From: Candidatus Woesebacteria bacterium | Lineage (GTDB): Bacteria; Patescibacteriota; Microgenomatia; UBA8517 | Assembly (NCBI GenBank): GCA_963716475.1 | Contig: OY970314.1 | Coordinates: 854,508 to 918,507 of the forward strand | Reading direction: 5' to 3' | DNA length: 64,000 nucleotides | In this document: in pieces, positions 1 to 64,000 of the stretch | Position numbering within the stretch: position 1 is the first letter of the stretch | How the letters are laid out: each line of letters opens with the position of its first letter | The notes under the pieces: model-generated | The model's input: only the letters and a program-made list of their open reading frames with translations | Told to the model about the DNA's origin: nothing | The model's database searches: none | Translations under genes and position numbers: made by a program

Positions 1-238
1 ATTCAAGAATGGGCAAGTGAGTGGGTGGCACCATGGATAAATGTAATGCTTGATATACCAAGTACGGTTCGTGATTGTACCAATTACGGTGGGACAGCGG
101 CGCAGACAGAGGTTGTTACCTACTTACAAATGGAGAGACTAATCCGTTCGATGATCACCACAAGTTATAAACAAAAGGAAGATGTCGGGAAAACAATCCT
201 AAGTACGGCGAAATCGCTTTATACTTAATATATCGTCA

Positions 239-1930
239 CTATTCGGCTTCGCCTGGTTTATTCACATGAGTTGTCTTCCTTTCGCTACCAGGCACGGCCC
301 CTTGCATCTTTTGTTCATAACCTCTCAATCCCTTATAAATAGCACCTCTTATTCTGCCGGTTTCCCAACCTGTTCCCCTCATTCTATTAGCAAGGTAGCC
401 TGCCCCTGCGCCTCCAGCGATACCCGAAGCTATACCAGTAGCCCCTCCGGCGATACCCTTAACCGGTCCATAGGCTTCGCCGATTGCAGTGCCAAATGAG
501 AATCTTTCACCCATAACAAGCCCTTTAAGCATATCCGGAACTTTCGGAATTAGGGCTATTATACCAAAACTTATGGCCAAAAAGATAAGGCCTGATATTC
601 CGGAACCTGCGCCAAGTCCACTGGAGCCTATGATGCCCGGCACCCACACGTTAGGAGTATTACCAAATACGCTTGTATAATAACTGCTAATGCTAACACC
701 GGCCTGGACATATGATTGAAAAAGAGTTGCCCAGGCAAACCAAAAAAGCAGGCCGGTTACCGGAAATACGAGGATGTCGGCCATAACTCTTTTAAACCAA
801 GAACCAAAACCCATAGAAGGAACAATCGCCCCTGCCAATATTTGAACAGGGGCTGTAATAATTGATATATAAAGACTAATCAATGTTTTAATTAAAACAT
901 AGGGGACTTTAAAGGTGTACCAGACTACAAGCACTAGAACCCAGACGGTCATGATTACGAAAACCAATGCTAAAACTGCCCCAAAAATGTTAAATCCTGA
1001 AAGTAAGATTGTGGCGAAATTCGAAACGGCAGCGAAAAAAAACAAAATTGCATACCCCAGCATTTCAAAAAATACCCAAAAACCTCCCATCCAAGCATAA
1101 CCCGGCCCCGTGCCGGAGATTGTTTGGTAAGCGGCACCAATGGAAGCCCATTTGGTGAGGTTTAGCAAAAGCGCAAAGAAACCCGATATAACATACATCA
1201 GGTCAACCGCAAAACCCGCAATGGCATAGGAGAAAGTAATAAGTATCATAGCCATGATCACTTTCGGGAGAGCGGACTGAACAGAAACTACTGTTTGTGG
1301 GGAAAGTTTAACCCTGAACATAATCATGAAAGCAAAAACGATTATCACCAAAACGAGAAGAACATAAGAAATATCCCTAAAGCCCTTCCAATATGTTTGT
1401 ACCCAACTAAGACCACCGTATCCAAAGCCCTGGGCCTTTACTGTAGAAACCAAAGAGAACTTATTTAGGAGATTCTTGGTATATCCCATTCCTGATAAAT
1501 CTCTGTTATCGGTGTTAAATATAGCAGCTACGACCGATTGGTTGTTATTGCCGGGGACCGAAACGAGTTTGGGAAGAACATCAACGGCCTTACCCATAAA
1601 GGTTGTAATTGCACCGGTACAACTAGTTATATCCGCCGTGCTCGTACCAAATAGTTTTATAAAACACGTGATGGAGTTCTCGCCAACAAGGCTCTCAACC
1701 GCCCTCACGGGCAAAAAGAGGAAACTGTAAACTACCCACTGGACCTGGGCGGCAGTGTAGCGTTCGCCGAAGATTTCATCCGCCGGGGAAGTGTTTTGAT
1801 CATAAACTTTTAAATACCATTCAAAAGGATCTTGACTGTACCAGGTCTGTGCCTTGACTGGGGTTAAATAGGGAGTAAAGGAAAAAAATACAGTTAATCC
1901 AAGTAAAAATGAAATGAGCAGTTTTTTCAT
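239..1930 (-). CDS. Polytopic membrane protein with signal peptide, possibly VirB6/TrbL-like
   Basis: 563 aa. N-terminal signal peptide (MKKLLISFLLGLTVFFSF...VKAQ), an extracytoplasmic segment, at least 8 predicted TM helices and a Gly-rich C-terminal tail (GIAGGATGIASGIAGGAGAGY). The architecture resembles the VirB6/TrbL family. It is the last gene of the minus-strand pilin-like operon. Confidence 0.35.
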   Translation of the reverse strand: MKKLLISFLLGLTVFFSFTPYLTPVKAQTWYSQDPFEWYLKVYDQNTSPADEIFGERYTAAQVQWVVYSFLFLPVRAVESLVGENSITCFIKLFGTSTADITSCTGAITTFMGKAVDVLPKLVSVPGNNNQSVVAAIFNTDNRDLSGMGYTKNLLNKFSLVSTVKAQGFGYGGLSWVQTYWKGFRDISYVLLVLVIIVFAFMIMFRVKLSPQTVVSVQSALPKVIMAMILITFSYAIAGFAVDLMYVISGFFALLLNLTKWASIGAAYQTISGTGPGYAWMGGFWVFFEMLGYAILFFFAAVSNFATILLSGFNIFGAVLALVFVIMTVWVLVLVVWYTFKVPYVLIKTLISLYISIITAPVQILAGAIVPSMGFGSWFKRVMADILVFPVTGLLFWFAWATLFQSYVQAGVSISSYYTSVFGNTPNVWVPGIIGSSGLGAGSGISGLIFLAISFGIIALIPKVPDMLKGLVMGERFSFGTAIGEAYGPVKGIAGGATGIASGIAGGAGAGYLANRMRGTGWETGRIRGAIYKGLRGYEQKMQGAVPGSERKTTHVNKPGEAE

Positions 1931-1965
1931 TACAAATCAGTTTAGCACAACAGAACAATTTTCTG

Positions 1966-4935
1966 CTAGTAACTATGAGCGACATTCCAAACACAAGCAT
2001 TATGACTTGTATTTCCGGAACCCCCAACCTTTTCGCAGAAATCTCCCCCGGGGCAACCGGAATATCCACCCGACGCACAACTTCCATGCGTGGTGTTGCA
2101 CGTCCAAGTGCTATTGTATGCGGTCCCATATTCCCAGACCCTGATTGCCGTCTCATAGTCGCTGCTGTCCCACGAGCAACTATTCGAGGCACCGGATGCA
2201 GCGTTTAGCGAAATTCCGTAACACGTCTTTCCGAGGAAATACGGTGAGCCGTTTTGATTTTGATTTAGAGTTTTAGCCAAAGCAAATATAGAATCCATTA
2301 AATTGCAGGGATCCGGTTGCCTGGTTGGATCCACCACCTTAACGGCATCCTTCACTGCATTCCAATAAACTTGAAAGTATGGAAGGACTCCTAAAATCGG
2401 ATCGGAATTCGGATCACAGTTTGGCATTGGAGAACAGCTCCAGGTTTGTACATTGGCCTCTGTCCAGTCGTACTTACCGGGGATATTAAATGCCCCTTCC
2501 CCAAACATTACTCCTAAAATTAGTCCCGGGGGAACGTTGTAACTTTGTGAAGCTGCCTCGACAATACTTACCAGAGTTGGTAGATTTGCTAGATTGGCAG
2601 AGCCTACTGTTCCGAGGTTGGATAATTTACAAGATCCGCTTGCTGCCGGGAGGGCGGGTAACTTACCTCCGATACAGGATATCGCCCCCGTGCTATTGGA
2701 TAGAGGGCCAAAAGAAATGGGGTCGCCATAACCCTTCGGTCTCAGAAGAGTCTGGATTCCTTTTAAGAAATATTCCGAAATTCCTCCTACGTGGGGGAGG
2801 TTTATATTGGGTGATGAGGACTGTGCGCCGGTAATGGTAACACTTGTTGAACCAGGCATGTCCTTAAGTGTTCCTATCTGGGTCCCGAGTTTTGGAAATA
2901 ATCGTTTGACAATTGCGGTAGGTCCCGCAACCAGCCTTGACCAGACATCTGTAAGTTTTGGACTGTTTGATGAGGTATAAAGATTAATATCGAAAGTACT
3001 GCTGCAGGTTTGTACAGGCGGAGGCGGTGGAATAGGGCTTGGTAGATTACAGCAGTACCAGGCTCCGGGACAGACCCCTGTACCCGTTGTTCCTCCATCA
3101 TTCCTGCATTCGACTTGATTTGGGACGCATGTTCCTGAACAGGAAACTGGTAAACCGGCGCAGCAGTAGCGAGTTCCGGGACATGTTCCCGTACCTCCTA
3201 TTCCTCCGTCACCCCTACATTCGACTAGATTGGGGACGCACGTTCCTGAACAAGTATACGTTGGAGGAGGCTCTGTACAATTAATACCGCATTGGTAACC
3301 GGTAGCACAACTCGTCTGACCGAATGATGTTGTACATACGTCTGAATTTGGATAACACGATCCGCCGAGACGTGAGCAGGGTGGATTGAACGTACAGGAA
3401 AAATTTGCCGTATATGAGAGGTTCCCCGAGAGTGGACTGGCAAAAAGATTATCTCCCCTGTTGGATCTTACCTCGAGAGTGTTGCAGGAAGAGGATGGTG
3501 CAACTGCAGTGTCCGGCCCGGTTTTTGGCTGACCTTTGCTTAAATAAGTGTCCTGGAGGGTTGATCCCAGTTCACTATTCTCCTGAGTGTGGGAGAAGAA
3601 TAGTGTGGACGGGGTTTGATTGGAAAACAGTACATTTGTGAGCGCGGCTCCGGAAACAGAATCGATCTTAATATTTCCCTGCAGGTCTTCCGTCGAAGAA
3701 AGGGGGATGTAGGGAAAAAGAGCCGAGTAAAAGTTTGGTTTTAGGGCATTATCTAGGCATAGAATTACCCCCTTGCCGCCAATGACAGGTATAAAATCAG
3801 GGGCTTTTACTTCGACACAACTATTGCCTCTCCAGTTCTGAAGGGCATGATAGTAGCTTACATAGTCCGGATAATCGGATCTTACCGGTGGCAGGTGGCC
3901 TGCCCACTGGTCTAAACGGATCTTCTGAATAAGGGGTGATAGTGAACCTTCGTAACAAGGTGCAGGAAATCCGCCTATTTCGATATTCCAAAACAAAACC
4001 GGAATGTTTATCCCATAAATGCAGGCTGCAATCTGGTTGTGGCGAATACCTGCCCCATTCAAAGAAGCAATAGCGTCCTTGACTGTTTGCGCCCTTTGTT
4101 GCTGCTGGACTTCCTGGGGAAGCAGTTTATTGATAGGCCCCGAATAGTTAATAAGTTTGTCCCGGTCAAGTACACTTACTTTTTCAGCAAGCGGGTTTAT
4201 GGTAACGCAGCAGACCTGTGCGCCAAGACATGAACTGGTTCCATCAGCCTTAACAAGAGGGTCGGGAACAGGTATTAGGGTATGGGAAAGACACATTCCT
4301 GGAACTATCTTTGATAAGTCTGAACACACCCCGGCCACACCACTATTCCCGATGCAATCGTCGCTTACAGTCAAAGGTGAATCCTCCGCTCGGTTGACAG
4401 TACCGTTAAGGTACCAGCTGACATACCCGTTAACCAAATCGGCATCGCTTAGTGGCGTGGTATAACCTGTCGGAGTTGTATAACCTGTCGGAGTTGTATA
4501 GCCCGTAGGGGTTACATTACACGACGGATCCGGAGGTTGAGAATTAGGGACACATTCCGTATTTCCCATAAAAGGAAGATTTGCGCCGTAAAGGTTTATG
4601 GTTATTAAATGTGGGGCTACATAGTCGGCATATGTACAGACATCTTTATTGCCGGTGATTACACATCTTGAGTCATTTGGATTATAAGTTTCGGAAACGG
4701 TTTCTTGTATGGTAAGGGTGTTTCCGCAAAACGTTGCGTATTCGTTCGTCGTAGCTTGACAGGTTGCGCTGGCCTGATAAGGTCTCAGAGAATGAAATTC
4801 CGGATTTCTGACTTGGTTACAGGGAACGGGCGGGTTGGGGACTTGGGCATTTACCGTGCTTATTTTCAATGAAATACAAATAAAAAAAAATCCAATTAAA
4901 AAAAACTTGAATTTCTTGAAAATTGGCAGTTTCAT
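1966..4935 (-). CDS. Large secreted Cys-rich repeat protein (989 aa), function unknown
   Basis: Signal peptide MKLPIFKKFKFFLIGFFFICISLKISTVNAQ. An in-frame 18-bp x3 tandem repeat encodes TPTGYTTPTGYTTPTGY (about 4449-4502). A ~105-bp tandem duplication gives two modules CSGTCVPNxVECRxDGGxxGTGxCPGxxYCC (about 3050-3290). There is also a poly-Pro stretch and a Cys-rich C-terminal domain. Confidence 0.6.
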   Translation of the reverse strand: MKLPIFKKFKFFLIGFFFICISLKISTVNAQVPNPPVPCNQVRNPEFHSLRPYQASATCQATTNEYATFCGNTLTIQETVSETYNPNDSRCVITGNKDVCTYADYVAPHLITINLYGANLPFMGNTECVPNSQPPDPSCNVTPTGYTTPTGYTTPTGYTTPLSDADLVNGYVSWYLNGTVNRAEDSPLTVSDDCIGNSGVAGVCSDLSKIVPGMCLSHTLIPVPDPLVKADGTSSCLGAQVCCVTINPLAEKVSVLDRDKLINYSGPINKLLPQEVQQQQRAQTVKDAIASLNGAGIRHNQIAACIYGINIPVLFWNIEIGGFPAPCYEGSLSPLIQKIRLDQWAGHLPPVRSDYPDYVSYYHALQNWRGNSCVEVKAPDFIPVIGGKGVILCLDNALKPNFYSALFPYIPLSSTEDLQGNIKIDSVSGAALTNVLFSNQTPSTLFFSHTQENSELGSTLQDTYLSKGQPKTGPDTAVAPSSSCNTLEVRSNRGDNLFASPLSGNLSYTANFSCTFNPPCSRLGGSCYPNSDVCTTSFGQTSCATGYQCGINCTEPPPTYTCSGTCVPNLVECRGDGGIGGTGTCPGTRYCCAGLPVSCSGTCVPNQVECRNDGGTTGTGVCPGAWYCCNLPSPIPPPPPVQTCSSTFDINLYTSSNSPKLTDVWSRLVAGPTAIVKRLFPKLGTQIGTLKDMPGSTSVTITGAQSSSPNINLPHVGGISEYFLKGIQTLLRPKGYGDPISFGPLSNSTGAISCIGGKLPALPAASGSCKLSNLGTVGSANLANLPTLVSIVEAASQSYNVPPGLILGVMFGEGAFNIPGKYDWTEANVQTWSCSPMPNCDPNSDPILGVLPYFQVYWNAVKDAVKVVDPTRQPDPCNLMDSIFALAKTLNQNQNGSPYFLGKTCYGISLNAASGASNSCSWDSSDYETAIRVWEYGTAYNSTWTCNTTHGSCASGGYSGCPGGDFCEKVGGSGNTSHNACVWNVAHSY

Positions 4936-4977
4936 ACGCTTTCATTATATCCCAATATTTTATGTCGTACGAAGGTC

Positions 4978-5328
4978 TCAGGGGAGCAAGATATTGAAAC
5001 CGGTTACGTCCACCCCGGTGATTTTGTAGATAAGGACTAAAACCAGATAGGAAATGAGTATTATTACCAAACCGGTGATTGCGGAGGTTAAGGTTCTTTT
5101 GGCCCCCTCAACAGCTTTAGGGTCACCCCCCGAGGTTATAAACTTAAACCCGCCGATAATTAGAAGGATAAAAAGTACAATTCCTGCAAACCCTAAAGCA
5201 TAACCTACAATTTTTTGAAAAAGACAACCGAAATTGGCAACGGTAGCAATTCCGCTTGGGTTAACATTACACATGTGTTTGAGACTCCACCATAAAGCAA
5301 TTCTAAACCACGCAAAAAAAATCAGCAA
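4978..5328 (-). CDS. Small two-TM-helix membrane protein, VirB2/TrbC pilin-like paralog 8
   Basis: Loop motif GFKFITSGGDPKAVEGAKRTLTSAITGLVIILISYLV between two hydrophobic helices. The true start may be an internal Met (MCNVNP...). Confidence 0.5.
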   Translation of the reverse strand: MLIFFAWFRIALWWSLKHMCNVNPSGIATVANFGCLFQKIVGYALGFAGIVLFILLIIGGFKFITSGGDPKAVEGAKRTLTSAITGLVIILISYLVLVLIYKITGVDVTGFNILLP

Positions 5329-5362
5329 GAAGAAGATTCAGGCGAATTCCAAGAAAGTGAAG

Positions 5363-5710
5363 TTATATTGCCAGATTGAGATGAAGTATGTCAACGTGGA
5401 AGAAGGCGTTAATAAGAGCAACAATGGCCCAAGCGGCAAAGACTATGACAAGCCCAACAAGAGCAGCCGTAATCTGGTTTCTTGCACCCTCCGTTTGTGC
5501 TTTATCTCCACCCGAGGCGATCCAGCGGATCCCGCCTACAACGAGCATAAAGAAGAAAATAATAGCGGCGATTATTACCAGAAACCTTACGATGATAGTA
5601 ATAATGCCAGGAAAATCAAGTGTGCCAAGATTAGCAAATTGACCAGTTGGCTGAAGATTGACCTGTGTATTGCCTATTTGTGCGATTAAGTTTTTCATCT
5701 GCATAGTCAT
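5363..5710 (-). CDS. Small two-TM-helix membrane protein, VirB2/TrbC pilin-like paralog 7
   Basis: Motif GIRWIASGGDKAQTEGARNQITAALVGLVIVFAAWAIVALI. Same family as its neighbours. Confidence 0.5.
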   Translation of the reverse strand: MTMQMKNLIAQIGNTQVNLQPTGQFANLGTLDFPGIITIIVRFLVIIAAIIFFFMLVVGGIRWIASGGDKAQTEGARNQITAALVGLVIVFAAWAIVALINAFFHVDILHLNLAI

Positions 5711-5832
5711 TATGGAATCACTAAACTCGTCTTGTCAAGGGCCAATTATGACTCGCAAATCCATATTATGGTTTAAACAGGGCGGTGAGTTGTGGCAGTT
5801 GGAATGCATGGAGTTGGGACAGGGCATACTGC

Positions 5833-6156
5833 TCAGCCAAGGGTGGGCAAGGTAAGTTTTAACAGATTTACATTAAAGAACACGCCGACCAACTGAATTA
5901 TTGCGAACACCGCCAAAAGAATTACAAGTCCTATCAAAGCGCTTGTAATGGTTCCTCTAGCATCTTCAAGCTTCTGTTTATCTCCGCTTGAGGCAATCCA
6001 TTTTATGGCGCCGATTAAAAGCATGAAGAAAAAGATAATCACACCGATTATAAAACCCCATTGGATAGCGTAGGGTATAAACTTTTGCACCAAAGCCAAC
6101 CCGGCACTGCCGGATGATCCGCCGGCGGGGGAAGGTAATATTGGATTTGTTATCAT
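5833..6156 (-). CDS. Small two-TM-helix membrane protein, VirB2/TrbC pilin-like paralog 6
   Basis: Motif AIKWIASSGDKQKLEDARGTITSALIGLVILLAVFAII. The N-terminus is Gly/Ser-rich. Confidence 0.5.
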   Translation of the reverse strand: MITNPILPSPAGGSSGSAGLALVQKFIPYAIQWGFIIGVIIFFFMLLIGAIKWIASSGDKQKLEDARGTITSALIGLVILLAVFAIIQLVGVFFNVNLLKLTLPTLG

Positions 6157-6167
6157 TATTGCTGTGC

Positions 6168-6548
6168 CTACAGGTTAGCTATTATATTGAAAAGGTTTTG
6201 AATATTCAAAATACCGGTTAGGCCCAGCAAGGAGCCGACAAACTCGATTATTACAAGGGCGACAAGAACCACGACCAAGCCTATTATCCCCATAGTGATT
6301 CTTCTCCTGGCGCTCTCCAGGGCTTGCTTATCGCCCCCGGAGCTTATGATACTTATGGCGCCCGTAATAATACTAAATATTGCCCAGATAATGGCGACAA
6401 TTGTCGTTACCCCAATTACTGCAGAAATGAACTTGGAAAAAACAGTGACAGCTCCCCCGGACCCGATAGGATTATCCAAGGGTCCGTTACCGGGGCCTTT
6501 AAGCCCACCACCCGGATATAGAGGGATGTCTGCCAATAGATTTGTCAT
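6168..6548 (-). CDS. Small two-TM-helix membrane protein, VirB2/TrbC pilin-like paralog 5
   Basis: Motif SIISSGGDKQALESARRRITMGIIGLVVVLVALVII with a Gly/Pro-rich N-terminal region. The start is trimmed to the internal Met (MTNLLADIPLYPGGG) so the overlap with the upstream gene becomes ATGA-type. The ORF track gives 6168..6680. Confidence 0.45.
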   Translation of the reverse strand: MTNLLADIPLYPGGGLKGPGNGPLDNPIGSGGAVTVFSKFISAVIGVTTIVAIIWAIFSIITGAISIISSGGDKQALESARRRITMGIIGLVVVLVALVIIEFVGSLLGLTGILNIQNLFNIIANL

Positions 6549-6898
6549 GGAAAGGTTGGAATTGTTGGTTTCAGGATAAATGTCGGATCTTTGAATATTA
6601 GCTCGCCGAATATTGCGGCTAAAACAAAGGCTCCGGCTGCAAATGCCAGTCCCAGGGCTGTTTGCCAAATTTTTGCCCAAGCCCCGGCGACCTTTTTGGG
6701 ATCGTCTCCGGCAGACATAAAAGCGTATCCGGCCAAAATAAAATTAAACAAGGCATAGACTCCGGCACCAACAATTAAAATCCAAATAACGGATTGTATC
6801 AATTTCCCTATTGCGGCACCCGGGGTTGGTGCATACGTTGCAAGCGAACCCGGCAAGGTTACATTGCCAAAGGGGTTTTGTGCTAAATAATGAATCAT
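6545..6898 (-). CDS. Small two-TM-helix membrane protein, VirB2/TrbC pilin-like paralog 4
   Basis: Motif FMSAGDDPKKVAGAWAKIWQTALGLAFAAGAFVLAAI. This is the most divergent copy. Confidence 0.45.
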   Translation of the reverse strand: MIHYLAQNPFGNVTLPGSLATYAPTPGAAIGKLIQSVIWILIVGAGVYALFNFILAGYAFMSAGDDPKKVAGAWAKIWQTALGLAFAAGAFVLAAIFGELIFKDPTFILKPTIPTFP

Positions 6899-6899
6899 T

Positions 6900-7199
6900 T
6901 TAAAAAATATTCGGTATTCCTAAAAGGGAACTTATTAATTTTACTATCCAATATGATGTGAATACAATAACAAAGCCGATTACGGCTGAAGTTATGGTTT
7001 TTTTTGCCTGTTCCGCTTTTTGGGGATCGTTTTGCCCGGCCGATCCTATCATTCCAATCCCTCCCATGATGAAAAAGAAAAGTAGAATCAATCCGGAAAG
7101 AATGAAGGCGACGTTTAGAAAAATGGTGACGAGCCTACTTACGCTATTAATACTTTGGAAACTTGATGTTCCGCCGAAAAGGGTATAACCGATATTCAC
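6900..7199 (-). CDS. Small two-TM-helix membrane protein, VirB2/TrbC pilin-like paralog 3
   Basis: Motif GMIGSAGQNDPQKAEQAKKTITSAVIGFVIVFTSYWIV. Confidence 0.5.
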   Translation of the reverse strand: MNIGYTLFGGTSSFQSINSVSRLVTIFLNVAFILSGLILLFFFIMGGIGMIGSAGQNDPQKAEQAKKTITSAVIGFVIVFTSYWIVKLISSLLGIPNIF

Positions 7200-7246
7200 A
7201 AGACTATTGTATTACGATGAACACATCTAGACAAGTCAAGTGTATG

Positions 7247-7603
7247 TTATGGAGGAGTCCCGAATACCTTTCCGAAAAGCGTATTCTGAAGGTTAAAGAG
7301 CTGACCGAATATCTGGACTATAAAAAAGGCAAAGATAATAATTACAAAACCAATCAGGGCATTGGTGATTTTGGCTTGTGCAGACTGCATAGCCTTGGGG
7401 TCACCCCTCGACAACATCATCTGCAACCCTCCTATCACCAAGTAAACTAAGAGAGCAATCCCAGCGGCACCAAAAATATAAGGAAGAAGAATTGATATTA
7501 ATTTTCCAATGTTTGGTATTGTAAATTGGAGAGGTATTCCGGCCAGGTTTTGGACCGCGTCAAAGTTTAGTGCTAATTGCATAGTATTATTAACCAAAGC
7601 CAA
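7247..7603 (-). CDS. Small two-TM-helix membrane protein, VirB2/TrbC pilin-like paralog 2
   Basis: Motif LQMMLSRGDPKAMQSAQAKITNALIGFVIIIFAFFIVQIF. Confidence 0.5.
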   Translation of the reverse strand: MALVNNTMQLALNFDAVQNLAGIPLQFTIPNIGKLISILLPYIFGAAGIALLVYLVIGGLQMMLSRGDPKAMQSAQAKITNALIGFVIIIFAFFIVQIFGQLFNLQNTLFGKVFGTPP

Positions 7604-8285
7604 ATACGTTTAATCCCAGTATATCAATTCCCAGAAATTTAAGTATAAAAACAGAGAAAATTAAAAGAATCAGGCCGGAAATTGCGGATGTTAAAAGTTC
7701 CTGACCGGCCTTGAGCCTCTCGGGATTCCCCGCAGCGGTCATAATCATGAATCCGGCGTATAGCATTAAGAGAAATGCAATACCTCCGCCTATGCCCACA
7801 GCCCATCGTAAAATATTTCCCAAAAAGACCTCAGGACTACTAAAGTCGATACAGCCGATGGCGGTATTAATACTATTTGCGCTACTGCAATTAAGGTTTG
7901 TTGTGTTGGGAGTTGGAGCTGGAGTTGTGTTGGGAGTTGGAGCTGGAGTTGTTTGCGGAACTGTATGACAGGTGATAGGAGGGCTGTCTCCAACGTGCCC
8001 CCAACAATATGGGGCACTAGAGCAGCATTGGATTGCTACGCATGACACACCATTTCCAGCACACGTGGCAGAGGGTTGTTGGCACTGGCACGTTGCCAGA
8101 CTGCCTGGCCCACCTACCGTTATTTGAACGACAACGCAGGGGAGGGTGCAGCCATAATTAGGATAACCAGTAAGTTCCATGCAACCCATCACGCTTGAAG
8201 GGCAGGCTGCTAGTGCAAAAACTTTCTGGGGTAATAAAAAAGAAATCAGTAGAAGTAATATGGAGAAAACAAATATTCTTTTCAT
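7590..8285 (-). CDS. Secreted Cys-rich domain + Pro/Thr linker fused to a VirB2/TrbC pilin-like C-terminal module (first gene of the operon)
   Basis: Signal peptide MKRIFVFSILLLLISFLLPQKVFALA. The ORF track starts 27 nt upstream at 8312. A Cys-rich ~100-aa domain is followed by TPAPTPNTTPAPTPNTT, encoded by a 24-bp tandem repeat at about 7900-7960. The C-terminus is AGFMIMTAAGNPERLKAGQELLTSAISGLILLIFSVFILKFL. Confidence 0.5.
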   Translation of the reverse strand: MKRIFVFSILLLLISFLLPQKVFALAACPSSVMGCMELTGYPNYGCTLPCVVVQITVGGPGSLATCQCQQPSATCAGNGVSCVAIQCCSSAPYCWGHVGDSPPITCHTVPQTTPAPTPNTTPAPTPNTTNLNCSSANSINTAIGCIDFSSPEVFLGNILRWAVGIGGGIAFLLMLYAGFMIMTAAGNPERLKAGQELLTSAISGLILLIFSVFILKFLGIDILGLNVFGFG

Positions 8286-8346
8286 TAAATATATTCTAGA
8301 GCAATTGGACAAAAACTAAAAGTATGGGCTGGTATATCGCACTCGT

Positions 8347-8366
8347 GCGATATTTCAACGTTCAAT
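8347..8366. promoter_or_regulatory. Palindromic operator-like site ATATCGCAC-TC-GTGCGATAT in a divergent promoter region
   Basis: Perfect 9-bp inverted repeat between the pilin-like operon (minus strand) and the SpoIID-like gene (plus strand). An extended -10 TGgTATAAT lies at about 8399-8409 on the plus strand. Near-identical half-sites recur at about 10230 and 10269. Confidence 0.45.
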
Positions 8367-8410
8367 TCAGGTCGGTCAAGCCCGTCATTTTTGAATGTTG
8401 GTATAATGGA

Positions 8411-10153
8411 ATGCCTATGCTATACAAATTTTCAATTTTCAGTTTTCAATTTTTCAATAAGTTTAAATTTTTATTGTTTGGAATTCTGATATTGTTTGGG
8501 ATTTGTTTTTTGAAGTATGGTTCCTTAACGAAAGCTCAGGAGTGCCCTGCAACCGATTATCAGTGCCAAATTGACGCTATTCAAAGAAGTATCGACGCCC
8601 TTTCCCCCGCCCAGCAAAAAAACAAGGAAGACCTGGCAGCTCTTAATAAGCAGCTTGCCGATTTAAATTCCAGAATTACAAAATTGACCTCGCAACTTAA
8701 AGTTCTTGAGAATCAAATAGTAGGAAGGGAAGAAGACTTGGCTTTTACAAAGGAAATTTTTGATGAGAAAGCTAAAGAACACTATACATTTTTGAGACTT
8801 TATGACCCGATTACCCCCTTTCTTTTTTCGGATACCGCGTCACAAGCCTTTCAGGAAATAACTCTCAGACAAAGAGCGGCTGATCAGGACAGAAAGACAA
8901 TGGAACAATACGCTGCCGATTTGTCAACGCTAAATTCTGACAAAGAAACCTTAACAAAAAATAAGACCAGTCTTTCCTCACTTCAGTCGCAGGTCGCCGA
9001 GAAGCAAAAGTTTTTGGCAGGTGAGGTTGCAAAAGTGGATACGTACCTCTCCAGTTTGTCATCTAAACAGCAGGAACTTCAGGCGTTGAAGGAGGGTGGT
9101 TTTTCGACGACCGTCGGAGACGTTCCGGCATCGGCTGAGCCTTGTTCCGGCAAACCCGGATCGTCAAATTTCTGTGATCCGGGATTTAGACCCGCATTTG
9201 CCGCTTTTTCCTACGGGGCGCCACATAGAAAAGGCATGAGTCAGTACGGTGCTTACGGGAGAGCCAAGTCGGGTCAGTCTGCTGAGGATATACTCCACGC
9301 CTACTATGGAGGGATAGAGATTAAGAAGGACTATGCGACCAATATAAATATCAAGGTCCAGGGTTATGGGACTGTTGATATCGAGACGTATGTAAAGCGT
9401 ATTTATGAGATGCCGGCAAGTTGGACTGACCACGATTCGGCTGCGCTTAAGGCTCAGGCGGTTGCCGCCAGAAGCTACGCCCTGGCCTACACGAATAATG
9501 GTGCGAATTCTATTTGTGCAACAGAAGCTTGTCAGGTATATAAACCGGTAAATAAAGGCGGTGCTTGGGATGCGGCGGTAGATGCCACGAAGGGATGGGT
9601 TTTGGTTTCGGGAGGAGCACCTTTTTCGGCATGGTATGCTTCCACAGCAGGGGGTTATACATTTAGCTATTCAGCTCAGGGCTACACTACTCCTAACTTT
9701 TGGGATACTCCGGGGGGACAGGGCGGTTGGCCCAATAGCGCCTACGAGATTGCCGGCGGTTCTCCGTGGTTTTATAAAGGCTGGTTTAAGAGTAGGTCCG
9801 GGGCTTCCTGTGGAAGATCAAACCCGTGGCTAACCTCAACCGAGATGGCGGACATTTTGAATGCCAGATATGTCCTTGATGGAAACGGAGACGTGAGTCG
9901 CATCTCGCCTGTGGGAGACTGCTGGGGGGGCAATCCCTATTCGGTATCTGATTTGCAGGGAATTGGCGGATATAGTTCGGTTTCGGGTGTATCTGTCGTA
10001 TATGGAAATGACGGGTCTACTTCAAGCGTTACTTTTTCGACAAATAAGGGTACTGTAAATCTTACCGGTTCTAAATTTAAGGAAGCCTTCAATCTTAGGG
10101 CTCCCGGATACATCGGACTGAAAAGTTCGTTATTCAATATAGAGAAGCTCTGA
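8411..10153 (+). CDS. SpoIID/LytB-domain protein (putative lytic transglycosylase) with N-terminal signal peptide and coiled-coil region
   Basis: C-terminal domain with FSYGAPHRKGMSQYGAYG and MPASWTDHDSAALKAQAVAARSYAL, matching SpoIID/LytB signature blocks. The N-terminal ~200 aa are heptad/coiled-coil-like (QLADLNSRITKLTSQLKVLENQ...). The start is trimmed to MPMLYKF after the promoter. The ORF track starts at 8324. Confidence 0.6.
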   Translation: MPMLYKFSIFSFQFFNKFKFLLFGILILFGICFLKYGSLTKAQECPATDYQCQIDAIQRSIDALSPAQQKNKEDLAALNKQLADLNSRITKLTSQLKVLENQIVGREEDLAFTKEIFDEKAKEHYTFLRLYDPITPFLFSDTASQAFQEITLRQRAADQDRKTMEQYAADLSTLNSDKETLTKNKTSLSSLQSQVAEKQKFLAGEVAKVDTYLSSLSSKQQELQALKEGGFSTTVGDVPASAEPCSGKPGSSNFCDPGFRPAFAAFSYGAPHRKGMSQYGAYGRAKSGQSAEDILHAYYGGIEIKKDYATNINIKVQGYGTVDIETYVKRIYEMPASWTDHDSAALKAQAVAARSYALAYTNNGANSICATEACQVYKPVNKGGAWDAAVDATKGWVLVSGGAPFSAWYASTAGGYTFSYSAQGYTTPNFWDTPGGQGGWPNSAYEIAGGSPWFYKGWFKSRSGASCGRSNPWLTSTEMADILNARYVLDGNGDVSRISPVGDCWGGNPYSVSDLQGIGGYSSVSGVSVVYGNDGSTSSVTFSTNKGTVNLTGSKFKEAFNLRAPGYIGLKSSLFNIEKL

Positions 10154-10202
10154 CACTCCGTGATTTCCACACTTCGTGACAGGTAAGCTCTAATAGGCAA
10201 AA

Positions 10203-10295
10203 TGTTATAACAAAAACAGGATTTTTGATATATCGCACGGGTGCGTTATAACAAAAAGGATTTTTGATATATCGCACGGGTGCGTTATAATCATC
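10203..10295 (+). repeat. Tandem ~40-bp direct repeat (2.3 copies), each carrying a -35/-10-like promoter and an operator half-palindrome
   Basis: The unit GTTATAACAAAAA(C)AGGATTTTTGATATATCGCACGGGTGC occurs twice, followed by GTTATAATCATCC. Each unit reads as TTGATA-N16-TATAAC, and the last copy reads TATAAT. Each unit embeds ATATCGCAC-GG-GTGCGTTAT. Confidence 0.6.
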
Positions 10296-10300
10296 CTAGA

Positions 10301-10876
10301 ATGCCTGACATATTTATTTCCCCTGATGAGTCGGGAAAAGGAGTCCTCGGTAAAAGTTTCTCCGCATTTTCCCTTTATCCGAGCGGTGTCGATTTTGAAA
10401 CCAGAGAAGACAAAGAAAAGATAATTCTTATGCTCCGGCAGCACCCGATTGTTAATGTTAGATGGATTTCTATGACAATCTTGCTTTTGACCGGTCCGTC
10501 GGTTCTGGGCCTTTTGGGAGTTTTTTCACTTCTTCCTGTGGGTTTTTCCCTTGTTATTACATTGGCATGGTATTTATTTACAAGCGCGTACGCAATCGAA
10601 AATTTCTTAAGTTGGTACTTCAATGTTTATTTCATAACGACAGAGGGGATAATCGATGTCGATTTTTTTAACTTGCTTGATAAAAGAGTGTCGGAAGCGG
10701 AGCTTGGCAGAATTCAGGATGTAAGTTATTCAACAAACGGAGCGTTGGGAACGACGCTGAATTTTGGTGATGTCCGGATCCAGACGGCAGCGGAAATACC
10801 GGAATTTAAGTTTGAGCTGGTACCAAATCCGGAAAAGGTGGCAAAAATTTTGGATGATTTGATAGACAAACATTAA
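10301..10876 (+). CDS. Membrane protein with bacterial PH (bPH_2/YdbT-like) domain
   Basis: Two TM helices, then IIDVDFFNLLDKRVSEAELGRIQDVSYSTNGALGTTLNFGDVRIQTA, typical of the membrane-flanked bPH_2 domain. The start is trimmed to MPDIFISP. The track ORF at 10280 would include the TATAAT box. Confidence 0.5.
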   Translation: MPDIFISPDESGKGVLGKSFSAFSLYPSGVDFETREDKEKIILMLRQHPIVNVRWISMTILLLTGPSVLGLLGVFSLLPVGFSLVITLAWYLFTSAYAIENFLSWYFNVYFITTEGIIDVDFFNLLDKRVSEAELGRIQDVSYSTNGALGTTLNFGDVRIQTAAEIPEFKFELVPNPEKVAKILDDLIDKH

Positions 10877-10877
10877 G

Positions 10878-11102
10878 GTGGAAAACATACTAACAAGTGG
10901 TTTTAATACTTGGATTTTGATAAAAGCACTTGCATTGGTGATTCTGGGGATGTATCTTATCTTTGCCTTTTTGATTACGCGGCAGGTAAAGCTTATGACG
11001 AGTACTTTGCGTTTGGGTTTTGATGCGCTTGCCAAGATTTTATCTTATCTCCATTTAGCTTTCGCAGTTTTAGTTTTTTTGGCTGCCTTGATAATTCTTT
11101 AG
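10878..11102 (+). CDS. Small membrane protein (2 TM), hypothetical
   Basis: 74-aa hydrophobic protein immediately after the bPH gene. Confidence 0.4.
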   Translation: MENILTSGFNTWILIKALALVILGMYLIFAFLITRQVKLMTSTLRLGFDALAKILSYLHLAFAVLVFLAALIIL

Positions 11103-11105
11103 ATA

Positions 11106-13001
11106 ATGTTAGAAATAATTAGTGCAAAAGTGACGGCCGCTCCGGGAGCCTCTGGGTGGGCACAGGTCCATGAGTTTACTTCGGATGACCCCGAACGTAG
11201 GCGCGTAAGAGGAAAACTTATCGCCGTTATTGCTACCAATAAAGCGGAAGAAGGGATTGATACAATCACATCCGGCAGGGAGATAATTAGCCGACTTCAC
11301 GAGGAGTACTTCGGCCCAAATGAGGGGAATCCTTTTGATTTATTGAGAGATGCTACCCAAAAAGTGGCGGATGAATTTGGAGAAGGCAAGGGAGAAGTAG
11401 AAATTGCGGCCTGCGCATTTGTTGAGGGAGTAATCTATTCGACAGCTTCGGGCGGAGCTCGGGTAATGATCTCCCGTGATAGCGCACTCGCTACCATCTT
11501 GGTAAGTGAAGATCGCGTTATTACAGCCTCGGGTTATCCAAAAGAAGGAGATCTTATGCTTCTTGCAACCAAAGCTTTTTTCCAAATGGTTTCCGCCGGT
11601 GTAGTAAAAACTGCTCTTGCAACGGGAAGTCCGGAGGCAGCAGCGGAAACATTTAATCCAATAATTCACGGAGCGGCAGGAAGCGGAAATGTCGGCGCGG
11701 TGGTTATGAAATTTAATAAAGAAAATGAAGCATTCAATTCTCGGGAAGCTGTTCAGTCCGAAGATCAAAAAGAAAAATTACCGGCTTCTCCCAAAGACAA
11801 GCCGGTAAATATTATCAGGCAAAGAGCAAGGGCCTTGTTTAGTAAATTTAGAAGTAAAATCCCGGAAAGAAGCATATATATAAAGTCCGGTATGGGAGAT
11901 GAGGTTACATCGCAGAGCAAAAAAATGACTTTTTCCGCCGGGGTGATCCTCCTTGTGATTCTTGTTATAAGTATTGGATTTGGCATAAGGCAGAAAAGCA
12001 TTAATGATTTAAAGAAGAAATATCAGGGAATTCTTCAAATTGCCCAAAGTGATGTCGATCAGGCAATCGCACTTGCCAGTGTAAGTCCGGACAAGTCCAG
12101 AGAACTGTTTATTGACAGCGAACAAAAGTTGAAACAGATTCAGGATCTTAAGGTTACGGACACTAAAGTTAATGATTTGCAAAAAAAGATTGAAGAGAGC
12201 AAAGGGGCAATACTCGGGGAGTACGACGGCACACCAACCCTCTTTCTTGATTTAAGTCTGCTTTCATCCGGATTTACGGGGGATGCTATTTCGGCTTCCG
12301 GAGGGAATATCTACATTCTTGATAAATCGGGGAAAAGAGTTGTAAGTGTTGGGGTAGATACCAAAAAAAGTAAGGTTGTAGCGGGACCTTCTGTAATTGA
12401 CAATGCGGCAGACCTTGCTGCCTATCAGGATACGGCTTATATTCTGGCTACAGACGGAATTTACCAAGTGGGTTTAGCTAAAACCAAGGTGATAGATAAA
12501 ACTTGGGCCGGGGACGCCCTGATTTCCGCTTTTGCCGGGAATATGTATGTTCTTGATAAAACTGGGAACCAGGTTTACAGATATTCGGGCCAAACCGGGG
12601 GTACATTTGGCCCGCAACAAAAATGGCTTTCGGCGTCAACTACGGCGAATTTCTCCGGTGCGGTCGCCTGGGGATTGGATGGAGCAGTTTATGTTTTATA
12701 CCCAAATTCCAGAGTACTTAAATATAGCCTTGGCTCCCCCCAGAACTTTTCAATTTCCGGGGTGCTACCCGAAATCGGCAATATTGATGCAATTTACGCC
12801 GATCCGGATAATCAAGACATTTATCTTTTGGACAAAGCCGGGAAACGCGTTGTCGCCATAGATAAAAAAGGGAATTACAAAGCCCAATATACAGACGATC
12901 AAATAGCCGCTGCTAAAAGTCTGGTGGTTTCAGAAGCACAAAAAGAAATAATACTTCTTACCGGAGACAAACTCCTCTCGATCGAGATCCGACACCTTTG
13001 A
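11106..13001 (+). CDS. Single-pass membrane protein with a cytoplasmic N-domain (possibly degenerate PP2C-like) and C-terminal beta-propeller-like repeats
   Basis: 631 aa with a TM at about residues 265-290 (FSAGVILLVILVISIGFGI). The C-terminus repeats GNIYILDKSGKRVVSV / NMYVLDKTGNQVYRY / DIYLLDKAGKRVVAID. The N-domain assignment is weak. Confidence 0.3.
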   Translation: MLEIISAKVTAAPGASGWAQVHEFTSDDPERRRVRGKLIAVIATNKAEEGIDTITSGREIISRLHEEYFGPNEGNPFDLLRDATQKVADEFGEGKGEVEIAACAFVEGVIYSTASGGARVMISRDSALATILVSEDRVITASGYPKEGDLMLLATKAFFQMVSAGVVKTALATGSPEAAAETFNPIIHGAAGSGNVGAVVMKFNKENEAFNSREAVQSEDQKEKLPASPKDKPVNIIRQRARALFSKFRSKIPERSIYIKSGMGDEVTSQSKKMTFSAGVILLVILVISIGFGIRQKSINDLKKKYQGILQIAQSDVDQAIALASVSPDKSRELFIDSEQKLKQIQDLKVTDTKVNDLQKKIEESKGAILGEYDGTPTLFLDLSLLSSGFTGDAISASGGNIYILDKSGKRVVSVGVDTKKSKVVAGPSVIDNAADLAAYQDTAYILATDGIYQVGLAKTKVIDKTWAGDALISAFAGNMYVLDKTGNQVYRYSGQTGGTFGPQQKWLSASTTANFSGAVAWGLDGAVYVLYPNSRVLKYSLGSPQNFSISGVLPEIGNIDAIYADPDNQDIYLLDKAGKRVVAIDKKGNYKAQYTDDQIAAAKSLVVSEAQKEIILLTGDKLLSIEIRHL

Positions 13002-13018
13002 TGTTAGAATAGGGTAAG

Positions 13019-13453
13019 ATGAAAATCTTTAACAAGAAAGCCAGATTTGAATACGAGCTATCGGGGGAAGGAGTTGAGGCCGGTGTCTCCCTTTTGGGAG
13101 CTGAGGCTAAGTCCGTACGTGAGGGAAGAGCAGACATTTCCCAGGCTGCAGTCAGAGTATTAGGTAATGAGGCTTATTTAATCAATGCCAATATCCCCGC
13201 CTTAGGTATCCAAAAATACAATTCGACTAGGATGAGAAAGCTCCTAATGCATAGGGGGGAAATTCTTTCACTGGTAACAAAAATGAAGCAAAAAAAGTTG
13301 CAAATCGTGCCTGTTCGGGTGTACAATAAGGGTCGCTTAATTAAACTCTATCTTGAGCTTGGAAAGGCCAAGCGTAAGTTTGAAAAGAAAGAGGCTCTTA
13401 AGCGCCACGACATAAACCGAGACATAGAAAAGGCAATGAAAGGTTCGATTTAA
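13019..13453 (+). CDS. smpB: SsrA-binding protein SmpB
   Basis: 144 aa with ARFEYELSGEGVEAGVSLLGAEAKSVREGRADISQAAV...RMRKLLMHRGEI...KGRLIKLYLELGKAKRKFEKKE, the canonical SmpB signature. tmRNA lies immediately downstream. Confidence 0.9.
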   Translation: MKIFNKKARFEYELSGEGVEAGVSLLGAEAKSVREGRADISQAAVRVLGNEAYLINANIPALGIQKYNSTRMRKLLMHRGEILSLVTKMKQKKLQIVPVRVYNKGRLIKLYLELGKAKRKFEKKEALKRHDINRDIEKAMKGSI

Positions 13454-13456
13454 GTC

Positions 13457-13822
13457 GGGGACGATCGGTTTCGACGGAAAGCTCTTTACAATACTGCAGG
13501 CAGACTTTGATCCTACGTCTTAATATTAGGGTTAAAAAATAAAAGCTAGGAATTTATTCCAAGCTCAACCTAGGTACGCGCAAGCGTTTGCCTAAGTTGC
13601 ATCCTGAGACCTGATTCTCGATCGGATCAACTGGGTGTAAACCATTCGAGATGCTACCTAGACTTTAATGATTTAAAGGTTTAGGTAAAAGACAAATAAA
13701 TCTTACCTTGAAATTTCTTGTTGGCTAGATAAGTTCAGGGAAAATTCAAAAACCAAATAAGCTTGTAGAAGTGTTGTTTGAAGTATTTTCGGACGCGGGT
13801 TCGATTCCCGCCGTCTCCACCA
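13457..13822 (+). ncRNA. ssrA: tmRNA (ssrA)
   Basis: The 5' end is GGGGACGATCGGTTTCGACGG. The 3' tRNA-like end is GGACGCGGGTTCGATTCCCGCCGTCTCCACCA. The candidate tag frame GCT...GCC TAA at about 13545-13595 would encode ARNLFQAQPRYAQAFA*, or AQPRYAQAFA* from a later resume codon. Confidence 0.85.
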
Positions 13823-13850
13823 AACCCACTAGAAATTAGTGGGTTTTTTG
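13823..13850 (+). terminator. Rho-independent terminator after ssrA
   Basis: AAACCCACTagaaattAGTGGGTTTTTTGG hairpin followed by a T-run. Confidence 0.7.
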
Positions 13851-13865
13851 GTGTCATAATAATTT

Positions 13866-14540
13866 ATGGGATTACTTGATCTTGTTTTCCCTAAAACCTG
13901 TCTTGGCTGCGGGCGTGGTGGTGCTTATATCTGTCCGGATTGTCTTGCCGGGGTAAGACCGGCACAGCCGATTTGTCCATACTGTGAAAGGGCATCAATC
14001 GACGGGGTGACCCATATAAAATGTCAAAAAAAGCTTGGCCTGGATGGCCTTATCTCAATTTGGGAGTATGAGGGAGTAATCAGGAAAGCTATTTTGGCAT
14101 TGAAGTATAAATATGTCACCCTGATCGGACAGGAACTATCCGGCTGTTTTTTATCAGAAATTCAATCCCAAAACACCAGATACTACATCCCAAATACCGG
14201 CGTCATGGTTCCTATTCCTATTTATTGGCATCGTCAGAATGTCAGAGGTTTCAATCAGTCAATTGAGGTGGGAAAATCTGTTGCCGGGGAAATGGGTTGG
14301 GAATTTCTGCCGGATTTACTTATCAAGAAACAGCCGACGGTGTCTCAGGCTGAACTAAAGGGGGACGAAAGACGCCAAAACCTCAAGGGTGTTTTTGCTC
14401 TGGGTTCCAAATTACCGCTACCTGATTCCGTAATTCTTTTTGATGATGTTTTTACAACAGGTTCTACCCTCAGAGAGGCTGCAAAAGTCCTAAAAAGAGT
14501 CGGGGTGGGGAAAGTCTGGGGGCTAACCATCGCAAGGTAG
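13866..14540 (+). CDS. comF: ComF family phosphoribosyltransferase-domain protein
   Basis: N-terminal double CxxC zinc finger (CLGCGRGG..CPDC...CPYC) and C-terminal PRTase motif VILFDDVFTTGSTLREAAKVLKRVG. Confidence 0.75.
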   Translation: MGLLDLVFPKTCLGCGRGGAYICPDCLAGVRPAQPICPYCERASIDGVTHIKCQKKLGLDGLISIWEYEGVIRKAILALKYKYVTLIGQELSGCFLSEIQSQNTRYYIPNTGVMVPIPIYWHRQNVRGFNQSIEVGKSVAGEMGWEFLPDLLIKKQPTVSQAELKGDERRQNLKGVFALGSKLPLPDSVILFDDVFTTGSTLREAAKVLKRVGVGKVWGLTIAR

Positions 14541-14571
14541 CCTGCGGTGGGTACAGGGGTCGAACCCTTTA

Positions 14572-14937
14572 TTAAACCCGATCTAGCACATTTTTTAATT
14601 GATTTTTGTCGAACGGTCTTACAGATCTTCGACCAGCAAAGCAGGTTTTGAACAAAAATTCTTTACCATTTGAACTTAAGACGTACAACCAATCGTATGC
14701 ATTTTCTTTTGATTTATTAACAACATATCCTTTAGAATTTGAATGGACTCTTCTAAGATCAACATCTTTCGTACTGGCGTATCTAACCTGTACTCTTTTA
14801 ATTTCTTTCGAAGTGTCAATTATGAGGTCATACGAAGCAGACTCTGTTAGCGGGATTGATACGTCGAAGCCAAGTTTCGTGAAGGATGCAACAGCCTGGG
14901 ATACAGCAATGTCACCCTTTCTTTGCGTGAGTCTCAT
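14572..14937 (-). CDS. Hypothetical protein, possibly PD-(D/E)XK nuclease-fold
   Basis: 121 aa. YDLIIDTSKEIKRVQVRY resembles a D..(D/E)xK core. No further support. Confidence 0.25.
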   Translation of the reverse strand: MRLTQRKGDIAVSQAVASFTKLGFDVSIPLTESASYDLIIDTSKEIKRVQVRYASTKDVDLRRVHSNSKGYVVNKSKENAYDWLYVLSSNGKEFLFKTCFAGRRSVRPFDKNQLKNVLDRV

Positions 14938-14979
14938 AATTAATTTTACCGGTATGGGTGACCTGCTGTCAATTTTTTG

Positions 14980-15067
14980 CGGTGAGGGTGGGATTCGAAC
15001 CCACGGTAAGGAAGATCCCTACATTAGTTTTCAAGACTAACGCCATCGTCCACTCGGCCACCTCACC
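14980..15067 (-). tRNA. tRNA-Ser (anticodon TGA)
   Basis: Reverse complement GGTGAGGTGGCCGAGTGGACGATGGCGTTAGTCTTGAAAACTAATGTAGGGATCTTCCTTACCGTGGGTTCGAATCCCACCCTCACCG. Long variable arm. Anticodon loop CTTGAAA. Confidence 0.8.
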
Positions 15068-15156
15068 TGGGCGGAGGATGAGGGAGTCGAACCCACCGGC
15101 CACTTACGTGACCAAGGTTTAGCAAACCTTCGCCTTAGCCGCTCGGCATATCCTCC
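15068..15156 (-). tRNA. tRNA-Ser (anticodon GCT), CCA encoded
   Basis: Reverse complement GGAGGATATGCCGAGCGGCTAAGGCGAAGGTTTGCTAAACCTT...GGTGGGTTCGACTCCCTCATCCTCCGCCA. Anticodon loop TTGCTAA. Confidence 0.8.
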
Positions 15157-15182
15157 AAAAGGCAGTGCAATTATAACAGATT

Positions 15183-15761
15183 TTGAGGTATACTATGCGT
15201 GTCATGGATACTGCCAAAGGTCAAAAAACAGAGACAGAAAGCACTTTAAATGATGAACCGCAAGCCGTCGTTGTCAGGCGTGAGCCGGAACGGGATTTAG
15301 TTACCTGGATTGCTCCCGGAAGGCCTTTTAGAAGACGCGACAGGCAGTTTTATGTTACGACCTTTGCCATAGCCGGAATTGTCAGTCTGATTCTTTTTCT
15401 GGCCGAGGGGATAATGCCCGTTATTTTGATTATTTCTCTGGTATTTTTATACTACGTTCTTTCGACCGTTCAGCCGGATAATGTTGAATACAAAATAACC
15501 ACGAAAGGGATTAAAATCGCAGGCAAACTTACGGAGTGGCAATATCTGAACCGCTACTGGTTTTCGAAAAGGTTTGAGAGTGAGCTTATGATCGTTGATA
15601 CGGTTTTGCTTCCCGGCAGGATTGAATTTGTAATAAACCCGGAAGTTAAAGTGGAACTTAAAAAAGAGGTTTCTGCCTACATTCCGTATGAGGAGGTTCC
15701 TCCAGCCGCCCTGGATAAAATTACGAACTGGTTTGCAGCCAAGTTGCCGGGGAATAAATAA
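15183..15761 (+). CDS. Hypothetical membrane protein (2 TM)
   Basis: 192 aa with a central hydrophobic pair (FAIAGIVSLILFLAEGIMPVILIISLVFLYYVL). No recognisable motif. Confidence 0.4.
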   Translation: MRYTMRVMDTAKGQKTETESTLNDEPQAVVVRREPERDLVTWIAPGRPFRRRDRQFYVTTFAIAGIVSLILFLAEGIMPVILIISLVFLYYVLSTVQPDNVEYKITTKGIKIAGKLTEWQYLNRYWFSKRFESELMIVDTVLLPGRIEFVINPEVKVELKKEVSAYIPYEEVPPAALDKITNWFAAKLPGNK

Positions 15762-15833
15762 GCCCTCGTAGCTCAACGGATCGAGCACTGGTTTGCGGAA
15801 CCAATGATATCAGTTCAATTCTGATCGAGGGCA
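15762..15833 (+). tRNA. tRNA-Arg (anticodon read as GCG)
   Basis: GCCCTCGTAGCTCAACGGATCGAGCACTGGTTTGCGGAACCAATGATATCAGTTCAATTCTGATCGAGGGCA. Cloverleaf with loop TTGCGGA. Confidence 0.7.
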
Positions 15834-15863
15834 CTTGCGTAATATCTGGAGGTCTCGCAATTT

Positions 15864-15948
15864 GGAGGGTTCGCATAGCGGCCAATTGCACGAGTTTCGA
15901 AAACTCGAGGGAGTAATCCCTACACAGGTTCAAATCCTGTACCCTCCG
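15864..15948 (+). tRNA. tRNA-Ser (anticodon CGA)
   Basis: GGAGGGTTCGCATAGCGGCCAATTGCACGAGTTTCGAAAACTCGAGGGAGTAATCCCTACACAGGTTCAAATCCTGTACCCTCCG. Long variable arm. Confidence 0.8.
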
Positions 15949-16070
15949 CTCGTCGTAACTAAACATTGCTAACCGTTTCTCAAAACTAAAAGTTTTAGAA
16001 ACTAGCGCAAGTTTGTTACTCCTCTCGAAATTGCGGTGCAATTTCGTTTGGGAGCATAGACACAATAATC

Positions 16071-16523
16071 ATGAACAACAAGAATAATCAGCAAATAACA
16101 GTAGGGGGAGCGATAGTTTTTAGGGATAATCGTGGAAAACGTCAGTTTTTGCTTGTAAAAACAAAGGATGAAGGAGACTGGGAAATCCCCAAGGTTATCG
16201 TAAGAAAAGGCGAGTCATCTGTGCGTTCCGTAATCAGACTAACCGGGGAACAGGGAGGAATGACGGCCAGGGTGCTTGAGGAAGCTGGAAGAGCAACCGG
16301 AACGACTATTCTAAACGGTAAGTCCATTCCCCAGAAGTATTATTACTATATTATGCTTCAAAGAGGAGGGCCGAGCGAGCTTATCGGGTTCGCGGAATTT
16401 AAATGGCTGGAGTACGCGGAAGCGGTGAAAAGGGTAATCCTTAAAAGAGAGAAAGACATGTTTAAATTGGCGCGTGAGGTTTTAAAACAGTGGGAAAAAA
16501 CGCACAAAATCAAACTATATTAA
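16071..16523 (+). CDS. Nudix-fold protein with degenerate Nudix box
   Basis: 150 aa. GESSVRSVIRLTGEQGG only loosely matches Gx5Ex7REUxEExGU. Confidence 0.4.
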   Translation: MNNKNNQQITVGGAIVFRDNRGKRQFLLVKTKDEGDWEIPKVIVRKGESSVRSVIRLTGEQGGMTARVLEEAGRATGTTILNGKSIPQKYYYYIMLQRGGPSELIGFAEFKWLEYAEAVKRVILKREKDMFKLAREVLKQWEKTHKIKLY

Positions 16524-17011
16524 ACCGTGAGTTTTCTTCGGGTGGGGCCGTCTTCAGGGGTGATGAATGGTTGATAACAAGATCGTCTGCAAGCAAACTC
16601 TATCCTAAAGCAATTTGGAGACTTCCGAAAGGTTGGATCGATAATGTTACACCTGAAATTCCCGGACCAATGGCAAGCGGAAAGCTGAGGGCTGATGAAG
16701 AGTCGCTGCAAAAAGGTGCCCTGCGGGAAGTGAGAGAAGAAGGAGGAATTGAAGCTAAGATTGTTAAAAAGATCGGAACAGCGAAGTATTTTTTTAACGC
16801 GCCCGATAAAGGTAGAATCTTAAAGTTTGTTACATTTTATTTAATGGAATATGTAGGTGATTTACCGGAGGGTTATGATGAAGAAACATCCGAGATCGCC
16901 TGGTTGCCATTTGAAGAAGCCTATAAAAAACTTTCTTTCTCGGGTGAAAAGCAAATACTCAAAAAAGCGAAAGAACTTCTGGCCCCCGTAGCTCAACGGA
17001 TAAGCAAATAG
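16490..17011 (+). CDS. Nudix hydrolase
   Basis: Nudix box EESLQKGALREVREEGGI. The last ~9 codons (APVAQRISK*) are encoded by a tRNA-like 5' fragment. Confidence 0.65.
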   Translation: MGKNAQNQTILNREFSSGGAVFRGDEWLITRSSASKLYPKAIWRLPKGWIDNVTPEIPGPMASGKLRADEESLQKGALREVREEGGIEAKIVKKIGTAKYFFNAPDKGRILKFVTFYLMEYVGDLPEGYDEETSEIAWLPFEEAYKKLSFSGEKQILKKAKELLAPVAQRISK

Positions 17012-17047
17012 CTTGTCGGTTGTTCTACAGGTGCTCATTAGAAATTC

Positions 17048-17119
17048 GCCCCCGTAGCTCAACGGATAGAGTAGGAGTTTCCGGAACTTCTGATAGGTGT
17101 TCAATTCACCTCGGGGGCA
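17048..17119 (+). tRNA. tRNA-Arg (anticodon CCG)
   Basis: GCCCCCGTAGCTCAACGGATAGAGTAGGAGTTTCCGGAACTTCTGATAGGTGTTCAATTCACCTCGGGGGCA. Its first 21 nt are duplicated at about 16982-17002. Confidence 0.8.
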
Positions 17120-17243
17120 CACTCGGTACAGAATCAGTTATAATACAATTTCTGGAGGAGTCACATAAGTAAACTTCGCCCAATGGCGTAAGTCTACTCT
17201 TTGCTTTGCAAAGAGATCTTGGGTGACTTTTCTTTAAAATCTG

Positions 17244-17325
17244 GAGGAGTCACCTAGCGGCTATGGTACGCGCTTGGAAAGCGCGCGGGCGTAAGCCCTC
17301 GCGGGTTCGAGTCCCGCCTCCTCCG
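17244..17325 (+). tRNA. tRNA-Ser (anticodon GGA)
   Basis: GGAGGAGTCACCTAGCGGCTATGGTACGCGCTTGGAAAGCGCGCGGGCGTAAGCCCTCGCGGGTTCGAGTCCCGCCTCCTCCG. Long variable arm. Its 5' end (TCTGGAGGAGTCAC) is duplicated at about 17147-17161. Confidence 0.8.
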
Positions 17326-17329
17326 CCCA

Positions 17330-18031
17330 ATGCGGGCAATTTTTCTTAACTCCTGGTTTGGGAAAGTTGGAAAACCGTTTTTTGATTTCATTAAAAGTGA
17401 ATCTCCAAAAACGGATATTTTTTGTTTTATGGAGTTTACTCCGGAGCTTGCTGTCAAGGTGTCCAAAATATTAAAAAACTACAATTGTTTTGTCGAAAAA
17501 GGCGCATTTTTTAAATCGTTTAAGGTTACTGATTGCCAAGTCATTTTTACAAAGGGAAATCTGGAAATATTGTCATCTGGTAGACTGGCTCTTACTACAA
17601 ATTTGACCGTATCAACCGGTTATGCTTCCTATATCACTTTCAAAAAACAAGGAAGAATTGTTAATCTCTTGAATGTTCACGGTAAATCCCTACCCGGGCA
17701 CAAAATGGACACGCCGACGAGACTTAAACAATCGAAAACAATAATAGATTTTTTGAAGGCCAAAAGCGGTCCAAAGGTAATCGGAGGGGATTTTAATTTA
17801 ATGCCGGATACAAAAAGCATTGCGATGTTTGAAAATGCCGGCTATAGAAATCTAATTAAGGACTTTGGGGTTAAAAATACCAGAAACAAACTTTCCTGGA
17901 GGCAATTTAATAATCTCCAGTATTTTGCCGATTTTGTGTTTGTCTCAAAGGAAGTAAAAGTAAATAAGTTTGAAGTTCCCTATATGGAGATTTCGGACCA
18001 CTTGCCTCAAATTTTAGATTTTGAGGTTTAA
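17330..18031 (+). CDS. Endonuclease/exonuclease/phosphatase (EEP) family protein
   Basis: GGDFNLMPD and C-terminal ISDHLP motifs of the DNase I-like EEP fold. Confidence 0.6.
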   Translation: MRAIFLNSWFGKVGKPFFDFIKSESPKTDIFCFMEFTPELAVKVSKILKNYNCFVEKGAFFKSFKVTDCQVIFTKGNLEILSSGRLALTTNLTVSTGYASYITFKKQGRIVNLLNVHGKSLPGHKMDTPTRLKQSKTIIDFLKAKSGPKVIGGDFNLMPDTKSIAMFENAGYRNLIKDFGVKNTRNKLSWRQFNNLQYFADFVFVSKEVKVNKFEVPYMEISDHLPQILDFEV

Positions 18032-18039
18032 AACCCTAA

Positions 18040-19548
18040 ATGAAGAACCCAAAATATTTTAAATATGCTTTCTATTTAATAATCGGCCTATTTGTGTTTT
18101 ATAGGGCGCTGTCTTTTCTGGATCCGGACTTCGGCTGGCATTTGACCATGGGGAACCTGATATTAAAGTCAGGGATTCCGAAAACCGACCCTTTTTCCTA
18201 TACAATGCCCTCTTTTCCTTTTATCGAGTATGAGTGGCTGGTCGACGTTGTCCTTGCAAAAATGTATCCGATCCTCGGCTTAGCCGGAATATCAATATTG
18301 TTTTCGGTCCTTTTTTTGTCGGCGGTTCTTGTTTCCGTATCCAAATCAAAAAAATTTAAGATCACACTTTTCATTATTGGAATTTCCTCAATGATTCCGT
18401 TTTTTTCAGTTTCACCGAAGATTTTTTCCTGGTTACTGCTTTCGATATTTACTTTTGCTGTATTAAATGAAACCTTTTGGGAAAAATATTGGCTGCTCAC
18501 TCCATTAATAATTATTTTATGGGCAAATTTACACGGGAGCTTTCCCGAAGCTTTAGTCATTCTGCTGGTTATTTTAATTTGTAAAAGTTTCAGGGAAAAA
18601 CGTATTTGGGTGAAAGGGCTACTGGTAACGTTTTTAAGTTTTTTGGCTACCATGGTTAACCCTTACGGACTTAAACTTTGGTCGCTTGTTTGGGTGACCA
18701 TTTCTAACCCCGTTCTTAAGTACAGAATTGAGGAATGGCAGCCAACATATTTGAATTTGTTCGCATTCTCTTTTCTGGCCATTTTTTTATTTACAATCTC
18801 CCTGGTCTTTATTTCCAGATATTGGCGTAGGTTTAGGACAGAGGAAATACTTTTGAACTTTATATTTTTTATTCAGGCAATTCTTGCCGTTAGAATGATT
18901 CCTTACTGGGTTCTAATTGATCTGCCAATGATTGCGGTGGCGATAGAATACTTTGCCGGAGAGATAGCAGGAAGCAGGATCGGGAAAAAAAGATTTCTGA
19001 TTTTTTCCAAGGCTGCACTTCTCTTCGTCGGTATCGGTTTTGTTTCTCAGTGTCTCATTAATGCCTTTCTTTATTCAAATTCCCATAAGGAGGACCTTTT
19101 TTATCCTAAAAAGGCCGTTTTGTATTTGAAAGAGAACCTTCCGAAAGGCCAACTTTTTTCCGAATACAATTGGGGAGGATATCTGATTTGGAAACTGCCG
19201 GAAAAGAAAGTTTTTATCAGCGGAATGATGCCTGTTTGGAAATGGCAGGCGGACGTCCCCGGCGAATCAAACGATGCGATGACCGACTATCTTGATATGT
19301 CAGAAGGTAAAATTTCGTATCAGGTAGTTTTTAATAAATACAAAATAGACACAGCTTTATTGTCGATGCCGGAAGATCCCGGGCCGATAATCAAATTCTC
19401 TGAAAAATTTGCGTCTTTTCTAGGAATTCCGACAAGCGTTAATGCAAAAAGCCTGCTATATGGTGAGCTGGAAAAAGACGGTTGGACGCAATTGTATAAA
19501 GATAACTCTTCAGTTATTTTAAAAAGTCCTCACCCCGAAAACCTTTGA
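18040..19548 (+). CDS. Polytopic membrane protein (~11 TM) with C-terminal extracytoplasmic domain; possible GT-C-type glycosyltransferase or polymerase
   Basis: 502 aa, very hydrophobic N-terminal 370 aa, soluble C-terminal ~130 aa. No definitive motif. Confidence 0.3.
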   Translation: MKNPKYFKYAFYLIIGLFVFYRALSFLDPDFGWHLTMGNLILKSGIPKTDPFSYTMPSFPFIEYEWLVDVVLAKMYPILGLAGISILFSVLFLSAVLVSVSKSKKFKITLFIIGISSMIPFFSVSPKIFSWLLLSIFTFAVLNETFWEKYWLLTPLIIILWANLHGSFPEALVILLVILICKSFREKRIWVKGLLVTFLSFLATMVNPYGLKLWSLVWVTISNPVLKYRIEEWQPTYLNLFAFSFLAIFLFTISLVFISRYWRRFRTEEILLNFIFFIQAILAVRMIPYWVLIDLPMIAVAIEYFAGEIAGSRIGKKRFLIFSKAALLFVGIGFVSQCLINAFLYSNSHKEDLFYPKKAVLYLKENLPKGQLFSEYNWGGYLIWKLPEKKVFISGMMPVWKWQADVPGESNDAMTDYLDMSEGKISYQVVFNKYKIDTALLSMPEDPGPIIKFSEKFASFLGIPTSVNAKSLLYGELEKDGWTQLYKDNSSVILKSPHPENL

Positions 19549-19572
19549 GAAACGAATCTTCATATTTGCTGG

Positions 19573-20670
19573 TTATATTTTAACTGATTTTAAACTTGAC
19601 CCGACGTTACAGTTGAACTTCCAAGGCATGAGAATTTTCATTAACCGATAAACCCACGCCGGAATGTGGGGATTAGAGCAGGTAAAAACGGGGCTTTTCA
19701 GCCATCCCGGTGGGTTATTGTGTGGTGCGGGTGTTGATAACGGAGTAGGAAACGGTGTTGGCACCATGGTGGGGGATTCTGTCGGAGAAGGCTTAGGAGT
19801 TTCGGTTGGCGTCGGGGAGGGCGACTCTTCTGGAGTGGAAGTAGCAGGAGCGGGTGTGGTTACCGGAGTTGGCGATTCACTTGGAACGGGTGTTGGTGTT
19901 TCGGTGGGGATGGGAGTTGGCATTTCGGTCGGCGTAGCGGTTGCAATCTCCGTAGGTGTTGGAGACGGAGTTTCTGTAGGCAATTCGGTTGGAAGTGCTG
20001 TGGGTGTGGCTGTTGGCGTTTCTGTTGGTATCGGCGTTTCCGTGGGCGAGGGTGTAGGACTTTCACTCGGAGACGGACTTGGCGATGGAGTTACGATGTG
20101 AGACTGAGAGTTACGAGGGTCAGATGGTGTTAGAAGTTCAAAATCTGAGGAGTTGTTATCCGTATCCGAAATCCTTTTTATACTTCCATTTGGTAAAGGA
20201 TTGTTCGGAAACAGAGATCCTAAATAGTCTTTTGCCGTACCAAAACCGACTTTATCCATTAAAGTCGATCCGGCATTACCATAAAGTAGGACAGTATAGT
20301 TGTTTGTCAAATTGTAACTTGGGGCAGAGTAGTGTGTATCAGCGGTAACGCTACCATTATACCCGTCACCGTCCTCGATAAGAAAAAATCCAAAAGCCGG
20401 TACGGTTCCGTTTAAAGCTAAAACAAGATTTGCTTCGGTTCCTGAACTGTTTTTTCTTGTGAGTTTCCAATTGTTCATAGTAACCGGTAAATTGGTTGGA
20501 TTATAAAGTTCCACAAATTCATCATCCGAAGCGTTGAGGCCGTCTCCGAAAATCTGGATCTGTGAGATCAGAACATGGCTGCCGGCGCCTTTTATAGGAC
20601 CTGAACGTAAAAAGAAAATTACTGCTAGAATTAAAATAGAAAGAAGGATAATATAAAGTCTCTTTAACAT
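19573..20670 (-). CDS. Secreted lamin-tail-domain (LTD) protein with Pro/Thr/Glu-rich linker
   Basis: Signal/TM N-terminus, an LTD-like block (LISQIQIFGDGLNASDDEFVELYNPTNLPVTMNNWKL...), then the low-complexity SPSPSPSPSESPTPSPTETPIPTETPTATPT... Confidence 0.55.
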   Translation of the reverse strand: MLKRLYIILLSILILAVIFFLRSGPIKGAGSHVLISQIQIFGDGLNASDDEFVELYNPTNLPVTMNNWKLTRKNSSGTEANLVLALNGTVPAFGFFLIEDGDGYNGSVTADTHYSAPSYNLTNNYTVLLYGNAGSTLMDKVGFGTAKDYLGSLFPNNPLPNGSIKRISDTDNNSSDFELLTPSDPRNSQSHIVTPSPSPSPSESPTPSPTETPIPTETPTATPTALPTELPTETPSPTPTEIATATPTEMPTPIPTETPTPVPSESPTPVTTPAPATSTPEESPSPTPTETPKPSPTESPTMVPTPFPTPLSTPAPHNNPPGWLKSPVFTCSNPHIPAWVYRLMKILMPWKFNCNVGSSLKSVKI

Positions 20671-20766
20671 ATACTAAGTTTAGAAACTGTAATATATATT
20701 TGTCAATTAAATCTTTTTATATCATTTCATCTTTTCTTCGGGTGAGGATGATATAATCGAACCAAG

Positions 20767-22569
20767 ATGAACAACCAAATTGAAGAAGTTAAGTCAAGAA
20801 CAGATATAGTATCAATAATCGGAGAAAGAATTGAACTTAAAAAAGCCGGTAGGAATTTTAAATCTTCCTGTCCTTTCCACGGAGAAAAAACCCCTTCTTT
20901 TATGGTTTCTCCCGAACTCCAAATATTTAAATGTTTCGGCTGCGGTGAGGCGGGGGACGTTTATGCTTTCCTGGAGAAATATGAAGGGATGGAGTTTGGG
21001 GAAGCTTTAAAGTTTCTTGCCGACAGAGCCGGGATTAAGCTTGAAAGAACAAAGTTCGGAGAGTCTTCCGAAAAAGAAAAACTTGTTGAAATCAACACCC
21101 AGGTTGTACGTTTTTATAATTATTTGCTCCTAGAGCACCCGGTTGGGGTGAAGGCGCTCGAATATCTGGAGAAGCAAAGAGGCTTAAAAAAGGAGACAAT
21201 AGAGGAATTTAAATTAGGCTTTTCTCCTGAAAATTCTTACGCATTAAAAAAATTCCTTGTTGATAAGAAGAAATTCTTGCCAACCGAAATTGAGAAAGCA
21301 GGAGTAGGAATTCCCCGTGGACAGGAACTTTACGACAGATTTAACGGCAGAGTAATATTTCCGCTTTTTGATCACCGGGGGAACCCGATCGGTTTTGCAG
21401 GCAGGGTTTTGCCCTGGGATAAACGGGAAACGGGTAAATATATAAACTCTCCCGAAACACCGCTTTATCATAAAAGTAATGTTCTCTACGGACTTAATCT
21501 GACCAGGGGATTTATCAAGAAGAAGAAAGTTGCGATTGTTGTTGAGGGAGAACTCGATCTAATTTCTTCATGGCAGGCGGGAATAAAGAATATTGTTGCA
21601 ATCAAGGGGTCAGCATTAACCGACGAACAAGTGAAGCTCCTGTCACGCTTTGCCCAAAAGTTTATTCTGGCACTTGATAGTGATATGGCGGGAGACGCGG
21701 CAGCCCGGCGCGGAATTAAGGTCGCAAGCGATATTGGAGTTGAGGTTAAGGTCGCAAGGATAACAGGTTTTAAAGATCCTGATGAAGCGGCCAGGGGAAA
21801 TATAGAAAGCTATAAAAAGGATTTGATTGCAGCGGAAGGTGTTTATGATTATTTTATTGACTCGGTTTTTGCTAGAGTTGACCCTGAAAGCGGAGCCGGA
21901 AAATCCAAAATTTCAAAAGAAATAATTCCGATTTTAGGTGAAATTGGAGACAAAATTGTCCAGTCGCATTATGCCAATGTTGTAGCCAGAAAACTTGGAG
22001 TTCCGCTTGAGGCAGTACTGGAAGAGCTTGCTAAAATTTCGGATAAAAGTACGGTTAATCCTGAGAATACTCCTTCATTTAAATCTTCGGAAGGAACTGT
22101 CAAACGGGAAGTTTTAGAAGAAAGACTCTTAACTCTGGCTTTTCAGTCTGACCCAAAAATACTTCTTTCCGGGAAGGGCACAGGTCTTATTACGTTGCCT
22201 CTAAATAAGAGACTGGTGGAAGAGTATGTTAAATTTGATACCGGTAAGGCATTTAATGTGACGGAATTTGGTAAAAGCCTGCCTGCTGAACTTTTTGACG
22301 GGTTTTCCAAAATGGTACTCAGTGACAACCAGAATTTACTGGACAACCCCGATGAACTAACTCGGGAGTTGGATTTAGTCAAAAAAGAGCTTAAAATACA
22401 TACTGTAAAAGAAAAGCTTAAGCTTTTGGCCTCTCAAATGCGGGAGACGGAAGAAAATGGCGACAAAGAGAAGCTTCTTGCGGCTCAAAATGAATTTAAC
22501 AAACTCGCCAGATCACTTTCCGGTTACGAAGAAGAAACGGGAGGAGGCTTAATTCTAAATGAGGAGTAA
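20767..22569 (+). CDS. dnaG: DNA primase DnaG
   Basis: CHC2 zinc finger (CPFHGEKTPSFMV...FKCFGCGEAGDVYAF), TOPRIM (VAIVVEGELDLIS). 600 aa. An extended -10 TGaTATAAT lies upstream at about 20745. Confidence 0.9.
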   Translation: MNNQIEEVKSRTDIVSIIGERIELKKAGRNFKSSCPFHGEKTPSFMVSPELQIFKCFGCGEAGDVYAFLEKYEGMEFGEALKFLADRAGIKLERTKFGESSEKEKLVEINTQVVRFYNYLLLEHPVGVKALEYLEKQRGLKKETIEEFKLGFSPENSYALKKFLVDKKKFLPTEIEKAGVGIPRGQELYDRFNGRVIFPLFDHRGNPIGFAGRVLPWDKRETGKYINSPETPLYHKSNVLYGLNLTRGFIKKKKVAIVVEGELDLISSWQAGIKNIVAIKGSALTDEQVKLLSRFAQKFILALDSDMAGDAAARRGIKVASDIGVEVKVARITGFKDPDEAARGNIESYKKDLIAAEGVYDYFIDSVFARVDPESGAGKSKISKEIIPILGEIGDKIVQSHYANVVARKLGVPLEAVLEELAKISDKSTVNPENTPSFKSSEGTVKREVLEERLLTLAFQSDPKILLSGKGTGLITLPLNKRLVEEYVKFDTGKAFNVTEFGKSLPAELFDGFSKMVLSDNQNLLDNPDELTRELDLVKKELKIHTVKEKLKLLASQMRETEENGDKEKLLAAQNEFNKLARSLSGYEEETGGGLILNEE

Positions 22570-22651
22570 AATGATTGCGATCACCTGCTTCGCCCACATC
22601 TTGATGTGGGCTCAAGAGGTATGATAGATAGCAAATCATGTACTACGTAAT

Positions 22652-23731
22652 ATGATTCGAAAACCAGTTCTGGATTTGATAAAAAAAGGCCGTGATCAGG
22701 GTTTTTTAACCCAGGAAGATATCATGGAAGTTTTTCCTGACGCTGAAGAAAGGGTTCCGGAACTCGATGATTTCTACGAGAAGCTTTTGGCCGAAGGAAT
22801 AGACGTTTTTGAATCGGTAACCCCCGGGGAGATTGAAAGTGACGAAAAGGCCAAAGAAAAACTTGACCGTGAGATTGAGCTTCTGACCAAACTCGAAGGA
22901 ATAGAATCTACAGACCCCGTCAGGCAATATCTCAGAGAAATCGGTCGGGTTCCTCTTCTTTTGGCAGAGGATGAAGTTGAACTTGCAAAAAGATACGAGA
23001 AGGCTGACAAAAAGGCAAAGGACAAACTCACCGAGAGTAACTTAAGGCTTGTGGTTTCAATTGCCAAGAAATATATAGGCCGCGGCCTTTCCCTTCTGGA
23101 CCTTATCCAGGAAGGGAATCAGGGGCTAATCCGTGCTGTTGAGAAATACGACTGGAGGAAAGGTTACAAATTTTCAACTTATGCAACCTGGTGGATCAGG
23201 CAAGCAATCACCCGTGCCATTGCCGACCAGGCCCGCACAATCAGAATTCCGGTTCACATGGTCGAAACAATAAACAAAATTTATAGGACCAGCAGGCGTC
23301 TGATGCAGGAACTTGGCAGGGAGCCTACTCCTGAGGAAATCGGGGAAGAACTGGAATTGGAGGGTGACCGGGTTAGGGAGATTTTCAAAATTGCCCAGGA
23401 GACGACTTCTCTGGAAGCCCCGGTCGGGGAAGACCAGGAAAGCTTTTTGGGAGATTTTATTCCGGATGAAAATACTCTTTCACCCGTTGACCAGGCCAGT
23501 AAGCAGCTTTTGAAGGATCACTTGGAGGAAGTTCTTGGAACATTATCTGAAAGAGAAGCCAAGGTTTTAAAACTCAGATTTGGTCTCGAGGGTAGTAAGG
23601 CAATGACTCTTGAGGAAGTCGGTAAGGTTTTTGGGGTCACCCGTGAACGTATACGTCAGATTGAAGCAAAGGCCTTGAGAAAACTTAAACATCCTTCCCG
23701 CCGCAAGAAACTTCAGGATTATTTGGATTAG
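22652..23731 (+). CDS. rpoD: RNA polymerase sigma-70 factor RpoD
   Basis: [16 protein letters not shown] (region 1.2), [50 protein letters not shown] (regions 2.1-2.4), and a region 4 HTH. Classic dnaG-rpoD arrangement. Confidence 0.9.
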
Positions 23732-24741
23732 AGGTTATATCTCTCTTTAATCTTAGGGAGCAGGTATTCTTCGAAGGTCTTTTTGAAATCGTATTCAGGT
23801 TTCCAGCCCCAGTCTTTTTGGGCGAGGGTGTCGTCAACATCCTCCGGCCAGGAATCAACAATGCCTTGTCTGATTTTATTCACTTTGTAAGTGATTTTTG
23901 TGCCGGGGAAAAGCTTATGGGCTTCTTTTTCGATATCTTCTGCCGAGGGGCTAAAACCACGGACATTGTAAATTTGTGTAGTAAGTACTTTCTTTGGCTT
24001 TTCGGCGAGAGTGATGATTGCACGGACGGCATCGTGCATAGCCATAAAAGGAATTTTGGTATCCGGTCTGACGAAGCATTCATAGTCTTTACCTTGAGCG
24101 GCCATATGAATCATCTCGGGCCCATAATCACTGGTTCCACCGGAGGGGATGGTATCGGGGGAGAGTAACCCCGGAAATCTTACACATCTGAAATCAATTA
24201 GTTTGTCTCTGTCTATTTCCGCAAGCATTTGATAGTTTTTGGAAAAATAAACTCCCAAGTTTTCCGTAAAGATTTTTGTAATTCCGTAAATTGTTGTCGG
24301 ATCGGTAAATTCATTCTCTTTGACCTTTCCGGCCCTTTTCTTCGTTTTTAAATCGGGCATGCCGTAAGCGGCGATAGAGCTTGGGAAAATAAATTTAACA
24401 GACTTTTTAGAAAAAATGGCCTGTCGGGTGGCTAATTCAAGAACATTAATTGATCCGGTTACATTTACATTAATTGCGGCTTCAGGATTTTTTTCTCCAC
24501 CGGTTGAGAGTATAGAAGCCAGGTGAAAGATAGTATCAAATTGATGTTTTTCAAAAACTTTTTCGAGAGAGTCCTTGTCGGTTACGTCAACAATATAAAA
24601 CTTGTCGCACCACTTCTTGGACTGAGAAGAGAGATCATTGAGGCTGGTGGCAACTACAAAATTTTTCTTGTTTTTTTTAAGCTCGCGAATTAGTGTAAAT
24701 CCGACTTCACCACCGACACCGGTAATGAGAATTTGATTCAT
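23728..24741 (-). CDS. tdh: NAD-dependent epimerase/dehydratase family protein, probably L-threonine 3-dehydrogenase
   Basis: Rossmann motif [11 protein letters not shown]. Forms a 4-nt overlapping operon with kbl, the known tdh-kbl pairing for the epimerase-like TDH type. Confidence 0.5.
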
Positions 24742-25928
24742 ATTACCTTGAGTTTTTTGCCAACTTTTGCAAAAATTTTGAGGGCGCGATCGAGGTGTGC
24801 TTTTGTGTGTCCCGCAGAGTTCATAATTCTGATTCTGGCCTTGCCTTGGGCGACCGTCGGGTAAACTATTGCTTTTGCAAAAAGTCCCTCCGAAAACAGC
24901 TCTTTGCTGAAATCCTGTGCCAGCTTCGAATCCCCGAGCATCAGGGGAATAATGGGTGAGATACTTGTCCCCGTATCAAAGCCAAGGCGCTTGAGACCGG
25001 CTCTTAAGTAGTCGGCATTTTTCCAGAGTGTTTTAACTAAGCCTCCGGATTTAGTCAAAAGCTTTACTGCCGCGATACATGCTGCCACATCCGGAATTGT
25101 CATGGCCGAACTAAAAAGGAAAGGCCTGCCGCGCTGGGAGAGCCACTCAATTACCTCGGTTTTACCGGCGACGATTCCGCCGACAACGCCGAAAGCCTTG
25201 CTCATTGTTCCGACTTCGACATCCACTTTTCCATGAAGCCTAAAATGATCTACGATTCCCCGGCCTGAATCTCCCAGGACCCCTTCCCCGTGAGCATCAT
25301 CAACCATTAGCATTGCTCCGTATTTGGAAGTAACCGCGTAAATTTTATCCAGGGGAGCGATATCTCCGTCCATGGAAAACACTCCATCTGTGATAACCAA
25401 TTTTTTAACCTTCGGATCGGCAACCTTTAGTTTTTCTTCCAAATCGGCAGGATTAATGTGGGCATATCTGATCACTTCTGCCTTACTCAGCCGGCAGCCA
25501 TCAATAATACTGGCGTGATTGAGCTCGTCTGAGAAAATTAAATCTCCTTCACCGACTAAGGCGGGGATGACGGCAAGATTTGCCGAAAATCCGCTTTGAA
25601 ATGTGATTACAGCCTCTGTTTTCTTAAATTTGGCAAGGACGGTTTCAAGTTCTTTATGCAAGACTGTTGTTCCGGCAATGGTACGAACTGCGGCAGGGCC
25701 GATTCCGTATTTTTTGATAGCCTCGATGGCCGCCCTTTTCATTTCGGGGTTATTGGCCAGGCCCAGATAGTTATTTGAGCAGAAATTGAGAACTTTTTTG
25801 CCGTTTACGACCATTTCCGGTCCCACCGCGCTTCCAATGGTCAGGATATTGTTATAAAGATGTTGTTTCTTGAGATCGTCAACTTGTTTTTTTATCCAGT
25901 CTGTAGACATGAGGTGATTATACAACAC
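24738..25928 (-). CDS. kbl: 2-amino-3-ketobutyrate CoA ligase (glycine C-acetyltransferase), PLP-dependent
   Basis: 396 aa. Class II aminotransferase/AONS family with PLP lysine context [12 protein letters not shown]. Confidence 0.7.
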
Positions 25929-25968
25929 CAGTGAAAAATTGGTATAATTGGCTTCGGAATACGAGATA

Positions 25969-26041
25969 TTCCCCGGTAGCTCAGCGGTAGAGCGGATTCC
26001 TGTTAAGAATAAGGTCGCTGGTCCGAATCCAGCCCGGGGAG
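25969..26041 (+). tRNA. tRNA-Asn (anticodon GTT)
   Basis: TCCCCGGTAGCTCAGCGGTAGAGCGGATTCCTGTTAAGAATAAGGTCGCTGGTCCGAATCCAGCCCGGGGAG. U1-A72, as in bacterial tRNA-Asn. Confidence 0.8.
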
Positions 26042-26053
26042 CTGAGGCTGAAA

Positions 26054-26902
26054 TTGGGTACCTGTTTTGGTCTTATTATAACTAGTTGCTGTATAATTGG
26101 TTCTGTGATTAAAGATATTAGAGTTGTTGCTATTCAGGCAAAGGTTCCCAAATCTAAAGACGAAGGAGAAAGTCAGATTAAAAGACTTGTCGCAAAGGTT
26201 GTAAAAGAGCCAGTGGACATGGTTGGTTTGCCTGAAGATTGTGTTGCGTCATACGACGAGATTAGGTCTGGTTATGATGCTCTAAAGTTTCTTGCTTCAG
26301 TAGCAAAAGAAAATAAAGTTTATCTTTTTGGTGCTACCGCTGTTTTAGAAAAAGATGGTTTGCACAATCGAGGCTTCCTGTTCGACAGGGAAGGGGGTTT
26401 AATATCTACTCACGATAAGATAGTTCTAACTCCAACTGAAGAGAAAGAGATTATTCCTGGAAACACCCTCGAAGTATTTGATACCGAGTTTGGAAAAATG
26501 GCCATCTTAGTCTGCAAAGACTCATTTCATCGTTATGCAGCTTGGTTTTTTGATAAGTTAAAGAAGGCTGGGGCAGATATAATATTAATCCCTTCTTATT
26601 CCCTAAATGTTTCGAAAAGGTCTGTTGAGCTTTGGGTTGACTCACTTAAAGCTTTAGCCAAGTGGTTTGATGTTTATATAGTTGCTCCTGGAACAATAGG
26701 ACCCAATGCCACAGATTTTCCTTCATTCGGCCACGCCTTAATTGTTTGTCCTAATCGAGTTATTTTGAAAGAGGGTTCTTTTGATAACGAAGAAGTATTA
26801 AGAGCAACTCTTGATGTTAAATCTCTGGAAGAGATAAGAAGCACCTATGGTTCTAAGTGGCAGCCAAAAGAAGTTCCTAATGTCGAAGTCATATCGAAAT
26901 GA
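26054..26902 (+). CDS. Carbon-nitrogen hydrolase (nitrilase superfamily) protein
   Basis: 282 aa with a CN-hydrolase-like layout including [10 protein letters not shown] (catalytic Cys context). Confidence 0.45.
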
Positions 26903-26908
26903 CAAATA

Positions 26909-27523
26909 ATGAAAACTACAAATATGGTAGATAAAACAGTTGAATATTACGACAGAGAAGCGGAAAAGTGGGCCTCTGCCCATCGTGGTTATGAAGAAAA
27001 GTCATATTGGCAAGACGAAATGACAAAGTTCCGCACACTTCTACCTTCTGGCAAGGTTTTGGAGGTTGGTTCAGGTACAGGAAAAGATGCTTCTGCCTTG
27101 ATTTCTTTGGGATATGATTATACAGGGACAGATGCCTCGGAGGGTTTACTTAAAATCGCCAGAAAAAGAAATCCAAGTGCAAAGTTTGAACATATGGCTG
27201 TACACAACCTAGATTTTCCAGAGGGAGAGTTTGATGGGTTTTGGACCGCTGCAACCCTACTTCATATACCAAAAGATAGAATCGATGGTGCGTTAACAAG
27301 TATAAAGAATGTGGTAAAACCAGAGGGTTTGGGTTTTATCTCCATGAAGAATGGCGAAGGGGAAAGGACAGACCCTGAAACTGGCCGATGGTTCTCTTAC
27401 TACTCGCAAGATGGGTTTCATGAGGTGTTGGAAAGAAATGGTTTTGAAATTGTCGACCAGACCACTCGACAGGGAGAGAAAGACTTATGGCTCATTTTCT
27501 ATGTCAGAACAGCGAAAGCTTGA
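26909..27523 (+). CDS. Class I SAM-dependent methyltransferase
   Basis: Motif I VLEVGSGTGKDA. Confidence 0.7.
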   Translation: MKTTNMVDKTVEYYDREAEKWASAHRGYEEKSYWQDEMTKFRTLLPSGKVLEVGSGTGKDASALISLGYDYTGTDASEGLLKIARKRNPSAKFEHMAVHNLDFPEGEFDGFWTAATLLHIPKDRIDGALTSIKNVVKPEGLGFISMKNGEGERTDPETGRWFSYYSQDGFHEVLERNGFEIVDQTTRQGEKDLWLIFYVRTAKA

Positions 27524-27534
27524 GAATTTTGTAG

Positions 27535-27646
27535 TTTCTTAATTTCTTCCCATTTACTCCTAATAGACTCCATTTGAACAGTATCCTGCAAGGCTAAAAA
27601 TATCCTATCCAAGGCTGATATAATAATTTCAGAGCTGGGGAGCATT
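27535..27646 (+). repeat. Intergenic ~110-bp repeat, copy 1 (promoter-bearing)
   Basis: TTTCTTAATTTCTTCCCATTTACTCC...TTGAACAGTATCCTGCAAGGCTAAAAATATCCTATCCAAGGCTGATATAAT...GGGGAG, about 85% identical to copies 2 and 3. Confidence 0.7.
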
Positions 27647-27754
27647 TTTCTACAGATTTCTTCGGATCTGGTAACCCACGAATACAGGTCGTTTCATGCA
27701 TCAAATGTAAATAGCACTTGACATTATGTAAAAGATGTTATACTATTCCCATAT

Positions 27755-28153
27755 ATGGATACAAATAAAAGGTTTAAAACTGTTCGTTTGCTGGTCGCCT
27801 TATTCGTCGGCGTGACCGTTGCGGTTGCAGTGATTCAAAACAGCTATTTATTGGCTGTGGCGGGAGTTGTATCTGGAATGCTGTTCATGATAGTAATGCG
27901 TTCTAAGGCAAAAATTACGGTTGACGAGCGGGAAAAGACCGTTCGGGAGAAAGCCGCCCAGCTGACCTATGCTATTTTTGCACCAACGATGGGACTAAAC
28001 GCATTTATACTGACCATATTTGGTAGAAATAACCCCACAATGGAGGCCACCGGACAAACATTGTCTTACCTCACTTTGTTTTTAATCATTTTGTACGCTA
28101 TCTCCTACCGAATAGTTAACAAAAAACTTGGGGGCGGCGATTATGAAAAATAA
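27755..28153 (+). CDS. Small membrane protein (DUF2178-like), partner of the downstream XRE regulator
   Basis: 132 aa with 4 predicted TM helices. The overlapping downstream HTH gene gives the typical membrane-protein + XRE pairing. Confidence 0.45.
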   Translation: MDTNKRFKTVRLLVALFVGVTVAVAVIQNSYLLAVAGVVSGMLFMIVMRSKAKITVDEREKTVREKAAQLTYAIFAPTMGLNAFILTIFGRNNPTMEATGQTLSYLTLFLIILYAISYRIVNKKLGGGDYEK

Positions 28154-28358
28154 GCAGAGCTTGTTGCTTCGCAATAAACTTAAGGTTTATAGAGCAATGC
28201 GTGACCTAACCCAGGAGCAACTTGCTGATAAGTTGGGTGTCACCCGGCAGACGATTATTGCAATTGAGAGTGACAAATATTTACCGTCATTATCTTTAGC
28301 TTTCAGACTTTCCCAACTTTTCAACTGTAAAATAGAGGACCTCTTTGTAATTTCTTAA
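28128..28358 (+). CDS. XRE-family helix-turn-helix transcriptional regulator
   Basis: LTQEQLADKLGVTRQTIIAIESDKYLPSLSLAFRLSQLF, a Cro/C1-type HTH. Confidence 0.8.
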   Translation: MGAAIMKNKQSLLLRNKLKVYRAMRDLTQEQLADKLGVTRQTIIAIESDKYLPSLSLAFRLSQLFNCKIEDLFVIS

Positions 28359-28459
28359 TTTCCTCCCACTTACTCCTGACTGCTTTCATCTGAACAGTAT
28401 CCTGCAAGGCTAAGAATATTTTATCCAAGGCTGCTATAATTGTTTCAGAACCGGGGAGC
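28350..28459 (+). repeat. Intergenic ~110-bp repeat, copy 2 (promoter-bearing)
   Basis: TTTCTTAATTTCCTCCCACTTACTCC...TTGAACAGTATCCTGCAAGGCTAAGAATATTTTATCCAAGGCTGCTATAATTGTTTCAGAACCGGGGAGCC. Confidence 0.7.
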
Positions 28460-28501
28460 CAGTTGGCATTTAATGTACAAAATAAAAGGGGGTGAGTTGC
28501 G

Positions 28502-28699
28502 ATGTCGGTAAATATCATTGAAATATCTGATTTAATAACACAAGAAGGGAAACAAGCAAAAAAATACGAAGAACTTATTGAAAAAGCTCAGAATGAGGGT
28601 TTTATTGCACAACTTAAAGAGTTAAGAGAATTATCCGTAAAGAAATTAAATCTATTAACAAAAATTATTAAAGAAGGACCTTGGGGAAATTGGGAATAG
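28502..28699 (+). CDS. Small hypothetical protein (65 aa), charged/helical
   Basis: ORF sits immediately downstream of repeat copy 2 (promoter). No homology recognised. Confidence 0.35.
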   Translation: MSVNIIEISDLITQEGKQAKKYEELIEKAQNEGFIAQLKELRELSVKKLNLLTKIIKEGPWGNWE

Positions 28700-28703
28700 A
28701 TAT

Positions 28704-28812
28704 TTTTTAATTTCCTCCCACTTACTCCTTACAGACTCTATTTGAACGGTATTTTGTAAAGCTAAAAATATTTTATCCAAGGCTGCTATAATTGTTTCAG
28801 AACCGGGGAGCC
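28704..28812 (+). repeat. Intergenic ~110-bp repeat, copy 3 (promoter-bearing)
   Basis: TTTTTTAATTTCCTCCCACTTACTCC...TTGAACGGTATTTTGTAAAGCTAAAAATATTTTATCCAAGGCTGCTATAATTGTTTCAGAACCGGGGAGCC. The ATG of the next gene is ~17 nt downstream. Confidence 0.7.
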
Positions 28813-28828
28813 GTATATATCAATAAAT

Positions 28829-29668
28829 ATGAATGAAGCCTTGACAGCCTGGTACAGGAAGATTTTTGCCAGACCCTCTTTGTATAAATTGAATTTACAT
28901 TTGTATAAATTAGCACTTCGGGGTTTAGGCGTACTTAATTCAGAAGGACCTAAAGCTACCGGAGAGGCGTGGTTATGCAGAAAGTTGAATCAGAAGATGC
29001 GGGTAAGGACTGTGATAGATGTGGGAGCCAATTTGGACATATTCGGAATTAGTGAGTTTTCCGGAGCTGATATCTACGCGTGCGAGCCGCATCCGGAGAC
29101 TTTTTCAAAGATGCGTCAGAAATTTGCCAAAAAGACAAAACAAGGGCACCTTCATTTAATAAATATGGCATTAAGTGATCATTCTGGAACGGCAAATCTT
29201 TGGGATTTTGCGGACGATGCCGCTTTAAAACACACCCAACCAACCTCAACTCTTTCTTCTTTACAAAAGGCGGTAATTGAAGACATCCATAAACAAAAAG
29301 CTCAGAGCTACAAAGTAAAAGTTACAACTCTGGATGCATTGGCTTCCAGTTTAAACATTCAACGTGTTGATATTCTGAAAATTGACACAGAGGGGAATGA
29401 ATTAAAGGTTTTAGAAGGAGGGAGAAACATGCTGGGACAGAAAAAAGTTGAAGTAATATTGTTTGAATTTAATGAGATGAATGTGATTTCCAGAACATTT
29501 TTTTATGACTTTATGAAACTACTTCCGGATTATCGATTTTTCCGGTTATTGCCCTCAGGGTTGATCCCCATTACCGAATATCGGCCGATAACTCACGAAA
29601 TATTCGGTTTTCAGAATATCTTATGCGTGAGGAAAGAATTAAGCGAAAAATTTAACTTGGAGAAATGA
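28829..29668 (+). CDS. FkbM-family methyltransferase
   Basis: VIDVGANLDIFG...ACEPHPETF...ILKIDTEGNELKVLEGG, the FkbM signature. Confidence 0.7.
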   Translation: MNEALTAWYRKIFARPSLYKLNLHLYKLALRGLGVLNSEGPKATGEAWLCRKLNQKMRVRTVIDVGANLDIFGISEFSGADIYACEPHPETFSKMRQKFAKKTKQGHLHLINMALSDHSGTANLWDFADDAALKHTQPTSTLSSLQKAVIEDIHKQKAQSYKVKVTTLDALASSLNIQRVDILKIDTEGNELKVLEGGRNMLGQKKVEVILFEFNEMNVISRTFFYDFMKLLPDYRFFRLLPSGLIPITEYRPITHEIFGFQNILCVRKELSEKFNLEK

Positions 29669-31137
29669 AGGTTATGCAATTGTGGAGCCGTAAAATTCTG
29701 AAAGGAATATTGATGCTGGTTATGTTAACCGGGGTTGTATTTCTGATTGTTGGGGGGGGATGCGGGTGGTCCGGGATGAAAATGGTGAGAGGCATATTAG
29801 ATGGTAGACCGGACGAGTTTGGGAGATACTACCCGGTGGTCAGGCGGTGTACAAATGGACCACCGTTTGTGAATAAACTGGATAAAATTTTGAACGGGAC
29901 ATACCTTGTTTTGTTGCAAAATAATACTGAGTTAAGGGCAACGGGGGGATTTCCGGGTAGTTACGCCAGAGTTACATTTGAAAACGGAGTATTAAAAAGC
30001 ATGTCCGTCCAGGATCTGTACCAACCGGACGGTCAGCTGCTGGGGCACGTAGAACCACCATATCCGATACAAGAGGCATTTTTACAAGGCTGGTTTAAAT
30101 TAAGGGATGCTAATTGGGATCCGGATTATGCGAAGGCCGCGGCAACAATGGACTGGTTTTTTGAACGGGGGGGAGAAACAAAGGTGGATGGAATAGTGGC
30201 GGTAAACCTGGGGCTTTTAACAAAGTGGCTGGAAATAATGGGGCCGGTTAGGGTAATGCCCTTTGATGAAACAGTGAATGCGAAGAACCTATATTCACTG
30301 GCCCAAGCCTACGCCGAAACCAGGATATTTGATAATGTGACCCTAAAAACAGAATTTATCGGGGCGGCCGGAGAGGCTCTTTGGGAGAGAACTAAAGATG
30401 CTAATTGGATAAAGTTATTGAAACTGGGGTCATTAATTTTGGATCAATTAAATAAAAAACAAATATTAGTATGGACAAAAGATCAGGAGATACAGAAAGA
30501 CGTAGTCAATATTCGCTGGGATGGGGGACTAACTTCAGGATGGGACGGAGGCGGAGACTATTTGTATGTGGTAGACAGTAATTTGGGAGCAAATAAAGCT
30601 GACTGTTGTATTGCAAGACAAGTAAAGTTGGATATAGAAAAAAACGGCAATGAAAGCCACGAAATAATTTTCCTGAAATGGCAAAATGAGAACGAATCCC
30701 GGGTAGCCGGGCCGGTATCTTGGGGGGGAGTTTACAATGACTATGTGAGGGTGGTCCTACCTAAATCCGCGGTTAGCGATCTGAAAGTAAAAGTTGGGGA
30801 CAAAGTTCTACGAGAAGCGACTGCCGAAGATTTCAGTATGCCCAATTCACTTAGACAGGGTAAATCACTAGATATGTATGTAGTGGAGGATAGAACTAAC
30901 CAGACTGAGGCTGAGTCATTACAAATTGTAGGTTTTTGGCTACCGACAATAGGTATAGGTAATACAGAAACCGCGGAGGTAGAACTGGTGAGTAAAAGAA
31001 ATCCCTCGGGGAATTATAAAGTGTGGGTAAAAAGGCAGCCGGGAGAGGATAACCTGGACTTTCAAGCTGTGGGGAATGGGAAAATACTAGTAAATGAAAA
31101 AATACCTGCGGATAAAAGCTATCAATGGGGGTTGTGA
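29665..31137 (+). CDS. Membrane-anchored DUF4012-like surface protein
   Basis: N-terminal TM, then LLQNNTELRATGGFPGSYARV, matching the NNAELRATGGFxGSY core of DUF4012. 490 aa. Confidence 0.5.
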   Translation: MKVMQLWSRKILKGILMLVMLTGVVFLIVGGGCGWSGMKMVRGILDGRPDEFGRYYPVVRRCTNGPPFVNKLDKILNGTYLVLLQNNTELRATGGFPGSYARVTFENGVLKSMSVQDLYQPDGQLLGHVEPPYPIQEAFLQGWFKLRDANWDPDYAKAAATMDWFFERGGETKVDGIVAVNLGLLTKWLEIMGPVRVMPFDETVNAKNLYSLAQAYAETRIFDNVTLKTEFIGAAGEALWERTKDANWIKLLKLGSLILDQLNKKQILVWTKDQEIQKDVVNIRWDGGLTSGWDGGGDYLYVVDSNLGANKADCCIARQVKLDIEKNGNESHEIIFLKWQNENESRVAGPVSWGGVYNDYVRVVLPKSAVSDLKVKVGDKVLREATAEDFSMPNSLRQGKSLDMYVVEDRTNQTEAESLQIVGFWLPTIGIGNTETAEVELVSKRNPSGNYKVWVKRQPGEDNLDFQAVGNGKILVNEKIPADKSYQWGL

Positions 31138-31315
31138 TTTTTCTGTCAGCTTCGTGACCACCGTGGTTACTCTTGCCTGTTTTTATTGCAAGCCAATACG
31201 ACAAGTTTGGTTATCTGAATTAAAGTTTTGATATAGATGTGGACTTGGTTTGTGGCTAAGAAGTTCCTCATACAGTCCACTAGAGTGAGTAAGAAGATGA
31301 TAGTATTATAGAAAT

Positions 31316-31555
31316 ATGGATAAAGAAGAAAAACCGGTTGAGTGCAGTAAAGAAAAGATGGCTTGGAGATATCATCACCACCGTCACCACGATCACGGGA
31401 GTTCCGGAGCAATTTACGGATTAGGAGTAATTGGTGCGTTATTTTACTTTCTGCAAAATGCTACGACTTTCGTGGCGGTAGTAATAGGAATCGGAAAGGC
31501 AATTTTTTGGCCGGCCATTTTGATGTTTAAATTACTGACTTACTTACAGTTGTAA
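31316..31555 (+). CDS. Small His-rich membrane protein (possible metal-binding)
   Basis: 79 aa. WRYHHHRHHDHGSS followed by two TM helices. Confidence 0.4.
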   Translation: MDKEEKPVECSKEKMAWRYHHHRHHDHGSSGAIYGLGVIGALFYFLQNATTFVAVVIGIGKAIFWPAILMFKLLTYLQL

Positions 31556-31572
31556 TAAGTAAATAATCTTTA

Positions 31573-32019
31573 TTATTTAGCTCTTCTGACTTGTGTGGCG
31601 TGAGTGAGGAGGTGCCCGGCAATTAGATGCAGAAATTCCGGGGTAGAGTATACACGTCCGCCCTGTTTGTAGGTCATTTTGGGAACTCCCTTTTTCACAA
31701 TACTTTCATAAAGAGTGTTTTGAGCTTTTCTAAGTCTCTCTATTAATTTTGCAGCAGATATGTTTCTCAGCATAGACACACCCTCAATATTTAGTGCATA
31801 ACCGGGACCCTCAAGGAGGGGCGGGTCGAGGTTGGCTGCGAGCGCTTTATAGTTAGCTGCATAACTTTCGTGCCAGAAAACTATATGGCAGAGTACATCT
31901 TTAACTGTCCACTCATCTGTTGCCATTAAACTCATCTTCTTCTTTTTAACCTCTCCAATAAACACATCTAGGCTATTCGAAAGTTCCGTAAATTTATTCC
32001 TATAATTAATAACAGTCAC
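31573..32019 (-). CDS. DinB/ClbS-like four-helix-bundle protein (DUF1706-like)
   Basis: WTVKDVLCHIVFWHE motif typical of the ClbS/DfsB-DinB_2 group. Confidence 0.4.
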   Translation of the reverse strand: MTVINYRNKFTELSNSLDVFIGEVKKKKMSLMATDEWTVKDVLCHIVFWHESYAANYKALAANLDPPLLEGPGYALNIEGVSMLRNISAAKLIERLRKAQNTLYESIVKKGVPKMTYKQGGRVYSTPEFLHLIAGHLLTHATQVRRAK

Positions 32020-32081
32020 AACTTATTATAATCCATGTAAATTTCAGTTATTATTAAGCGGGTTTATGGTAGTATGGCCTC

Positions 32082-32387
32082 ATGGAGGACGATTTAAAAG
32101 TATTATCGGCGGAAGAAGTTGAACGGAAACTTAAAGAATTTCCGGGTTGGAGCTATCATGATGACAAAATCACCAAGGAGTTTAAATTTGAAAGTTTTAC
32201 GAAAGCGGTGGAATTTGTGAATAAACTGGCCCCATTCTGCAATAAAATTGACCACCACCCCGATATTCACATTTATTACAAAAGGATAGTTTTTGATCTT
32301 CAGCGTTTTAGTGTCGGCGGCAAAGTTACGCCAAGGGATTTCACTGTCGCCTCAGAAATTGAGCGCCTCTTCAGGATTTATACTTAA
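32082..32387 (+). CDS. Pterin-4a-carbinolamine dehydratase (PCD/DCoH)
   Basis: 101 aa. EFKFESFTKAVEFVNKLAPFCNKIDHHPDIHIYYKRIVFDLQ with the [EDKH]-x3-H-[HN]-P-x5-Y signature. Confidence 0.75.
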   Translation: MEDDLKVLSAEEVERKLKEFPGWSYHDDKITKEFKFESFTKAVEFVNKLAPFCNKIDHHPDIHIYYKRIVFDLQRFSVGGKVTPRDFTVASEIERLFRIYT

Positions 32388-32445
32388 TCAGCAATTTTTC
32401 AGCTAATTCATATAATCTCTACCGATCGGAGGTGAGACTATTATT

Positions 32446-32991
32446 ATGAAAAATAGTGATTCAAAACGAAAAGCGGTTGTGCTTACAGCTGATCAGTTCG
32501 AAGATATGGAGGTCATGTATCCTCTCTTCCGTCTGCAGGAGGCAGGCTGGCAGGTTGACGTCGCCGCTCCCAAAAAAGTTGCCATTCACGGAGAATTTGG
32601 CTACGGGGAGCTTATGCCGGATATTTTGATTGATGAGGTAAATCCGGATAGCTACGACCTGCTCGTTATACCGGGAGGTTCACCGGGGGGAGCACCCTCA
32701 ACTGTGCGAAAAAACAAAAAAGCACGCGAGATCACCCAGTCTTTTTTTGCTAAAAATAAGCCGGTTGCTTCTGTGTGTCACGGCCCGTGGACGCTTGCTG
32801 ATTCCGGGGTTATAAAAGGCAGACACCTTACCTGCTATTGGCATGACGGGGTTCCTGAAAGTGTTAAAGAAGCCGGTGGTATTTGGGAGGATAAAGAGGT
32901 GGTAGTTGATGGCAATTTGGTTACTTCCCGCTGGCCACCCGATTTACCTGCCTTTATGCGTGAGGTAATGAAGATGGTTCAGCCTGCGTAA
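32446..32991 (+). CDS. DJ-1/PfpI family protein
   Basis: VLTADQFEDMEV...LLVIPGG...ASVCHGPWTLADSGVIKGRHLTCY with the nucleophile-elbow Cys. Confidence 0.8.
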   Translation: MKNSDSKRKAVVLTADQFEDMEVMYPLFRLQEAGWQVDVAAPKKVAIHGEFGYGELMPDILIDEVNPDSYDLLVIPGGSPGGAPSTVRKNKKAREITQSFFAKNKPVASVCHGPWTLADSGVIKGRHLTCYWHDGVPESVKEAGGIWEDKEVVVDGNLVTSRWPPDLPAFMREVMKMVQPA

Positions 32992-33037
32992 ATCAGACTA
33001 TAAGTTATAATTGTGATATAATTATGGCTTCATAAAT

Positions 33038-33325
33038 ATGCAGGAAATAGAATTTCCCTTGTGCAGGCCTTCTACAGGCTATTGGTGTGTTCAGTGTTGC
33101 GTGAATGACAGGTGCCCTGTTTTGGGCAGGCTTCCGGATGAGACGCGGGGCTGTCTTGGTCACCAGACCATAGCTAACCCTGAAATTCACCAATTAGCAT
33201 CCTGCAAAGAACATGTCTGTTATCGCGATTTTTTTAATAACCCCGACAACATAGACAAGGTCCGCGAAGCAATATTGGCATGCCCTCCGGGTGAATTCAA
33301 AATATCTGATTTTATCCAAAAATAA
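33038..33325 (+). CDS. Cys-rich hypothetical protein
   Basis: 95 aa with 10 Cys (CRPSTGYWCVQCCVNDRCPV...). Coding status is uncertain. Confidence 0.25.
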   Translation: MQEIEFPLCRPSTGYWCVQCCVNDRCPVLGRLPDETRGCLGHQTIANPEIHQLASCKEHVCYRDFFNNPDNIDKVREAILACPPGEFKISDFIQK

Positions 33326-33328
33326 CTA

Positions 33329-33838
33329 TTATTTTTTCTTGGTTGAAGCTGCTTTCTTGACTGCCTTTTTAATTTTCGGAAGATCTACTTTATCGGCAAT
33401 CCGTTCGACAGGCTCAGGACTCTTAGTCTTCTCTTCTTTGATAACTGGGGTTTGGATAACAGGAGCAATGACTTTTGGTTCCAAAATATTCAAAATTTTA
33501 TCCAGTTTAGCATTAATCGCGCTCAAATCGGGTCCACCTTGGGCCTGGGGGGCTCGGGGTCTGTCATCAAACCTTCTTGAGTCAGACCTTCCTCCGCCCA
33601 TTTTCTCAAAACAATCGCTGCAATAAACCGGTTTGCCGTTTGTGGGTCTGAAAGGTACTTCGCATTCCTTCCCGCAGTTGCTGCAAATGGTTTTAAACAT
33701 CTCGCGCCTGCCCCTGTCCTCACCGAAAGACGATCTACCTCTTCCCGAAAAACCGCCGTGTCCACCGCCCCGGCTGAAGCCACCACGGTATCCGCCTGAC
33801 CTATTATCGTCTCTACTAAAATTTCCCATAGTGTTCAT
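33329..33838 (-). CDS. RGG-rich CxxC-x17-CxxC zinc-ribbon protein with Lys-rich C-terminus (possible nucleic-acid binding)
   Basis: GGYRGGFSRGGGHGGFSGRGRSS, then FKTICSNCGKECEVPFRPTNGKPVYCSDCFEK. The start is trimmed to MNTMGNF, because the longer track ORF (to 34108) would overlap the SET gene. Confidence 0.5.
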   Translation of the reverse strand: MNTMGNFSRDDNRSGGYRGGFSRGGGHGGFSGRGRSSFGEDRGRREMFKTICSNCGKECEVPFRPTNGKPVYCSDCFEKMGGGRSDSRRFDDRPRAPQAQGGPDLSAINAKLDKILNILEPKVIAPVIQTPVIKEEKTKSPEPVERIADKVDLPKIKKAVKKAASTKKK

Positions 33839-33854
33839 GATACCACATAAACCA

Positions 33855-34238
33855 TTATTTTTCCACCTCAAACCAGTCGACCTGGGTTTGGTCATCAGGC
33901 TCGCCGTTATAATTAACAGTGATCTCCTCACCCTTTTTGATGGGTTTAACCGCCCTATAGACCATGGAGTTGGTTTTGAAATTTTGCTTCCAGTCTGCAT
34001 TGGGATAGTAGGCGTGGTTATAAATCGAGCCGTAACCCAAAACCAAAGAACCGCTTTGTGTGCTCCGCCACGGGTAAATGTAGTAACTGAAGATTGTTTT
34101 TTCGACAATTTTCCGTTCTTTAGGTGTGATATTGATTACCGGGCACGTCTCGATTATTTCGCCTTCTTTAAAATCTCTAAGTGCGAATACCCCCCGGCCT
34201 TTTTTAGGTGTATTCCTTACGATAATATTTTTACGCAT
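33855..34238 (-). CDS. SET-domain protein (putative lysine methyltransferase)
   Basis: 127 aa. GRGVFALRDFKEGEII, YNHAYYPNADW (like NHSCxPN) and a C-terminal ITVNY. Confidence 0.6.
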   Translation of the reverse strand: MRKNIIVRNTPKKGRGVFALRDFKEGEIIETCPVINITPKERKIVEKTIFSYYIYPWRSTQSGSLVLGYGSIYNHAYYPNADWKQNFKTNSMVYRAVKPIKKGEEITVNYNGEPDDQTQVDWFEVEK

Positions 34239-34259
34239 ATGAATGTATAATAGCGCTTA

Positions 34260-35222
34260 ATGAAAACTTGGCAAAGAATCAAAAGTAACCCGAAGCTAAT
34301 GGAGAAGTATCTGGTACGGGAAAAAGTAATCGATACAATCCGTTCTTTCTTCAAGAATCAGGGATTCCATGAGGTTTTTACTCCGATTTTGGTACCCGTT
34401 CCTTCCATTGAGCCGAATTTGGAGGTATTCCAAACCGAACTTAGAACGTCAAAAGGCTTGAAACGCGCAGGGTTTCTGATCATGAGTCCCGAATTTTCGA
34501 TCAAAAAGCTTCTGGCAGCGGGAGTGGGCAGCTGTTTTGAAATCACGAAATGTTTCAGGAATGAGGAAGAGGTAAGCAGGCTTCATAATCCGGAATTTAC
34601 AATGCTTGAGTGGTACAGAGTAGGGGCGGACTATCGGGATATCATGAAAGATTTTGAAAATTTGTTTTTGAAAATCATAGGTAAAGATAAATTGAAGTAT
34701 CAGGGAGAAGTCTATGACATTTCCCTTCCATGGCCTAGGATTAGTTTTGAAGAAGCGTTTGACAAATACGCAGGACGCAAAATTGAAGACGTCAAGGATG
34801 AAGATTTCTACCAAATATTTTTTAATGAAGTGGAACCCAATCTTAGAGAGAGTAAAAAACCGGTAATTATTTATGATTATCCGATTTCCCAAGCAGCTTT
34901 GGCTAGGCCAAAAGTATCTGACGGCCGATTTGCGGAAAGATTTGAGGTTTTTTTGGCAGGGATAGAACTGGGGAATTGTTTTTCAGAGCTGACGGACGCC
35001 GGGCAGCAAAAGAAACGTTTTGAAGCAGACTTGGTTGAAAGAAAGAGGCAAGGCAAGGCTGATTATCCGATCGATGAGGATTTAATTGAGGCTTTGAAAG
35101 AGGGATTACCGGAAGTTTCCGGAATTGCAGTTGGAGTGGATCGACTTATTATGCTCGCTGCTAACGTCCCCTCGATTTCCCAAACAATGTTTTTCCCTGG
35201 GGAAGAACAATTTGACCTCTAA
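34260..35222 (+). CDS. epmA: EF-P lysine-34 lysyltransferase EpmA (PoxA/GenX)
   Basis: Class II aaRS catalytic core without an anticodon domain. FHEVFTPIL, motif 2 FEITKCFRNEE, motif 3 GIAVGVDRL. 320 aa, directly upstream of efp. Confidence 0.75.
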   Translation: MKTWQRIKSNPKLMEKYLVREKVIDTIRSFFKNQGFHEVFTPILVPVPSIEPNLEVFQTELRTSKGLKRAGFLIMSPEFSIKKLLAAGVGSCFEITKCFRNEEEVSRLHNPEFTMLEWYRVGADYRDIMKDFENLFLKIIGKDKLKYQGEVYDISLPWPRISFEEAFDKYAGRKIEDVKDEDFYQIFFNEVEPNLRESKKPVIIYDYPISQAALARPKVSDGRFAERFEVFLAGIELGNCFSELTDAGQQKKRFEADLVERKRQGKADYPIDEDLIEALKEGLPEVSGIAVGVDRLIMLAANVPSISQTMFFPGEEQFDL

Positions 35223-35250
35223 TACAGTATTAGCTTAAAATACGCGAAGT

Positions 35251-35817
35251 ATGGATACAATAAATGCCGGCAATATCATAAAAGGTAGCTTCATTATCTT
35301 TAAGGGAGCCCCTGTTTACGTAACCAAGACGGAATTTATGTCACCCGGCAAGGGTTCGCCGGTAATGCGTATCAAGTTTAAAAATGTTCAGACAGGGTCT
35401 GCGGGGGAGTTTACTTATAAAACCAGCGAAAGCGTTGAGGTTGCCGAAATTGAGAAGAAAGAAATGGAATATCTATATAGGGACGGCGACGACCTGGTTT
35501 TTATGGATCCCAAGTCGTACGACCAGGCTTCGATTCCGCTGGCCTTGGTTGAGGACCAATTCGGATACTTTTTGCCAAATCTTAAATGTTGGATTGTGTG
35601 GTATAAGGGTAAGGCTATTGGTGCCACGCTCCCGCCTCATATAACTTTGGAAGTGACCGAATCTCCGGACGAGGTGGCAGGTAATAGAATTAATGCTCCT
35701 AAAAAGACGGTAAAGCTTGAAACCGGAATTGAGGCCCAAGTCCCACTTTTTATAAAAGTCGGAGAGAAAATTCAGCTTGATACCACTACAGGGGAGTATT
35801 TGGGTAGAGTAAAGTAA
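35251..35817 (+). CDS. efp: Elongation factor P
   Basis: 188 aa. FIIFKGAPVYVTKTEFMSPGKGSPVMRIKFKNVQTGS with the conserved modified Lys (SPGKGS). Confidence 0.85.
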   Translation: MDTINAGNIIKGSFIIFKGAPVYVTKTEFMSPGKGSPVMRIKFKNVQTGSAGEFTYKTSESVEVAEIEKKEMEYLYRDGDDLVFMDPKSYDQASIPLALVEDQFGYFLPNLKCWIVWYKGKAIGATLPPHITLEVTESPDEVAGNRINAPKKTVKLETGIEAQVPLFIKVGEKIQLDTTTGEYLGRVK

Positions 35818-35834
35818 TGGGTTAGAATAAAATA

Positions 35835-37325
35835 ATGACCCTTTTGCCAATAATCCTCGCGGCCAGTCCATTTATTCTGTTTTTCATACTTCTTCTTTGG
35901 AGGAAAACTCCGCTTATCTGGGTTTCAGTTGCTACCTTAGTTCTGGTAGTTATTTTGGCTACCTCGTATTGGCAAGTTTATCCTGAATATATTTTTGGAT
36001 CTGTTGCAAAGGGTTTTTTTGTGGCTGTCGATATTCTGTTTATTATTTTCGGAGCGATCTTTTTTTTGGAAGTTATGCGGGAAACGAAAATTATCGAAAA
36101 TATCGGTTATCACCTGGAATCAATTTCAAAAGATCTTCGGGTACAGGTGATATTTCTGGCCTGGTTTTTTGAGAATTTTTTGGAAGGTACAGCCGGGTTC
36201 GGGACTCCCTCCACCGTTGTTGCTCCTCTCCTGGTTGGTCTTGGAATTCCCCCTGTAAATTCGGTTATAATTGCGCTTTTGGGTAACAGCGCCTCTGTGG
36301 TTTTTGGTGCCGCGGGAACCCCTATTAAAGTTGGCTTTGGTGTCCTTGCCGGAGCCTCGGTTCCCCTTACTTCGGCATTAATTAATTCGATCGGAATATT
36401 AGTTCCGGTCTTTATGCTGTGGTTTTTGACAAAGAACAAAGAAAACAGCAGAAAGGAATTTATTGAGGCGCTTCCTTTTGCCGTCTGGGCGGGGATCGCC
36501 TTTGCAATTCCTTCTATATTAACCGTTTTTTTGGGTCAGGAATTTCCTTCGATTTTGGGAGCCGTAATCGGTCTTGGGGTGGTGCTTCTTACCACAAAAC
36601 TTGGTCTTTTTGTGCCCAAAAAGGAAGGTAATTTAACAGACGGGATAACCATTCCTACACTTCCGCTTGGCAAAGTCATTTTTCCATACGCCTTATTAAT
36701 TCTCCTCCTTATTTTAGGTAAATTTGTAATCGGATCGGCAGGTCTTGCAATACCTCTTGTTGTAAAACATACCTTCGCATTTTTTAATCCCGGCTTTGCT
36801 TTTATTTTGGCGGGAATTATTACCGTAGTATTTTTCGGAATTTCTACTAAGACTTTTATCATGTCATTTAAAATTGCCCTAAAAAGGTCAATCGAGCCGT
36901 TTTTGGTAATAGTGTGTATGTCCTCAATTGCGCAGATAATGGTTAATTCGGTCAATAATCCAAACGCTCTTCCGTCGATGATCGACTTTTTGGCAGTTCA
37001 TGTTAAAAACACTCTTCTTCCTCTCTGGGCACCGATTGTCGGGGCTTTCGGAAGTTTTCTTACAGGGAGTGCTACAGTTTCTAATTTGATGTTTGGGAAC
37101 TTTTTGGCTGCAGCGGCGAGGGATTTGGGCTTTAGCGTAGACAAAATTTTGGCACTGGCTCTTGTTGGGGGAGCAGCGGGAAATATGATTGCACTTGCCG
37201 ATATAATTGCGGCAGAAGCGGTGGTAGGACTAAAAAATGAGGAGAGAAAGGTGTTAAAAGGGGTAATTGTTCCTTGTGCGATTTATATTTTATTGATAGG
37301 CGTTACCGGTTTACTTCTTGTATAG
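35835..37325 (+). CDS. Polytopic permease, L-lactate permease (LctP)-like
   Basis: 496 aa, about 13 TM. Size and hydropathy pattern are consistent with the LctP family. No diagnostic motif verified. Confidence 0.35.
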   Translation: MTLLPIILAASPFILFFILLLWRKTPLIWVSVATLVLVVILATSYWQVYPEYIFGSVAKGFFVAVDILFIIFGAIFFLEVMRETKIIENIGYHLESISKDLRVQVIFLAWFFENFLEGTAGFGTPSTVVAPLLVGLGIPPVNSVIIALLGNSASVVFGAAGTPIKVGFGVLAGASVPLTSALINSIGILVPVFMLWFLTKNKENSRKEFIEALPFAVWAGIAFAIPSILTVFLGQEFPSILGAVIGLGVVLLTTKLGLFVPKKEGNLTDGITIPTLPLGKVIFPYALLILLLILGKFVIGSAGLAIPLVVKHTFAFFNPGFAFILAGIITVVFFGISTKTFIMSFKIALKRSIEPFLVIVCMSSIAQIMVNSVNNPNALPSMIDFLAVHVKNTLLPLWAPIVGAFGSFLTGSATVSNLMFGNFLAAAARDLGFSVDKILALALVGGAAGNMIALADIIAAEAVVGLKNEERKVLKGVIVPCAIYILLIGVTGLLLV

Positions 37326-38429
37326 GTAAAAGAAGTCTTTGCTGTAGCCTCCAAGATAGGCTTTCGATCCGTCTTTGAGATCTTTGGTTAGTGTTGAGGT
37401 TTTATATCCGCCGGCCCCATTTGGTTCAAAAATATTAAACCTTACCCAAAACGGATTAATATCGAGTTGAATTGCATTAACAGCACCCGCCATTTTGAGA
37501 GCTTCGGCAAGACTTGCAGGAGAGAGATTGTTTCCGACTGCATAAATCAGATTTCCCTCACGGGTTAATCCTATTCCGCTTCTCCATGTAAAAATATCTG
37601 CATTAAAAGTTCTACCCCAAAGTTTTTTGTTATTTTCGTTTACGGCAAATACTTCCCCGTTTTCTACCAGAATCGGACAGTTTTGCCGAACAAAAGCTAC
37701 GTTTTTTCCTAAATCCTGACCCGTATAATTAATAATTTTAAGAGATCCGTCTTTATATCCCACCAAAGTCCCAACGTTTTGTTGCAGCGGTAGATAAGTT
37801 TTACCGTCGACTATCATGCCATAGTTTCCGTCCCTGTATTGGAAGCCTCCGTCAAATGCGGCCACTAGTTTTCCACTTTGAACAATATCTTGTGGAATAA
37901 CTCCAGGTCCGAAGTTTCCGACCGGGCCTCCGGGTTGTTTTGTTCCGGCAACGGCTGCAAGATTCATTTTTCTCATATCCATCTGTGCGAGGGTTACATA
38001 TGCGAAAGGCCGTGTGGAATCCGGGCGGACGAATGTATAAGCCATTACCATTTCTCCGGGGAAAGGTGTCAAAGGCCGGTTGATCCAAACACCTTCACCA
38101 GGGACCTTTGGTAGATCGTTTGTGATGGGAATCGGTGCCATTGAACTTTGGATACCCTGATTCAAAAATTGCGGAATATTTCCGGCACCTGTATGATCCG
38201 TAATCTGTTGAATTTTATCTGCTGTATTAAAGTAGATTTTTTCTAAAAATCCCACAAAAGTATTTCCCAAGAGGGGACGGAGGTAATTGTCTGTAAATAA
38301 GGCAGCAGCAGGAGTGTCAATTTTTATGAATACAACTCCACCCAAGAGAAGCAATAGAAAGGTGATAACCGCAATTTTTAATGATCTGCGTTTTTTCATT
38401 GTATTCATTCTAATACAATTTAATATCAC
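37311..38429 (-). CDS. Secreted protein, possible phosphodiester glycosidase (DUF2233-like)
   Basis: Signal peptide. FDGGFQYRDGNYGMIVDGKTY and GIGLTREGNLIYAVG segments resemble NAGPA/DUF2233 blocks. Confidence 0.3.
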   Translation of the reverse strand: MILNCIRMNTMKKRRSLKIAVITFLLLLLGGVVFIKIDTPAAALFTDNYLRPLLGNTFVGFLEKIYFNTADKIQQITDHTGAGNIPQFLNQGIQSSMAPIPITNDLPKVPGEGVWINRPLTPFPGEMVMAYTFVRPDSTRPFAYVTLAQMDMRKMNLAAVAGTKQPGGPVGNFGPGVIPQDIVQSGKLVAAFDGGFQYRDGNYGMIVDGKTYLPLQQNVGTLVGYKDGSLKIINYTGQDLGKNVAFVRQNCPILVENGEVFAVNENNKKLWGRTFNADIFTWRSGIGLTREGNLIYAVGNNLSPASLAEALKMAGAVNAIQLDINPFWVRFNIFEPNGAGGYKTSTLTKDLKDGSKAYLGGYSKDFFYLYKK

Positions 38430-38489
38430 AATACCTCCTTAAATACGGCTGAAAAATAGTGAAGAAAAGAAATGAGAAAAAAGGATAAT

Positions 38490-38963
38490 TTACGGTTTGG
38501 CCAGGTGCCAAATTCCGCCGACCCCGTCACCGTTAAGATCTCCTACCAGAGTATCCCCTGTATAGTAATAAAGAGGCATGCCTTTATAGGTGAATTGGAT
38601 GGATCCGTCCGACTTGGTGATTGTTGCGATCCCCGTAGGCAGAGTCGCCGGTACCGACGCGGTTACGTAAGGAGGCCAGAGTCCTGCACACGATCCGGAA
38701 CAATTACTGACTCCAGTCGTATCCTTGTCGAAGATGTAAAGCGTCATTCCGCTGGCTCCGGTAAGATAGTTACCTTTTGCCCCGGACTGAGTTGTTATTA
38801 TACTGCTCCCGGCTCTGGGTGTGGTTACCGGGGTAGCGCTGGTGTAGGTCGGCGCCGAGCTTGTTCCGTAGTTCCCAGAATACAATCCGGCCTTCTTCAA
38901 ACCCATGTAGCCAAGAACCAACACGATAACTATTACCGCTACCCAAATCCAAGTTTTTTTCAT
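38490..38963 (-). CDS. Secreted lipoprotein-like protein with CxGxCAxxWPP repeat (COG4315 family)
   Basis: NCSGSCAGLWPPY and tandem YxFxxD-type repeats (LYIFDKDTTG, LYYYTGDTLVGD). Confidence 0.6.
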   Translation of the reverse strand: MKKTWIWVAVIVIVLVLGYMGLKKAGLYSGNYGTSSAPTYTSATPVTTPRAGSSIITTQSGAKGNYLTGASGMTLYIFDKDTTGVSNCSGSCAGLWPPYVTASVPATLPTGIATITKSDGSIQFTYKGMPLYYYTGDTLVGDLNGDGVGGIWHLAKP

Positions 38964-39075
38964 TTTTTTACAAAGTCTTAAGTCTTGAATCGTTACTCAA
39001 ATCTTAAGTCTTAGGTATTATCACATTAATTTCTGTGATTAAACTGAGAAATAAAGGGGAAAATTGAGGTATTGA

Positions 39076-39627
39076 CTACTTTTTATAAACCAGAGCGAGC
39101 CTTTTACCTTGAAGGAGCCTCTTGACGAATTCATATCCGCCGAAAAATGCTCCGGAGTAGAAGAGATCCCCCAGAAGAGTGTTTCTGAAGAACGGAATTG
39201 CATATAAATAAGACTCAAAAATACCGGAAATGTTTTTCGGATACATATTTGTAAATGCCCAGACCGCAAAGTTGGTTATTACAAAGAAAAGCACGGAAGA
39301 GAGAATCGAGGCCAGAATGATGTTTTTTGGACTTTTGTGGTTCTTGATCCAGAATCCGATAAGGATGGCTAAAAGAAAACTTCCGTAAACGCTGAGTCTC
39401 ATCGGGATTGAATCAAACCCTATAAAGAAGTCGGAGAGGATCATTGCTGCAATAGGCAAGGTCAAAGCCTGTCTTTTATTTAGATAAACACCCCCGAAAA
39501 GTGCCATGGCGGTGATTGGGGTAAAATTTGCGGGATGGGGAATCAGCCGAGACAATGCCCCGATAACAATAAAGCCTGCCGGTTGGGCAAGTTTAGTAAT
39601 TACTGATTTTCCATTGAATTTCATCAT
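39076..39627 (-). CDS. ECF-transporter S component-like membrane protein (possibly the cobalamin-specific CbrT type)
   Basis: 183 aa, about 6 TM, the size and topology of ECF substrate-capture subunits. Co-operonic with a DUF4430-like secreted protein. Confidence 0.35.
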   Translation of the reverse strand: MMKFNGKSVITKLAQPAGFIVIGALSRLIPHPANFTPITAMALFGGVYLNKRQALTLPIAAMILSDFFIGFDSIPMRLSVYGSFLLAILIGFWIKNHKSPKNIILASILSSVLFFVITNFAVWAFTNMYPKNISGIFESYLYAIPFFRNTLLGDLFYSGAFFGGYEFVKRLLQGKRLALVYKK

Positions 39628-39997
39628 TGTTTTGTATTATATAACTTCCCGCACCCACTTGGGCCTCAGATCCGTTAACATCTAGTTCCCAAAACTCGTG
39701 CTTTGTAGCGTCCGCTTCACGCCCGTTTATGGATACTATGTAGGCATTCGTTCCTGTTCCGTTTGTGATCACTTTCGCCTCGGATTCTGTTGCTTCGAGC
39801 GCGGACTTGCCCACGAAACCCGATATGTCAAAAGACTGTGGGTTTACATCATTGATTTTTAGGATGGCGGAGACTTTTTGAGCAGCTTTCTCACCTTGAG
39901 TCTTGGCAGCGGGACCGCTTACACTAGTCCGCCAAATGATAAATCCGAGGGTAAAAATTACGACTACTGGAAGAATTAATTTTAAATATTTTTTCAT
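39593..39997 (-). CDS. Secreted DUF4430-like protein (transcobalamin-like cobalamin-binding fold candidate)
   Basis: 134 aa, signal peptide. The C-terminus (AYIVSINGREADATKHEFWELDVNGSEAQVGAGSYIIQNNDEIQWKISNY) resembles DUF4430. Confidence 0.35.
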   Translation of the reverse strand: MKKYLKLILPVVVIFTLGFIIWRTSVSGPAAKTQGEKAAQKVSAILKINDVNPQSFDISGFVGKSALEATESEAKVITNGTGTNAYIVSINGREADATKHEFWELDVNGSEAQVGAGSYIIQNNDEIQWKISNY

Positions 39998-39999
39998 AT

Positions 40000-40125
40000 T
40001 CCTGCTCGGGTTTTAGGTTGGGTTCCGGGTTTACGGTAGCGGCACTCCCACGGAAACTCTCCGTGATTCACCAATAACAAGTAATTTACTTTCAAACATC
40101 ATACTGGTCAAGTGGTAATATTAAT
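40000..40125 (-). promoter_or_regulatory. Candidate cobalamin riboswitch in the 5' leader of the DUF4430/ECF-S operon
   Basis: Minus-strand leader reads ...GGTGAATCACGGAGAGTTTCCGTGGGAGTGCCGCTACCGTAAACCCGGAACCCAACC... It has GGUGAA, a CCGCUACCGUAA block resembling the conserved CCCGCAACUGUAA core, an AACCCGGAACCC block resembling the B12 box AGCCAGGAGACC, and an internal hairpin CACGGA/TCCGTG. Confidence 0.3.
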
Positions 40126-40130
40126 GGGGG

Positions 40131-40319
40131 GTGAGTAAATTGAAAATAGACAAGAAAAATAAGGCGAATATTTCGAAATATCTAATCTATGGCGCAGTTC
40201 TGGCGGTACTTCTTTCGGTTACGGGTTGGCTGGGCGCAGATATCTGGCTGGCCTCAACTCAGTGGCTTTTGGTGGCTGCAGTGCTAACGCTTTTTGGAAT
40301 ATACCTTAAGTTAAGTTGA
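40131..40319 (+). CDS. Small membrane protein (2 TM)
   Basis: 62-aa hydrophobic ORF. Confidence 0.3.
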   Translation: MSKLKIDKKNKANISKYLIYGAVLAVLLSVTGWLGADIWLASTQWLLVAAVLTLFGIYLKLS

Positions 40320-40409
40320 ACCCGGCGGGAATAATGCGGTTAATCTGCGTTAATTGAAATTGGTGAAAAACTTGACATTCTTGTCTTCGGGTGCTATTTT
40401 TCGCTCAGA

Positions 40410-40847
40410 ATGAGGGGAAGGAACATTTTTTTTGCATTTATAGTTATTATAGCCATCGTTGCCGGGGTTTTCGTCATTAGAAATCGTACGAATATCGTCC
40501 AAAAAGTGAGTTCTTCACCCACCCCAAGTATTCAGCAACAAATACAGAATAAATTTAACGGTTTGGTTATTCCAGCGGATCAGGAGAAGGTTGAGCTTAA
40601 AGACGTTTCCGGCGGAAGCGGGATGGGACTTGCTACAAGAAACGAGATTTTGGCAGATTTACCAAGTTTGCCAAGCGGGCAGTCCTATCAAGGCTGGCTG
40701 GAAAATAACGGAAAGACCGTTTTACTTGGGACCTTGAAAATGGCAAAAGGCGGATGGATTCTGAACTATAATTCTTCAATGTACCCCGGTTACAATAAGG
40801 TAATCGTTGCGGTGGGGACAAAACATATTCTTGAGGGCTCTTTCTAA
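40410..40847 (+). CDS. Membrane-anchored hypothetical protein
   Basis: N-terminal TM (IFFAFIVIIAIVAGVFVI). TTGACA-N17-TATTTT promoter-like sequence at about 40372-40400. Confidence 0.4.
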   Translation: MRGRNIFFAFIVIIAIVAGVFVIRNRTNIVQKVSSSPTPSIQQQIQNKFNGLVIPADQEKVELKDVSGGSGMGLATRNEILADLPSLPSGQSYQGWLENNGKTVLLGTLKMAKGGWILNYNSSMYPGYNKVIVAVGTKHILEGSF

Positions 40848-40919
40848 TACTTCTTGTATCCCGCGAGTTGCGAGATTTTGGAATAGCTTCTAGAATAGAT
40901 TAGTGCAAAGTGTTTACGT

Positions 40920-41174
40920 ATGACGATAGTAATTTATTCCACCACAACCTGTCCTTATTGCAAGATGCTTAAGGATTATTTAAAAGAAAAAAAACTGACG
41001 TTTACGGAAAAGCTGGTTGATTTGGACGAAACGGCGAAAACGGAGATGGCAGCTTCATCGGGAGGATTCTTGGGAGTACCTTTTATTTCAATTGTGAAGG
41101 ACGATGGGACAAAAGAAACAGTTGTAGGGTTTGACAAAGGGAAAATCGGTACGATTTTAGGCATACAGGAATGA
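40920..41174 (+). CDS. Glutaredoxin-like protein (NrdH/Grx family)
   Basis: 84 aa. CPYC active site (TTTCPYCKMLKDYL) and GVPFISI. Confidence 0.8.
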   Translation: MTIVIYSTTTCPYCKMLKDYLKEKKLTFTEKLVDLDETAKTEMAASSGGFLGVPFISIVKDDGTKETVVGFDKGKIGTILGIQE

Positions 41175-41830
41175 TATTTGTTAATTACAAAACTTTTGAG
41201 GAAAGTTCCGGACCAAAAGCTCTCACCTTAACCAGAGTTCTTGAGGAAGTGGCGCACGAGAGTCAGGTAAAAATTATTCCGGTTGTTCAAATAATTGATG
41301 CGGAAAGCATTATTTCGGGAACGACGCTCGAAGTTTGGATTCAGCACGTTGATCCAATCAATTACGGAGCCCACACGGGTTGGACATTGCCCGAAGAGGC
41401 TGTAAGAATTGGGGTTTCCGGAGTTTTTTTAAACCACTCAGAACACAAATTTGACAATTTTGATGCGCTTTATACCGCCAACGAAAAAGCCATGTTGGTA
41501 AACCTTAAAACCCTGATTTTCGCAGGGAGTTTGGACGAATTGAAAAAAGTATCCGAATTGGCCCCTACCTATGTTGCCTATGAACCGGCAGAGCTTGTCG
41601 GAAGTACGACAACTTCCGTGGCCGAGGCTCAGCCGGATATTATTTCGCAAGCCACGGAAATAGCCAAAAGCGCGGGGTTGCCGCTCATTGTCGGAGCAGG
41701 AATTCACAACCTTAGCGATGTGAAGAAAAGCTTGGAACTTGGAGCGGTGGGAGTCGCCGTGGCGACAGATGTTGTAAAGGCGGTAGATCCCAAAAAGGAA
41801 CTTTTGGAGTTAACGGAGGGGTTTAAATAA
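41171..41830 (+). CDS. tpiA: Triosephosphate isomerase, archaeal-type short form
   Basis: 219 aa. NYKTFEES (catalytic Lys), LNHSEH (His), VAYEPAELVGSTTT (archaeal EPPELIGTG-like Glu loop), GAGIHN. Confidence 0.7.
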   Translation: MIFVNYKTFEESSGPKALTLTRVLEEVAHESQVKIIPVVQIIDAESIISGTTLEVWIQHVDPINYGAHTGWTLPEEAVRIGVSGVFLNHSEHKFDNFDALYTANEKAMLVNLKTLIFAGSLDELKKVSELAPTYVAYEPAELVGSTTTSVAEAQPDIISQATEIAKSAGLPLIVGAGIHNLSDVKKSLELGAVGVAVATDVVKAVDPKKELLELTEGFK

Positions 41831-41833
41831 TAT

Positions 41834-42283
41834 ATGAAAATATTTATCGGAGCGGACCATAGAGGATATGAGTTAAAAGAAAAGATTGCCCAGTGGCTTT
41901 TTGATATGGAATATGCATATCGGGATCTGGGTGCGCTGACACTTGAGCCCCACGATGATTATACAAAGTATGCAGAAGCAGTAGCGTCCCAAGTTGCCAA
42001 AACAGAGGGATCAAGCGGAGTGCTTCTTTGTGGTAGCGGGGTTGGAGTAGAAGTGGTTGCAAATAAGTATGATGGCATCAGAGCTTCAATAGGGAAAGAT
42101 GTTTTACAGGTCAAAGCGGGCCGCAGTCATGATGATATGAATGTTTTGGTTATTGCCGCGGATTTTACAAGCGAAAAAGAAGCTAAAGCAATGCTTATCG
42201 CTTTTTTGGAAACAAAGTTTTCGGAAAAAGTCAGGTACGAAAGAAGACTTCACGAGATAGAGAAAATTGAGGCAAAAAACTAA
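41834..42283 (+). CDS. rpiB: Ribose-5-phosphate isomerase B
   Basis: 149 aa. MKIFIGADHRGYELKE...GVLLCGSGVGVEVVANK, the RpiB/LacAB signature. Confidence 0.85.
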   Translation: MKIFIGADHRGYELKEKIAQWLFDMEYAYRDLGALTLEPHDDYTKYAEAVASQVAKTEGSSGVLLCGSGVGVEVVANKYDGIRASIGKDVLQVKAGRSHDDMNVLVIAADFTSEKEAKAMLIAFLETKFSEKVRYERRLHEIEKIEAKN

Positions 42284-42285
42284 AT

Positions 42286-43248
42286 ATGGATCTGCCTAAT
42301 CTTGCCGATTCGGATATTGCCGGGAAAAGGGTGCTTCTGAGGCTTGATTTGGATACCAATCCCGATCCGAATGATTTAAGGATCAAAGCTTCGGAAGAAA
42401 CTTTAAATTATCTAAAAGAAAAAGGAGTACAGATAATTGTCATTGCACACAAGGGGCGTCCTGATGGAAAGGTCGACGAAGGTTTAAGTTTGAAACCGTT
42501 TCAACGGATTTTTGACAGATGGAGTGCGGAGGTCAAAGAGAACTTGAGATTTAACCCGGGTGAGGAAGCAAACGACGAGGCCTTTACTAAAGAAATAGCC
42601 TCCTGGGGAGACTTTTATGTAAACGAAGCATTTGCGTCTTCCCACCGCGAACACGCATCAATTGTCGGGCTCCCTAAACTTCTACCTCACGCTGCCGGAT
42701 TTAGATTTGAAAAAGAGGTGGAGAATTTATCAAAAGTATTTTCGGAACCAAAAAAACCTGTCGTCTTTCTCCTGAGCGGAGTTAAGCCGGATAAACTGAA
42801 TTATTTGGGGGGAATTAAAAATATAGCGGATAAAATTTTAATTGGCGGCCATCTTCCCGACTATATGGGTGATGAAAAATTGGTTAGTGTCCGCTCAAGA
42901 GGGGAAGATGAGCAGGTAATTGTTGGAAATCTTACTATGGACAAAGAAGATATTACTTTAAATACAATTGAAAGATTCGAAAAAGAAATTGAAAAATCAA
43001 AAACCATCGTTGTTTCGGGGCCTCTCGGAAAATATGAAGATGAAGGCCACCGTCAGGGGACAGAACGCGTATTTAAAGCTGTTTCTGCCTCCTCAGCGTT
43101 TAAAGTTGCGGGTGGAGGAGACACAGAAGCTGCTCTGGCACTACTAAATCTGTCAAATGGTTTTGACTGGGTTTCGGTTGGAGGAGGGGCCATGCTTGAG
43201 TTTTTGACCAAAGAGACGCTTCCCGGGATTAGGGCTTTAAAAGCGTAA
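42286..43248 (+). CDS. pgk: Phosphoglycerate kinase, unusually short (320 aa)
   Basis: KRVLLRLDLDTN (cf. RVDFNVP), IAHKGRPDGK (cf. SHLGRP), and a C-terminal AGGGDTEAALA...VSVGGGAMLEFLTKETLPGI (cf. GGGDT...STGGGASLE). Confidence 0.7.
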   Translation: MDLPNLADSDIAGKRVLLRLDLDTNPDPNDLRIKASEETLNYLKEKGVQIIVIAHKGRPDGKVDEGLSLKPFQRIFDRWSAEVKENLRFNPGEEANDEAFTKEIASWGDFYVNEAFASSHREHASIVGLPKLLPHAAGFRFEKEVENLSKVFSEPKKPVVFLLSGVKPDKLNYLGGIKNIADKILIGGHLPDYMGDEKLVSVRSRGEDEQVIVGNLTMDKEDITLNTIERFEKEIEKSKTIVVSGPLGKYEDEGHRQGTERVFKAVSASSAFKVAGGGDTEAALALLNLSNGFDWVSVGGGAMLEFLTKETLPGIRALKA

Positions 43249-44317
43249 GTAGTTTTTCTTCTGACCCTTTACAATAATCAGCTAAACTTTCCAATTTTTT
43301 GTTGAATTTGGTTAAAACTTTTGGGTTTTCTATAATTTTCTTCAGCTTTTGTGTGGCACGCCCGGGGTTTTCCTCTACATAACCAATTCCGTATCTTTTA
43401 ATAATATCCAGGTTCCCGTCTTCCTGGCCCGAGACGTGGGAAATCGCAAAAAATGGGGTTAGGGTAGCAACAGACTGGAACATGGTGTTTGGTCCAGCCT
43501 TGCCAACAACTAAATCCGAGGCCCTTAGGTAAAGCTGCATAGCATCGGTATAGGCAACACCTGTTATTTTTGGTCCATGGATTTTTTCCGAAAAGCCTTT
43601 TAGAGTTTTTACTATTTTGAACATATCTGAGTTATTGCCGCAAAGAATAACTACCTGCATTTTGTTCTTCGGATTTAATAGGGTGCTTAATATTTTGAAG
43701 ATATGAAAAGTTCCCTCACTCCCACTGACCACGCACAAGGTAAAGATGTTCGGATTTAGGCCCAACCCTTTCCTTAATGATTTTCTGTCAGTGTCTTTTA
43801 CCTTGTGATATTTCTTCTCTATAAACCAGCCCACCGAAAGACTTTTTGCCATGGGGGCGAGGGACTTCAGCTTCAGTAGAGAATACTTATCAAATGTCAG
43901 GTTTTCGCCGCTCTCCGAAATCAGGACTTTGCTGAAAGTCCAGGGATCGGCAAGAATATTAATTAATCTAAAATTGTATTTTGCCTGAAGAGACTCAAGT
44001 GAGGAATCAAAGGCGAAATATACATTAATTACGATATCCGGATTCATCCTTTTGATTGGCATCTCGAGCTTGCCCTTATAATCTTTTTCAACATAAGAAT
44101 TAAAGATTTGTCTAAAGAGCTTAAATTGTGAAAGGAAAAAGATAAGTTTGAAAAATTCGGGGAAGAATTTATACACCAAGTGGTAGGAAATTTTGGAGAA
44201 TTTCTCTACTTCAATGTGCTCCAGTTCAACCTGATGATAATCCTTCAATATTTCTTCAACCGCATTGGCAATACTTTTGTGGCCCCAGCGGGTAGAGATG
44301 ATCAAAATTTTTGACAT
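43229..44317 (-). CDS. GT28-family glycosyltransferase (MGDG synthase/UgtP-like)
   Basis: 362 aa. C-terminal block GKAGPNTMFQSVATLTPFFAISHVSGQEDGNLDII matches the GT28 C-terminal domain (PGQEEGN). Confidence 0.5.
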   Translation of the reverse strand: MSKILIISTRWGHKSIANAVEEILKDYHQVELEHIEVEKFSKISYHLVYKFFPEFFKLIFFLSQFKLFRQIFNSYVEKDYKGKLEMPIKRMNPDIVINVYFAFDSSLESLQAKYNFRLINILADPWTFSKVLISESGENLTFDKYSLLKLKSLAPMAKSLSVGWFIEKKYHKVKDTDRKSLRKGLGLNPNIFTLCVVSGSEGTFHIFKILSTLLNPKNKMQVVILCGNNSDMFKIVKTLKGFSEKIHGPKITGVAYTDAMQLYLRASDLVVGKAGPNTMFQSVATLTPFFAISHVSGQEDGNLDIIKRYGIGYVEENPGRATQKLKKIIENPKVLTKFNKKLESLADYCKGSEEKLLTLLKP

Positions 44318-44370
44318 TTACGGTCTTAACCTTCTTTGAATTAGATTATATACTTAAAGAACTTGCTGCC

Positions 44371-45480
44371 ATGGTTAAAGTAGGAATAAATGGATTTGGA
44401 AGAATTGGAAGGATTGCTTTCAGGATTGGGGTTTTGAAGCACTCTGATGAACTTCAATTTTGCGCTATCAATACTTCAGGAAGCATGGATACGGCCGGCT
44501 GGGCACAATTGACAAATTACGATACGACGTATCGGAAATTTGAGTGCTTAGTTCAAAGTACGGAAACGCAGAGTCTGGATAAAATTACAGATGAAAATCC
44601 GCAGATAGGGGAGCTAATGATTTCCGAAAGGAACATTAGAGTCCCGGTTTTAGCGCAGAAGGATCCGGCGAAAATTCCCTGGGGAAAATACGGAGTTGAT
44701 GTAGTGATTGAGGCCACGGGTCGTTTCACCGACGAGGAAGGGGCAAAAAAGCACGCCGTCGGGGGAGCGAAAAGAGTTGTAATTTCGGCACCGGCTAAAG
44801 GGGGGAATGTTGGGACGTTCGTAATTGGTGTCAACGAAATTAAAGACAGCCCTGAGGTTATTTCAAATGCCTCCTGTACCACAAACTGTATTGCACCGGT
44901 TGCTGCAGTGATCCAGTCCAAATTCGGAATTGAAAAGGCAATGATGACAACGGTTCATTCTTATACCGACGACCAGAATTTGCAGGACGGTTCCCATAAA
45001 GACTTAAGAAGAGCCCGGGCGGCGGCGATGAATATTGTTCCGACTTCAACCGGGGCCGCGATAGCAACAACAGAAACCATACCGGCTCTTAAAGGAATAT
45101 TCGACGGAATGGCTTTAAGGGTTCCTGTGGCAACGGGTTCTATTACTGACTTTACCTTTATTCTAAAGAATAGTGTAACCAAAGAAGAAATAAATCAGGC
45201 ATTTATTGATGCTACGCAAAACCCCTTATACAAGGGTATATTAGCTGTATCTGAGCAAGATTTAGTGTCAAGTGACATAATCGGTAGAAGCGAATCTTCT
45301 ATAGTCGATTTACAGTTAACGCAAGTCGTTGCGGGAAATATGGTTAAGATTTTTGCATGGTATGACAATGAATGGGGATACGCCAATCGGCTGGTAGAAC
45401 AAGTAATCAGGGTTGGTCGAAATCTGACACAAACTAATGTGCCAACGGATCCAATAACGCTTTCATTTAAAACCCGATAA
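44371..45480 (+). CDS. gap: Glyceraldehyde-3-phosphate dehydrogenase
   Basis: VKVGINGFGRIGR NAD-binding motif and active-site ASCTTNCIAPV. The start is trimmed to MVKVG. The track ORF starts at 44311. Confidence 0.9.
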   Translation: MVKVGINGFGRIGRIAFRIGVLKHSDELQFCAINTSGSMDTAGWAQLTNYDTTYRKFECLVQSTETQSLDKITDENPQIGELMISERNIRVPVLAQKDPAKIPWGKYGVDVVIEATGRFTDEEGAKKHAVGGAKRVVISAPAKGGNVGTFVIGVNEIKDSPEVISNASCTTNCIAPVAAVIQSKFGIEKAMMTTVHSYTDDQNLQDGSHKDLRRARAAAMNIVPTSTGAAIATTETIPALKGIFDGMALRVPVATGSITDFTFILKNSVTKEEINQAFIDATQNPLYKGILAVSEQDLVSSDIIGRSESSIVDLQLTQVVAGNMVKIFAWYDNEWGYANRLVEQVIRVGRNLTQTNVPTDPITLSFKTR

Positions 45481-46124
45481 TGGACGAAAAAAGTAAATAT
45501 GCCGGTAGGCAGTGCGTAAAAAACATCGCTTTTTTTGGTGACGCTGATATTTCGGAAACGGACGAAACCTATAAGGCCGCTTTTGACGTAGCTGAAGCTT
45601 TGGCAAAATCTGGTTACGTAATTGTAGATGGAGGAGGCCCCGGGGTAATGGAGGCTGCAACGAGCGGGGCAGAAAAAGGCGGAGGGAAAACAATAAGTGT
45701 TACTTTTGATCCGGTAAACGCTCCCGGGTATGAGGGGAAATACATTGGCAATGTTACCGATACGGAGGTTGTCACAACCAATTATCTCGACAGAATGTTT
45801 AAATTGATGGAATATGGAGACGTATTTATAATTTTTAAGGGGGGATCGGGCACAATTAGCGAATTCGGCGCTGCGTGGGTACTTGCCAAGCTTTACTACG
45901 GACATCATAAACCTTTTATTCTTTACGGGGATTTTTGGGCTGAAATTATTGATGTTTTCAGGCGTGATATGAATATAGACTCCAAAGAGTACAGTGTTTT
46001 TGAAATTTGTAGAAATAAAGAAGAAGTATTACGGACTATCCAAAAATTTGAATTAAAAATTGCCACTCGGGATCACACAAAGGATGCTGACGGGGATAAA
46101 TATGACAAAGCTTTCACCAAGTGA
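45480..46124 (+). CDS. LOG-family (TIGR00730) Rossmann-fold nucleotide-binding protein
   Basis: IVDGGGPGVMEA and FIIFKGGSGTISE motifs. Confidence 0.7.
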   Translation: MDEKSKYAGRQCVKNIAFFGDADISETDETYKAAFDVAEALAKSGYVIVDGGGPGVMEAATSGAEKGGGKTISVTFDPVNAPGYEGKYIGNVTDTEVVTTNYLDRMFKLMEYGDVFIIFKGGSGTISEFGAAWVLAKLYYGHHKPFILYGDFWAEIIDVFRRDMNIDSKEYSVFEICRNKEEVLRTIQKFELKIATRDHTKDADGDKYDKAFTK

Positions 46125-46881
46125 GCTTCAGGAAATTGCCAAAAAAGTCAGGCGCGACATGGTCGAAATGATCTATGAGGCAGGGAGCGGGCACCCGGGA
46201 GGATCTCTTAGTTCTGTGGAGATAATAGTTGCACTGTATTTTGGAATTTTAGGGGATAAAGACCGTTTTTTTCTATCCAATGGTCATGTTTGCCCGGCAC
46301 TTTATGCGGTTATGGCCGAAAAAGGGCTGATTGATAAAAATCTTTTATCAACCTACACCGAATTGGGTTCTCCCCTGCAGGGCCATCCCGAACGGACAAG
46401 ATTAAAGGGGATAGAAAACACTTCAGGGCCATTAGGGCTTGGTCTGGCCCAAGCGGCAGGTTATGCTGCGATCAAAAGGGACTCCTATATTTATTGCGAA
46501 ACGAGCGATGCGGAGCACGATGAAGGAAACCACTGGGAAGCGGTAATGTTTGCGGCAAAATATAAATTAAATAATTTAATTCAGATTATTGACAGAAACA
46601 GAATCCAAATAGAAGGAACCGTTGAAGAAATAATGCCTTTGGGGAATTTAATCGGCAGATACAAGTCCTTTAATTGGAATGTTCAGGAAATTGATGGCCA
46701 CAATTTTAACGAGATTTTTGAAGCAGTTGAAAGAGCCAAGAAAGAGTCCGAGAATCCTACCGTAATTGTTGCCAATACCCTTTTTGGCAGAGGCATAGGT
46801 TTTATGGAGAATAATCCCAATTGGCACGCAAAGGCACCAAATGAAGATGAATATAGAAAAGCAATGGAGGAACTTAAATGA
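46102..46881 (+). CDS. Transketolase, N-terminal subunit (split form)
   Basis: GSGHPGGSLSSVEIIVALYF TPP-binding motif. The start is trimmed to MTKLSPSEL. Confidence 0.85.
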   Translation: MTKLSPSELQEIAKKVRRDMVEMIYEAGSGHPGGSLSSVEIIVALYFGILGDKDRFFLSNGHVCPALYAVMAEKGLIDKNLLSTYTELGSPLQGHPERTRLKGIENTSGPLGLGLAQAAGYAAIKRDSYIYCETSDAEHDEGNHWEAVMFAAKYKLNNLIQIIDRNRIQIEGTVEEIMPLGNLIGRYKSFNWNVQEIDGHNFNEIFEAVERAKKESENPTVIVANTLFGRGIGFMENNPNWHAKAPNEDEYRKAMEELK

Positions 46882-47828
46882 TTATGAAATCGATCCGTGA
46901 CGGCTTTGGAGAAGCCTTGGTTGAACTTGGAAATACAAACCCTAACGTTGTCGTTTTGACGGCGGATCTGGCTGACTCAACCAGGGTAAAAGATTTCGCA
47001 GATAAATTCCCGGACAGATTTTTCCAGGTTGGTGTAGCTGAACAGGGGCTTGTTACGATTGCTGCCGGAATGGCAGAAGCCGGAAAAATTCCGTTCACGA
47101 CTTCATATGCAGTTTTCTCCCCGGGAAGAACCTGGGAACAGATAAAAGTTACGGCCGCTCTTAATAATGTTCCGGTAAAGATAATCGGAGCTCACGCGGG
47201 ATTTGGTGCATCTATGTACGGGGCGACACACGAATCACTTGAAGATATTGCCCTGACACGTGTGATTCCAAACATGGTTGTGGTTTCTCCGTGTGACTTC
47301 CTTGAGACTAAAAAGGCGACAATGACTATTGCCGAAAACGGAAAGCCGGCTTACTTAAGACTTGCCAGACAGGACTCTCCAATATTAACAAAAATCGATT
47401 CGAAATTTGAGATTGGGAAAGCAAATATCTTAACCGAGTCAAAAAACCCAAATGTAATGATCGTAGGCACAGGTCCGATATTGGCAGAAGCTATTGACGC
47501 TGCGAAAGGATTAGAAGAAATAGGGATAGAATCCGTGGTTGTAAATCTTCATACTATTAAACCGATTGATGAACAAACATTAATTCATTTTGCAAAAATA
47601 GCCGGAGCGGTAGTTACTGTCGAAGAGCATCAGATTATGGGGGGAATGGGGAGTGCGGTTGCCGAAGTTTTAGCCAGAAATTTTCCGGTTCCGATGGAAT
47701 TTATTGGGGTAAAAGATTCTTTTGGAGAATCGGCAAAGGATTATAATGAACTCTGGGAGAAGTTTGGAATGAAAAAGGAAAATATAATTGAGGCAGTAAA
47801 GAAAGTTATTGCAAGGAAGAATATTTAG
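46878..47828 (+). CDS. Transketolase, C-terminal subunit (split form)
   Basis: 316-aa pyrimidine-binding and C-terminal domains. The 4-nt overlap with the N-terminal subunit gene is typical of split tkt. Confidence 0.85.
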   Translation: MIMKSIRDGFGEALVELGNTNPNVVVLTADLADSTRVKDFADKFPDRFFQVGVAEQGLVTIAAGMAEAGKIPFTTSYAVFSPGRTWEQIKVTAALNNVPVKIIGAHAGFGASMYGATHESLEDIALTRVIPNMVVVSPCDFLETKKATMTIAENGKPAYLRLARQDSPILTKIDSKFEIGKANILTESKNPNVMIVGTGPILAEAIDAAKGLEEIGIESVVVNLHTIKPIDEQTLIHFAKIAGAVVTVEEHQIMGGMGSAVAEVLARNFPVPMEFIGVKDSFGESAKDYNELWEKFGMKKENIIEAVKKVIARKNI

Positions 47829-47839
47829 GTGGAGGGGAG

Positions 47840-48106
47840 GTGAGAATAATGGGAAATTTAAAAGTACAGAAGAAAGACGGAAGCACGGAAGACTTTGATC
47901 GGGCTAAAGTCAAAAACGGGATTCTTAGCTCGGGTGCAACGGAAGAACAGGCGGAAAGTGTTGCCATGCAAATAGAAAACTGGGCTCCTACTGCCGCCTC
48001 AAACGGGGTTATTAAAGCTCTGGATATCAAAACAAAGCTTTTGGAGCTACTGGGTGGACTCAATCCTGAAGCAAAAGCAACTTTTGAGAATTACAAGAAG
48101 ATATAA
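47840..48106 (+). CDS. Stand-alone ATP-cone domain protein
   Basis: 88 aa. VQKKDGSTEDFDRAKVKNGILSSGATEEQAESVAMQIE fits the ATP-cone consensus (V.KRDG..E.FD..KI). Confidence 0.6.
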   Translation: MRIMGNLKVQKKDGSTEDFDRAKVKNGILSSGATEEQAESVAMQIENWAPTAASNGVIKALDIKTKLLELLGGLNPEAKATFENYKKI

Positions 48107-48191
48107 TCTATTCTCCTTAAGATATTAGGAAGTTGGAGAGTTTGTTGTTGTGGCGGGCGGTGCAAAAGTTAGAAATTCGGTCTTCAATCTA

Positions 48192-48884
48192 TTACGGGCA
48201 GGGGGCAAAGGCACAATCAGGGCCAGTTCTTCCTACGGATGAGCCATCGGGACAAAGTTTGGCCTCCAGGGTGCAGGAGGTATTGCCCGGAAACTTAACA
48301 GAGATTTCAAAAGTCTTTAAGTTTGCAGGATCCCCACTCGGGTTATCATTTTGCAGGATTAGAAATCCCGACACAGCAGCGGTTTTAAAAGTCAGAGTTG
48401 CCATAAAATCCACAGGGTTGCCGCTTTGCCAGCTCCCTGCGACTTTTTCTTTAGCCTGTGCTTGGACTATTAATTTTTGATTGGAATCCACGAGTTTTAT
48501 GGGAAATGCCCCTTCAAACATCCAGCCGGCGGGCACGGAACCCGTAACTTTCAGGGGACTGGTGATTACCATGTTTGCCGAAGGTGAAGAAACCGTGGGT
48601 AATTCAGGATTCGGAGTGGGGGAAACGTAGATAATCGGGGATGTGGTAGGTTGTGGCTCCCTAGAGGCAAGCATATTTTTTAACTGTTGGTTTTGATAAT
48701 AGAGGAAGATAACTACACCTAACGCGAAGATGATAAAAATAGCCATGGCAAGAATGGAGATCCAATGGTTATCCTTTTCGACTCGCTCTGCTGATTCAGA
48801 ACCTGCGGCCTCTGGAGTTTCAGATAGTGGGGTGGAAACGTTTGGTGCTTGGGGATCCATATAGAAATATTGTACACTAATCAA
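48192..48884 (-). CDS. Membrane-anchored protein with Ig-like (Gmad2-like) domain
   Basis: Single TM, a PT-rich linker, then GSVPAGWMFEGAFPIKLVDSNQKL. Confidence 0.3.
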   Translation of the reverse strand: MISVQYFYMDPQAPNVSTPLSETPEAAGSESAERVEKDNHWISILAMAIFIIFALGVVIFLYYQNQQLKNMLASREPQPTTSPIIYVSPTPNPELPTVSSPSANMVITSPLKVTGSVPAGWMFEGAFPIKLVDSNQKLIVQAQAKEKVAGSWQSGNPVDFMATLTFKTAAVSGFLILQNDNPSGDPANLKTFEISVKFPGNTSCTLEAKLCPDGSSVGRTGPDCAFAPCP

Positions 48885-48892
48885 GAACTGCC

Positions 48893-49855
48893 ATGGAAGA
48901 AATAATTAAAAAACTGCTTGCACCCGGAAAAGGACTTCTTGCTGCCGATGAAAGCACTCATACTATCGAGAAAAGATTTGCCGCTTTAGGTCTAACCTCA
49001 ACCCCTGAACTCAATAAAAAATACAGAGAAATGCTTTTTACAACGCCAGGGATTGAAGAGTTTCTGGGAGGCGTAATTTTATTTGATGAGTCCGTAAGAC
49101 AAAATTTGCATAAAATTCTTGAGGAAAAAGGAATTGTCCCCGGAATTAAGGTTGACGGAGGACTAGAACCCTTCAATGGAGGAGAAGAACAGATTACGAA
49201 CGGGTTGGAAGGACTTGGTGATCGGCTAAAAGAATATTCGACGCTCGGTCTTAAATTTACCAAGTGGAGAGCTGCCATTAAGATATCGGATATTTTTCCA
49301 ACGGATGCTTTTTTGGAGGAGGACCTGAACAGGATGATAGAGTTTGCAAAGATTTCGGTGGAATTTGGATTTGTGCCGATCGTTGAGCCCGAGATTTTGC
49401 TTGACGGCCATCACACCACCACCCGCTGCGCCCAAATTTCCGTAAAAGTCTGGCAGATACTTTTTGAAAAATTGAGTACCGCAGGTATAGATATAAAGAA
49501 TGTGATTCTAAAGACAAATATGGTTCTTCCCGGTAAAGACAGTGGAATTAAAGCTGCGCCACTGGAAGTTGCCGAAGCTACACTAAGGTCTTTGAAAGAA
49601 TCGGTTCCGGGAGAGATCGGTGGAATCGTTTTTCTTTCCGGAGGACAAACCCCTGATGAGGCCACAAATAATTTGAATGAAATTGTAAAAAGAAAGGCTG
49701 ATGCTCCCTGGCCGCTTTCATTTTCGTTTTCCAGAGCGCTTCAGGAAGAAGCAATGAAAGAGTGGTCCGGAAAAGACGAAAATGTTGGATCCGCTCAGGA
49801 AGTATTCTTAAATAGGTTAATGAAGGTTTCAAAAGCCCGAAAGGGAGAACTCTGA
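48893..49855 (+). CDS. fba: Fructose-bisphosphate aldolase, class I (eukaryotic-type)
   Basis: LAADESTHTIEKRFAALGL...GGVILFDESVRQ closely parallels class I FBA (LAADESTGSIAKR...ISGVILFHETLYQ). Confidence 0.7.
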   Translation: MEEIIKKLLAPGKGLLAADESTHTIEKRFAALGLTSTPELNKKYREMLFTTPGIEEFLGGVILFDESVRQNLHKILEEKGIVPGIKVDGGLEPFNGGEEQITNGLEGLGDRLKEYSTLGLKFTKWRAAIKISDIFPTDAFLEEDLNRMIEFAKISVEFGFVPIVEPEILLDGHHTTTRCAQISVKVWQILFEKLSTAGIDIKNVILKTNMVLPGKDSGIKAAPLEVAEATLRSLKESVPGEIGGIVFLSGGQTPDEATNNLNEIVKRKADAPWPLSFSFSRALQEEAMKEWSGKDENVGSAQEVFLNRLMKVSKARKGEL

Positions 49856-50854
49856 ATGGAAAACTTTGATTTACTTAGTATTGGAGATGCAACAATAGAT
49901 ACTTTTATGACCCCTCTCGAGACGGAGACTCTTTGTACTATTGACAGAAAACAGTGTCTTATCGCGTTTAAATATGGTGATAAAATCCCTGTTAAAAATT
50001 TAGAATTTTCAATTGGAGGAAATGCTGCCAATAATGCTGTGGGAACAAGAAGGTTGGGAATTGCCTCCGCAATAGTTTTAACCCTAGGCCAGGATAGTGT
50101 GGGAGAAATGATAGTCACCCGTTTGAAAAATGAGGGAGTTGACCCGACCTATATAGTTCAACAGCCGGGAACCACTTCCAATTATTCAACAATAATTAAT
50201 TATTCAGGGGAAAGGACCATTTTTGTTTATCATGCCCCCAGAAGCTATGAATTTCCCGTTCAACTTCCTCTAGCTCCTTGGATTTATCTCACTTCAATGG
50301 GAGAAAGTTTTAGGCCTTTTTACAATCACTTTATCGAGTGGCTGAAGAAAAACCCTTCGATTAAAATGGTGTTTAATCCGGGTAGTTGGCAGCTAAGAGC
50401 GGGGCTAACCGCAATACAGGAAGTAATGAACTTAACTTACTTGATCTATGTAAATAGGGAGGAGGCGGAAAAATTAACCAATTTTGGGCAGTCCTCCGGG
50501 CGCGAGAGGGATCTTTTAATTGCACTTAACAAGATCGGTCCTAAGGTCTGTGTGATAACCGACGGAGGGAGCGGGTCTTTTGCGTACGACAGCATTAACG
50601 GGAGATTTCTAAAGTCAGGAGTCCTTCCAGTAGACCCATATGAGAGGACAGGTGCAGGGGACGCCTTTGGGAGCGGGGCTCTTTCTGCCTTAATTCACGG
50701 GAAACCTCTCGATGAAGCTCTACTTTGGGGAACCTGCAATTCGGCTTCGGTAATCGGCTATACCGGGAGCCAAAAGGGACTTTTAAAACTTGATGAAATT
50801 GATTCCTGGCTGGCAAGATGTAAAAGCAGTGGGGTAAGTGTTGTACAATTTTAA
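49856..50854 (+). CDS. PfkB-family carbohydrate kinase
   Basis: Ribokinase-like fold with GAGDAFGSGAL. Confidence 0.75.
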   Translation: MENFDLLSIGDATIDTFMTPLETETLCTIDRKQCLIAFKYGDKIPVKNLEFSIGGNAANNAVGTRRLGIASAIVLTLGQDSVGEMIVTRLKNEGVDPTYIVQQPGTTSNYSTIINYSGERTIFVYHAPRSYEFPVQLPLAPWIYLTSMGESFRPFYNHFIEWLKKNPSIKMVFNPGSWQLRAGLTAIQEVMNLTYLIYVNREEAEKLTNFGQSSGRERDLLIALNKIGPKVCVITDGGSGSFAYDSINGRFLKSGVLPVDPYERTGAGDAFGSGALSALIHGKPLDEALLWGTCNSASVIGYTGSQKGLLKLDEIDSWLARCKSSGVSVVQF

Positions 50855-50923
50855 TTGAATAAGCAAAGCTTGGCTCTGAGCTAAAGCGAAGCTTGTGATA
50901 CGAGTGAGGAGACTAATAATATC

Positions 50924-51931
50924 ATGAAAATCTTTGTTACCAGAAAGATACCGGGGGACAGTTTGGAAAGGCTTAGGAACGATGGGCATGAAGTTAATGT
51001 CTCCGATCTCGATAGGCCTCTAACACCGGAAGAGCTTCTGGAAAAATCAAAAGGAGTGGACGCACTTCTTTCGCTTCTGACTGACCGTATCGACGCCGAT
51101 TTAATGGACGCGATCGGGCCGCAACTCAGGATAATAAGCAACTATGCTGTAGGCTTTGATAATGTTGACATTAAAGCCGCGGGAGATCGGGGGGTGATTG
51201 TGACTAACACCCCAAGCGATGAAGTGAACGAAGCCGTTGCGGAACATACTTGGGCTTTAATTCTTGCTCTGGCCAGAAGGGTTGTTGAATCCGATGAATT
51301 TGTCAGAAACCAGGGTTATTTTGCCGGCTCCGGTGGATATAGGGGTTGGGAGCCAGAACTATTTCTTGGCCCTTCTGTGAAGGGTAAAACCCTAGGAATA
51401 ATAGGCTTGGGTAGAATCGGTTCGATGGTTGCCAGGCGCGCTAAAGGGTATGAGCTCACGGTTCTTTATAATAAGCACGAGCCGGACCCTCAGGCGGAGA
51501 GTGAGCTCGGATTAAAATTTGTTACTCTTAACGATCTTTTGGCCGCGTCGGACTTTGTAACACTACACGTTCCTCTGACTGACCAAACCCGGGGAATGAT
51601 CAATAAAGACACTTTGGGCAAAATGAAGCAGGGGTCTTATTTGGTTAATACCGCAAGAGGTCCGATAGTTGATGAAGGCGATTTGATAGATTCCTTGGAG
51701 GGCGGTAGATTAGCAGGAGCAGCTTTGGATGTATTTGAAAGCGAACCGGATATTAACCCAAAGCTTATAGCAATGCCTAATGTTATTATGACTCCGCATA
51801 TTGCTTCGGCAACATTTGAAGCGAGGCAGAAAATGGGAGAACAGGCGGTAGATGCTATTCTTGATGTCGTGAACGGTACTAAACCCCAAAATATGGTTGA
51901 CGAAAAAATTTGGGATACCAGGAGAAAATAA
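50924..51931 (+). CDS. D-isomer-specific 2-hydroxyacid dehydrogenase (glyoxylate/hydroxypyruvate reductase-like)
   Basis: GIIGLGRIGSMVARRA NAD motif, and the catalytic R/E/H context (NTARG...MTPHIAS). Confidence 0.8.
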   Translation: MKIFVTRKIPGDSLERLRNDGHEVNVSDLDRPLTPEELLEKSKGVDALLSLLTDRIDADLMDAIGPQLRIISNYAVGFDNVDIKAAGDRGVIVTNTPSDEVNEAVAEHTWALILALARRVVESDEFVRNQGYFAGSGGYRGWEPELFLGPSVKGKTLGIIGLGRIGSMVARRAKGYELTVLYNKHEPDPQAESELGLKFVTLNDLLAASDFVTLHVPLTDQTRGMINKDTLGKMKQGSYLVNTARGPIVDEGDLIDSLEGGRLAGAALDVFESEPDINPKLIAMPNVIMTPHIASATFEARQKMGEQAVDAILDVVNGTKPQNMVDEKIWDTRRK

Positions 51932-51957
51932 ATACCTCTTTTACTGAAAATATAAAT

Positions 51958-52284
51958 ATGGCGCTTTTTGGAAGAAATAAAGACGAGGAGTATGAAGATG
52001 AAGACGAATTTGATGAGGAGGACGACAGGGGGAATAGAAGACTTACAAAAAAGTTCCGCGATCTAAATCCTAAAAACAAAAAAAAGAGAAAAGAACCTCC
52101 TAAGCCTTGGGGTAAAAGGGAAAGAATAATTGTTCTCGTTATTCTTCTTATAACCGTAATTATTTCGGCAATTCTTGCTATTGGAGCAGGAAGTAAACAT
52201 TCATTTCGATTTAGTTTGCCGAAGTTTGATATAAACTCTTTGAATATCTTTAAAGAAAAAACTATAATAGTCGGGAAGAACTAA
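51958..52284 (+). CDS. Hypothetical single-pass membrane protein with acidic then basic N-terminal tracts
   Basis: DEEYEDEDEFDEEDD, then KKFRDLNPKNKKKRKEPPKPWGKRER, then a TM. The start is trimmed to MALFGRNK. Confidence 0.35.
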   Translation: MALFGRNKDEEYEDEDEFDEEDDRGNRRLTKKFRDLNPKNKKKRKEPPKPWGKRERIIVLVILLITVIISAILAIGAGSKHSFRFSLPKFDINSLNIFKEKTIIVGKN

Positions 52285-52285
52285 C

Positions 52286-52951
52286 GTGAAGAAACTTTCA
52301 TCACCTTTTGACTTAATTAAAAAAGCAGTTGATATCTTTGTAAAAAAGGAAAATCTTCTTTTTCTGGTCAAAATTTACATACCGGTAGCGGTTTTTTCTG
52401 TAATATCCATTGCCCAGTCATTTTTACCCTCCTCAATTAAAGATTCAAACTCGATCTGGCTGACAGTCGTGGTAGGGATACTTCAAATACTTTCTCTTCT
52501 AACGGGCGTATTTGTTACCGTGTCGGGGATAATTGCCTTGGGGAAGATTGCGGACGGTGGTGAATTGTCACAGGAAAAGACTTACAAAGCTGCCTGGAAA
52601 AAATACTGGGTGTTACTACTTTTAGGAATTGTTCTTAGTTTTGCTTATTTAATCGGTTTTATACTCCTTATTATCCCGGGGATTCTCTTTGTCGTCTGGT
52701 TTGCCTTTAGCCGGTTTTTGGCGGTTGAAAGGGGCTTGGGCATTAAGGAGGCATTATTGAAAAGCAAGGAACTGGTAAAAGGAGCTTACTGGAAAATACT
52801 CGGAAGACTTATCGTTTTTGGTGCTTTTACAGCAATTGTCGAAGTGGTTTTAAGTGCACTCCCTTACGGTGTGGGGTCAATTTTGGCGAGTCTTGGCGGA
52901 GGACTTTTTATGCTTCCTTCGTATCTTCTATATAGGGAACTTAGCGCCTAA
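52286..52951 (+). CDS. Hypothetical polytopic membrane protein
   Basis: 221 aa, about 6 TM. Confidence 0.4.
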   Translation: MKKLSSPFDLIKKAVDIFVKKENLLFLVKIYIPVAVFSVISIAQSFLPSSIKDSNSIWLTVVVGILQILSLLTGVFVTVSGIIALGKIADGGELSQEKTYKAAWKKYWVLLLLGIVLSFAYLIGFILLIIPGILFVVWFAFSRFLAVERGLGIKEALLKSKELVKGAYWKILGRLIVFGAFTAIVEVVLSALPYGVGSILASLGGGLFMLPSYLLYRELSA

Positions 52952-55250
52952 GCTTTGTTGAAGCTCCATTTGGAAGGATCGGATTGGGATTTGAGATAGG
53001 TGACGGAGAAGGCACGGGTTGGCAATAATTTGGCAGAATATCTTCCTTCAGGAACCACTCACTCTTGCCCGGACAATTAATCTTTACTACTCCATCAGGC
53101 ACCTTCCAATCAATGGAGGGTTTATCGTTTAGGATCGCCGACATAATTTTATTCCAAATGGGGGAGGCCCCAGTCACCCCCGAGGCAATACGGCTCATGG
53201 GTGAGTTGTCGTTATTGCCGACCCATGTAACTACGAGATAATCCTGGTTATATCCGGCAGTCCAGTTATCCCTTAAATCATTACTGGTTCCAGTTTTAAC
53301 GGCGACTTCGGGGTGATTCTTAATAACCAGATAGGAATTAAACCCAAATTCCGGGGCGCGGGCGTTATTGTCTTTCAAGATATCAGTCAGAATAAAAGCA
53401 ACTCTGGGATCGATGGTTTCGGTAGTTACGGGAGTGTTTTTTTCCAAAACCCTGCCCTTATAGTCTTTTACCGACAGAATTGGAAGTAGGTCAGGGCGCT
53501 TGCCGTAATTTGCTACCGTCGAGTAAACTTTCGATAAATCGAGCGCTGTAACGGCACCTCCGCCAAGAGTTAGTGACAAGCCATAATTGGAAGGATCTGT
53601 CCAAGTCGTAATCCCCATTTTTTGTCCCTGATCGACCATTTTGGTAACACCATATGAAGCTAATACTTTGACTGCCGGTATATTGCGGCTTTGGGCTAGT
53701 GCACTTCTGAGGGGAATTGGCCCTCTATATTGACCGTCATAATTGACAGGCGTATACGGTGTTGTACCGGGAGTTACATATGTAATCGGAGAATCGTCAA
53801 TTATAGTCGCAGGAGTGTAACCATTTGCGAGAGCGTAAGCATAATTAACCACTTTAATGGATGAGCCGGGTTGCCTGACGCTTGTGGTTACATTAACGTT
53901 TCCGTCTTCCGCGATGTCAAAATAATTTTTTGATCCGACCATGGCTAGAATTTCGCCGGTCTGTGGGGCAACCACAAGGGCATCACCATTTCCCACATGT
54001 AGCCCTTGAAGTTTTGCGACTTCGGATTGGACAACCTGCTCGGCAGTTTCCTGTATGGGAAGGTCGAGACTTGTGGTGACTTCCAATCCTCCCTTTTCAA
54101 CCATATCCTCGCCGTATTTATCGACCAAAAGCTGTCTAACATACATGACAAAATGAGGGGCTTTTATAGCGGTTTTATTAGCTATAAAAGTTAATTTTTC
54201 GTTTGCTGCCGTTTTTTCCTGTTCGGCGGTGATAAATTTATTAATCTCCATTAGGTGTAATACTTCTTTCTGCCTTTCTATTGCAAGATCGGGACTTGAA
54301 CCGAATGGGGAATATGTAGTCGGACTTTTGGGTAGACCCGCAAGAAGTGCAGCTTCTGCCAAATCGAGGCTTTTCACATCTTTCCCAAAATATGATTCTG
54401 AGGCTTCCTGAATTCCATATGCGGTTCCTCCGTAACTTACTTCATTAAGATACATTTCCAAAATTTGGTCTTTGGTATAATTTGCCTCGACCTCAACGGA
54501 TAAAACCAATTCCTTGATCTTGCGGGTTATTGTTTTTTCCGGGGTAAGAAGGGTGTTTTTAACGAGCTGCTGAGTTATGGTGGAGCCGCCCTGGACGGAT
54601 CCTGTTTGCAGGTCTTGAATAAAGGCCCTGAAAATTCCCTTAATGGAAAATCCCGGGTGTGAATAAAATTCAGCATCCTCGGCGGCGAGGGTGGCTAGCC
54701 TGACATGTATCGGAATTTGTGTCAGGGGAACAATGCTTCGATTTTGGTCTTTATAGATTTTATATAGGAGATTGCCGTTTCTGTCGTAGATTTTGGTGGA
54801 AACTTCCGGTTGTCTCGCCTCAAGTTCTTTGGGGGAGGGAAGACCCTTGAAAATGGCAAAATAAGAATAAAAGATTAAGGAACCGACTACCAAAGTTATG
54901 ACAATTAGCCTAAAACCAACCTTAATTCGGAGTTCTTGTAAACGGGTGAGTTTTTTGAGGAAGAATTTTTTAAATTTAGATAAAATTTTCAGCTCAAATA
55001 GAGAGATTTTGAGTTTTTCAAGTTTTAATGACGGTTGAATTTTAGGCAGTCGGAGTTTGGGAAGAGTTATGGTCGGAAATTTTATTTTGGGAAGGCCAAA
55101 ATATTTATAGACAATCTTTGTTTTTTTTCGCTTTTTACTGGTTTGGCCGACCACATAGAGGAATAAAGTCACACCGAGGGTCAATCGGGACAGGATAAAA
55201 TAAATTGGCTTGCCGGTTAAGATCAATACACGCTTGATAGCTTTGATCAT
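52941..55250 (-). CDS. Class A penicillin-binding protein (PBP1A-type transglycosylase/transpeptidase)
   Basis: GT51 motifs EDAEFYSHPGF and GGSTITQQLVKN. Transpeptidase SxxK in RQPGSSIKV. 769 aa. Confidence 0.85.
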   Translation of the reverse strand: MIKAIKRVLILTGKPIYFILSRLTLGVTLFLYVVGQTSKKRKKTKIVYKYFGLPKIKFPTITLPKLRLPKIQPSLKLEKLKISLFELKILSKFKKFFLKKLTRLQELRIKVGFRLIVITLVVGSLIFYSYFAIFKGLPSPKELEARQPEVSTKIYDRNGNLLYKIYKDQNRSIVPLTQIPIHVRLATLAAEDAEFYSHPGFSIKGIFRAFIQDLQTGSVQGGSTITQQLVKNTLLTPEKTITRKIKELVLSVEVEANYTKDQILEMYLNEVSYGGTAYGIQEASESYFGKDVKSLDLAEAALLAGLPKSPTTYSPFGSSPDLAIERQKEVLHLMEINKFITAEQEKTAANEKLTFIANKTAIKAPHFVMYVRQLLVDKYGEDMVEKGGLEVTTSLDLPIQETAEQVVQSEVAKLQGLHVGNGDALVVAPQTGEILAMVGSKNYFDIAEDGNVNVTTSVRQPGSSIKVVNYAYALANGYTPATIIDDSPITYVTPGTTPYTPVNYDGQYRGPIPLRSALAQSRNIPAVKVLASYGVTKMVDQGQKMGITTWTDPSNYGLSLTLGGGAVTALDLSKVYSTVANYGKRPDLLPILSVKDYKGRVLEKNTPVTTETIDPRVAFILTDILKDNNARAPEFGFNSYLVIKNHPEVAVKTGTSNDLRDNWTAGYNQDYLVVTWVGNNDNSPMSRIASGVTGASPIWNKIMSAILNDKPSIDWKVPDGVVKINCPGKSEWFLKEDILPNYCQPVPSPSPISNPNPILPNGASTKLRR

Positions 55251-55297
55251 TTAGCTGCGAATTGTAGCAGTAAACCAGGGGGAAAGACAGCCTAAAG

Positions 55298-57520
55298 CTA
55301 AAGGAGCGGATACTTAATGGTTGCGGAAGATGAAGCAATCGGGCATGTCAGACAATAAAGAGTTCCGTCGGGGTCGGTGTATGTAGGTTTGTTTTCTGTA
55401 TGAACTTGGTCGGGGGGGTCGGTTGGTGCCGCAAGCTGGCCCGTAGCATTATTTATTTGGACATCTTGATTAACAATATTTGACGTAGTCGGAACGGTCC
55501 CTGCTAAAAAATATTCAAACCTTATCGGGCACCCGGGGTTACCCGGATCTTGAGACGGAGGGGCTCCTCCCGTATCGGAACAAATTGTAGCTCCCACTAC
55601 CCCGTCCGGCTGTTTCGGCCAGGCGTGCCCCTTTTCGGCTGTGTCATATACCCCCTTTTCGGCCTTATCAAGAACCGCTTTCATTATTTTGTTCCAAATT
55701 GGGGATGCCCCCGAAACTCCCGAAACCGCTCCGCTCATTGGGGTGTTGTCGTTATTTCCAACCCAGGTAACAACTACCGCATCTGCGGTATAGCCGACTG
55801 TCCAGTTATCGCGTCTGTCATTTGTGGTTCCTGTTTTAACCGAGACCTCGGGGTGCCCCGAAACATTTAAGTAAGAAGAAGCACCAAAAGCTGCACCTCT
55901 GGCGTTATTATCCAAAAGTATATGAGAAATTAAAAATGTGACGGTGGGGTCGAGGACTCTGGTACCGGTAAGTGTGTTTTTGGTCGGATCGTATTGCTCG
56001 AGGGTATTTCCTTTCCAGTCCGTAACTTTGGTTATAGCAGTTAGTGGCTGCTCGATCCCCTGATTTGCAAAAACCCCAAACGCAACCGCCATGTCATATG
56101 GCCTGACAAGAAGGCCTCCCAGAGTTGCCGAAAGTCCGTAGTCTTTGGGATCGGTCAGGGTTGTTATTCCCATTTGTTTTGCAAAGGCGATAAAGTTGTC
56201 GACTCCATTTAGTGCCAAGACTTTGACGGCGGGAATATTGTAGGAATTTCCCAGGGCAAATCTCGCCTCGACTAGTCCGTGGAAAGTACCGTCGTAGTTT
56301 ACAGGGCAATATGTCGGTTGCCCGACGACGTCGAAACAGGTAGGTACGTCGGCAAGGGCAGTCGCGGGTGTAATTTTTTGGTCCTTAAGAGCGAGAGCGT
56401 AATTGAGAGGCTTGATGGAGCTTCCGGGTTGGCGTGAGGATAGAGTCACATTTACTTTTCCGTCCTCATCCGTTGCAAAATAGTCTTTTGAACCGACCAT
56501 TGCCAGGATCTCTCCAGTTCCCGGACGGGTGACGATGGCGGCACCATTTCCGACCTTTTGTTTTTTAAGTTTGCCGACCTCTGTGGCAACTGCCTGTTGA
56601 GCCAGCTTTTGGATATCAAGGTCAAGCGTAGTGTAAACCCTAAGGCCTCCTTGCTCCACCACTTTGTCACCGTATTTATTGGCAAGTTGTTCCTTGATCC
56701 AAAGGGCAAAATGCGGGGCCTGTGGTGGGTTAATTGTTGCGTAGGTCAAAGGTTCCTGATCGGCTTTATCCGCATCGGCCTGGCCAATATATTTATTGGC
56801 AACCATTTGTTTGAGAACCTCTTCCTGGCGGCCCTTTGCCAGTTCTGGGTGGGCACCGAAAGGAGAATAAGTTGACGGCGCCTGAGGGAGCCCGGCCAAC
56901 AGTGCAGACTGGGCGAGATCCAAATCTTTTGTGCTTTTCCCGAAATACGTTTCGCTGGCCGCTTCAATTCCATATGCGGTTCCTCCGTAGGGGATAGTGT
57001 TTAAGTACATCTCTAAAATTTGGTCTTTTCTGTAAACTCCCTCAACAATGATGGTTAGAACCACTTCCTGAGCTTTTCGTCTGATAGTTCTCTCGTTTGT
57101 CAAAAGTGCATTCTTAACCAATTGCTGGGTGATGGTCGAACCTCCTTGAAGCTGGTGCTTAAAGATTGTGTTGAAAAGTGCTCTGGCGATTCCTGTAACG
57201 GAAAATCCCTGGTTCTTGTAAAAATTTTTGTCTTCTATAGATATGGTTGCCTCTTTTAAATATGCCGGCATATCTGTTAGAGAAATGGGCGTTCTTTTTT
57301 TGTCAGTGTATATTTCATAAATCAACTTTCCGTTTCGGTCAAAGATTTTTGTAGAAACAGGCAAAGTCTCCGATGTAAGCCGTGTGGGCAGGGGAATTCC
57401 CCAAAAAAGGTAAACCCCGACGATTAGAATAACTCCCCAATAAATCAGGCCCTTAATTCCCTTTTTGGTTGTAAAAAGAGATTTGAGTTTGGGTTTAGTT
57501 CCGGAAAATGCCTTTTTCAT
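55298..57520 (-). CDS. Class A penicillin-binding protein (second PBP1A-type paralog)
   Basis: EDKNFYKNQGF, GGSTITQQLVKN, RQPGSSIKP. 740 aa with a Pro-rich C-terminal tail. Confidence 0.85.
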   Translation of the reverse strand: MKKAFSGTKPKLKSLFTTKKGIKGLIYWGVILIVGVYLFWGIPLPTRLTSETLPVSTKIFDRNGKLIYEIYTDKKRTPISLTDMPAYLKEATISIEDKNFYKNQGFSVTGIARALFNTIFKHQLQGGSTITQQLVKNALLTNERTIRRKAQEVVLTIIVEGVYRKDQILEMYLNTIPYGGTAYGIEAASETYFGKSTKDLDLAQSALLAGLPQAPSTYSPFGAHPELAKGRQEEVLKQMVANKYIGQADADKADQEPLTYATINPPQAPHFALWIKEQLANKYGDKVVEQGGLRVYTTLDLDIQKLAQQAVATEVGKLKKQKVGNGAAIVTRPGTGEILAMVGSKDYFATDEDGKVNVTLSSRQPGSSIKPLNYALALKDQKITPATALADVPTCFDVVGQPTYCPVNYDGTFHGLVEARFALGNSYNIPAVKVLALNGVDNFIAFAKQMGITTLTDPKDYGLSATLGGLLVRPYDMAVAFGVFANQGIEQPLTAITKVTDWKGNTLEQYDPTKNTLTGTRVLDPTVTFLISHILLDNNARGAAFGASSYLNVSGHPEVSVKTGTTNDRRDNWTVGYTADAVVVTWVGNNDNTPMSGAVSGVSGASPIWNKIMKAVLDKAEKGVYDTAEKGHAWPKQPDGVVGATICSDTGGAPPSQDPGNPGCPIRFEYFLAGTVPTTSNIVNQDVQINNATGQLAAPTDPPDQVHTENKPTYTDPDGTLYCLTCPIASSSATIKYPLL

Positions 57521-57583
57521 TAGGAAGAGAGATTATACAATACACAAATTATACCTCAAACTTTTTTGATACAATTAGTTTGT

Positions 57584-58096
57584 ATGGAAACGATTGAACA
57601 ACTTGAAAAAAGACCTTGGTGGGAATATCTCGGAAGCGATCTTCAAAGGCTACTTTTAACCTCAGAGTTTATTTACAGAGATGTTGAAAGTTGGGGGGCT
57701 GACTTGCCCGGGGGGAAAAAGGAATTTCATGATTACTCATTTGTTGTTTTTCCCGCAGCAAAGGCTTACGAGGGATTTTTGAAGAAGCTTTTTCTGGAAT
57801 TGAATTTCATTACAGAAGAGGACTATTACGGCAAACACTTTAGAATCGGGAAGGCTCTGAATCCCTCTCTACCTAAGGAGCTTAGGCGTGAAGGTGTGTA
57901 CGATAAAATAGTGAGTTATTGTCAGGGTGAAGGCCTCGCCGAAAGACTCTGGGAGACATGGAGACTTAGTAGGAATTTAACTTTTCACTGGTTTCCGAAT
58001 GAAAAAAACGCGATAACACTTGCGGAAGCGGGGGAGAGAGTTGAAATGATAATTAGTGCAATTGATGAGTCGTTTAAAGAGTGTAAGATTTCATAA
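57584..58096 (+). CDS. Hypothetical protein with HEPN-like R-x4-H motif
   Basis: C-terminal RLSRNLTFHWF (R-N-x3-H) in a predicted all-alpha protein. The start is trimmed to METIEQLEK. Confidence 0.25.
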   Translation: METIEQLEKRPWWEYLGSDLQRLLLTSEFIYRDVESWGADLPGGKKEFHDYSFVVFPAAKAYEGFLKKLFLELNFITEEDYYGKHFRIGKALNPSLPKELRREGVYDKIVSYCQGEGLAERLWETWRLSRNLTFHWFPNEKNAITLAEAGERVEMIISAIDESFKECKIS

Positions 58097-58186
58097 GGAA
58101 ACCTTGGCCATGCACCTGATGAATGGTAAGGAAACCTTGGCCATGAATTCAGTTTCTGAAATCATGGTAAAATTAAATAAAGACGA

Positions 58187-58834
58187 ATGGTTGCCAAAAC
58201 TACAATAGTAAAAAATGTTACGGTATACTCCGTTTATCTTGTTTTAGTTTGGGCGTTTTACCGTTTTCTCTTCCGACTACCGGATCAAGTTGAGGAACTT
58301 GTTGTTAAACCTATTCTTTGGTTAGTACCTCTATTTTGGTTTGCCAAAAAAGAGGAGCTTGGCCTTTCTTCGCTGGGGTTGACGTTTAAAAAACTTTTTC
58401 CTGCAATTTACCTCTCGATAGGATTAGGTGCAATTTTTGTCGGGGAAGGACTTCTGGCCAACTTTCTGAAATATGGCGGGTTTCATTTTGGGGCGAATTT
58501 GGGAAGCACCCCTTTTATGGCATCACTCGGCCTTTCGTTTGTTACGGCATTTTCGGAAGAAACAGCTTTCAGAGGCTACATTTTCGGCAGGCTTCTCATC
58601 GCTCTTAAAAGCGAATTAAGCGCCAATATCATTCAGACTCTTCTTTGGACGGCTATCCATATTCCGATTGCATTTTTTGTCTGGAACTATAGTTTATCTC
58701 AGGGCATAGTTTATCTTTTTATCACAGCCGTTTTTGGAATGGGCTCCGCATTTATTTTTGCGAGGACAAAGAATATATTTGGTTCTGTGCTTCTCCATGT
58801 CCTCTGGGAGTGGCCGATTATACTTTTTAGGTGA
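58187..58834 (+). CDS. CPBP-family intramembrane metalloprotease (CAAX protease/Abi-like)
   Basis: SEETAFRGYIFGRL (EExxxR motif 1), FxxxH, and LLHVLWEW (HxxxN/W motif). Confidence 0.7.
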   Translation: MVAKTTIVKNVTVYSVYLVLVWAFYRFLFRLPDQVEELVVKPILWLVPLFWFAKKEELGLSSLGLTFKKLFPAIYLSIGLGAIFVGEGLLANFLKYGGFHFGANLGSTPFMASLGLSFVTAFSEETAFRGYIFGRLLIALKSELSANIIQTLLWTAIHIPIAFFVWNYSLSQGIVYLFITAVFGMGSAFIFARTKNIFGSVLLHVLWEWPIILFR

Positions 58835-58914
58835 ACTTGATCACGTTAGAAGCCGAAGGCTTCTAAGCGTGACTTGACTTCATTTGAGTACATAAGTACC
58901 ATTGTACTTACCCG

Positions 58915-59541
58915 ATGTTGAAGAAGATTTTACTCGTTTTGTCGGTTTTTACCTTTGCTTTTGCCATTCTTTCGATTTCAATTTTACAATCAACTTCAAT
59001 TTCTTATTCATTTACGGCACAAATTTCGGAAACCTCGGTTCTGGGGACAGAGATTCCGGTGATTAACTATCAAATGCCGTTTGAAGGAAGAGTCTTACCG
59101 GACAGCCCCCTTTGGGTTCTTAAGGCTGCGAGAGACAGGATTTGGTATTTTATAACGTCATCTCCTCTTAAAAGGGCGGAACTTGCCCTTCTTTTTTCGG
59201 ATAAACGACTTGTGTCTGCTCAGACACTACTCGAAAACAAAAAACCTGACATTGCGATTTCCACTTTAGCCAAAGGGGAGAAATATCTGGAAATTGCAGT
59301 TGCCCAGGAGGCCATTGCCAGGACGCAGGGTTACGACACTTCTGAGTTTTTGGCAAGGTTAGCCGTCGCATCCCTCAAGCACAGGCAAATAATAGAAAGT
59401 TTGATACCATTGGCACCGGATGACGCCAAGCCGATTGTCATTAAAATAGAAGATTATTCAAAAAATTCATATAAGAAAGCCGGAGACGCCCTAAATTCCA
59501 AAGGACTGTCCGTGCCGATTGATCCGTTTGATGGGGATTAA
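58915..59541 (+). CDS. Secreted/membrane-anchored hypothetical protein
   Basis: N-terminal signal/TM (MLKKILLVLSVFTFAFAILSISIL), then a helical domain. Confidence 0.4.
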   Translation: MLKKILLVLSVFTFAFAILSISILQSTSISYSFTAQISETSVLGTEIPVINYQMPFEGRVLPDSPLWVLKAARDRIWYFITSSPLKRAELALLFSDKRLVSAQTLLENKKPDIAISTLAKGEKYLEIAVAQEAIARTQGYDTSEFLARLAVASLKHRQIIESLIPLAPDDAKPIVIKIEDYSKNSYKKAGDALNSKGLSVPIDPFDGD

Positions 59542-59765
59542 TTCGACTTATCGCTTCATTTTTTTATACCTTTTTGCAGAGTTTTTAAATTGTCGTTTCT
59601 CAATTACCGCAAAAACTTCAGGAATTGTCAAAAAGTTAGCCATACCTCATGCGTAAGGTGATATATTTTGTATAAAATCTTACTAGTTGACAGTCTAGTG
59701 GTAGTGTTTAACAATCATTGTCATCACTAATTGTAGAGTTTTTACTTTACATGCGTGAAATGTAT

Positions 59766-60200
59766 ATGAAATGTCCTTTTTGCGGTGCGGCCGACACAAG
59801 TGTTTTAGAAAGCAGGACGGTTGACGACGGAAGTTCGATCAGAAGGCGAAGGGAATGTGCAAAATGTGGTAAGCGGTTCACAACCATAGAGGAGGTAAGA
59901 AGAAGTTTTCTCTGGGTGATCAAGAAAGACGGCAGGCGTGAAGTCTTTGACAAAGAGAAGGTAAAAAGAGGTATCCTAAGGGCTATCGAAAAACGCCCGG
60001 TTTCACTCGATCTCGTTGATGACATCACCGATCAAGTTGAAATGGAGATGCTAAGAAGCGACAAGCAGGAGATCCCGACCCGTGTCATTGGAAACGCAGT
60101 TTTAAAGAGGCTAAAGAAGGTTGATAAAGTAGCCTGGCTTAGGTTTGCAAGCGTTTACCTTGAGTTTACTGATTTAAGCGATTTTGAAAAATTAATATAA
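59766..60200 (+). CDS. nrdR: Transcriptional repressor NrdR
   Basis: MKCPFCGAADTSVLESR...RRRECAKCGKRFTT zinc ribbon plus an ATP-cone. The start is trimmed from the track ORF (59718). Confidence 0.9.
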   Translation: MKCPFCGAADTSVLESRTVDDGSSIRRRRECAKCGKRFTTIEEVRRSFLWVIKKDGRREVFDKEKVKRGILRAIEKRPVSLDLVDDITDQVEMEMLRSDKQEIPTRVIGNAVLKRLKKVDKVAWLRFASVYLEFTDLSDFEKLI

Positions 60201-62645
60201 ATGGAAGCACAAACGGTTAAGATAAATAAGAAGGTTAAAGGTAAAAAATTTGTTTACAAAAACGGTGAAACAAAGATTTCTATAGACGATCTTCTCGCCC
60301 CGTCATACGAAAAGATAATTTTGGAGATAAGGAGAAAGGTCGGAAAAAGACCACAAATTCCTGCTGAACTTCCTAAAGGTGAATGGACGGAACAGTCTTT
60401 ACAAGTTTTGAATGAAAGATATTTAATGAAAGATGAGAGCCTTAAGCCTATCGAAGACCCGGAGGGTATGTGCTGGAGAGTTGCGTGGGAGGTAGCATCA
60501 GCCGAGGCGCGGTGGGGTGCGACAAAGAAGGATGTAAATGCGTGTGCCACAAATTTTTATAAACTTCTGATTTCACATCAGTTTTTACCAAACTCTCCAA
60601 CGCTTATGAATGCCGGTACGGGAAACGGCCTTCAATATTCCGGTTGTTTTGTTTTGCCTGTAGATGATTCGCTTGTTGGAATTTTCGATGCTGTGAAATA
60701 TACAGCCCTAATACATCAGACCGGCGGAGGAACGGGCTTTTCATTTTCAAGAATAAGACCTAATGGGTCTATCGTCAGATCGAGTCATGGAACGGCATCA
60801 GGTCCGGTTTCCTTTATGAGAGTATTTGATGCCGCCACAAATGAAATCAAGCAGGGCGGCAAAAGAAGGGGTGCCAACATGGGGATACTTCGCGTTGACC
60901 ACCCCGATATTATAGAGTTTATTCATTGCAAAGAAGAAGGTGGTATAACCAACTTTAATATATCGGTCGGTATTACGGATCCTTTTATGGAAGCTTACTT
61001 TAAGGATGAGGACTATAGTTTAATTAATCCCAAAACCAAGGAGGTTACAGGTGTTCTTTCTGCCAGACACGTGTTTGACGAGATTGCAGACGGGGCTTGG
61101 AGAACGGGCGACCCCGGACTTATTTTCATCGATAGAATAAATGCCGGTCCGGCAAATCCGATCCCGGTACTAGGGCCTGTTGAAGCAACCAATCCATGCG
61201 GAGAACAGCCGCTTTACCCCTATGATTCGTGTAATTTAGGAAGTATTTTTTTGGGGAATTTTGTGAAGAACGGGAAGATTGATTGGAAGAACCTGGGTGA
61301 AGTTACCCGGCTTGCAATCAGATTTCTTGATGATGTTATCGAAGTAAACCCCTATCCGATGGAGCAAATTAGAAGGATTGTTTTTAACACAAGAAGAATC
61401 GGGCTTGGGGTAGGTGGGTGGAGCGACATGCTTATTGAACTTGGCCTTCCTTTCGACAGTACCGAAGCCCTTACGCTGGCAGAGAAAATAATGAAATTTA
61501 TTCAGGACGAAGCTTTAGATGAAGACAGATTGTTAGCTAAAAAACGCGGACCATTTCCACTCTTTCCGATATCAATTTATCGGGAAGGTGCACCCCGTAG
61601 AAACTCCGCAATTACAACTATTGCGCCAACCGGATCTATTTCTATTATCGCCGGGGCAAGTAGCGGTATCGAACCTATGTTTGCAATCGCTTACAGACAC
61701 ATCGTTAAGGACAAGAGTCTTGATAGAAAAATGTCATTTATCAATCCTCAATTCGAGAAAGTGGCCAGAAAGAGGGGATTCTGGTCCGAAGAACTAATGG
61801 CTAAAGTTGCAGAAAAAGGAGTTATAAGAGATATAGATGAAATTCCGGAAGACGTTAGAAGAACTTTTGGAACAGCTCATGAAATAGATATTGATTGGCA
61901 TATTAAAACACAATCAGCATTTCAAAAATACACAGAGAACGCCGTAAGTAAAACGATAAACTTAAGACATGACGCAACAGTGGATGATGTTAAGAAAGCA
62001 TATCTTATGGCTTGGGAAAGTAACTGCAAGGGCATTACGATTTTTAGGGATGGAAGTAAAAGTGAGCAGGTGCTGAATATGGGTGTAAACGATAAAACAA
62101 AGGTAAGTGACGCGCCCGGGGAGACACAACTTATATTGGATAGACCAATGAGAGTAGACGGAGCCACATATAAAATTATTACTCCTCTAGGAAGTGCATT
62201 TATTACTGTTAACCAAGACTCTGAGGGTAATCCTTTTGAGGTTTTTATAACCATAGGAAAAGCTGGTAGTGAGGTTGCGGCAATGGCAGAAGCCCTTGGA
62301 AGAATGATTTCGACTACGCTCAGGTTTGGGAACCATCTTCCACCCCGTGAACGGGCAAGAGAGATTGTTGAACAACTCAGGGGCATTGGAGGGAGCCGTT
62401 CAGTCGGGTTTGGTCCCAATAAAATAAGATCCCTGCCGGATGCCGTTGCCAAGGCGCTCTCTCTTCATTTTGGATTTGAGAATAATGGGAATAATAAGAT
62501 ACCCGAACCGATTCAGGTCGAGAAAGCTCTTGTGGAGGAGGAAGCGAAAAAGATTGGCGACATATGTCCTTCCTGTGGTTCTCCTGCCCTGGTTTACGAG
62601 GAGGGTTGTGCCAAGTGCCACGCCTGCGGGCATTCTGAGTGCTAA
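60201..62645 (+). CDS. nrdJ: Ribonucleotide reductase, class II (adenosylcobalamin-dependent)
   Basis: 814 aa. NSPTLMNAGTGNGLQYSGCFVL active-site region, NPCGEQPLYPYDSCNLGSI, and a C-terminal zinc ribbon CPSCGS...CAKCHACGHSEC. Confidence 0.85.
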   Translation: MEAQTVKINKKVKGKKFVYKNGETKISIDDLLAPSYEKIILEIRRKVGKRPQIPAELPKGEWTEQSLQVLNERYLMKDESLKPIEDPEGMCWRVAWEVASAEARWGATKKDVNACATNFYKLLISHQFLPNSPTLMNAGTGNGLQYSGCFVLPVDDSLVGIFDAVKYTALIHQTGGGTGFSFSRIRPNGSIVRSSHGTASGPVSFMRVFDAATNEIKQGGKRRGANMGILRVDHPDIIEFIHCKEEGGITNFNISVGITDPFMEAYFKDEDYSLINPKTKEVTGVLSARHVFDEIADGAWRTGDPGLIFIDRINAGPANPIPVLGPVEATNPCGEQPLYPYDSCNLGSIFLGNFVKNGKIDWKNLGEVTRLAIRFLDDVIEVNPYPMEQIRRIVFNTRRIGLGVGGWSDMLIELGLPFDSTEALTLAEKIMKFIQDEALDEDRLLAKKRGPFPLFPISIYREGAPRRNSAITTIAPTGSISIIAGASSGIEPMFAIAYRHIVKDKSLDRKMSFINPQFEKVARKRGFWSEELMAKVAEKGVIRDIDEIPEDVRRTFGTAHEIDIDWHIKTQSAFQKYTENAVSKTINLRHDATVDDVKKAYLMAWESNCKGITIFRDGSKSEQVLNMGVNDKTKVSDAPGETQLILDRPMRVDGATYKIITPLGSAFITVNQDSEGNPFEVFITIGKAGSEVAAMAEALGRMISTTLRFGNHLPPRERAREIVEQLRGIGGSRSVGFGPNKIRSLPDAVAKALSLHFGFENNGNNKIPEPIQVEKALVEEEAKKIGDICPSCGSPALVYEEGCAKCHACGHSEC

Positions 62646-62661
62646 ATAAAAGAAAAAACTA

Positions 62662-64000
62662 ATGGGATCTTTGCGTCTAAAAAAAGTAGTTAAAGCTGAT
62701 GGATCTGAAGAGGAATTTCTTCCCGGAAAAATCTCCAAAGGGATTTGGTATGCGGCTCAAAATGTTGGGGGAACAGATGAGTCATTGCCACTTAAACTTG
62801 CTGATGAAGTAGTAAGTCTTCTCGAATCGAAATTAAACGGTGAAACCAAATTGCCAAGCTTTGTGATTGGAGAAGCTGTTGAAAAGGTTTTGATTGAGAG
62901 TGGCCATGCAAAAACCGCTAAAGCATTTATTATTTATAGGGAAAACAAGAAACATCTTAGGCAAGATAAATCTTCACTCGGGGTGATTGACGACATTGGC
63001 TTTTCCTATAACACACTCTATATTTTGAAACAAAGATATCTAAAAAGGAACGAAAAAGGGGAGACCACCGAGACACCCAAACAAATGATCTCGAGAATCG
63101 CAAAATATTTAGCCGGTGTAGAGAAAACTTCCGCAAAAAGGAATAAATATTTCAAGGAGTTTTATAATCTTATGATCAATTTCGATTTTCTTCCCGGTAC
63201 GAGAACAATCACCAATGCCGGTAAATCTAAAGCTCAACTGGCTAACTGTTTTGTCTGGCCGATAGCAGATGACATTAACGAAATTTTCAACATTCTTCAT
63301 AAATCGACAGTGATAAAAAAGAACGGGGGAGGATGCGGATACAACTTCTCTAATATCCGACCGGAGGGAGATAGTGTTAACGGGGTTCCCGATCTTGCTG
63401 CGGGTCCTATCAAAATGATTGAAATGTTTGATTTAATGACGTCTCTTTTCCGTCAGGAGGGTAAATATGAATCAGGGAATATGGCGATACTTAACGTGGA
63501 CCATCCGGATATCTTTAATTTCATCTCTGCAAAACAAACGGACGGTTATTTGAGCAAAACCAATATCTCGGTCGGAATAACGGATGAATTTATGGAAGCA
63601 GCAGTAAAAGGTGCGGATTGGAATTTAATTAACCCCAGAACCAAAGAAGTTGTAAATACCGTAAATGCCAAATCGATCCTGGACCTAATGGCTACAATGG
63701 CCTGGCAAACAGGGGATCCCGGAATAATTAACCTTAGTGCCATGAATCGTGGCACGGCCCACGCCAACCCCCTTCTTAAAAAAGAAGGTCCTATTTCTGC
63801 AACCAATCCTTGCGGGGAAGTTCCGCTATATCCTTATGAATCTTGTAATTTGGGATATGTGAATTTTGTTAAATTCGTGAGTGGCCAAAAATTTGATCTC
63901 CAAAGATTGTCAGAGGTGGTAAAAATTGCCGTAAGACTGATGGATAACGTTATTGATGCCTCATGGTTTCCGGTTCCTGAAGTAGATGAATCGGTTCGAA
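62662..64000 (+). CDS. Second class II ribonucleotide reductase paralog with N-terminal ATP-cone (runs off the window end)
   Basis: Not in the ORF track, because there is no stop before the window end. Frame from ATG 62662 encodes MGSLRLKKVVKADGSEEEF... (ATP-cone) then LPGTRTITNAGKSKAQLANCFVWPIADDINEI...NPCGEVPLYPYESCNLGYVNF, paralleling nrdJ. Confidence 0.7.
   Translation, partial: MGSLRLKKVVKADGSEEEFLPGKISKGIWYAAQNVGGTDESLPLKLADEVVSLLESKLNGETKLPSFVIGEAVEKVLIESGHAKTAKAFIIYRENKKHLRQDKSSLGVIDDIGFSYNTLYILKQRYLKRNEKGETTETPKQMISRIAKYLAGVEKTSAKRNKYFKEFYNLMINFDFLPGTRTITNAGKSKAQLANCFVWPIADDINEIFNILHKSTVIKKNGGGCGYNFSNIRPEGDSVNGVPDLAAGPIKMIEMFDLMTSLFRQEGKYESGNMAILNVDHPDIFNFISAKQTDGYLSKTNISVGITDEFMEAAVKGADWNLINPRTKEVVNTVNAKSILDLMATMAWQTGDPGIINLSAMNRGTAHANPLLKKEGPISATNPCGEVPLYPYESCNLGYVNFVKFVSGQKFDLQRLSEVVKIAVRLMDNVIDASWFPVPEVDESVR

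Follow-up and report, generated by a model that had tools for sequence, protein, structure and literature searches.

VirB1, PrgK, TraG and CwlT are established precedents for a wall hydrolase linked to a monoderm T4SS (PMC12102498). PrgK (pCF10), TraG (pIP501), CwlT (ICEBs1), TrsG and CD419 are encoded in T4SS clusters, carry an N-terminal signal or anchor and a lysozyme- or SLT-like domain, and are much larger than diderm VirB1. The 989-aa protein described here shares these traits, with the lysozyme-like domain predicted. Unlike these hydrolases, it lacks a second, peptidase domain (CHAP, NlpC/P60 or LytM), its predicted glycosidase is C-terminal, with some 720 aa of conserved scaffold in front of it, and that catalytic domain is swapped between strains. 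Its gene also follows an array of VirB2-like pilin genes, which Gram-positive T4SSs lack.

The T4SSs of Patescibacteria are related to the monoderm MPF-FATA class and contain pilin arrays, especially in Microgenomatia; VirB1 goes mostly undetected near virB4 in Patescibacteria with MPF-FATA profiles (PMC12102498). In the saccharibacterium 'Ca. Southlakia epibionticum', the T4SS cluster, pilins included, was essential for epibiotic growth by Tn-seq (PMC10633639), and its peptidase and lysozyme homologues adjoining virB4 are reported to be essential (PMC12102498). Alongside a pilin array, this cluster encodes a PrgI-like protein and VirB6-like proteins, and its product SEML1_0006 is, like the 989-aa protein, a CPR T4SS-cluster protein with lysozyme-like sequence, in the 989-aa protein a predicted domain (PMC10633639). 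SEML1_0006 differs in having two recognisable lysozyme-like domains (PF18013, PF01832) and a cysteine proteinase domain, assigned by structure-based annotation in a supplementary table, and in being placed at the opposite end of its cluster (PMC10633639).

Two further systems invite comparison. CdiA-CT (VENN), Rhs-CT (PxxxxDPxGL), LXG and MafB toxins combine a conserved N-terminal region, a junction motif and unrelated C-termini, an arrangement that recurs in the family described below. F-plasmid TraN is a large, Cys-rich, exported and T4SS-associated protein whose ends are conserved and whose variable region determines recipient specificity; it resides in the outer membrane of diderm bacteria and has no enzymatic domain. 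The 989-aa protein is similarly large, Cys-rich, T4SS-associated and probably exported, and neither sequence nor Foldseek comparison revealed similarity to TraN.

Results

Gene, family and locus

The window analysed is a stretch of 64,000 nucleotides from a genome of Candidatus Woesebacteria, which are CPR bacteria of ultra-small size. The original prediction of a 989-aa open reading frame held: the same gene was called on an identical Logan contig (L001). The gene and its neighbours are arranged as follows.

1966..4935, minus strand: whole gene, 989 aa plus stop (ORF list)
239..1930, minus strand: downstream partner, a 563-aa polytopic membrane protein, 35-bp gap to the 989-aa gene
4978..8312, minus strand: eight VirB2-like T4SS pilin paralogues (PF18895), upstream, 42-bp gap to the 989-aa gene
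8324..10153, plus strand: divergent gene for a 609-aa SpoIID-domain protein (PF08486, E = 3.5e-15)

Searches of Pfam, NCBIfam, PHROG and PDB sequences gave no match for the 989-aa protein. Its family lacks annotation and comprises 718 clusters at 50% identity, almost exclusively from Woesebacteria/Microgenomates, and the family scaffold was not seen outside the Microgenomates-type records searched. More than 276 homologues were found; conservation was assessed in an alignment of 121 sequences (the 989-aa protein and 120 homologues).

The protein had been described as the largest product of a pilin locus, which it is. The gene does adjoin pilin genes, but the pilins are of the VirB2 T4SS type rather than type IV or sortase pilins. 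The intergenic gaps contained no convincing terminator. The 563-aa protein combines a signal or anchor with some eight hydrophobic segments and an extracytoplasmic domain of about 160 aa; it had no Pfam match and is a candidate divergent VirB6. The SpoIID-domain protein carries a membrane anchor as well as a coiled coil and is the product of a second cell-wall-remodelling gene in the locus.

Gene order is fixed in the family: SpoIID, 7-9 VirB2-like pilins, the 989-aa-type gene and the polytopic membrane protein. SpoIID was present in 58/58 evaluable loci, 7-9 PF18895 pilin genes lay upstream in 57 of the 58 evaluable species loci, and a membrane-protein homologue followed directly downstream in 51/58 evaluable species. 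Within 10 kb downstream, relatives encode VirB4 (40/50 loci), a TraC-like protein (44/50) and a PrgI-like protein (45/50). Of this machinery, the window shows the pilin array and the membrane protein only; VirB4 and the other machine genes fall outside because the locus runs off its left end, and for this genome the linkage to VirB4 is an extrapolation from its relatives. The gene is core and single-copy, and it keeps a conserved chromosomal synteny instead of lying on an island.

Conserved scaffold and lineage-specific insertions

The protein is built of three components: a conserved scaffold, three lineage-specific insertions that hold all of its repeats, and a C-terminal domain. The features preceding the C-terminal domain, all on the minus strand, are listed in the order of translation.

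4846..4935, minus strand: signal peptide, aa 1-30 (MKLPIFKKFKFFLIGFFFICISLKISTVNA, followed by Q), sole hydrophobic segment, cleavage site by inspection
4555..4845, minus strand: scaffold part 1, aa 31-127, near-invariant columns, pLDDT 78-98
4438-4554, minus strand: variable T/P-rich linker around the TPTGYT repeat, aa 128-166, pLDDT <50
4459..4512, minus strand: TPTGYT x3, in-frame 18-bp repeat, aa 142-159 (TRF and sequence)
4144..4383, minus strand: insert 1, aa 185-264, 80 aa with 6 Cys, lineage-specific, pLDDT 74-85
3397..4143, minus strand: scaffold part 2, aa 265-513, in all 120 homologues, pLDDT mostly 90-98
3004..3396, minus strand: hypervariable insert 2, aa 514-644, 131 aa with 20 Cys, pLDDT <50
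3277..3378, minus strand: 'beta' Cys mini-module, aa 520-553, CSRLGGSCYPNSDVCTTSFGQTSCATGYQCGINC, differing from the alpha type
3148..3258, minus strand: 'alpha' Cys mini-module copy 1, aa 560-596, module HMM E = 9.6e-13
3037..3147, minus strand: 'alpha' Cys mini-module copy 2, aa 597-633, module HMM E = 4e-14
within 3013-3042, minus strand: poly-Pro run PIPPPPPV, aa 634-641, directly after alpha copy 2
2686..3003, minus strand: scaffold part 3, aa 645-750, invariant columns
2725-2760, minus strand: junction motif GIQTLLRPKGYG, aa 726-737, in scaffold part 3 (family form GIQTxLRPKG(Y/F)G)

Secretion had been predicted and agrees with the sequence: the one hydrophobic segment is N-terminal and ends VNA before Q, AF2 placed a helix at aa 9-22 within the signal peptide, and the family consensus retains a hydrophobic N-terminus followed by 'AQ'. 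The protein has no second membrane segment, C-terminal or otherwise, and no cell-wall anchor. Its Cys richness, paired cysteines and poly-Pro run were also borne out, with 51 Cys (5.2%) and CC pairs at 242-243, 591-592 and 628-629. We infer that the protein is exported by Sec, rich in disulfides and about 100 kDa in size.

The scaffold, about 600 aa, contains 22 invariant and about 100 near-invariant columns across the 121 sequences, and 11 near-invariant Cys residues, which also fit an exported protein. It had no Pfam match, and Foldseek searches against PDB and BFVD returned none. Part 1 carries the motifs PEFHSLRPYQA and LPFMGNTE and is modelled by AF2 as long beta-hairpins, with strands at 66-83 and 97-114. 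Part 2 carries SGPINKLLP, RHxQI, FPYIPLSSTED, FFxHxxE and VRSNxGDxLF, with G266, P267, K270, P350, W368, G370, C373, C393, H449, C484 and G494 invariant. In part 3 the invariant residues are P659, P681, G717, Y722, Q728, T729, L731, R732, P733, G735 and G737.

The TPTGYT repeat is genuine and in frame, lying slightly away from the position first proposed (about 4449-4502). TRF reported it at 4460-4500 (period 18, 2.3 copies, 100% match, score 82); one base separates copies 2 and 3, and four synonymous positions separate copies 1 and 2. The surrounding linker is 39 aa long in this protein, compared with a family median of 16 (range 0-39 aa), and in relatives it has a single PTG. The TPTGYT stretch was modelled as a disordered linker.

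The insert 1 site spans 10-85 aa across the family, with a median of 17 aa and 0 Cys, and the insert 2 site spans 11-160 aa, with a median of 46. Insert 2 sits between two long beta-strands (502-516 and 643-659, both pLDDT >90) and consists of one beta and two alpha modules, for which AF2 confidence was low. The beta module and insert 1 had not been recognised in the original prediction. The beta module occurs alone at this site in P0002, P0004, P0005, P0012, P0015, P0056, P0057 and others. One alpha module was present in 12/120 homologues and in the closest relative found (61% identity); two were present in the 989-aa protein only, and the combination of two alpha modules with a beta module was unique to it among the 121. 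Neither insert had a Pfam match at E ≤10, apart from a chance conotoxin match (E 7.9), and no hevein/ChtBD1, granulin or other Cys-rich carbohydrate-binding or knottin model matched them.

The tandem duplication of Cys modules was correctly recognised, but the unit is 111 bp rather than about 105 bp, the pair spans 3037-3258, and the copies are neither 'nearly identical' nor 'recent', because they share just 75/111 nt (68%) and 24/37 aa (65%). Seven codons differ synonymously and 13 non-synonymously, and the pair escaped TRF even at score 30. The gene contains no hypermutable simple-sequence tract and no long near-identical repeat array. The exact 989-aa protein was absent from a collection of 15 billion, scanning metagenomes for the repeat flank brought 0 matches, and no strain-level length variants were found in collections that contain no second strain and a sole other contig, 100% identical.

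C-terminal domain

The C-terminal features are as follows.

1969..2673, minus strand: predicted lysozyme-like (GH23 / lytic-transglycosylase-like) domain, aa 755-989, cassette type TA (AF2, Foldseek and profile search)
2497..2499, minus strand: Glu813 codon, predicted catalytic acid, motif VPPGLILGVMFGEGAFN (conservation and alignment)

A search of the C-terminal 300 aa for a lysozyme, CHAP or NlpC/P60-like fold had been proposed, and AF2, Foldseek and profile searches all lean towards a lysozyme-like one. The AF2 model of the domain was confident (pLDDT 90.8, pTM 0.91). Its top Foldseek PDB match was the GH23 chitinase 3w6e (prob 0.85, target-normalised TM 0.58, E 0.21), followed by Tse3, MltF, the T7 ejectosome and FlgJ. 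The leading weak matches of the full-length model, mostly lytic transglycosylases, were SltB1, MltF, Slt, SltB2 and SltB3. PDB profile search with the domain retrieved MltC (E 0.089), Tse3, a phage tape-measure lytic domain and Slt35; all of these matches run through the catalytic-helix motif and align Glu813 with their catalytic Glu. No fold or sequence match of the domain was individually significant, the best being Foldseek E 0.21 and HMMER E 0.089. SLT and lysozyme Pfam models (PF01464, PF13406, PF18896 and others) did not match the protein, either at E ≤0.1 for the whole protein or at E ≤10 for the isolated domain, and a CHAP, NlpC/P60 or LytM second domain was not found by Pfam, NCBIfam or Foldseek. 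At the same position, domains of another cassette type in P0050, P0096 and P0102 matched Pfam SLT_3 (PF18896; E 1e-10 to 2.5e-7).

Glu813, the predicted catalytic acid, is invariant in 24/24 type-TA domains, and hhalign pairs it with the corresponding Glu in the T3 and T2 cassettes. The domain resembles GH23 enzymes (goose-type lysozymes, MltC, Slt70, the Ralstonia A-471 chitinase) in its predicted helical lysozyme-like fold and in a 'hydrophobic helix - Glu - small residue' motif whose Glu is invariant and aligned with the catalytic one. Unlike GH23 enzymes, it has 12 Cys, long extra loops and a length of 235 aa, where the core fold has about 150 aa, and it lacks a significant sequence match. 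The residue after Glu813 is Gly in most type-TA members and Ser in two; Gly in place of the Ser/Thr usual in family-1 lytic transglycosylases counts against the enzymatic reading. On the model, the C-terminal 235 residues look like a wall-cutting enzyme of the lysozyme type, whose activity is predicted.

Exchange of the C-terminal domain

The C-terminal domain is a swappable cassette across the family. At least six types occur, TA, T0, T1, T2, T3 and T4 among them; the scaffold tree requires at least 50 type changes, and scaffold pairs 90-100% identical share a type in only 4/9 cases. P0074, P0089 and P0085 are about 98% identical through LRPKG and unrelated beyond, with 97% DNA identity over 1837 nt followed by divergence. 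In such near-identical strains, identity stops exactly after the junction motif GIQTxLRPKGYG. Comparison of cassette types by hhalign linked TA with T3 (85%), TA with T2 (58%) and T1 with T3 (96.6%), Glu aligned. Profile search of T0, the commonest type (46/120), against PDB gave only chance-level GH1 matches and no tie to lysozymes. Among long members, NAGPA was significant as an extra domain in P0012 and P0173, and SGNH (P0182) and BNR (P0234) gave weak matches below cut-off.

An extra small membrane-anchored gene accompanied T4 at 12/12 loci and T2 at 2/2. An ORF of at least 100 aa between the gene and the membrane protein was found at 0/12 TA, 1/26 T0 and 0/5 T1 loci; 42 of these 43 loci, all with the downstream membrane gene within 1.5 kb, thus lacked one. 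Cassette type and downstream membrane protein did not co-vary, and the window contained no orphan cassettes or paralogues. The exchange of C-termini between near-identical strains and the small adjacent gene of some types resemble polymorphic toxins. The family differs from them in that most cassette types, TA included, lack an adjacent immunity-like gene, no orphan cassettes were found in the window, the classifiable cassettes are all predicted wall-glycan enzymes rather than nucleases, deaminases or pore-formers, and the gene itself belongs to the syntenic core of a secretion-system operon.

Discussion

The 989-aa protein is probably associated with a secretion system and cleaves peptidoglycan through an enzymatic end that is polymorphic, its activity and target being predicted. 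A wall-breaching tool is more likely than the size-variable surface adhesin or pilus-tip protein originally proposed, in which the Cys modules and TPTGYT repeats would be functional, copy number would tune binding or reach, and the remainder would form a stalk. That proposal now appears unlikely, although an exported, Cys-rich product adjoining eight pilin genes fits it and an adhesive role would be compatible with an enzymatic one. As an adhesin would suppose, the repeat-bearing regions all lie at sites of strong length variation between species in the family alignment. The position of insert 2 between confidently modelled beta-strands is consistent with display at a hairpin tip, and no other of the 121 proteins has its two alpha modules plus beta module. 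A contingency locus is not supported, however: the repeats are few and old or short (three copies of the 18-bp unit, two diverged copies of the 111-bp unit), no hypermutable tract accompanies them, and about 600 residues are strongly conserved. Such conservation is not expected of a simple variable adhesin and goes far beyond that of the stalks of known adhesins. Further evidence against an adhesin includes the disordered model of the TPTGYT stretch, the lack of strain-level length variants among the contigs found, the absence of a wall anchor and C-terminal membrane segment, and a full-length model in which Foldseek found nothing similar to solved adhesins or VirB5. The C-terminus is also enzyme-like. 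The original prediction named two observations that would speak against an adhesin, invariant repeat number across strains and a confidently predicted enzymatic, non-surface fold; for the second, an enzymatic fold was confidently predicted for the C-terminal quarter. The protein may still act as an adhesin or at the tip.

The enzymatic end could instead belong to a housekeeping autolysin of the VirB1 type, opening the cell's own wall for pilus or T4SS assembly, with polymorphism that is neutral or driven by phage or inhibitors. The fixed operon place between pilins and membrane protein, the Sec signal, the monoderm precedents, the equally fixed SpoIID-type wall-remodelling gene and the lack of an immunity-like gene beside type TA make this a possibility to be taken seriously, if a doubtful one. 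Unrelated catalytic types are nevertheless swapped between strains with about 98% identical scaffolds, and an enzyme that acts on the invariant wall of its own cell would not be expected to undergo cassette replacement. The small membrane-anchored gene that always accompanies T4 and T2, the hypervariable Cys-rich inserts and the extra envelope-glycan domains of some members also count against it. A classical polymorphic toxin acting between bacteria, with an N-terminal delivery region, a variable C-terminal toxin and a cognate immunity gene, would explain why cassettes swap exactly after a conserved junction motif, why T4 and T2 have small membrane-anchored companions, and why both sequence and fold searches retrieved the T6SS muramidase effector Tse3. 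It seems improbable given the ORF-free TA, T0 and T1 loci, the lack of orphan cassettes or paralogues in the window, the independence of cassette type from the downstream membrane protein, and the gene's standing as a single-copy chromosomal core gene.

In the wall-breaching role that we favour, the scaffold, three quarters of the protein, would keep it at the pilus or the secretion machinery, with which association is suggested by the locus, and the C-terminal domain would cleave the glycan strands of peptidoglycan. The Sec signal argues against passage through the T4SS channel and, like the lack of an immunity-like gene beside type TA, counts against this role. The protein may thus be the functional counterpart of VirB1, PrgK, TraG(pIP501) or CwlT in these bacteria. 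Because strains exchange the C-terminal cassette and species differ in their Cys-rich inserts, we lean slightly towards the wall of a host or neighbouring cell, rather than that of the producer, as the one that would be cut.

Gene and locus

The gene for the 989-aa protein, at window positions 1966-4935 on the minus strand, is real: an identical gene call exists on a Logan contig with 100% identity to the window across 10,247 nt. The protein possesses a single hydrophobic segment, located at the N terminus and ending VNA/Q, and no other membrane segments. The window is chromosomal DNA, with tmRNA, tRNAs, DnaG, ribonucleotide reductase and two class A PBPs. Eight small genes matching Pfam T4SS_pilin (PF18895, VirB2-like) precede the big gene, a membrane protein gene lies 35 bp 3' of it, and a SpoIID-domain gene is transcribed divergently from the pilin array.

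Features of the locus and its surroundings (window positions)
239-1930, minus: 563-aa polytopic membrane protein, no Pfam match
1966-4935, minus: 989-aa protein
4978-8312, minus: eight PF18895 pilin paralogues, a conserved set
7590-8312, minus: first pilin gene of the array
8324-10153, plus: 609-aa SpoIID protein with membrane anchor, long coiled coil and SpoIID domain (E 3.5e-15)
10204-10290: 39-bp x2.2 tandem repeat (95% match), intergenic between the SpoIID gene and the bPH_2-domain gene
10280-10876: bPH_2-domain gene
13457-13822: tmRNA (Rfam RF00023, 141.5 bits)
14980-17325 and 25970-26041: seven tRNA genes, ordinary chromosomal features

Synteny was assessed in 58 evaluable species representatives; counts of machine genes were restricted to loci of at least 20 kb (n=50).

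Conservation of the locus among species representatives
7-9 pilin genes upstream: 57/58 loci
Membrane protein downstream: 51/58 loci
SpoIID: 58/58 loci
PrgI-like within 10 kb: 45/50 loci
TraC-like within 10 kb: 44/50 loci
VirB4-like ATPase within 10 kb: 40/50 loci

In this genome, judging from relatives, the PrgI-like, TraC-like and VirB4 genes would lie past the left end of the window. The locus is an MPF-FATA-like T4SS of Patescibacteria, as described by Quinonero-Coronel et al. (PMC12102498), who found pilin arrays in Microgenomatia and detectable VirB1 and VirB6 nearly absent there. In Southlakia the corresponding cluster, pilins included, is essential (PMC10633639). The 989-aa protein family is absent from both papers, and literature searches otherwise returned no mention of it. 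The SpoIID-domain protein gives the locus a second fixed enzyme of peptidoglycan remodelling, and the 563-aa membrane protein may be the divergent VirB6 that seemed 'missing' from Microgenomatia. A promoter scan of the locus was uninformative, promoter-like sites being as frequent as chance would predict, and the intergenic gaps held no convincing terminator.

Because 7-9 pilin genes are present in nearly all species representatives, the array is not a recent tandem amplification. The first pilin gene encodes a fusion of signal peptide, Cys-rich N-terminal domain of ~90 aa (including the stretch CAGNGVSCVAIQCCSSAPYCWG), linker and PF18895 domain. Its linker, TPAPTPNT x2, is coded by a perfect 24-bp x2.2 repeat (7900-7952) and is the second recently expanded T/P linker in the locus. 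Between loci L085 and L086, with ~97% backbone identity, pilins 5-7 were 50-76% identical and pilin 4 and the last pilin 90-98%; some pilins therefore appear strain-variable.

A word-indexed search returned more than 276 homologues, and an exhaustive HMMER search gave 718 clusters (50% identity), with 506 at E up to 1e-30. Named homologue records belong to Woesebacteria, Microgenomates or Patescibacteria. A complete Woesebacteria-type pilin/T4SS locus is present in many GTDB species-representative records titled 'uncultured Gammaproteobacteria bacterium' (loci L008, L010, L012, L013, L017 and others), as well as in a single record under each of the titles Alphaproteobacteria and Ignavibacteria; these titles look like placeholder or wrong taxonomy.

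Scaffold and variable inserts

A scaffold was defined from an alignment of 121 family members (A1) together with BLAST coverage. It is conserved in all members and comprises aa 31-127, 167-184, 265-513 and 645-750, with 22 invariant and ~100 near-invariant columns, including 11 Cys. The AF2 model built on this alignment had a mean pLDDT of 80 and a pTM of 0.67, and most of the scaffold exceeded 90. Between the scaffold segments lie three sites of hypervariable length.

Length-hypervariable sites of the 989-aa protein
Linker, aa 128-166: 39 aa; family median 16 aa
Insert 1, aa 185-264: 80 aa with 6 Cys; family median 17 aa with 0 Cys
Insert 2, aa 514-644: 131 aa with 20 Cys; family range 11-160 aa, median 46

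All repeats on which the original prediction of an adhesin or tip protein drew fall inside these sites, and its description of a Cys-rich protein with poly-Pro and paired cysteines was borne out (51 Cys, three CC pairs, one poly-Pro run). The predicted TPTGYT x3 is present at aa 142-159 (window 4459-4512, offset by ~10 nt from the coordinates first assigned). TRF reported an 18-bp unit in 2.3 perfect copies (score 82), and copies 1 and 2 differ at four synonymous positions. Relatives have a single 'PTG' at this position, and the stretch was modelled as disordered. The tandem duplication of ~105 bp, described as recent and nearly identical, exists as two 111-bp units (3148-3258 and 3037-3147). 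These share 75/111 nt and 24/37 aa, so the pair is old; it was absent from TRF output even at score 30, and a module HMM detected both units at E ~1e-13.

Insert 2 is flanked in the model by two long confident strands (502-516 and 643-659) and consists of one beta and two alpha Cys mini-modules. The beta module was found singly in homologues P0002, P0004, P0005 and others. One alpha copy was seen in 12/120 homologues and two copies in 0/120; the closest relative found, recovered by a C-domain profile search, is a different species at 61% identity and has one alpha and no beta module. The Cys modules were modelled at pLDDT <50 and matched no Pfam model as isolated inserts at E up to 10. Since Pfam searches of the isolated inserts and of the isolated C-terminal domain produced nothing meaningful at that threshold, a hevein-like or granulin-like identity for the modules was dropped.

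Size variation of the repeats between strains was sought. An exact-sequence cluster look-up for the protein gave no match, a wobble-tolerant DNA pattern of the repeat flank had no match in JGI metagenomes, and the Logan contig, the only other contig, is 100% identical to the window.

The whole protein had no matches in Pfam, NCBIfam or PHROGs, and neither the protein nor the family profile retrieved anything in sequence searches of the PDB. Foldseek of the full model against BFVD returned noise only. An M14-like zinc site (H449-x-x-E452 plus H715) was considered and rejected because no peptidase fold was matched by the full model.

C-terminal domain

The last 235 residues of the protein are common to only ~42/120 homologues. 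Modelled alone, this domain reached a pLDDT of 90.8 and a pTM of 0.91. Its best PDB match was the GH23 chitinase of Ralstonia A-471 (probability 0.85, TM 0.58 by target, E 0.21), followed by the T7 ejectosome, the muramidase effector Tse3, MltF and FlgJ; the leading matches of the full-length model were weak and mostly lytic transglycosylases. A profile of 24 domains of the same type (A2) matched MltC (E 0.089), Tse3, a phage tape-measure lytic domain and Slt35 in the PDB, all aligned via the motif AAxxYxVPPxLILGVMxGEGxFNP. Given this shared alignment and the invariance of Glu813 in the domain, Glu813 sits on the catalytic Glu, presumably Glu217 in E. coli MltC. None of the fold or sequence scores is significant singly, and the isolated domain gave nothing meaningful against Pfam at E up to 10. 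Three homologues have a significant Pfam SLT_3 'lysozyme like' domain at the same position. With two models, two methods and a conserved Glu in agreement, the domain is likely lysozyme-like, and its predicted activity would be peptidoglycan cleavage.

Short database 'homologues' (P0121-P0130) are probably truncated gene calls and not stand-alone lysozymes, since on two JGI contigs of the closest relative (L082 1-1503, L083 1-1444) the big ORF is open to the contig's first base and is called as a 296-aa gene.

Cassette exchange

At least six sequence types were distinguished among the C-termini of 120 homologues.

C-terminal cassette types
TA (type of the 989-aa protein): 42 members; lysozyme link from structure and motif
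T0: 46 members; 'WLNESGASNY' motif, no lysozyme link made
T1: 10 members; hhalign to T3, 96.6%
T2: 8 members; hhalign to TA, 58%, Glu aligned
T3: 7 members; hhalign to TA, 85%, Glu aligned
T4: 3 members; Pfam SLT_3
Singleton: 1 member; no lysozyme link

In PDB profile searches T1 and T3 had no matches. T0 gave only GH1 matches at chance level, and a lysozyme-like assignment of T0 was abandoned. An M23-like impression of the P0059 C-terminus was formed by eye only, Pfam gave no match, and no claim is made.

Cassette types were distributed almost at random on a neighbour-joining tree of the scaffold, with at least 50 changes compared to a mean of 60 for shuffled labels. Only 4/9 pairs with 90-100% identical scaffolds had a common type. 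Homologues P0074, P0089 and P0085, from three separate sequencing runs, are ~98% identical through '...GIQTALRPKG' and unrelated beyond this junction; their genes show 97% DNA identity for 1837 nt and then diverge. Comparison of two of these strains shows a mosaic locus, with identities of 90-100% for pilin 4, the last pilin and the scaffold, 50-76% for pilins 5-7, and 28-72% in nucleotides for the C-terminal domain and downstream membrane gene (36-40% in amino acids for the membrane protein). Among loci L084, L085 and L086, the membrane protein is likewise 36-40% identical despite a 97% identical big-gene scaffold. At the species scale it did not co-vary with cassette type, and it was set aside as an immunity-like partner.

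An extra small ORF, g0, separated the big gene from the membrane gene in 12/12 evaluable T4 loci (L010, L017, L030, L032, L046, L047, L049, L052, L059, L065, L075, L080), and a different ORF, g1, occupied the same place in 2/2 T2 loci. Both products are membrane-anchored and ~145-200 aa. ORFs of this kind were seen only with T4 (SLT_3) or T2 cassettes, g1 being assigned to L027 and L054, plus L084 in addition to the 2/2 count. They could be inhibitor- or immunity-like partners, or merely clade-specific. An intervening small ORF was found in TA 0/12, T0 1/26 and T1 0/5, the gap in the window being 35 bp. No orphan cassettes or paralogues were found within the 64-kb window. Other domains are fused to the same scaffold: the long members P0012 and P0173 carry a significant N-terminal (90-275) NAGPA phosphodiester glycosidase (E 3.5e-25 and 1.9e-32), and P0182 (GDSL/SGNH) and P0234 (BNR_4) gave weak matches under the cut-off.

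Discussion

These results suggest, with somewhat better than even confidence, that the 989-aa protein is an exported component of a T4SS-like pilus cluster whose C-terminal domain would cleave peptidoglycan, making it a functional counterpart of VirB1, PrgK, TraG or CwlT in which a new conserved scaffold bears a polymorphic catalytic end. A pure self-wall role would fit the presence of a Sec signal, an unchanging place in the operon and a TA cassette without an immunity gene, and we hold it to be a real, if lesser, possibility. Strain-level cassette exchange, hypervariable Cys inserts and co-occurring small genes incline us slightly toward the wall of a host or neighbour.

An adhesin or pilus-tip protein, as originally predicted, is compatible with enzymatic activity, but the specific claims made for it (recent duplication, a contingency locus, size variation as function) found no support, and we regard it as unlikely. 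A classical polymorphic toxin, with its exchanged C-termini and co-encoded small ORFs, is more improbable still for the 989-aa member, which has the TA cassette and no such ORF.

We also tentatively propose a more specific mechanism, which is less likely than not: an undescribed pilus/T4SS-linked wall-breaching family of CPR bacteria. Docking on the VirB2-like pilus apparatus would be the task of the new-fold scaffold of ~600 aa, recognition of the host surface would fall to hypervariable disulfide-knotted knobs, and a hot-swappable peptidoglycan-cleaving 'warhead' after LRPKG would be matched to host wall chemistry. A small membrane-anchored protector would be co-encoded for some warhead types.

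Wall hydrolases associated with T4SSs, and polymorphism of C-terminal cassettes, are both known principles. What is new here is that the two are combined, along with a large scaffold family that lacks annotation, the LRPKG junction and a location immediately behind a VirB2-like pilin array, in a phylum that had seemed mostly to lack VirB1. The scaffold is a large domain of unknown function and a candidate for a curated family model. A survey found the VirB1-type wall hydrolase mostly missing near virB4 in Patescibacteria (PMC12102498), and the T4SS-like cluster, pilin arrays included, is essential in the one genetically tractable CPR species (PMC10633639). In the Woesebacteria/Microgenomates lineages where it is found, the family is a candidate for the missing activity, which bears on how CPR/Patescibacteria attach to and draw on host cells. 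What varies between strains at the locus is the predicted wall-cutting end, several pilins and the neighbouring membrane protein, and this gives testable handles on host specificity in Glu813, the LRPKG junction and the g0/g1 genes. If the wall-breaching proposal is true, the locus would be a device that opens the walls of the bacteria on which Woesebacteria live.

Follow-up and report, generated by a model that had tools for sequence, protein, structure and literature searches.

What does a bacterium build from eight small membrane proteins of one design, encoded side by side? The question is raised by a locus at 4978-8312 of the window (the whole 64-kb stretch of DNA that was analysed), where eight consecutive ORFs occupy the minus strand. 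An earlier note had described them as an array of membrane-hairpin genes, and the array is real, with the same coordinates. The best explanation is that these genes encode VirB2-like (PF18895) subunits of a chromosomal monoderm-type T4SS of Woesebacteria/Microgenomatia (Patescibacteria, CPR). The explanation as a whole is considered likely, at a probability of about 0.7.

Layout of the array and family membership

All eight proteins share an alignable core, consisting of a hydrophobic helix, a polar loop and a second hydrophobic helix, with the consensus ...AGII.FF.LI.GGI..I.SGGDP...E.A...ITSA.IGLVI.... Two TM segments per copy are found by a Kyte-Doolittle scan, and the long copy has a third, signal-like segment at its N-terminus. 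The loop motif proposed in the earlier note holds approximately but not in its strict form, since the G of I-G-[LF] is the only invariant residue of the eight-copy alignment. In alignment A2 the copies are about 20-33% identical to the reference copy, and pairwise identity over 74 core columns is 19-45%.

The genes are numbered here in the order of transcription, and all lie on the minus strand. Position 1 (7590-8285) has its probable start at ATG 8285, giving 231 aa, within an ORF open up to TTG 8312; PF18895 matches residues 160-227 with 35.4 bits. It had been taken for a 240-aa fusion, and a two-pilin fusion is rejected, as the protein contains one pilin hairpin only, preceded by a signal peptide, a Cys-rich domain and a Pro/Thr linker. 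Position 2 (7247-7603; 35.8 bits with PF18895, 36.3 with NF045849) is a two-TM hairpin of 118 aa from TTG, with an ATG about 7 codons downstream. Position 3 (6900-7199) has 99 aa from a GTG start and the highest PF18895 score of the eight, 44.7 bits, whereas position 4 (6545-6898; 117 aa) reaches 13.9 bits, below the cut-off, and matches NF045849 with E=0.0026. Position 5 (6168-6548; 24.5 bits) was previously read as a 170-aa ORF extending to 6680, which is too long: the likeliest start is ATG 6548, in an ATGA overlap with the upstream stop, giving 126 aa. Position 6 (5833-6156) is a hairpin of 107 aa scoring 30.4 bits. Position 7 (5363-5710) scores 35.1 bits with PF18895, and its true start is likely ATG 5698 (MKNLIAQ...). 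Position 8 (4978-5274; 33.3 bits with PF18895, 31.2 with NF045849) is a gene as proposed, although probably of 98 aa from ATG 5274 and not 116 aa, in an ORF open to TTG 5328. A gene caller likewise predicted 126 aa for position 5 and 98 aa for position 8 on a Logan contig of identical sequence.

There is little space between the genes: one start overlaps a stop as ATGA, and gaps of 1 nt and of 11 nt occur once each. A promoter-like TTGACA-18-CATAAT site (5709-5738, minus strand), an 11/12 match and the best within positions 1-8600 of the window, lies immediately upstream of position 7, in the widest gap between array genes. That interval contains 15 promoter-like sites against 16.3 expected from shuffles, that is, no excess, nor do relatives retain the gap. 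The site can be put forward as a promoter only tentatively.

Assignment to a T4SS pilin family, suggested earlier, is borne out by HMM. PF18895 (T4SS_pilin; curated cut-off 26.6 bits) matches all eight copies with E-values from 1.5e-11 to 0.058, six of them at 30-45 bits, above the cut-off, and the other two at 24.5 and 13.9 bits. This family is regarded as VirB2-like in the literature (PMC12102498, PMC12857230). Direct membership of TrbC/VirB2 PF04956, also suggested, does not hold: the best score, that of position 7, is 13.5 bits (E=0.086) against a cut-off of 27.9. Another weak TrbC match is that of position 5 to PRK13871 (E=0.0046). No match to A. tumefaciens VirB2 was obtained with hhalign, and sequence comparison with solved VirB2/TraA structures gave no significant match. 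NCBIfam NF045849, a "pilin-like conjugal transfer protein" of Mycoplasma ICEs, matches 8/8 copies (E 3e-9 to 5e-3), but no score reaches its cut-off of 40 bits, so they are relatives of that family and not members. The AlphaFold2 model of position 3 (mean pLDDT 80) consists of two long helices, 15-53 and 59-93.

Operon partners and the link to T4SS machinery

The eight hairpin genes open a ten-gene minus-strand operon that continues with a 989-aa secreted protein and ends with a 563-aa polytopic protein. For comparison, 80 related Woesebacteria/Microgenomates loci were retrieved via the 563-aa gene and not via the pilins.

The gene for the 989-aa Cys-rich protein (1966-4935, minus strand) begins 42 nt after position 8, and in nearly all related loci it likewise comes after the array. 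The protein has no Pfam match of its own. Its N-terminal ~740 aa are conserved and belong to no known family, its C-terminus forms a lysozyme-like (GH23/SLT_3-type) domain, and a short tandem repeat, perfect in sequence, lies in its linker. When 25 homologs are combined into a profile, the C-terminal region with its E-S motif matches goose-type lysozyme 3gxk (E=0.006), and one of 25 homologs matches PF18896 SLT_3 (1.4e-7). On these weak matches the protein is read as an analogue of VirB1/PrgK-type cell-wall hydrolases.

The 563-aa protein (239-1930, minus strand) combines a signal peptide and a domain on the periplasmic side with about 7 long TM helices and a tail rich in Gly. It matches nothing in Pfam or NCBIfam and has >1,100 homologs, of which those with a name come from Woesebacteria or Patescibacteria. 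In its AlphaFold2 model (pLDDT 68 overall, 80-94 in the TM core), the top three Foldseek hits in the PDB are TrwI/VirB6 of R388 (7o3v_F/J/G; prob 0.95-0.99, E about 0.1, TM 0.40-0.43). The modelled fold points, if faintly, to a probable VirB6 analogue.

Positions 1-228 (plus strand) hold the C-terminal end of a conserved gene of ~1,040-1,080 aa, of no known family and with no Pfam match. In relatives this gene, running in the opposite direction, separates the 563-aa gene from a module in the order PrgI/VirB3, an unassigned gene and VirB4; homologs hold the same place in loci L002, L007, L018, L020 and others. On the other side, a divergent gene (8324-10153, plus strand) encodes a coiled-coil protein with a SpoIID/LytB domain (PF08486 SpoIID 3.5e-15, TIGR02669 106 bits). 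It is a conserved upstream neighbour of the array, occupying the same place in most related loci that reach far enough.

T4SS ATPases had been named in the earlier note as a sign of the machinery. None was found in the 64-kb window, which has no VirB4, VirD4 or VirB11, whereas in 63/63 related loci extending 6 kb or more beyond the 563-aa gene, both VirB4 (PF19044/AAA_10/DUF87) and PrgI (PF12666) are present at a distance of 3.6-7.8 kb beyond it. The Logan contig identical to the window (L001) reaches 2,970 nt beyond the window start, and no protein of the source contig was among the matches listed in a VirB4 homolog search. The corresponding PrgI/VirB4 module probably falls just outside the window. 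Because no T4SS ATPase lies inside it, the T4SS link for the source genome is drawn from synteny in relatives only.

Pilus-like structure or membrane complex

The loops of the hairpins (about 22 residues) carry 2-4 K/R each, against 0.4-1.4 in the tails. Each hairpin would therefore have its K/R-rich loop on the cytoplasmic side of the membrane and both termini outside. VirB2 and TraA have the same orientation in the membrane before pilus assembly, termini outside and loop inside. Position 1 adds an extracytoplasmic part: its signal peptide (MKRIFVFSILLLLISFLLPQKVFA) is followed by a Cys-rich domain, a linker with TPAPTPNT twice (a 24-nt perfect tandem repeat at 7900-7952) and one PF18895 hairpin. 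In 41/41 genomes the position-1 ortholog likewise shows a hydrophobic segment early in the sequence and a Cys-rich N-domain, which contains a median of 8 Cys, and in all 41 the signal peptide is confined to this copy with the large N-domain.

The eight hairpins are probably non-redundant parts of one hetero-oligomeric structure on a VirB4/VirB6 machine, be it a filament resembling a pilus or a conduit across the envelope. This structure would probably comprise one abundant subunit, with position 7 as the best candidate, and specialised minor subunits, and position 1 would display its disulfide-rich domain on the cell surface. To our knowledge, a T4SS pilus has been seen in no Patescibacterium. 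Since known VirB2-type pili are homopolymers, a heteromeric filament would be without precedent. Canonical VirB2/TrbC/TraA (PF04956; T-pilus 8cue/8exh; F-pilus) resemble the hairpins in size (~70-120 aa), in their two hydrophobic helices and short basic loop, and in having VirB4/VirB6-type genes alongside, VirB4 here in relatives. Beyond the lack of a significant sequence match, they differ in that 7/8 copies here have no long cleaved N-terminal leader and that canonical systems have one pilin gene, whose product forms a homopolymer with phospholipid, in place of eight conserved paralogs. The host here, moreover, is a monoderm, and no pilus has been observed.

The most serious competitor, unlikely but carrying real weight, is that the hairpins are channel or assembly subunits in the cytoplasmic membrane, forming a hetero-oligomeric ring or bundle round VirB6/VirB3/VirB4 and never an extracellular pilus. 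The best non-Pfam relative of all eight copies, the "Mbov_0395 family pilin-like conjugal transfer protein" (NF045849), fits such a role, being a small protein of the ICEs of wall-less Mycoplasma. Like the hairpins it has two TM segments and belongs to an MPF-FATA-type conjugation system of a monoderm, although its gene lies in a mobile element and not in a chromosomal array. Mycoplasma ICE CDS13 and CDS15 have been called VirB3-like membrane proteins (PMC12857230), NF045849 not being equated with either. The TM helices are strongly conserved in each orthogroup, as fits specific intramembrane packing, and many database relatives have 2-17 hairpins in one chain, which is easier to see as a bundle than as a polymerising pilin. 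Pili are also generally absent from Gram-positive T4SSs (PMC10633639). However, the hairpins match VirB2/TraA in size, topology and charged loop, the secreted disulfide-rich domain that position 1 would display suits a surface structure, and AxA-like motifs after TM2 in some multi-hairpin linkers would allow signal peptidase to release monomers. Specialists, too, currently prefer a pilus-like structure (PMC12857230).

Positional orthology and what it means for the family

The copy number and order of the array are conserved although the 563-aa marker is only 30-64% identical among related species. Exactly eight copies are present in 41/45 loci with the full interval, and the order 1 to 8 is colinear in 68/68 pilin-bearing loci. 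Every copy has positional orthologs in >40 other genomes (position 2 in 40/40 genomes). Best matches in other genomes fall at the same position in 98-100%, position 6 being given as 36/40 with the other 4 at position 7. Core identity is 52-75% (mean 61%) among orthologs and 19-45% (mean 28%) among paralogs, and HMMs built for each position tell database homologs apart, the median margin being 67 bits. Helices and tails are conserved within orthogroups and divergent between paralogs. Position 1 has an ortholog core identity of 71%; position 4, the most divergent member, is yet a well-conserved orthogroup (67%, with 100% same-position best matches). Position 7 is the most conserved copy (75%), its type accounts for 78/120 best database homologs and it is duplicated in some relatives, which makes it a candidate major subunit. 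By these comparisons the eight copies are ancient paralogs, each position an orthogroup of its own under purifying selection, in a fixed order.

The syntenic order and the same-position orthology speak for eight subunits that are not redundant, and against antigenic variation. The earlier note had left both antigenic diversification and functional specialisation open, and the latter fits. An antigenic or host-range repertoire of interchangeable major pilins, as proposed for Bartonella and Anaplasma VirB2 paralogs, is very improbable and already largely refuted for this lineage. The low inter-copy identity and the short repeats in the linkers of position 1 and the 989-aa protein would suit it, and a 2025 survey draws the same analogy, with versatility that may aid adaptation to different host strains (PMC12102498). 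Bartonella and Anaplasma phagocytophilum do carry several VirB2-type genes in tandem within a T4SS locus; variation among their copies has been proposed to serve immune evasion or the range of host cells (cited in PMC12102498), whereas here number and order are fixed, the genes are tightly packed and each copy, helices included, is conserved across species. That the hairpins are unrelated small membrane proteins (holin, bacteriocin-immunity or other), pilin-like in size and topology only, is scarcely credible: the two-helix hairpin is a generic fold and solved VirB2/TraA give no significant sequence match, but PF18895 and NF045849 match consistently, VirB4/PrgI linkage is invariant in relatives, no holin, phage or immunity family matches any copy (PHROGs none; NCBIfam BlpZ merely E=0.15), and the window is otherwise housekeeping, with no phage or bacteriocin genes.

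For the preferred reading, a fixed set of specialised subunits, a parallel is offered by type IV pili and type II secretion pseudopili, which have a fixed set of small paralogous subunits, each its own orthogroup, in conserved order; one subunit is abundant, while the rest make up a tip or initiation complex. This is analogy only and not homology, as those subunits have a single N-terminal helix with a globular head and an unrelated assembly ATPase.

An eight-copy set had seemed unusual. The 2025 survey found 441 VirB2-like arrays of 2-11 genes in 383 Patescibacteria assemblies, most often in Microgenomatia (PMC12102498). The present array shares with them the PF18895 family, tandem arrangement, inter-copy identity (about 25% reported, 28% here), a patescibacterial chromosome and a nearby monoderm-type T4SS (PrgI, VirB4), here in relatives. 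It differs in being of Woesebacteria and not Saccharibacteria type, in having eight members that are strictly orthologous by position, the first of them extended at its N-terminus, and in its co-operonic 989-aa lysozyme-like and VirB6-like proteins, VirB6 being scarce in the class according to HMM surveys. Where the survey likened such arrays to antigenic variation, the pattern of conservation found here points to fixed, non-redundant subunits. Southlakia epibionticum ML1 has a six-gene array and TM7x a "Sec secreted array" (PMC12102498, PMC10633639, PMC12857230); S. epibionticum, a Saccharibacterium and the only cultivated relative in which this was tested, cannot grow epibiotically on its host bacterium without the pilin array and T4SS (PMC10633639, PMC12857230). 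Arrays of this kind were already known in ultrasmall Patescibacteria, and what is added here, from 80 loci, is the strict positional orthology and operon context of the Woesebacteria/Microgenomates array.

Architecture and family of the hairpin proteins

Eight consecutive minus-strand ORFs occupy positions 4978-8312 of the window and are numbered here along transcription, from position 1 (7590-8285, the first transcribed gene) to position 8 (4978-5274, the last). Their products align over a common core of a hydrophobic helix, a polar loop and a second hydrophobic helix, and the tandem array described in an earlier note from the sequence alone is thereby confirmed. A hydropathy scan gives two transmembrane segments in all eight copies, with an extra N-terminal signal-like segment in position 1, and the AlphaFold2 model of position 3 is a two-helix hairpin (helices 15-53 and 59-93, pLDDT 80). 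The loop consensus of the eight copies reads SGGDPxxxExAxxxITSAxIGLVI. The motif previously written for this loop holds as an approximation and fails as a strict pattern, a single glycine being the sole residue invariant among the eight.

Three ORF lengths were corrected by reading the DNA together with the gene calls on an identical public contig. The ORF first taken as 170 aa (position 5, 6168-6548) most likely starts at the ATG at 6548, which overlaps the preceding stop as ATGA, and encodes 126 aa; for the last gene the probable start is the ATG at 5274, giving 98 aa. The supposed 240-aa fusion probably starts at the ATG at 8285 and is a 231-aa protein with one hairpin only, preceded by a signal peptide, then a Cys-rich domain and then a Pro/Thr linker. 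Its linker contains a perfect tandem repeat of 24 nt × 2.2 (TPAPTPNT, 7900-7952), and that of the 989-aa protein encoded after the array one of 18 nt × 2.3 (TPTGYT, 4460-4500); linker length in these two secreted proteins might change by slippage. A Cys-rich module common to both was considered and rejected, as BLASTP found no significant similarity between the position-1 N-domain and the 989-aa protein.

By profile matching, membership of the array in PF18895 (T4SS_pilin) is established. This profile matches all eight copies, and six of them exceed the gathering cut-off of 26.6 bits (33.3, 35.1, 30.4, 44.7, 35.8 and 35.4 bits). Positions 5 (24.5 bits) and 4 (6545-6898; 13.9 bits) lie below it, although they align with the other copies and form conserved orthogroups. 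The same kind of evidence does not place the array in TrbC/VirB2 (PF04956), the other family suggested at the outset, whose best match (position 7, 5363-5710; 13.5 bits, E=0.086) is under the cut-off of 27.9 bits. All eight copies are also matched by NCBIfam NF045849, the "pilin-like conjugal transfer protein" known from Mycoplasma ICEs, always below its cut-off (E 3e-9 to 5e-3), and NCBIfam TrbC PRK13871 reaches 17.1 bits against a cut-off of 211 (E=0.0046). An hhalign comparison of a 70-sequence family profile with Agrobacterium tumefaciens VirB2, its sequence verified against 8cue, gave no match (probability 0.4%). Nothing useful came from searching solved structures by sequence with the eight-copy profile, and Foldseek of the pilin model against the PDB returned generic hairpins only. 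A plasmid tblastn for a diverse TrbC/VirB2 set recovered close Rhizobiales relatives only, and the diverse profile was abandoned. Seven of the eight copies begin with a hydrophilic N-tail of 20-40 aa and no N-terminal hydrophobic segment; a signal peptide is present in position 1 only, and the other seven lack the long N-terminal leader of VirB2 type. The label "VirB2-like" is based on topology, faint cross-matches and genomic context. A holin or bacteriocin-immunity identity, named earlier as the competing possibility, is very unlikely, since PHROGs matched none of the eight proteins, no holin or immunity family was matched (NCBIfam BlpZ only at E=0.15) and the neighbours are of T4SS type or housekeeping.

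The pilin reading thus survives as assignment to the T4SS_pilin family, and the view of the array as unusual or new does not. In 2025, a survey of 3,035 genomes of Patescibacteria, with PF18895 among its profiles, counted 441 arrays of 2-11 VirB2 genes, spread over 383 assemblies (PMC12102498), and an eight-copy repertoire is not exceptional in this phylum. The present locus resembles these arrays in having eight PF18895-type genes in tandem with low inter-copy identity (19-45% in the core). Epibiotic growth of Southlakia epibionticum depends on a six-gene array located within its T4SS cluster (PMC10633639, PMC12857230). The array type is already published and the locus itself is no discovery.

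An exhaustive HMM search at E<=1e-3 collected 88,351 representatives of hairpin-domain proteins. The best 150 of these (P0361-P0510) are all single polypeptides with 2-17 serial hairpins; one, P0362, has 1,775 aa and 17 matched stretches. In some chains the hairpins follow one another as in the array: the pair 6-7 is seen in 10 clusters, and the pairs 4-5, 5-6, 1-2 and 2-3 occur as well. AxA-like motifs (VYAQ) occur in some linkers after the second helix, which suggests that multi-hairpin chains may be processed there by signal peptidase.

Genomic setting and candidate partners

Next after the array, on its strand, come the genes of a 989-aa secreted Cys-rich protein (1966-4935) and a 563-aa polytopic membrane protein (239-1930), the latter being the last gene of the pilin operon. 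Upstream lie three plus-strand genes (8324-13001). They encode a SpoIID/LytB protein with a coiled coil, a membrane protein with a bPH_2 domain, and a protein of 631 aa that has a transmembrane segment, a repeat-rich C-terminus and no family match. Most related loci keep this gene order, which may reflect genome colinearity in general or a functional connection such as cell-wall remodelling. The remaining window is housekeeping: SmpB directly followed by tmRNA (13019-13822; tmRNA 13457-13822, 141.5 bits), DnaG, sigma-70, two adjacent class-A penicillin-binding proteins in tandem (52941-57520, minus strand; transglycosylase plus transpeptidase, 769 and 740 aa), ribonucleotide reductase and glycolytic enzymes. 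Four tRNA genes near SmpB and tmRNA, listed with 13019-13822 and 14980-15948, are ordinary housekeeping too.

No T4SS ATPase, VirB4 included, was found within the 64-kb window. Related loci were fetched from GTDB species representatives by alignment of the 563-aa protein, not of the pilins, and scanned with the pilin HMM and the flanking proteins of the window. The resulting 80 loci do not include the source genome, and the best match to the 563-aa protein is 64% identical. All 80 carry the Woesebacteria-type locus, and many of the record titles read Woesebacteria, Microgenomates or "Patescibacteria group". Many representative MAGs (L003, L006, L008, L012, L015 and others) bear the title "uncultured Gammaproteobacteria bacterium" in their records and one is entered under "Alphaproteobacteria", apparently through mislabelling of their taxonomy.

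The conserved layout consists of the 631-aa, bPH and SpoIID genes on one strand, the pilins, 989-aa and 563-aa genes on the other, and then a gene of ~1,050 aa on the first strand again. Beyond it the relatives have, all on the pilin strand, PrgI (PF12666, VirB3-like), an unassigned gene of ~230-270 aa and a VirB4 of ~600 aa (PF19044 / AAA_10 / DUF87). Every one of the 63 loci extending 6 kb or more beyond the 563-aa gene has VirB4, at a distance of 3.6-7.8 kb (median 4.9 kb). Linkage of the array to a T4SS by synteny with VirB4 is seen in relatives only; the ATPase for which the earlier note proposed a search is absent from the window and regular near the locus in these relatives. A stretch of 238 nt separates the end of the 563-aa gene from the left edge of the window, and positions 1-228 are the tail of the large opposite-strand gene, so the VirB4 module is expected just outside. 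An identical Logan contig (L001) extends 2,970 nt further left and ends before any PrgI start.

In a homologue search with the VirB4 of the closest relative, the 120 best clusters are 86-98% identical (P0241-P0360; for example L002, 7687-9468), and none of these is from the source contig. In the same genomes the pilins are ~50-65% and the 563-aa protein 30-64% identical, the ATPase being far more constrained than the envelope parts. The large gene (plus strand in the window at 1-228; minus strand in L001 at 10020-13142) encodes a conserved protein of ~1,040-1,080 aa with homologues in L002, L007, L018, L020 and others, no match in any family library and no evident transmembrane segment. Several relatives have it on the opposite strand between the pilin/VirB6-like operon and the PrgI/VirB4 module.

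The 563-aa protein has about seven long transmembrane helices in its model (residues 172-473, core pLDDT 80-94), and its gene lies upstream of PrgI/VirB4 in relatives. In having at least five transmembrane helices and a place in a T4SS cluster, it resembles VirB6/TrbL. Pfam and NCBIfam gave no match even at E<=10, and a sequence search of solved structures gave nothing useful. Its top three Foldseek matches in the PDB are TrwI/VirB6 chains of the R388 T4SS, which are weak matches (probability 0.95-0.99, E about 0.1, TM 0.40-0.43). The family counts more than 1,100 homologues, the named ones being from Woesebacteria or Patescibacteria, and has no Pfam or NCBIfam model. VirB6 homologues have been described as "scarce" in Microgenomatia, with extreme divergence suggested (PMC12102498). 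The 563-aa family is a good candidate for this missing VirB6, with a confidence that is moderate at best.

The 989-aa family combines a conserved N-terminal region of ~740 aa of unknown kind with a lysozyme-like C-terminal region. A profile of 25 homologues matches goose-type lysozyme 3gxk (E=0.006) through an "hES" motif, and one of the 25 is matched by PF18896 (SLT_3). The protein of the window reads ...GVMFGEGAF... at this site; it has no Pfam or NCBIfam match, and on its own gave nothing useful against solved structures, the lysozyme match coming from the family profile only. A cell-wall hydrolase or adaptor is the candidate role, again moderate at best.

Positional orthology of the eight copies

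Among the 45 loci with a complete interval from SpoIID to the 989-aa gene, 41 have eight pilin genes and four have nine, and colinearity from 1 to 8 is seen in each of the 68 loci that contain a pilin. In arrays of 9-10 genes the extra copies duplicate position 1 or position 7 only. Whatever the position, 98-100% of the best cross-genome BLASTP matches fall at the same one; for the copies of the window 40 of 40 do so, except for position 6 (36 of 40). Over 74 core columns, orthologs of different genomes share 52-75% identity (mean 61%) and paralogs within one genome 19-45% (mean 28%). Position-specific consensus sequences indicate that helices and tails are unlike between paralogs and conserved inside each orthogroup, and position-specific HMMs split the database homologues by a median margin of 67 bits. 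Judged by these comparisons, the eight copies are ancient, non-redundant paralogs.

The fixed number and order and the conservation at each position argue against ongoing antigenic diversification and for functional specialisation. Of the two explanations offered earlier for the divergence of the copies, the first is thus contradicted by the same-position best matches, fixed order and number and within-orthogroup conservation, and the second is supported. The literature on these arrays has drawn the analogy with antigenic variation without mention of positional orthology, which may be noted elsewhere.

Topology, subunit roles and possible assembly

The inter-helix loop is rich in Lys/Arg (2-4 in ~22 residues, with 0.4-1.4 in each N- or C-tail). 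Together with the signal peptide of position 1, this enrichment points to termini outside and loop inside, the orientation of VirB2/TraA in the membrane. A large N-terminal domain is found in position 1 alone; there a signal peptide is present in 41 of 41 genomes and the Cys-rich domain has a median of 8 Cys among them. Position 1 is a candidate surface-display subunit.

Position 7 is a candidate major subunit, since it is the most conserved copy (core identity 75%), accounts for 78 of the best 120 database homologues, is duplicated in relatives (as is position 1, and no other) and is preceded by a promoter-like site. This site (TTGACA-18-CATAAT, 5738-5709, minus strand, 11/12, sigma-70-like) is the best of the region. 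The promoter evidence is weak: such sites are overall no more frequent than in shuffles, and the gap before position 7 is not conserved in relatives. No Rfam match was found in this 122-nt gap, which has the folding energy of shuffled sequence (z = -0.04); terminator-like sites in the region lie mostly inside genes. The promoter-like site reaches as far as the first ATG of position 7. Of the ATGs there, a nearly leaderless transcript from this site would keep the third alone, at 5698, whose reading MKNLIAQ agrees with the ortholog consensus.

The assembly of the hairpins, their stoichiometry, a location outside the cell and a function in contact with a host are inferred. In the favoured explanation, as VirB2-like components of a chromosomal monoderm-type T4SS, the hairpins would insert in the membrane with the loop in the cytoplasm and be assembled by a VirB4/VirB3/VirB6 machine into one hetero-oligomeric structure. 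This could be a filament resembling a pilus, in which one subunit is major and several are minor, or else a fixed conduit across the envelope, and the 989-aa protein would open or span the cell wall. In the full form of this reading, the eight orthologous hairpins would be obligate, non-interchangeable parts of one heteromeric VirB2-type assembly, with position 7 as the major subunit and others as dedicated base or tip subunits, among them position 1, showing its disulfide-rich domain to the host; the assembly would serve for uptake from or exchange with a bacterial host, not for conjugation. This full form is put forward tentatively, at a probability of roughly 0.3. The main rival holds that the hairpins have a purely membrane-embedded role, and it is favoured by their relatives in ICEs of wall-less Mycoplasma, by the conserved transmembrane helices and by the many relatives that are covalent multi-hairpin chains. 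A T4SS pilus has been unreported for any Patescibacterium, and one study treats it as a possibility (PMC12857230).

In the sole species tested, Patescibacteria depend on their T4SS for epibiotic life (PMC10633639, PMC11665869), and pilin arrays are the feature that separates this system from other monoderm T4SSs. What the present locus adds is evidence for a fixed eight-subunit kit, together with candidate VirB6 and hydrolase partners in Microgenomatia. If the heteromeric assembly is real, it would be the first conjugative-type pilus or conduit made from a fixed set of different pilins. As a fixed eight-part kit in which each part is conserved, the Woesebacteria array suggests a hetero-oligomeric machine and not a variable coat.

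Follow-up and report, generated by a model that had tools for sequence, protein, structure and literature searches.

The gene p1 (7590..8285, minus strand; coordinates are those of the window, that is, the whole 64-kb stretch of DNA that was analysed) encodes a single protein in which a secreted Cys-rich head and a Pro/Thr linker precede a two-helix pilin-like core. On balance we think it probable that this protein is the lead subunit of a fixed eight-gene array of VirB2-like pilins of the PF18895 type, and that its head is an interchangeable cassette which binds a ligand or the surface of a host. For p1 itself we infer surface display, pilus formation, a location at the tip and a binding function. 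The composite gene described in the initial annotation was confirmed as an observation, and the interpretation attached to it was supported in part.

No interruption was observed across 7590-8285, where p1 forms a single unbroken ORF on the minus strand. The mechanically called ORF extends over 7590-8312 from a TTG start (240 aa). Since all homologues start with MKK or MKR, we take the ATG at 8285 as the true start, which gives a protein of 231 aa plus the stop codon, with a start and a domain order shared by the homologues. From the N-terminus, all on the minus strand, p1 comprises a Sec-type signal peptide (8214..8285; residues 1-24, MKRIFVFSILLLLISFLLPQKVFA then LAA, as judged by hydropathy and a model helix at residues 3-17), the Cys-rich head (7956..8213; residues 25-110), the Pro/Thr linker (7890..7955; residues 111-132, about 22 aa, predicted to be disordered), a conserved C-x11-C beta-hairpin directly before the first helix (7845..7889; residues 133-147, C133...NTAIGC145) and the two-helix pilin core (7593..7844; helices 151-182 and 188-217, loop GNPERLKAG), which carries the PF18895 match. 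The co-occurrence of signal peptide, Cys-rich region, linker and pilin module in one gene, as first proposed, is thus borne out by the unbroken ORF and by full-length homologues. Domain parsing with AF2, the check suggested at the time, likewise returned a beta-rich head, a disordered linker and a helical-hairpin core. The 231-aa protein has 14 Cys, at residues 28, 35, 46, 50, 66, 68, 75, 82, 87, 88, 94, 106, 133 and 145. The original description of a Cys-rich domain of about 100 aa with 15 Cys was therefore right about the Cys-richness and not about the size, which is 86 aa, nor about the count, which included an extra Cys in the TTG extension. The signal peptide and the two-helix core together fix the predicted topology as N-terminus out, loop in and C-terminus out, which would place the Cys domain outside the cell.

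Within the core of p1, residues 160-227 (numbered on the 240-aa ORF) matched PF18895 (T4SS_pilin) at 35.4 bits, above the gathering threshold of 26.6 (E 1.1e-8), and at the sequence level p1 qualifies as a member of this family. Five of the seven other array genes also scored over the threshold; p4 (13.9 bits) and p5 (24.5 bits) stayed under it. Hydropathy, AF2 and the alignment of the paralogues all indicate a pair of hydrophobic helices with a short polar loop between them, and the motif G-[DN]-P/K ... A ... IT.A..GL. The family motif AAGNPERLKAGQELLTSAISGLIL, by which a C-terminal two-helix pilin module had initially been recognised, is present in p1, and a 29-sequence alignment shows little or no variation at most of its positions.

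Membership of the canonical TrbC/VirB2 family was not demonstrated. Matches to PF04956 stayed below threshold, with E 0.086 for p7 and 0.031 for P0098, and an hhalign comparison with six real VirB2/TrbC sequences gave a probability of 12.8% (E 0.0022, 67 columns) with congruent topology. The TrbC/VirB2 matches of the array pilins are weak, yet they are recurrent and positionally congruent. Foldseek retrieved the T-pilus 8exh (TM 0.58) and the A. pernix conjugation pilus 8dfu (TM 0.62), both with E >2, and no pilin was among the matches of the pilin-core profile to PDB sequences. With NF045849, the model of a pilin-like conjugal transfer protein of mycoplasma ICEs, p2 scored 36.5 bits (E 2.8e-9) and p1 16.3 bits for a cut-off of 40; this near miss supports a distant kinship to pilin-like proteins of monoderm conjugation rather than membership. 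A type IV pilin (T4P or T2SS pseudopilin) was considered and rejected, as p1 has no class III signal or prepilin G/[FM]TLxE motif; its signal is of the Sec type and its helices are C-terminal.

The statement that p1 is the first gene of an operon holds for the pilin array, where seven further PF18895-type genes follow on the same strand: p2 (7247..7582, with its ATG at 7582, 7 nt past the p1 stop), p3 (6900..7199), p4 (6545..6898), p5 (6168..6548, its start overlapping the p4 stop in ATGA), p6 (5833..6156), p7 (5363..5710) and p8 (4978..5274, with a C-x14-C pair of its own). The eight genes are tightly packed. Downstream, still on the minus strand, lies a gene (1966..4935) whose 989-aa product is a large secreted protein; it contains 51 Cys and 2.3 copies of a TPTGYT repeat. 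No Pfam family matched this copy; in the L003 orthologue a lysozyme-like SLT_3 domain is present. The locus ends with a conserved polytopic membrane protein of 563 aa (239..1930, minus strand), for which a VirB6-like role is only a guess: its profile found nothing relevant among PDB sequences, and no Pfam annotation appeared among those listed of its 1139 homologues.

On the other side of p1, in divergent orientation, is a gene for a protein with a coiled coil and a SpoIID/LytB domain (8324..10153, plus strand, likely start near 8414). This gene, of a kind involved in peptidoglycan remodelling, always adjoins the lead pilin. Beyond it come a protein with a bPH domain, an ORF of 74 aa where L001 and L003 have the DUF5657 gene, and a 631-aa protein. 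Promoter and terminator scans were uninformative, promoter matches being no more frequent than expected from shuffled sequence. No VirB4 or VirD4 was detected among the window ORFs of at least 500 aa or the other ORFs scanned over the 64 kb. A convergent gene past the locus was considered as a VirB4 candidate and gave no sign of being one: its product is large and cytoplasmic, nothing in Pfam matched it, and reading the sequence revealed no nucleotide-binding motif. The rest of the window is ordinary chromosome, with tmRNA, a 144-aa ORF at the smpB position, tRNAs, DnaG, sigma-70, glycolysis genes, two class A PBPs and ribonucleotide reductase.

The fusion seen in p1 is a conserved architecture, as judged by dozens of full-length homologues from Woesebacteria and other Microgenomatia. 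A protein search with p1 returned 1451 matches. Many span the whole protein, at 192-270 aa, 87-100% coverage and 42-65% identity; where a source was named, as it was for a few, it was Woesebacteria or Microgenomates. Scanning for the locus in one genome per species gave 80 loci from Woesebacteria, Gottesmanbacteria, Amesbacteria and Shapirobacteria. The gene order, established from ORFs and HMMs, was near-universal: the 631-aa, DUF5657, bPH and SpoIID genes, all divergent from the pilin side, and on that side the variable lead pilin, seven short pilins, the large secreted protein and the polytopic membrane protein. Of the syntenic neighbours lying within 8 kb, none in the 80 genomes was recognisable as part of a T4SS.

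Array counts were made on the 79 loci with a SpoIID gene upstream, mostly from different species. The variable pilin was the first of the array in all 79, and exactly eight pilins were present in 57, many of the shorter arrays coming from contigs that are themselves short or cut off. Whichever of the eight positions was compared, its best match in the other genomes fell at the same position (57/57), which argues for eight ancient orthogroups in fixed order and not for recent interchangeable copies. The lead pilin is set apart in several respects. Its core is the best conserved of the eight pilins (69% mean identity). Of the 79 lead pilins, 74 were scored as having a signal-peptide-like start; at the other positions the figure was 65 of 464. 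The heuristic used may take a first helix for a signal peptide. A Cys...Cys hairpin precedes helix 1 in nearly all lead pilins examined, and the C-x11-C hairpin is a signature of position-1 pilins. The lead pilin also holds nearly all the Cys of the array, 411 of the 464 non-lead pilins having none; it carries 2 Cys in 22 species, 8 in 18, 12 in five, 14 in eight, with a maximum of 33. Even numbers are seen in 68 of the 79 lead pilins, as predicted for disulfide-bonded extracellular modules.

The head of p1 has 12 Cys in 86 aa (14%), for an average of 0.72% in the other window ORFs, the 989-aa protein being left out of this background (binomial P ~2e-12). Ten of these Cys are invariant within the head subtype of the window. 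An extra pair of Cys was gained in three clades independently and at different places, and such paired, clade-specific gains are covariation of the kind expected for disulfides, whose formation in the head we infer. In p1 the clade-specific pair is predicted to be C75-C88. AF2 applied to the head alone gave a confident small beta-rich fold (pLDDT 83, pTM 0.60). Comparison with Pfam (E up to 10), PDB and BFVD returned no match, and ten other head types found nothing in Pfam. No family HMM or fold match connected the head to knottin/hevein, defensin or other known Cys-rich families, and neither its sequence nor its fold matched known adhesins. The head profile gave no matches in a word-indexed search of 5.8 billion proteins, where the index probably has a limit for Cys-rich words. 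An exhaustive search of 1.84 billion representatives with the head-type profile retrieved only 23 clusters. Most of these show the arrangement of the window (signal peptide, head and pilin); in four another Cys module precedes the head, and in two the head is at the N-terminus of the large secreted protein of the locus.

Comparison between species shows that the head is swapped, gained or lost. The N-terminus of the lead pilin is highly variable: a head is absent, or there are modules of 6, 10-12, 14 and up to about 30 Cys, making at least about a dozen types, a figure to be taken loosely as single-linkage BLAST clustering over-linked the Cys-rich heads. In 22 of 79 species the lead pilin has no head, which suggests that the head is dispensable for assembly. 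Among homologues with the same head type as the window, heads are 30-66% identical to that of p1 and cores 53-82%. Cores that are 81-87% identical to that of the window are found with no head, with a 6-Cys module, with unrelated 12-Cys modules or with 18-Cys modules.

Heads are also shared between the lead pilin and the large protein. The large protein P0135 aligns through residues 121-558 with residues 39-498 of the window protein (E 2e-28). For other head types, lead-pilin heads are 32-57% identical to the N-termini of large proteins elsewhere (E down to 6e-20). The likeness is always between different genomes and never within one genome, and in two genomes whose large protein carries a lead-pilin-type module the lead pilin is bare. 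The presence of heads on one protein or the other indicates that the cassette can ride on either secreted scaffold.

The Pro/Thr linker is encoded in part by a perfect in-frame tandem repeat with a period of 24 bp, as initially reported; TRF places it at 7900..7952 with 2.2 copies (100% match, score 106), encoding TTPAPTPN TTPAPTPN TT. AF2 confidence falls to pLDDT <50 at linker residues 116-125. The repeat had been put forward as a likely site of length variation, and this receives weak support: orthologue linkers do range from 7 to 23 aa and differ in composition, but among 112 unique lead-pilin genes the clean tandem repeat is found in that of the window alone, which points to a recent, lineage-specific duplication. 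We liken to it the TPTGYT repeat of the neighbouring large-protein gene, encoded by a perfect 18-bp repeat. For the suggested comparison of repeat counts among orthologs, no relative close enough was found in the protein database or in metagenome contigs, where the best full-length matches to p1 reached 65% and 51% identity, respectively. The only identical locus came from a Logan assembly of run ERR12035932, possibly built from the very reads behind the window's genome; it matches p1 at 100% over the whole gene, repeat included, and thus likewise has two copies. Variation at the level of the whole head, missed in the initial annotation, is in our judgement more informative than the linker length variation proposed there.

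How p1 might work can be outlined from these features. The signal peptide would send the N-terminus of p1 through Sec, and the 86-aa head would fold outside the cell, locked by about six disulfides, with the Pro/Thr linker as a flexible tether. The two hydrophobic helices would anchor p1 in the membrane and subsequently in a filament or stalk built by the eight pilins, so that the head would be displayed at the outer face. In F- and T-pilus structures the inter-helix loop faces the lumen and both termini point outward; an N-terminal fusion would thus decorate the exterior of a VirB2-type filament. p1 may then be a specialised presenting subunit, at the tip or as an initiator. Its fixed first position, unique signal peptide and unique variable head would fit a specialised subunit, and by analogy the suggested role as a minor or tip pilin is plausible. 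A conserved core with a head that is exchanged, gained, lost or carried on the large protein is, in our view, best explained if the head is a binding cassette, and the flexible tether and the peptidoglycan-remodelling genes beside the array point the same way.

Other readings of the same locus have to be weighed against this one. We give next to no credence to the idea that p1 is an artefact of annotation, arising from the merging of two genes or from a frameshifted pseudogene. A public gene call on the identical sequence does give a product of only 77 aa, which begins at 2425 in L171, well within the p1 ORF, and from which the head is absent. Against an artefact, the ORF is unbroken, the second assembly is identical, and the dozens of full-length homologues have the same domain order. 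Their alignment refutes both the artefact and the prospect, raised in the initial annotation, that head and core would prove to be separate genes. The short call means that automatic gene calling truncates p1 in at least one case, and heads could escape protein-based surveys. A more serious contender, unlikely as we consider it, is that the eight two-helix proteins form a membrane complex of fixed stoichiometry (a channel, stalk or scaffold) in which the head of p1 is a lid, a sensor or a wall-contact element. Eight ancient orthogroups in fixed order, unlike the variation in pilin copies discussed for other systems (PMC12102498), would suit such a complex, as would the failure to find VirB4/VirD4 in the 64-kb window or to recognise T4SS components within 8 kb in the 80 genomes, and the weak VirB2 homology. 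A pilin array is favoured over it by the PF18895 scores over threshold for most paralogues, by the recurrence and positional congruence of the weak TrbC/VirB2 matches, and by the 36.5 bits of p2 with the mycoplasma ICE model (cut-off 40). It is also favoured by the peptidoglycan-remodelling genes that flank the array and by the homologous arrays of Saccharimonadia, which lie within a T4SS cluster and are essential.

The head may also do something other than bind a partner. It could be an effector on a tether, for instance a toxin resembling defensins or knottins, or a peptide that acts on membranes, which the pilin would bring to the surface of the host and possibly free by cleavage of the linker. 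Lead pilins of many other species carry 6-Cys modules with a spacing of approximately C-x6-C-x3-C-x9-C-x6-CC, and the C-C-CC-C-C spacing in the second half of the window's head is presumably reminiscent of cystine knots. Fast turnover of heads would fit an effector arms race as well. Since no family or fold match to defensins, knottins or toxins was obtained and the same modules occur on a wall-associated protein of 800-1000 aa, we consider this reading improbable. We hold it equally improbable that the head binds the cell's own wall or S-layer as a structural adaptor guiding the structure through the envelope. The SpoIID-domain protein flanking the locus, the SLT_3 domain in the large-protein orthologue of L003 and the occurrence of heads on the wall-associated large protein all go in this direction; a slowly evolving wall would however call for conservation, whereas no part of the locus varies more than the head, which the lead pilin lacks in 22 of 79 species. 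Exchange between species and between scaffolds leads us to retain a cassette for a ligand or host surface as the preferred reading.

Published work reports that Microgenomatia and Saccharimonadia are rich in PF18895 VirB2-like arrays, which comprise 2-11 genes (PMC10633639, PMC12102498), in a field reviewed in PMC12857230. In Southlakia epibionticum, the one tractable species, the array is within a T4SS cluster and is essential (PMC10633639); a T4SS-associated adhesin has not been identified in Patescibacteria (PMC12102498, PMC10633639, PMC12857230). The window's array shares with the published ones the Pfam family, tandem divergent two-helix genes, a chromosomal location and a monoderm ultrasmall host. 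It differs from the Southlakia epibionticum cluster in having no virB4 nearby. Such proximity is not strictly defining for PF18895 arrays, since a pilin gene is near virB4 in only 1135 of 1948 assemblies (PMC12102498). An N-terminal Cys-rich ectodomain, a special first gene and an exchange of modules go unmentioned in the searchable descriptions of published arrays, and no Cys-rich or fused pilin in a Patescibacteria array context was found in the searchable literature. Those descriptions present the arrays as possible host-range variation; in contrast, the window has fixed orthogroups with the variability concentrated in the head of p1. The VirB2-like pilin arrays of Patescibacteria were thus already known, and what is new with respect to the searchable literature is the fixed eight-orthogroup structure and the exchange of cassettes between two scaffolds.

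Among better-known systems, VirB2 of the Agrobacterium T-pilus, TraA of the F pilus and TrbC (PF04956) resemble p1 as small hydrophobic helical hairpins with a cleaved leader, although no significant sequence, profile or fold match links them to it. The canonical proteins are single-copy major subunits encoded beside virB4 and have no folded extra domain. Modular type IV pilins, for example those of Streptococcus sanguinis, have a functional module grafted onto the pilin moiety. They share with p1 the principle of a pilin scaffold presenting a folded binding module; however, they belong to an unrelated superfamily with a class III signal peptide and a single N-terminal helix, while p1 has a Sec signal and an N-terminal module. 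VirB5, CagL/CagI and TrwL/TrwJ of the Bartonella Trw system are comparable as specialised, variable T4SS surface components that contact the host, and gene multiplication for host interaction has been discussed (PMC12102498). In the VirB5, CagL/CagI and Trw systems adhesion resides in separate proteins of the VirB5 family, whereas in p1 a domain is grafted onto a VirB2-like subunit; no homology of p1 to VirB5, CagL/CagI or TrwL/TrwJ was detected. Gram-positive adhesins of the PrgB type, which mediate cell-cell contact for monoderm T4SSs, are candidate functional equivalents of the head, although they are large wall-anchored proteins with no pilin part. None, PrgB included, has been detected in Patescibacteria (PMC12102498).

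Taken together, these results show that the array of Microgenomatia consists of eight distinct conserved subunits and not of interchangeable copies. Going further, it is conceivable, though we hold this only tentatively, that the head, on lead pilin or large protein, is a laterally exchanged determinant of host specificity, and that the eight pilins make an ordered heteromeric filament or stalk and not a homopolymeric conjugative pilus. If the display-pilin reading is true, the head would supply the adhesin reported missing from the T4SS-like systems of Patescibacteria. The means by which these bacteria find and hold on to their hosts are a central question of their biology, and p1, as a candidate host-cell recognition element suggested by its sequence, would provide a concrete and easily recognised gene with which to address it.

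The pilin-like array (window 4978-8285) was compared with the corresponding loci L001-L084 of other genomes. Its eight genes represent eight fixed orthogroups: in the genomes compared, all best hits (57/57) fall at the same array position. This makes it likely that the array encodes a defined set of several subunits, and not a series of interchangeable variant copies. The stop codon of the fourth gene, p4, and the start codon of the fifth, p5, overlap as ATGA (6545-6548), an arrangement which suggests translational coupling. In L001, the equivalent two genes share this 4-nt overlap as well (11767-11770). The second gene, p2 (7250-7582), scores 36.5 bits, below the cut-off of 40, against the mycoplasma ICE model NCBIfam NF045849 ('Mbov_0395 family pilin-like conjugal transfer protein'). 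The near-cut-off score provides an independent hint of a link between the pilin family and monoderm conjugation systems.

The gene of the large, Cys-rich secreted protein of this locus (1966-4935, minus strand) carries a perfect in-frame tandem repeat of 18 bp (2.3 copies, 4460-4500) encoding TPTGYT repeats. With this second in-frame repeat besides that of the lead pilin p1, the locus holds two recent Pro/Thr-linker duplications. Another tandem repeat of 39 bp (2.2 copies, 95% match, 10204-10290) begins downstream of the SpoIID-like gene and extends into the annotated start of a bPH-domain gene (10280).

In four other loci (L009, L024, L034 and L052), the large secreted protein itself bears Cys-rich modules, located at N-terminal residues 14-120 approximately. 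These modules are homologous to lead-pilin heads from other genomes (E down to 6e-20), and in no case did they match the lead pilin encoded alongside them. Two of the four loci, L024 and L034, have a bare lead pilin, without a Cys-rich head.

Next to the locus, and conserved there in nearly all genomes, lies a gene for a 631-aa protein (11106-13001), for which a Pfam search returned no match. On visual inspection, the C-terminal half of this protein seems rich in repeats and is possibly propeller-like. The region 13019-17329 comprises a 144-aa ORF (13019-13453), which occupies the smpB position of L001 and L003 and lies directly upstream of the tmRNA gene (13457-13822), and then a tRNA gene cluster with four Ser and two Arg genes. 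Elsewhere in the window, two class A penicillin-binding proteins with transglycosylase and transpeptidase domains are encoded in tandem on the minus strand (52941-57520).

A public sequence, L171, is identical to the window in the p1 region (L171:2425-2658 and window 7593-7826), and the public gene call on it gives the lead pilin as a 77-aa product only. Since the signal peptide, the Cys-rich head and the linker are all absent from this call, protein-level surveys may overlook such pilin-head fusions.
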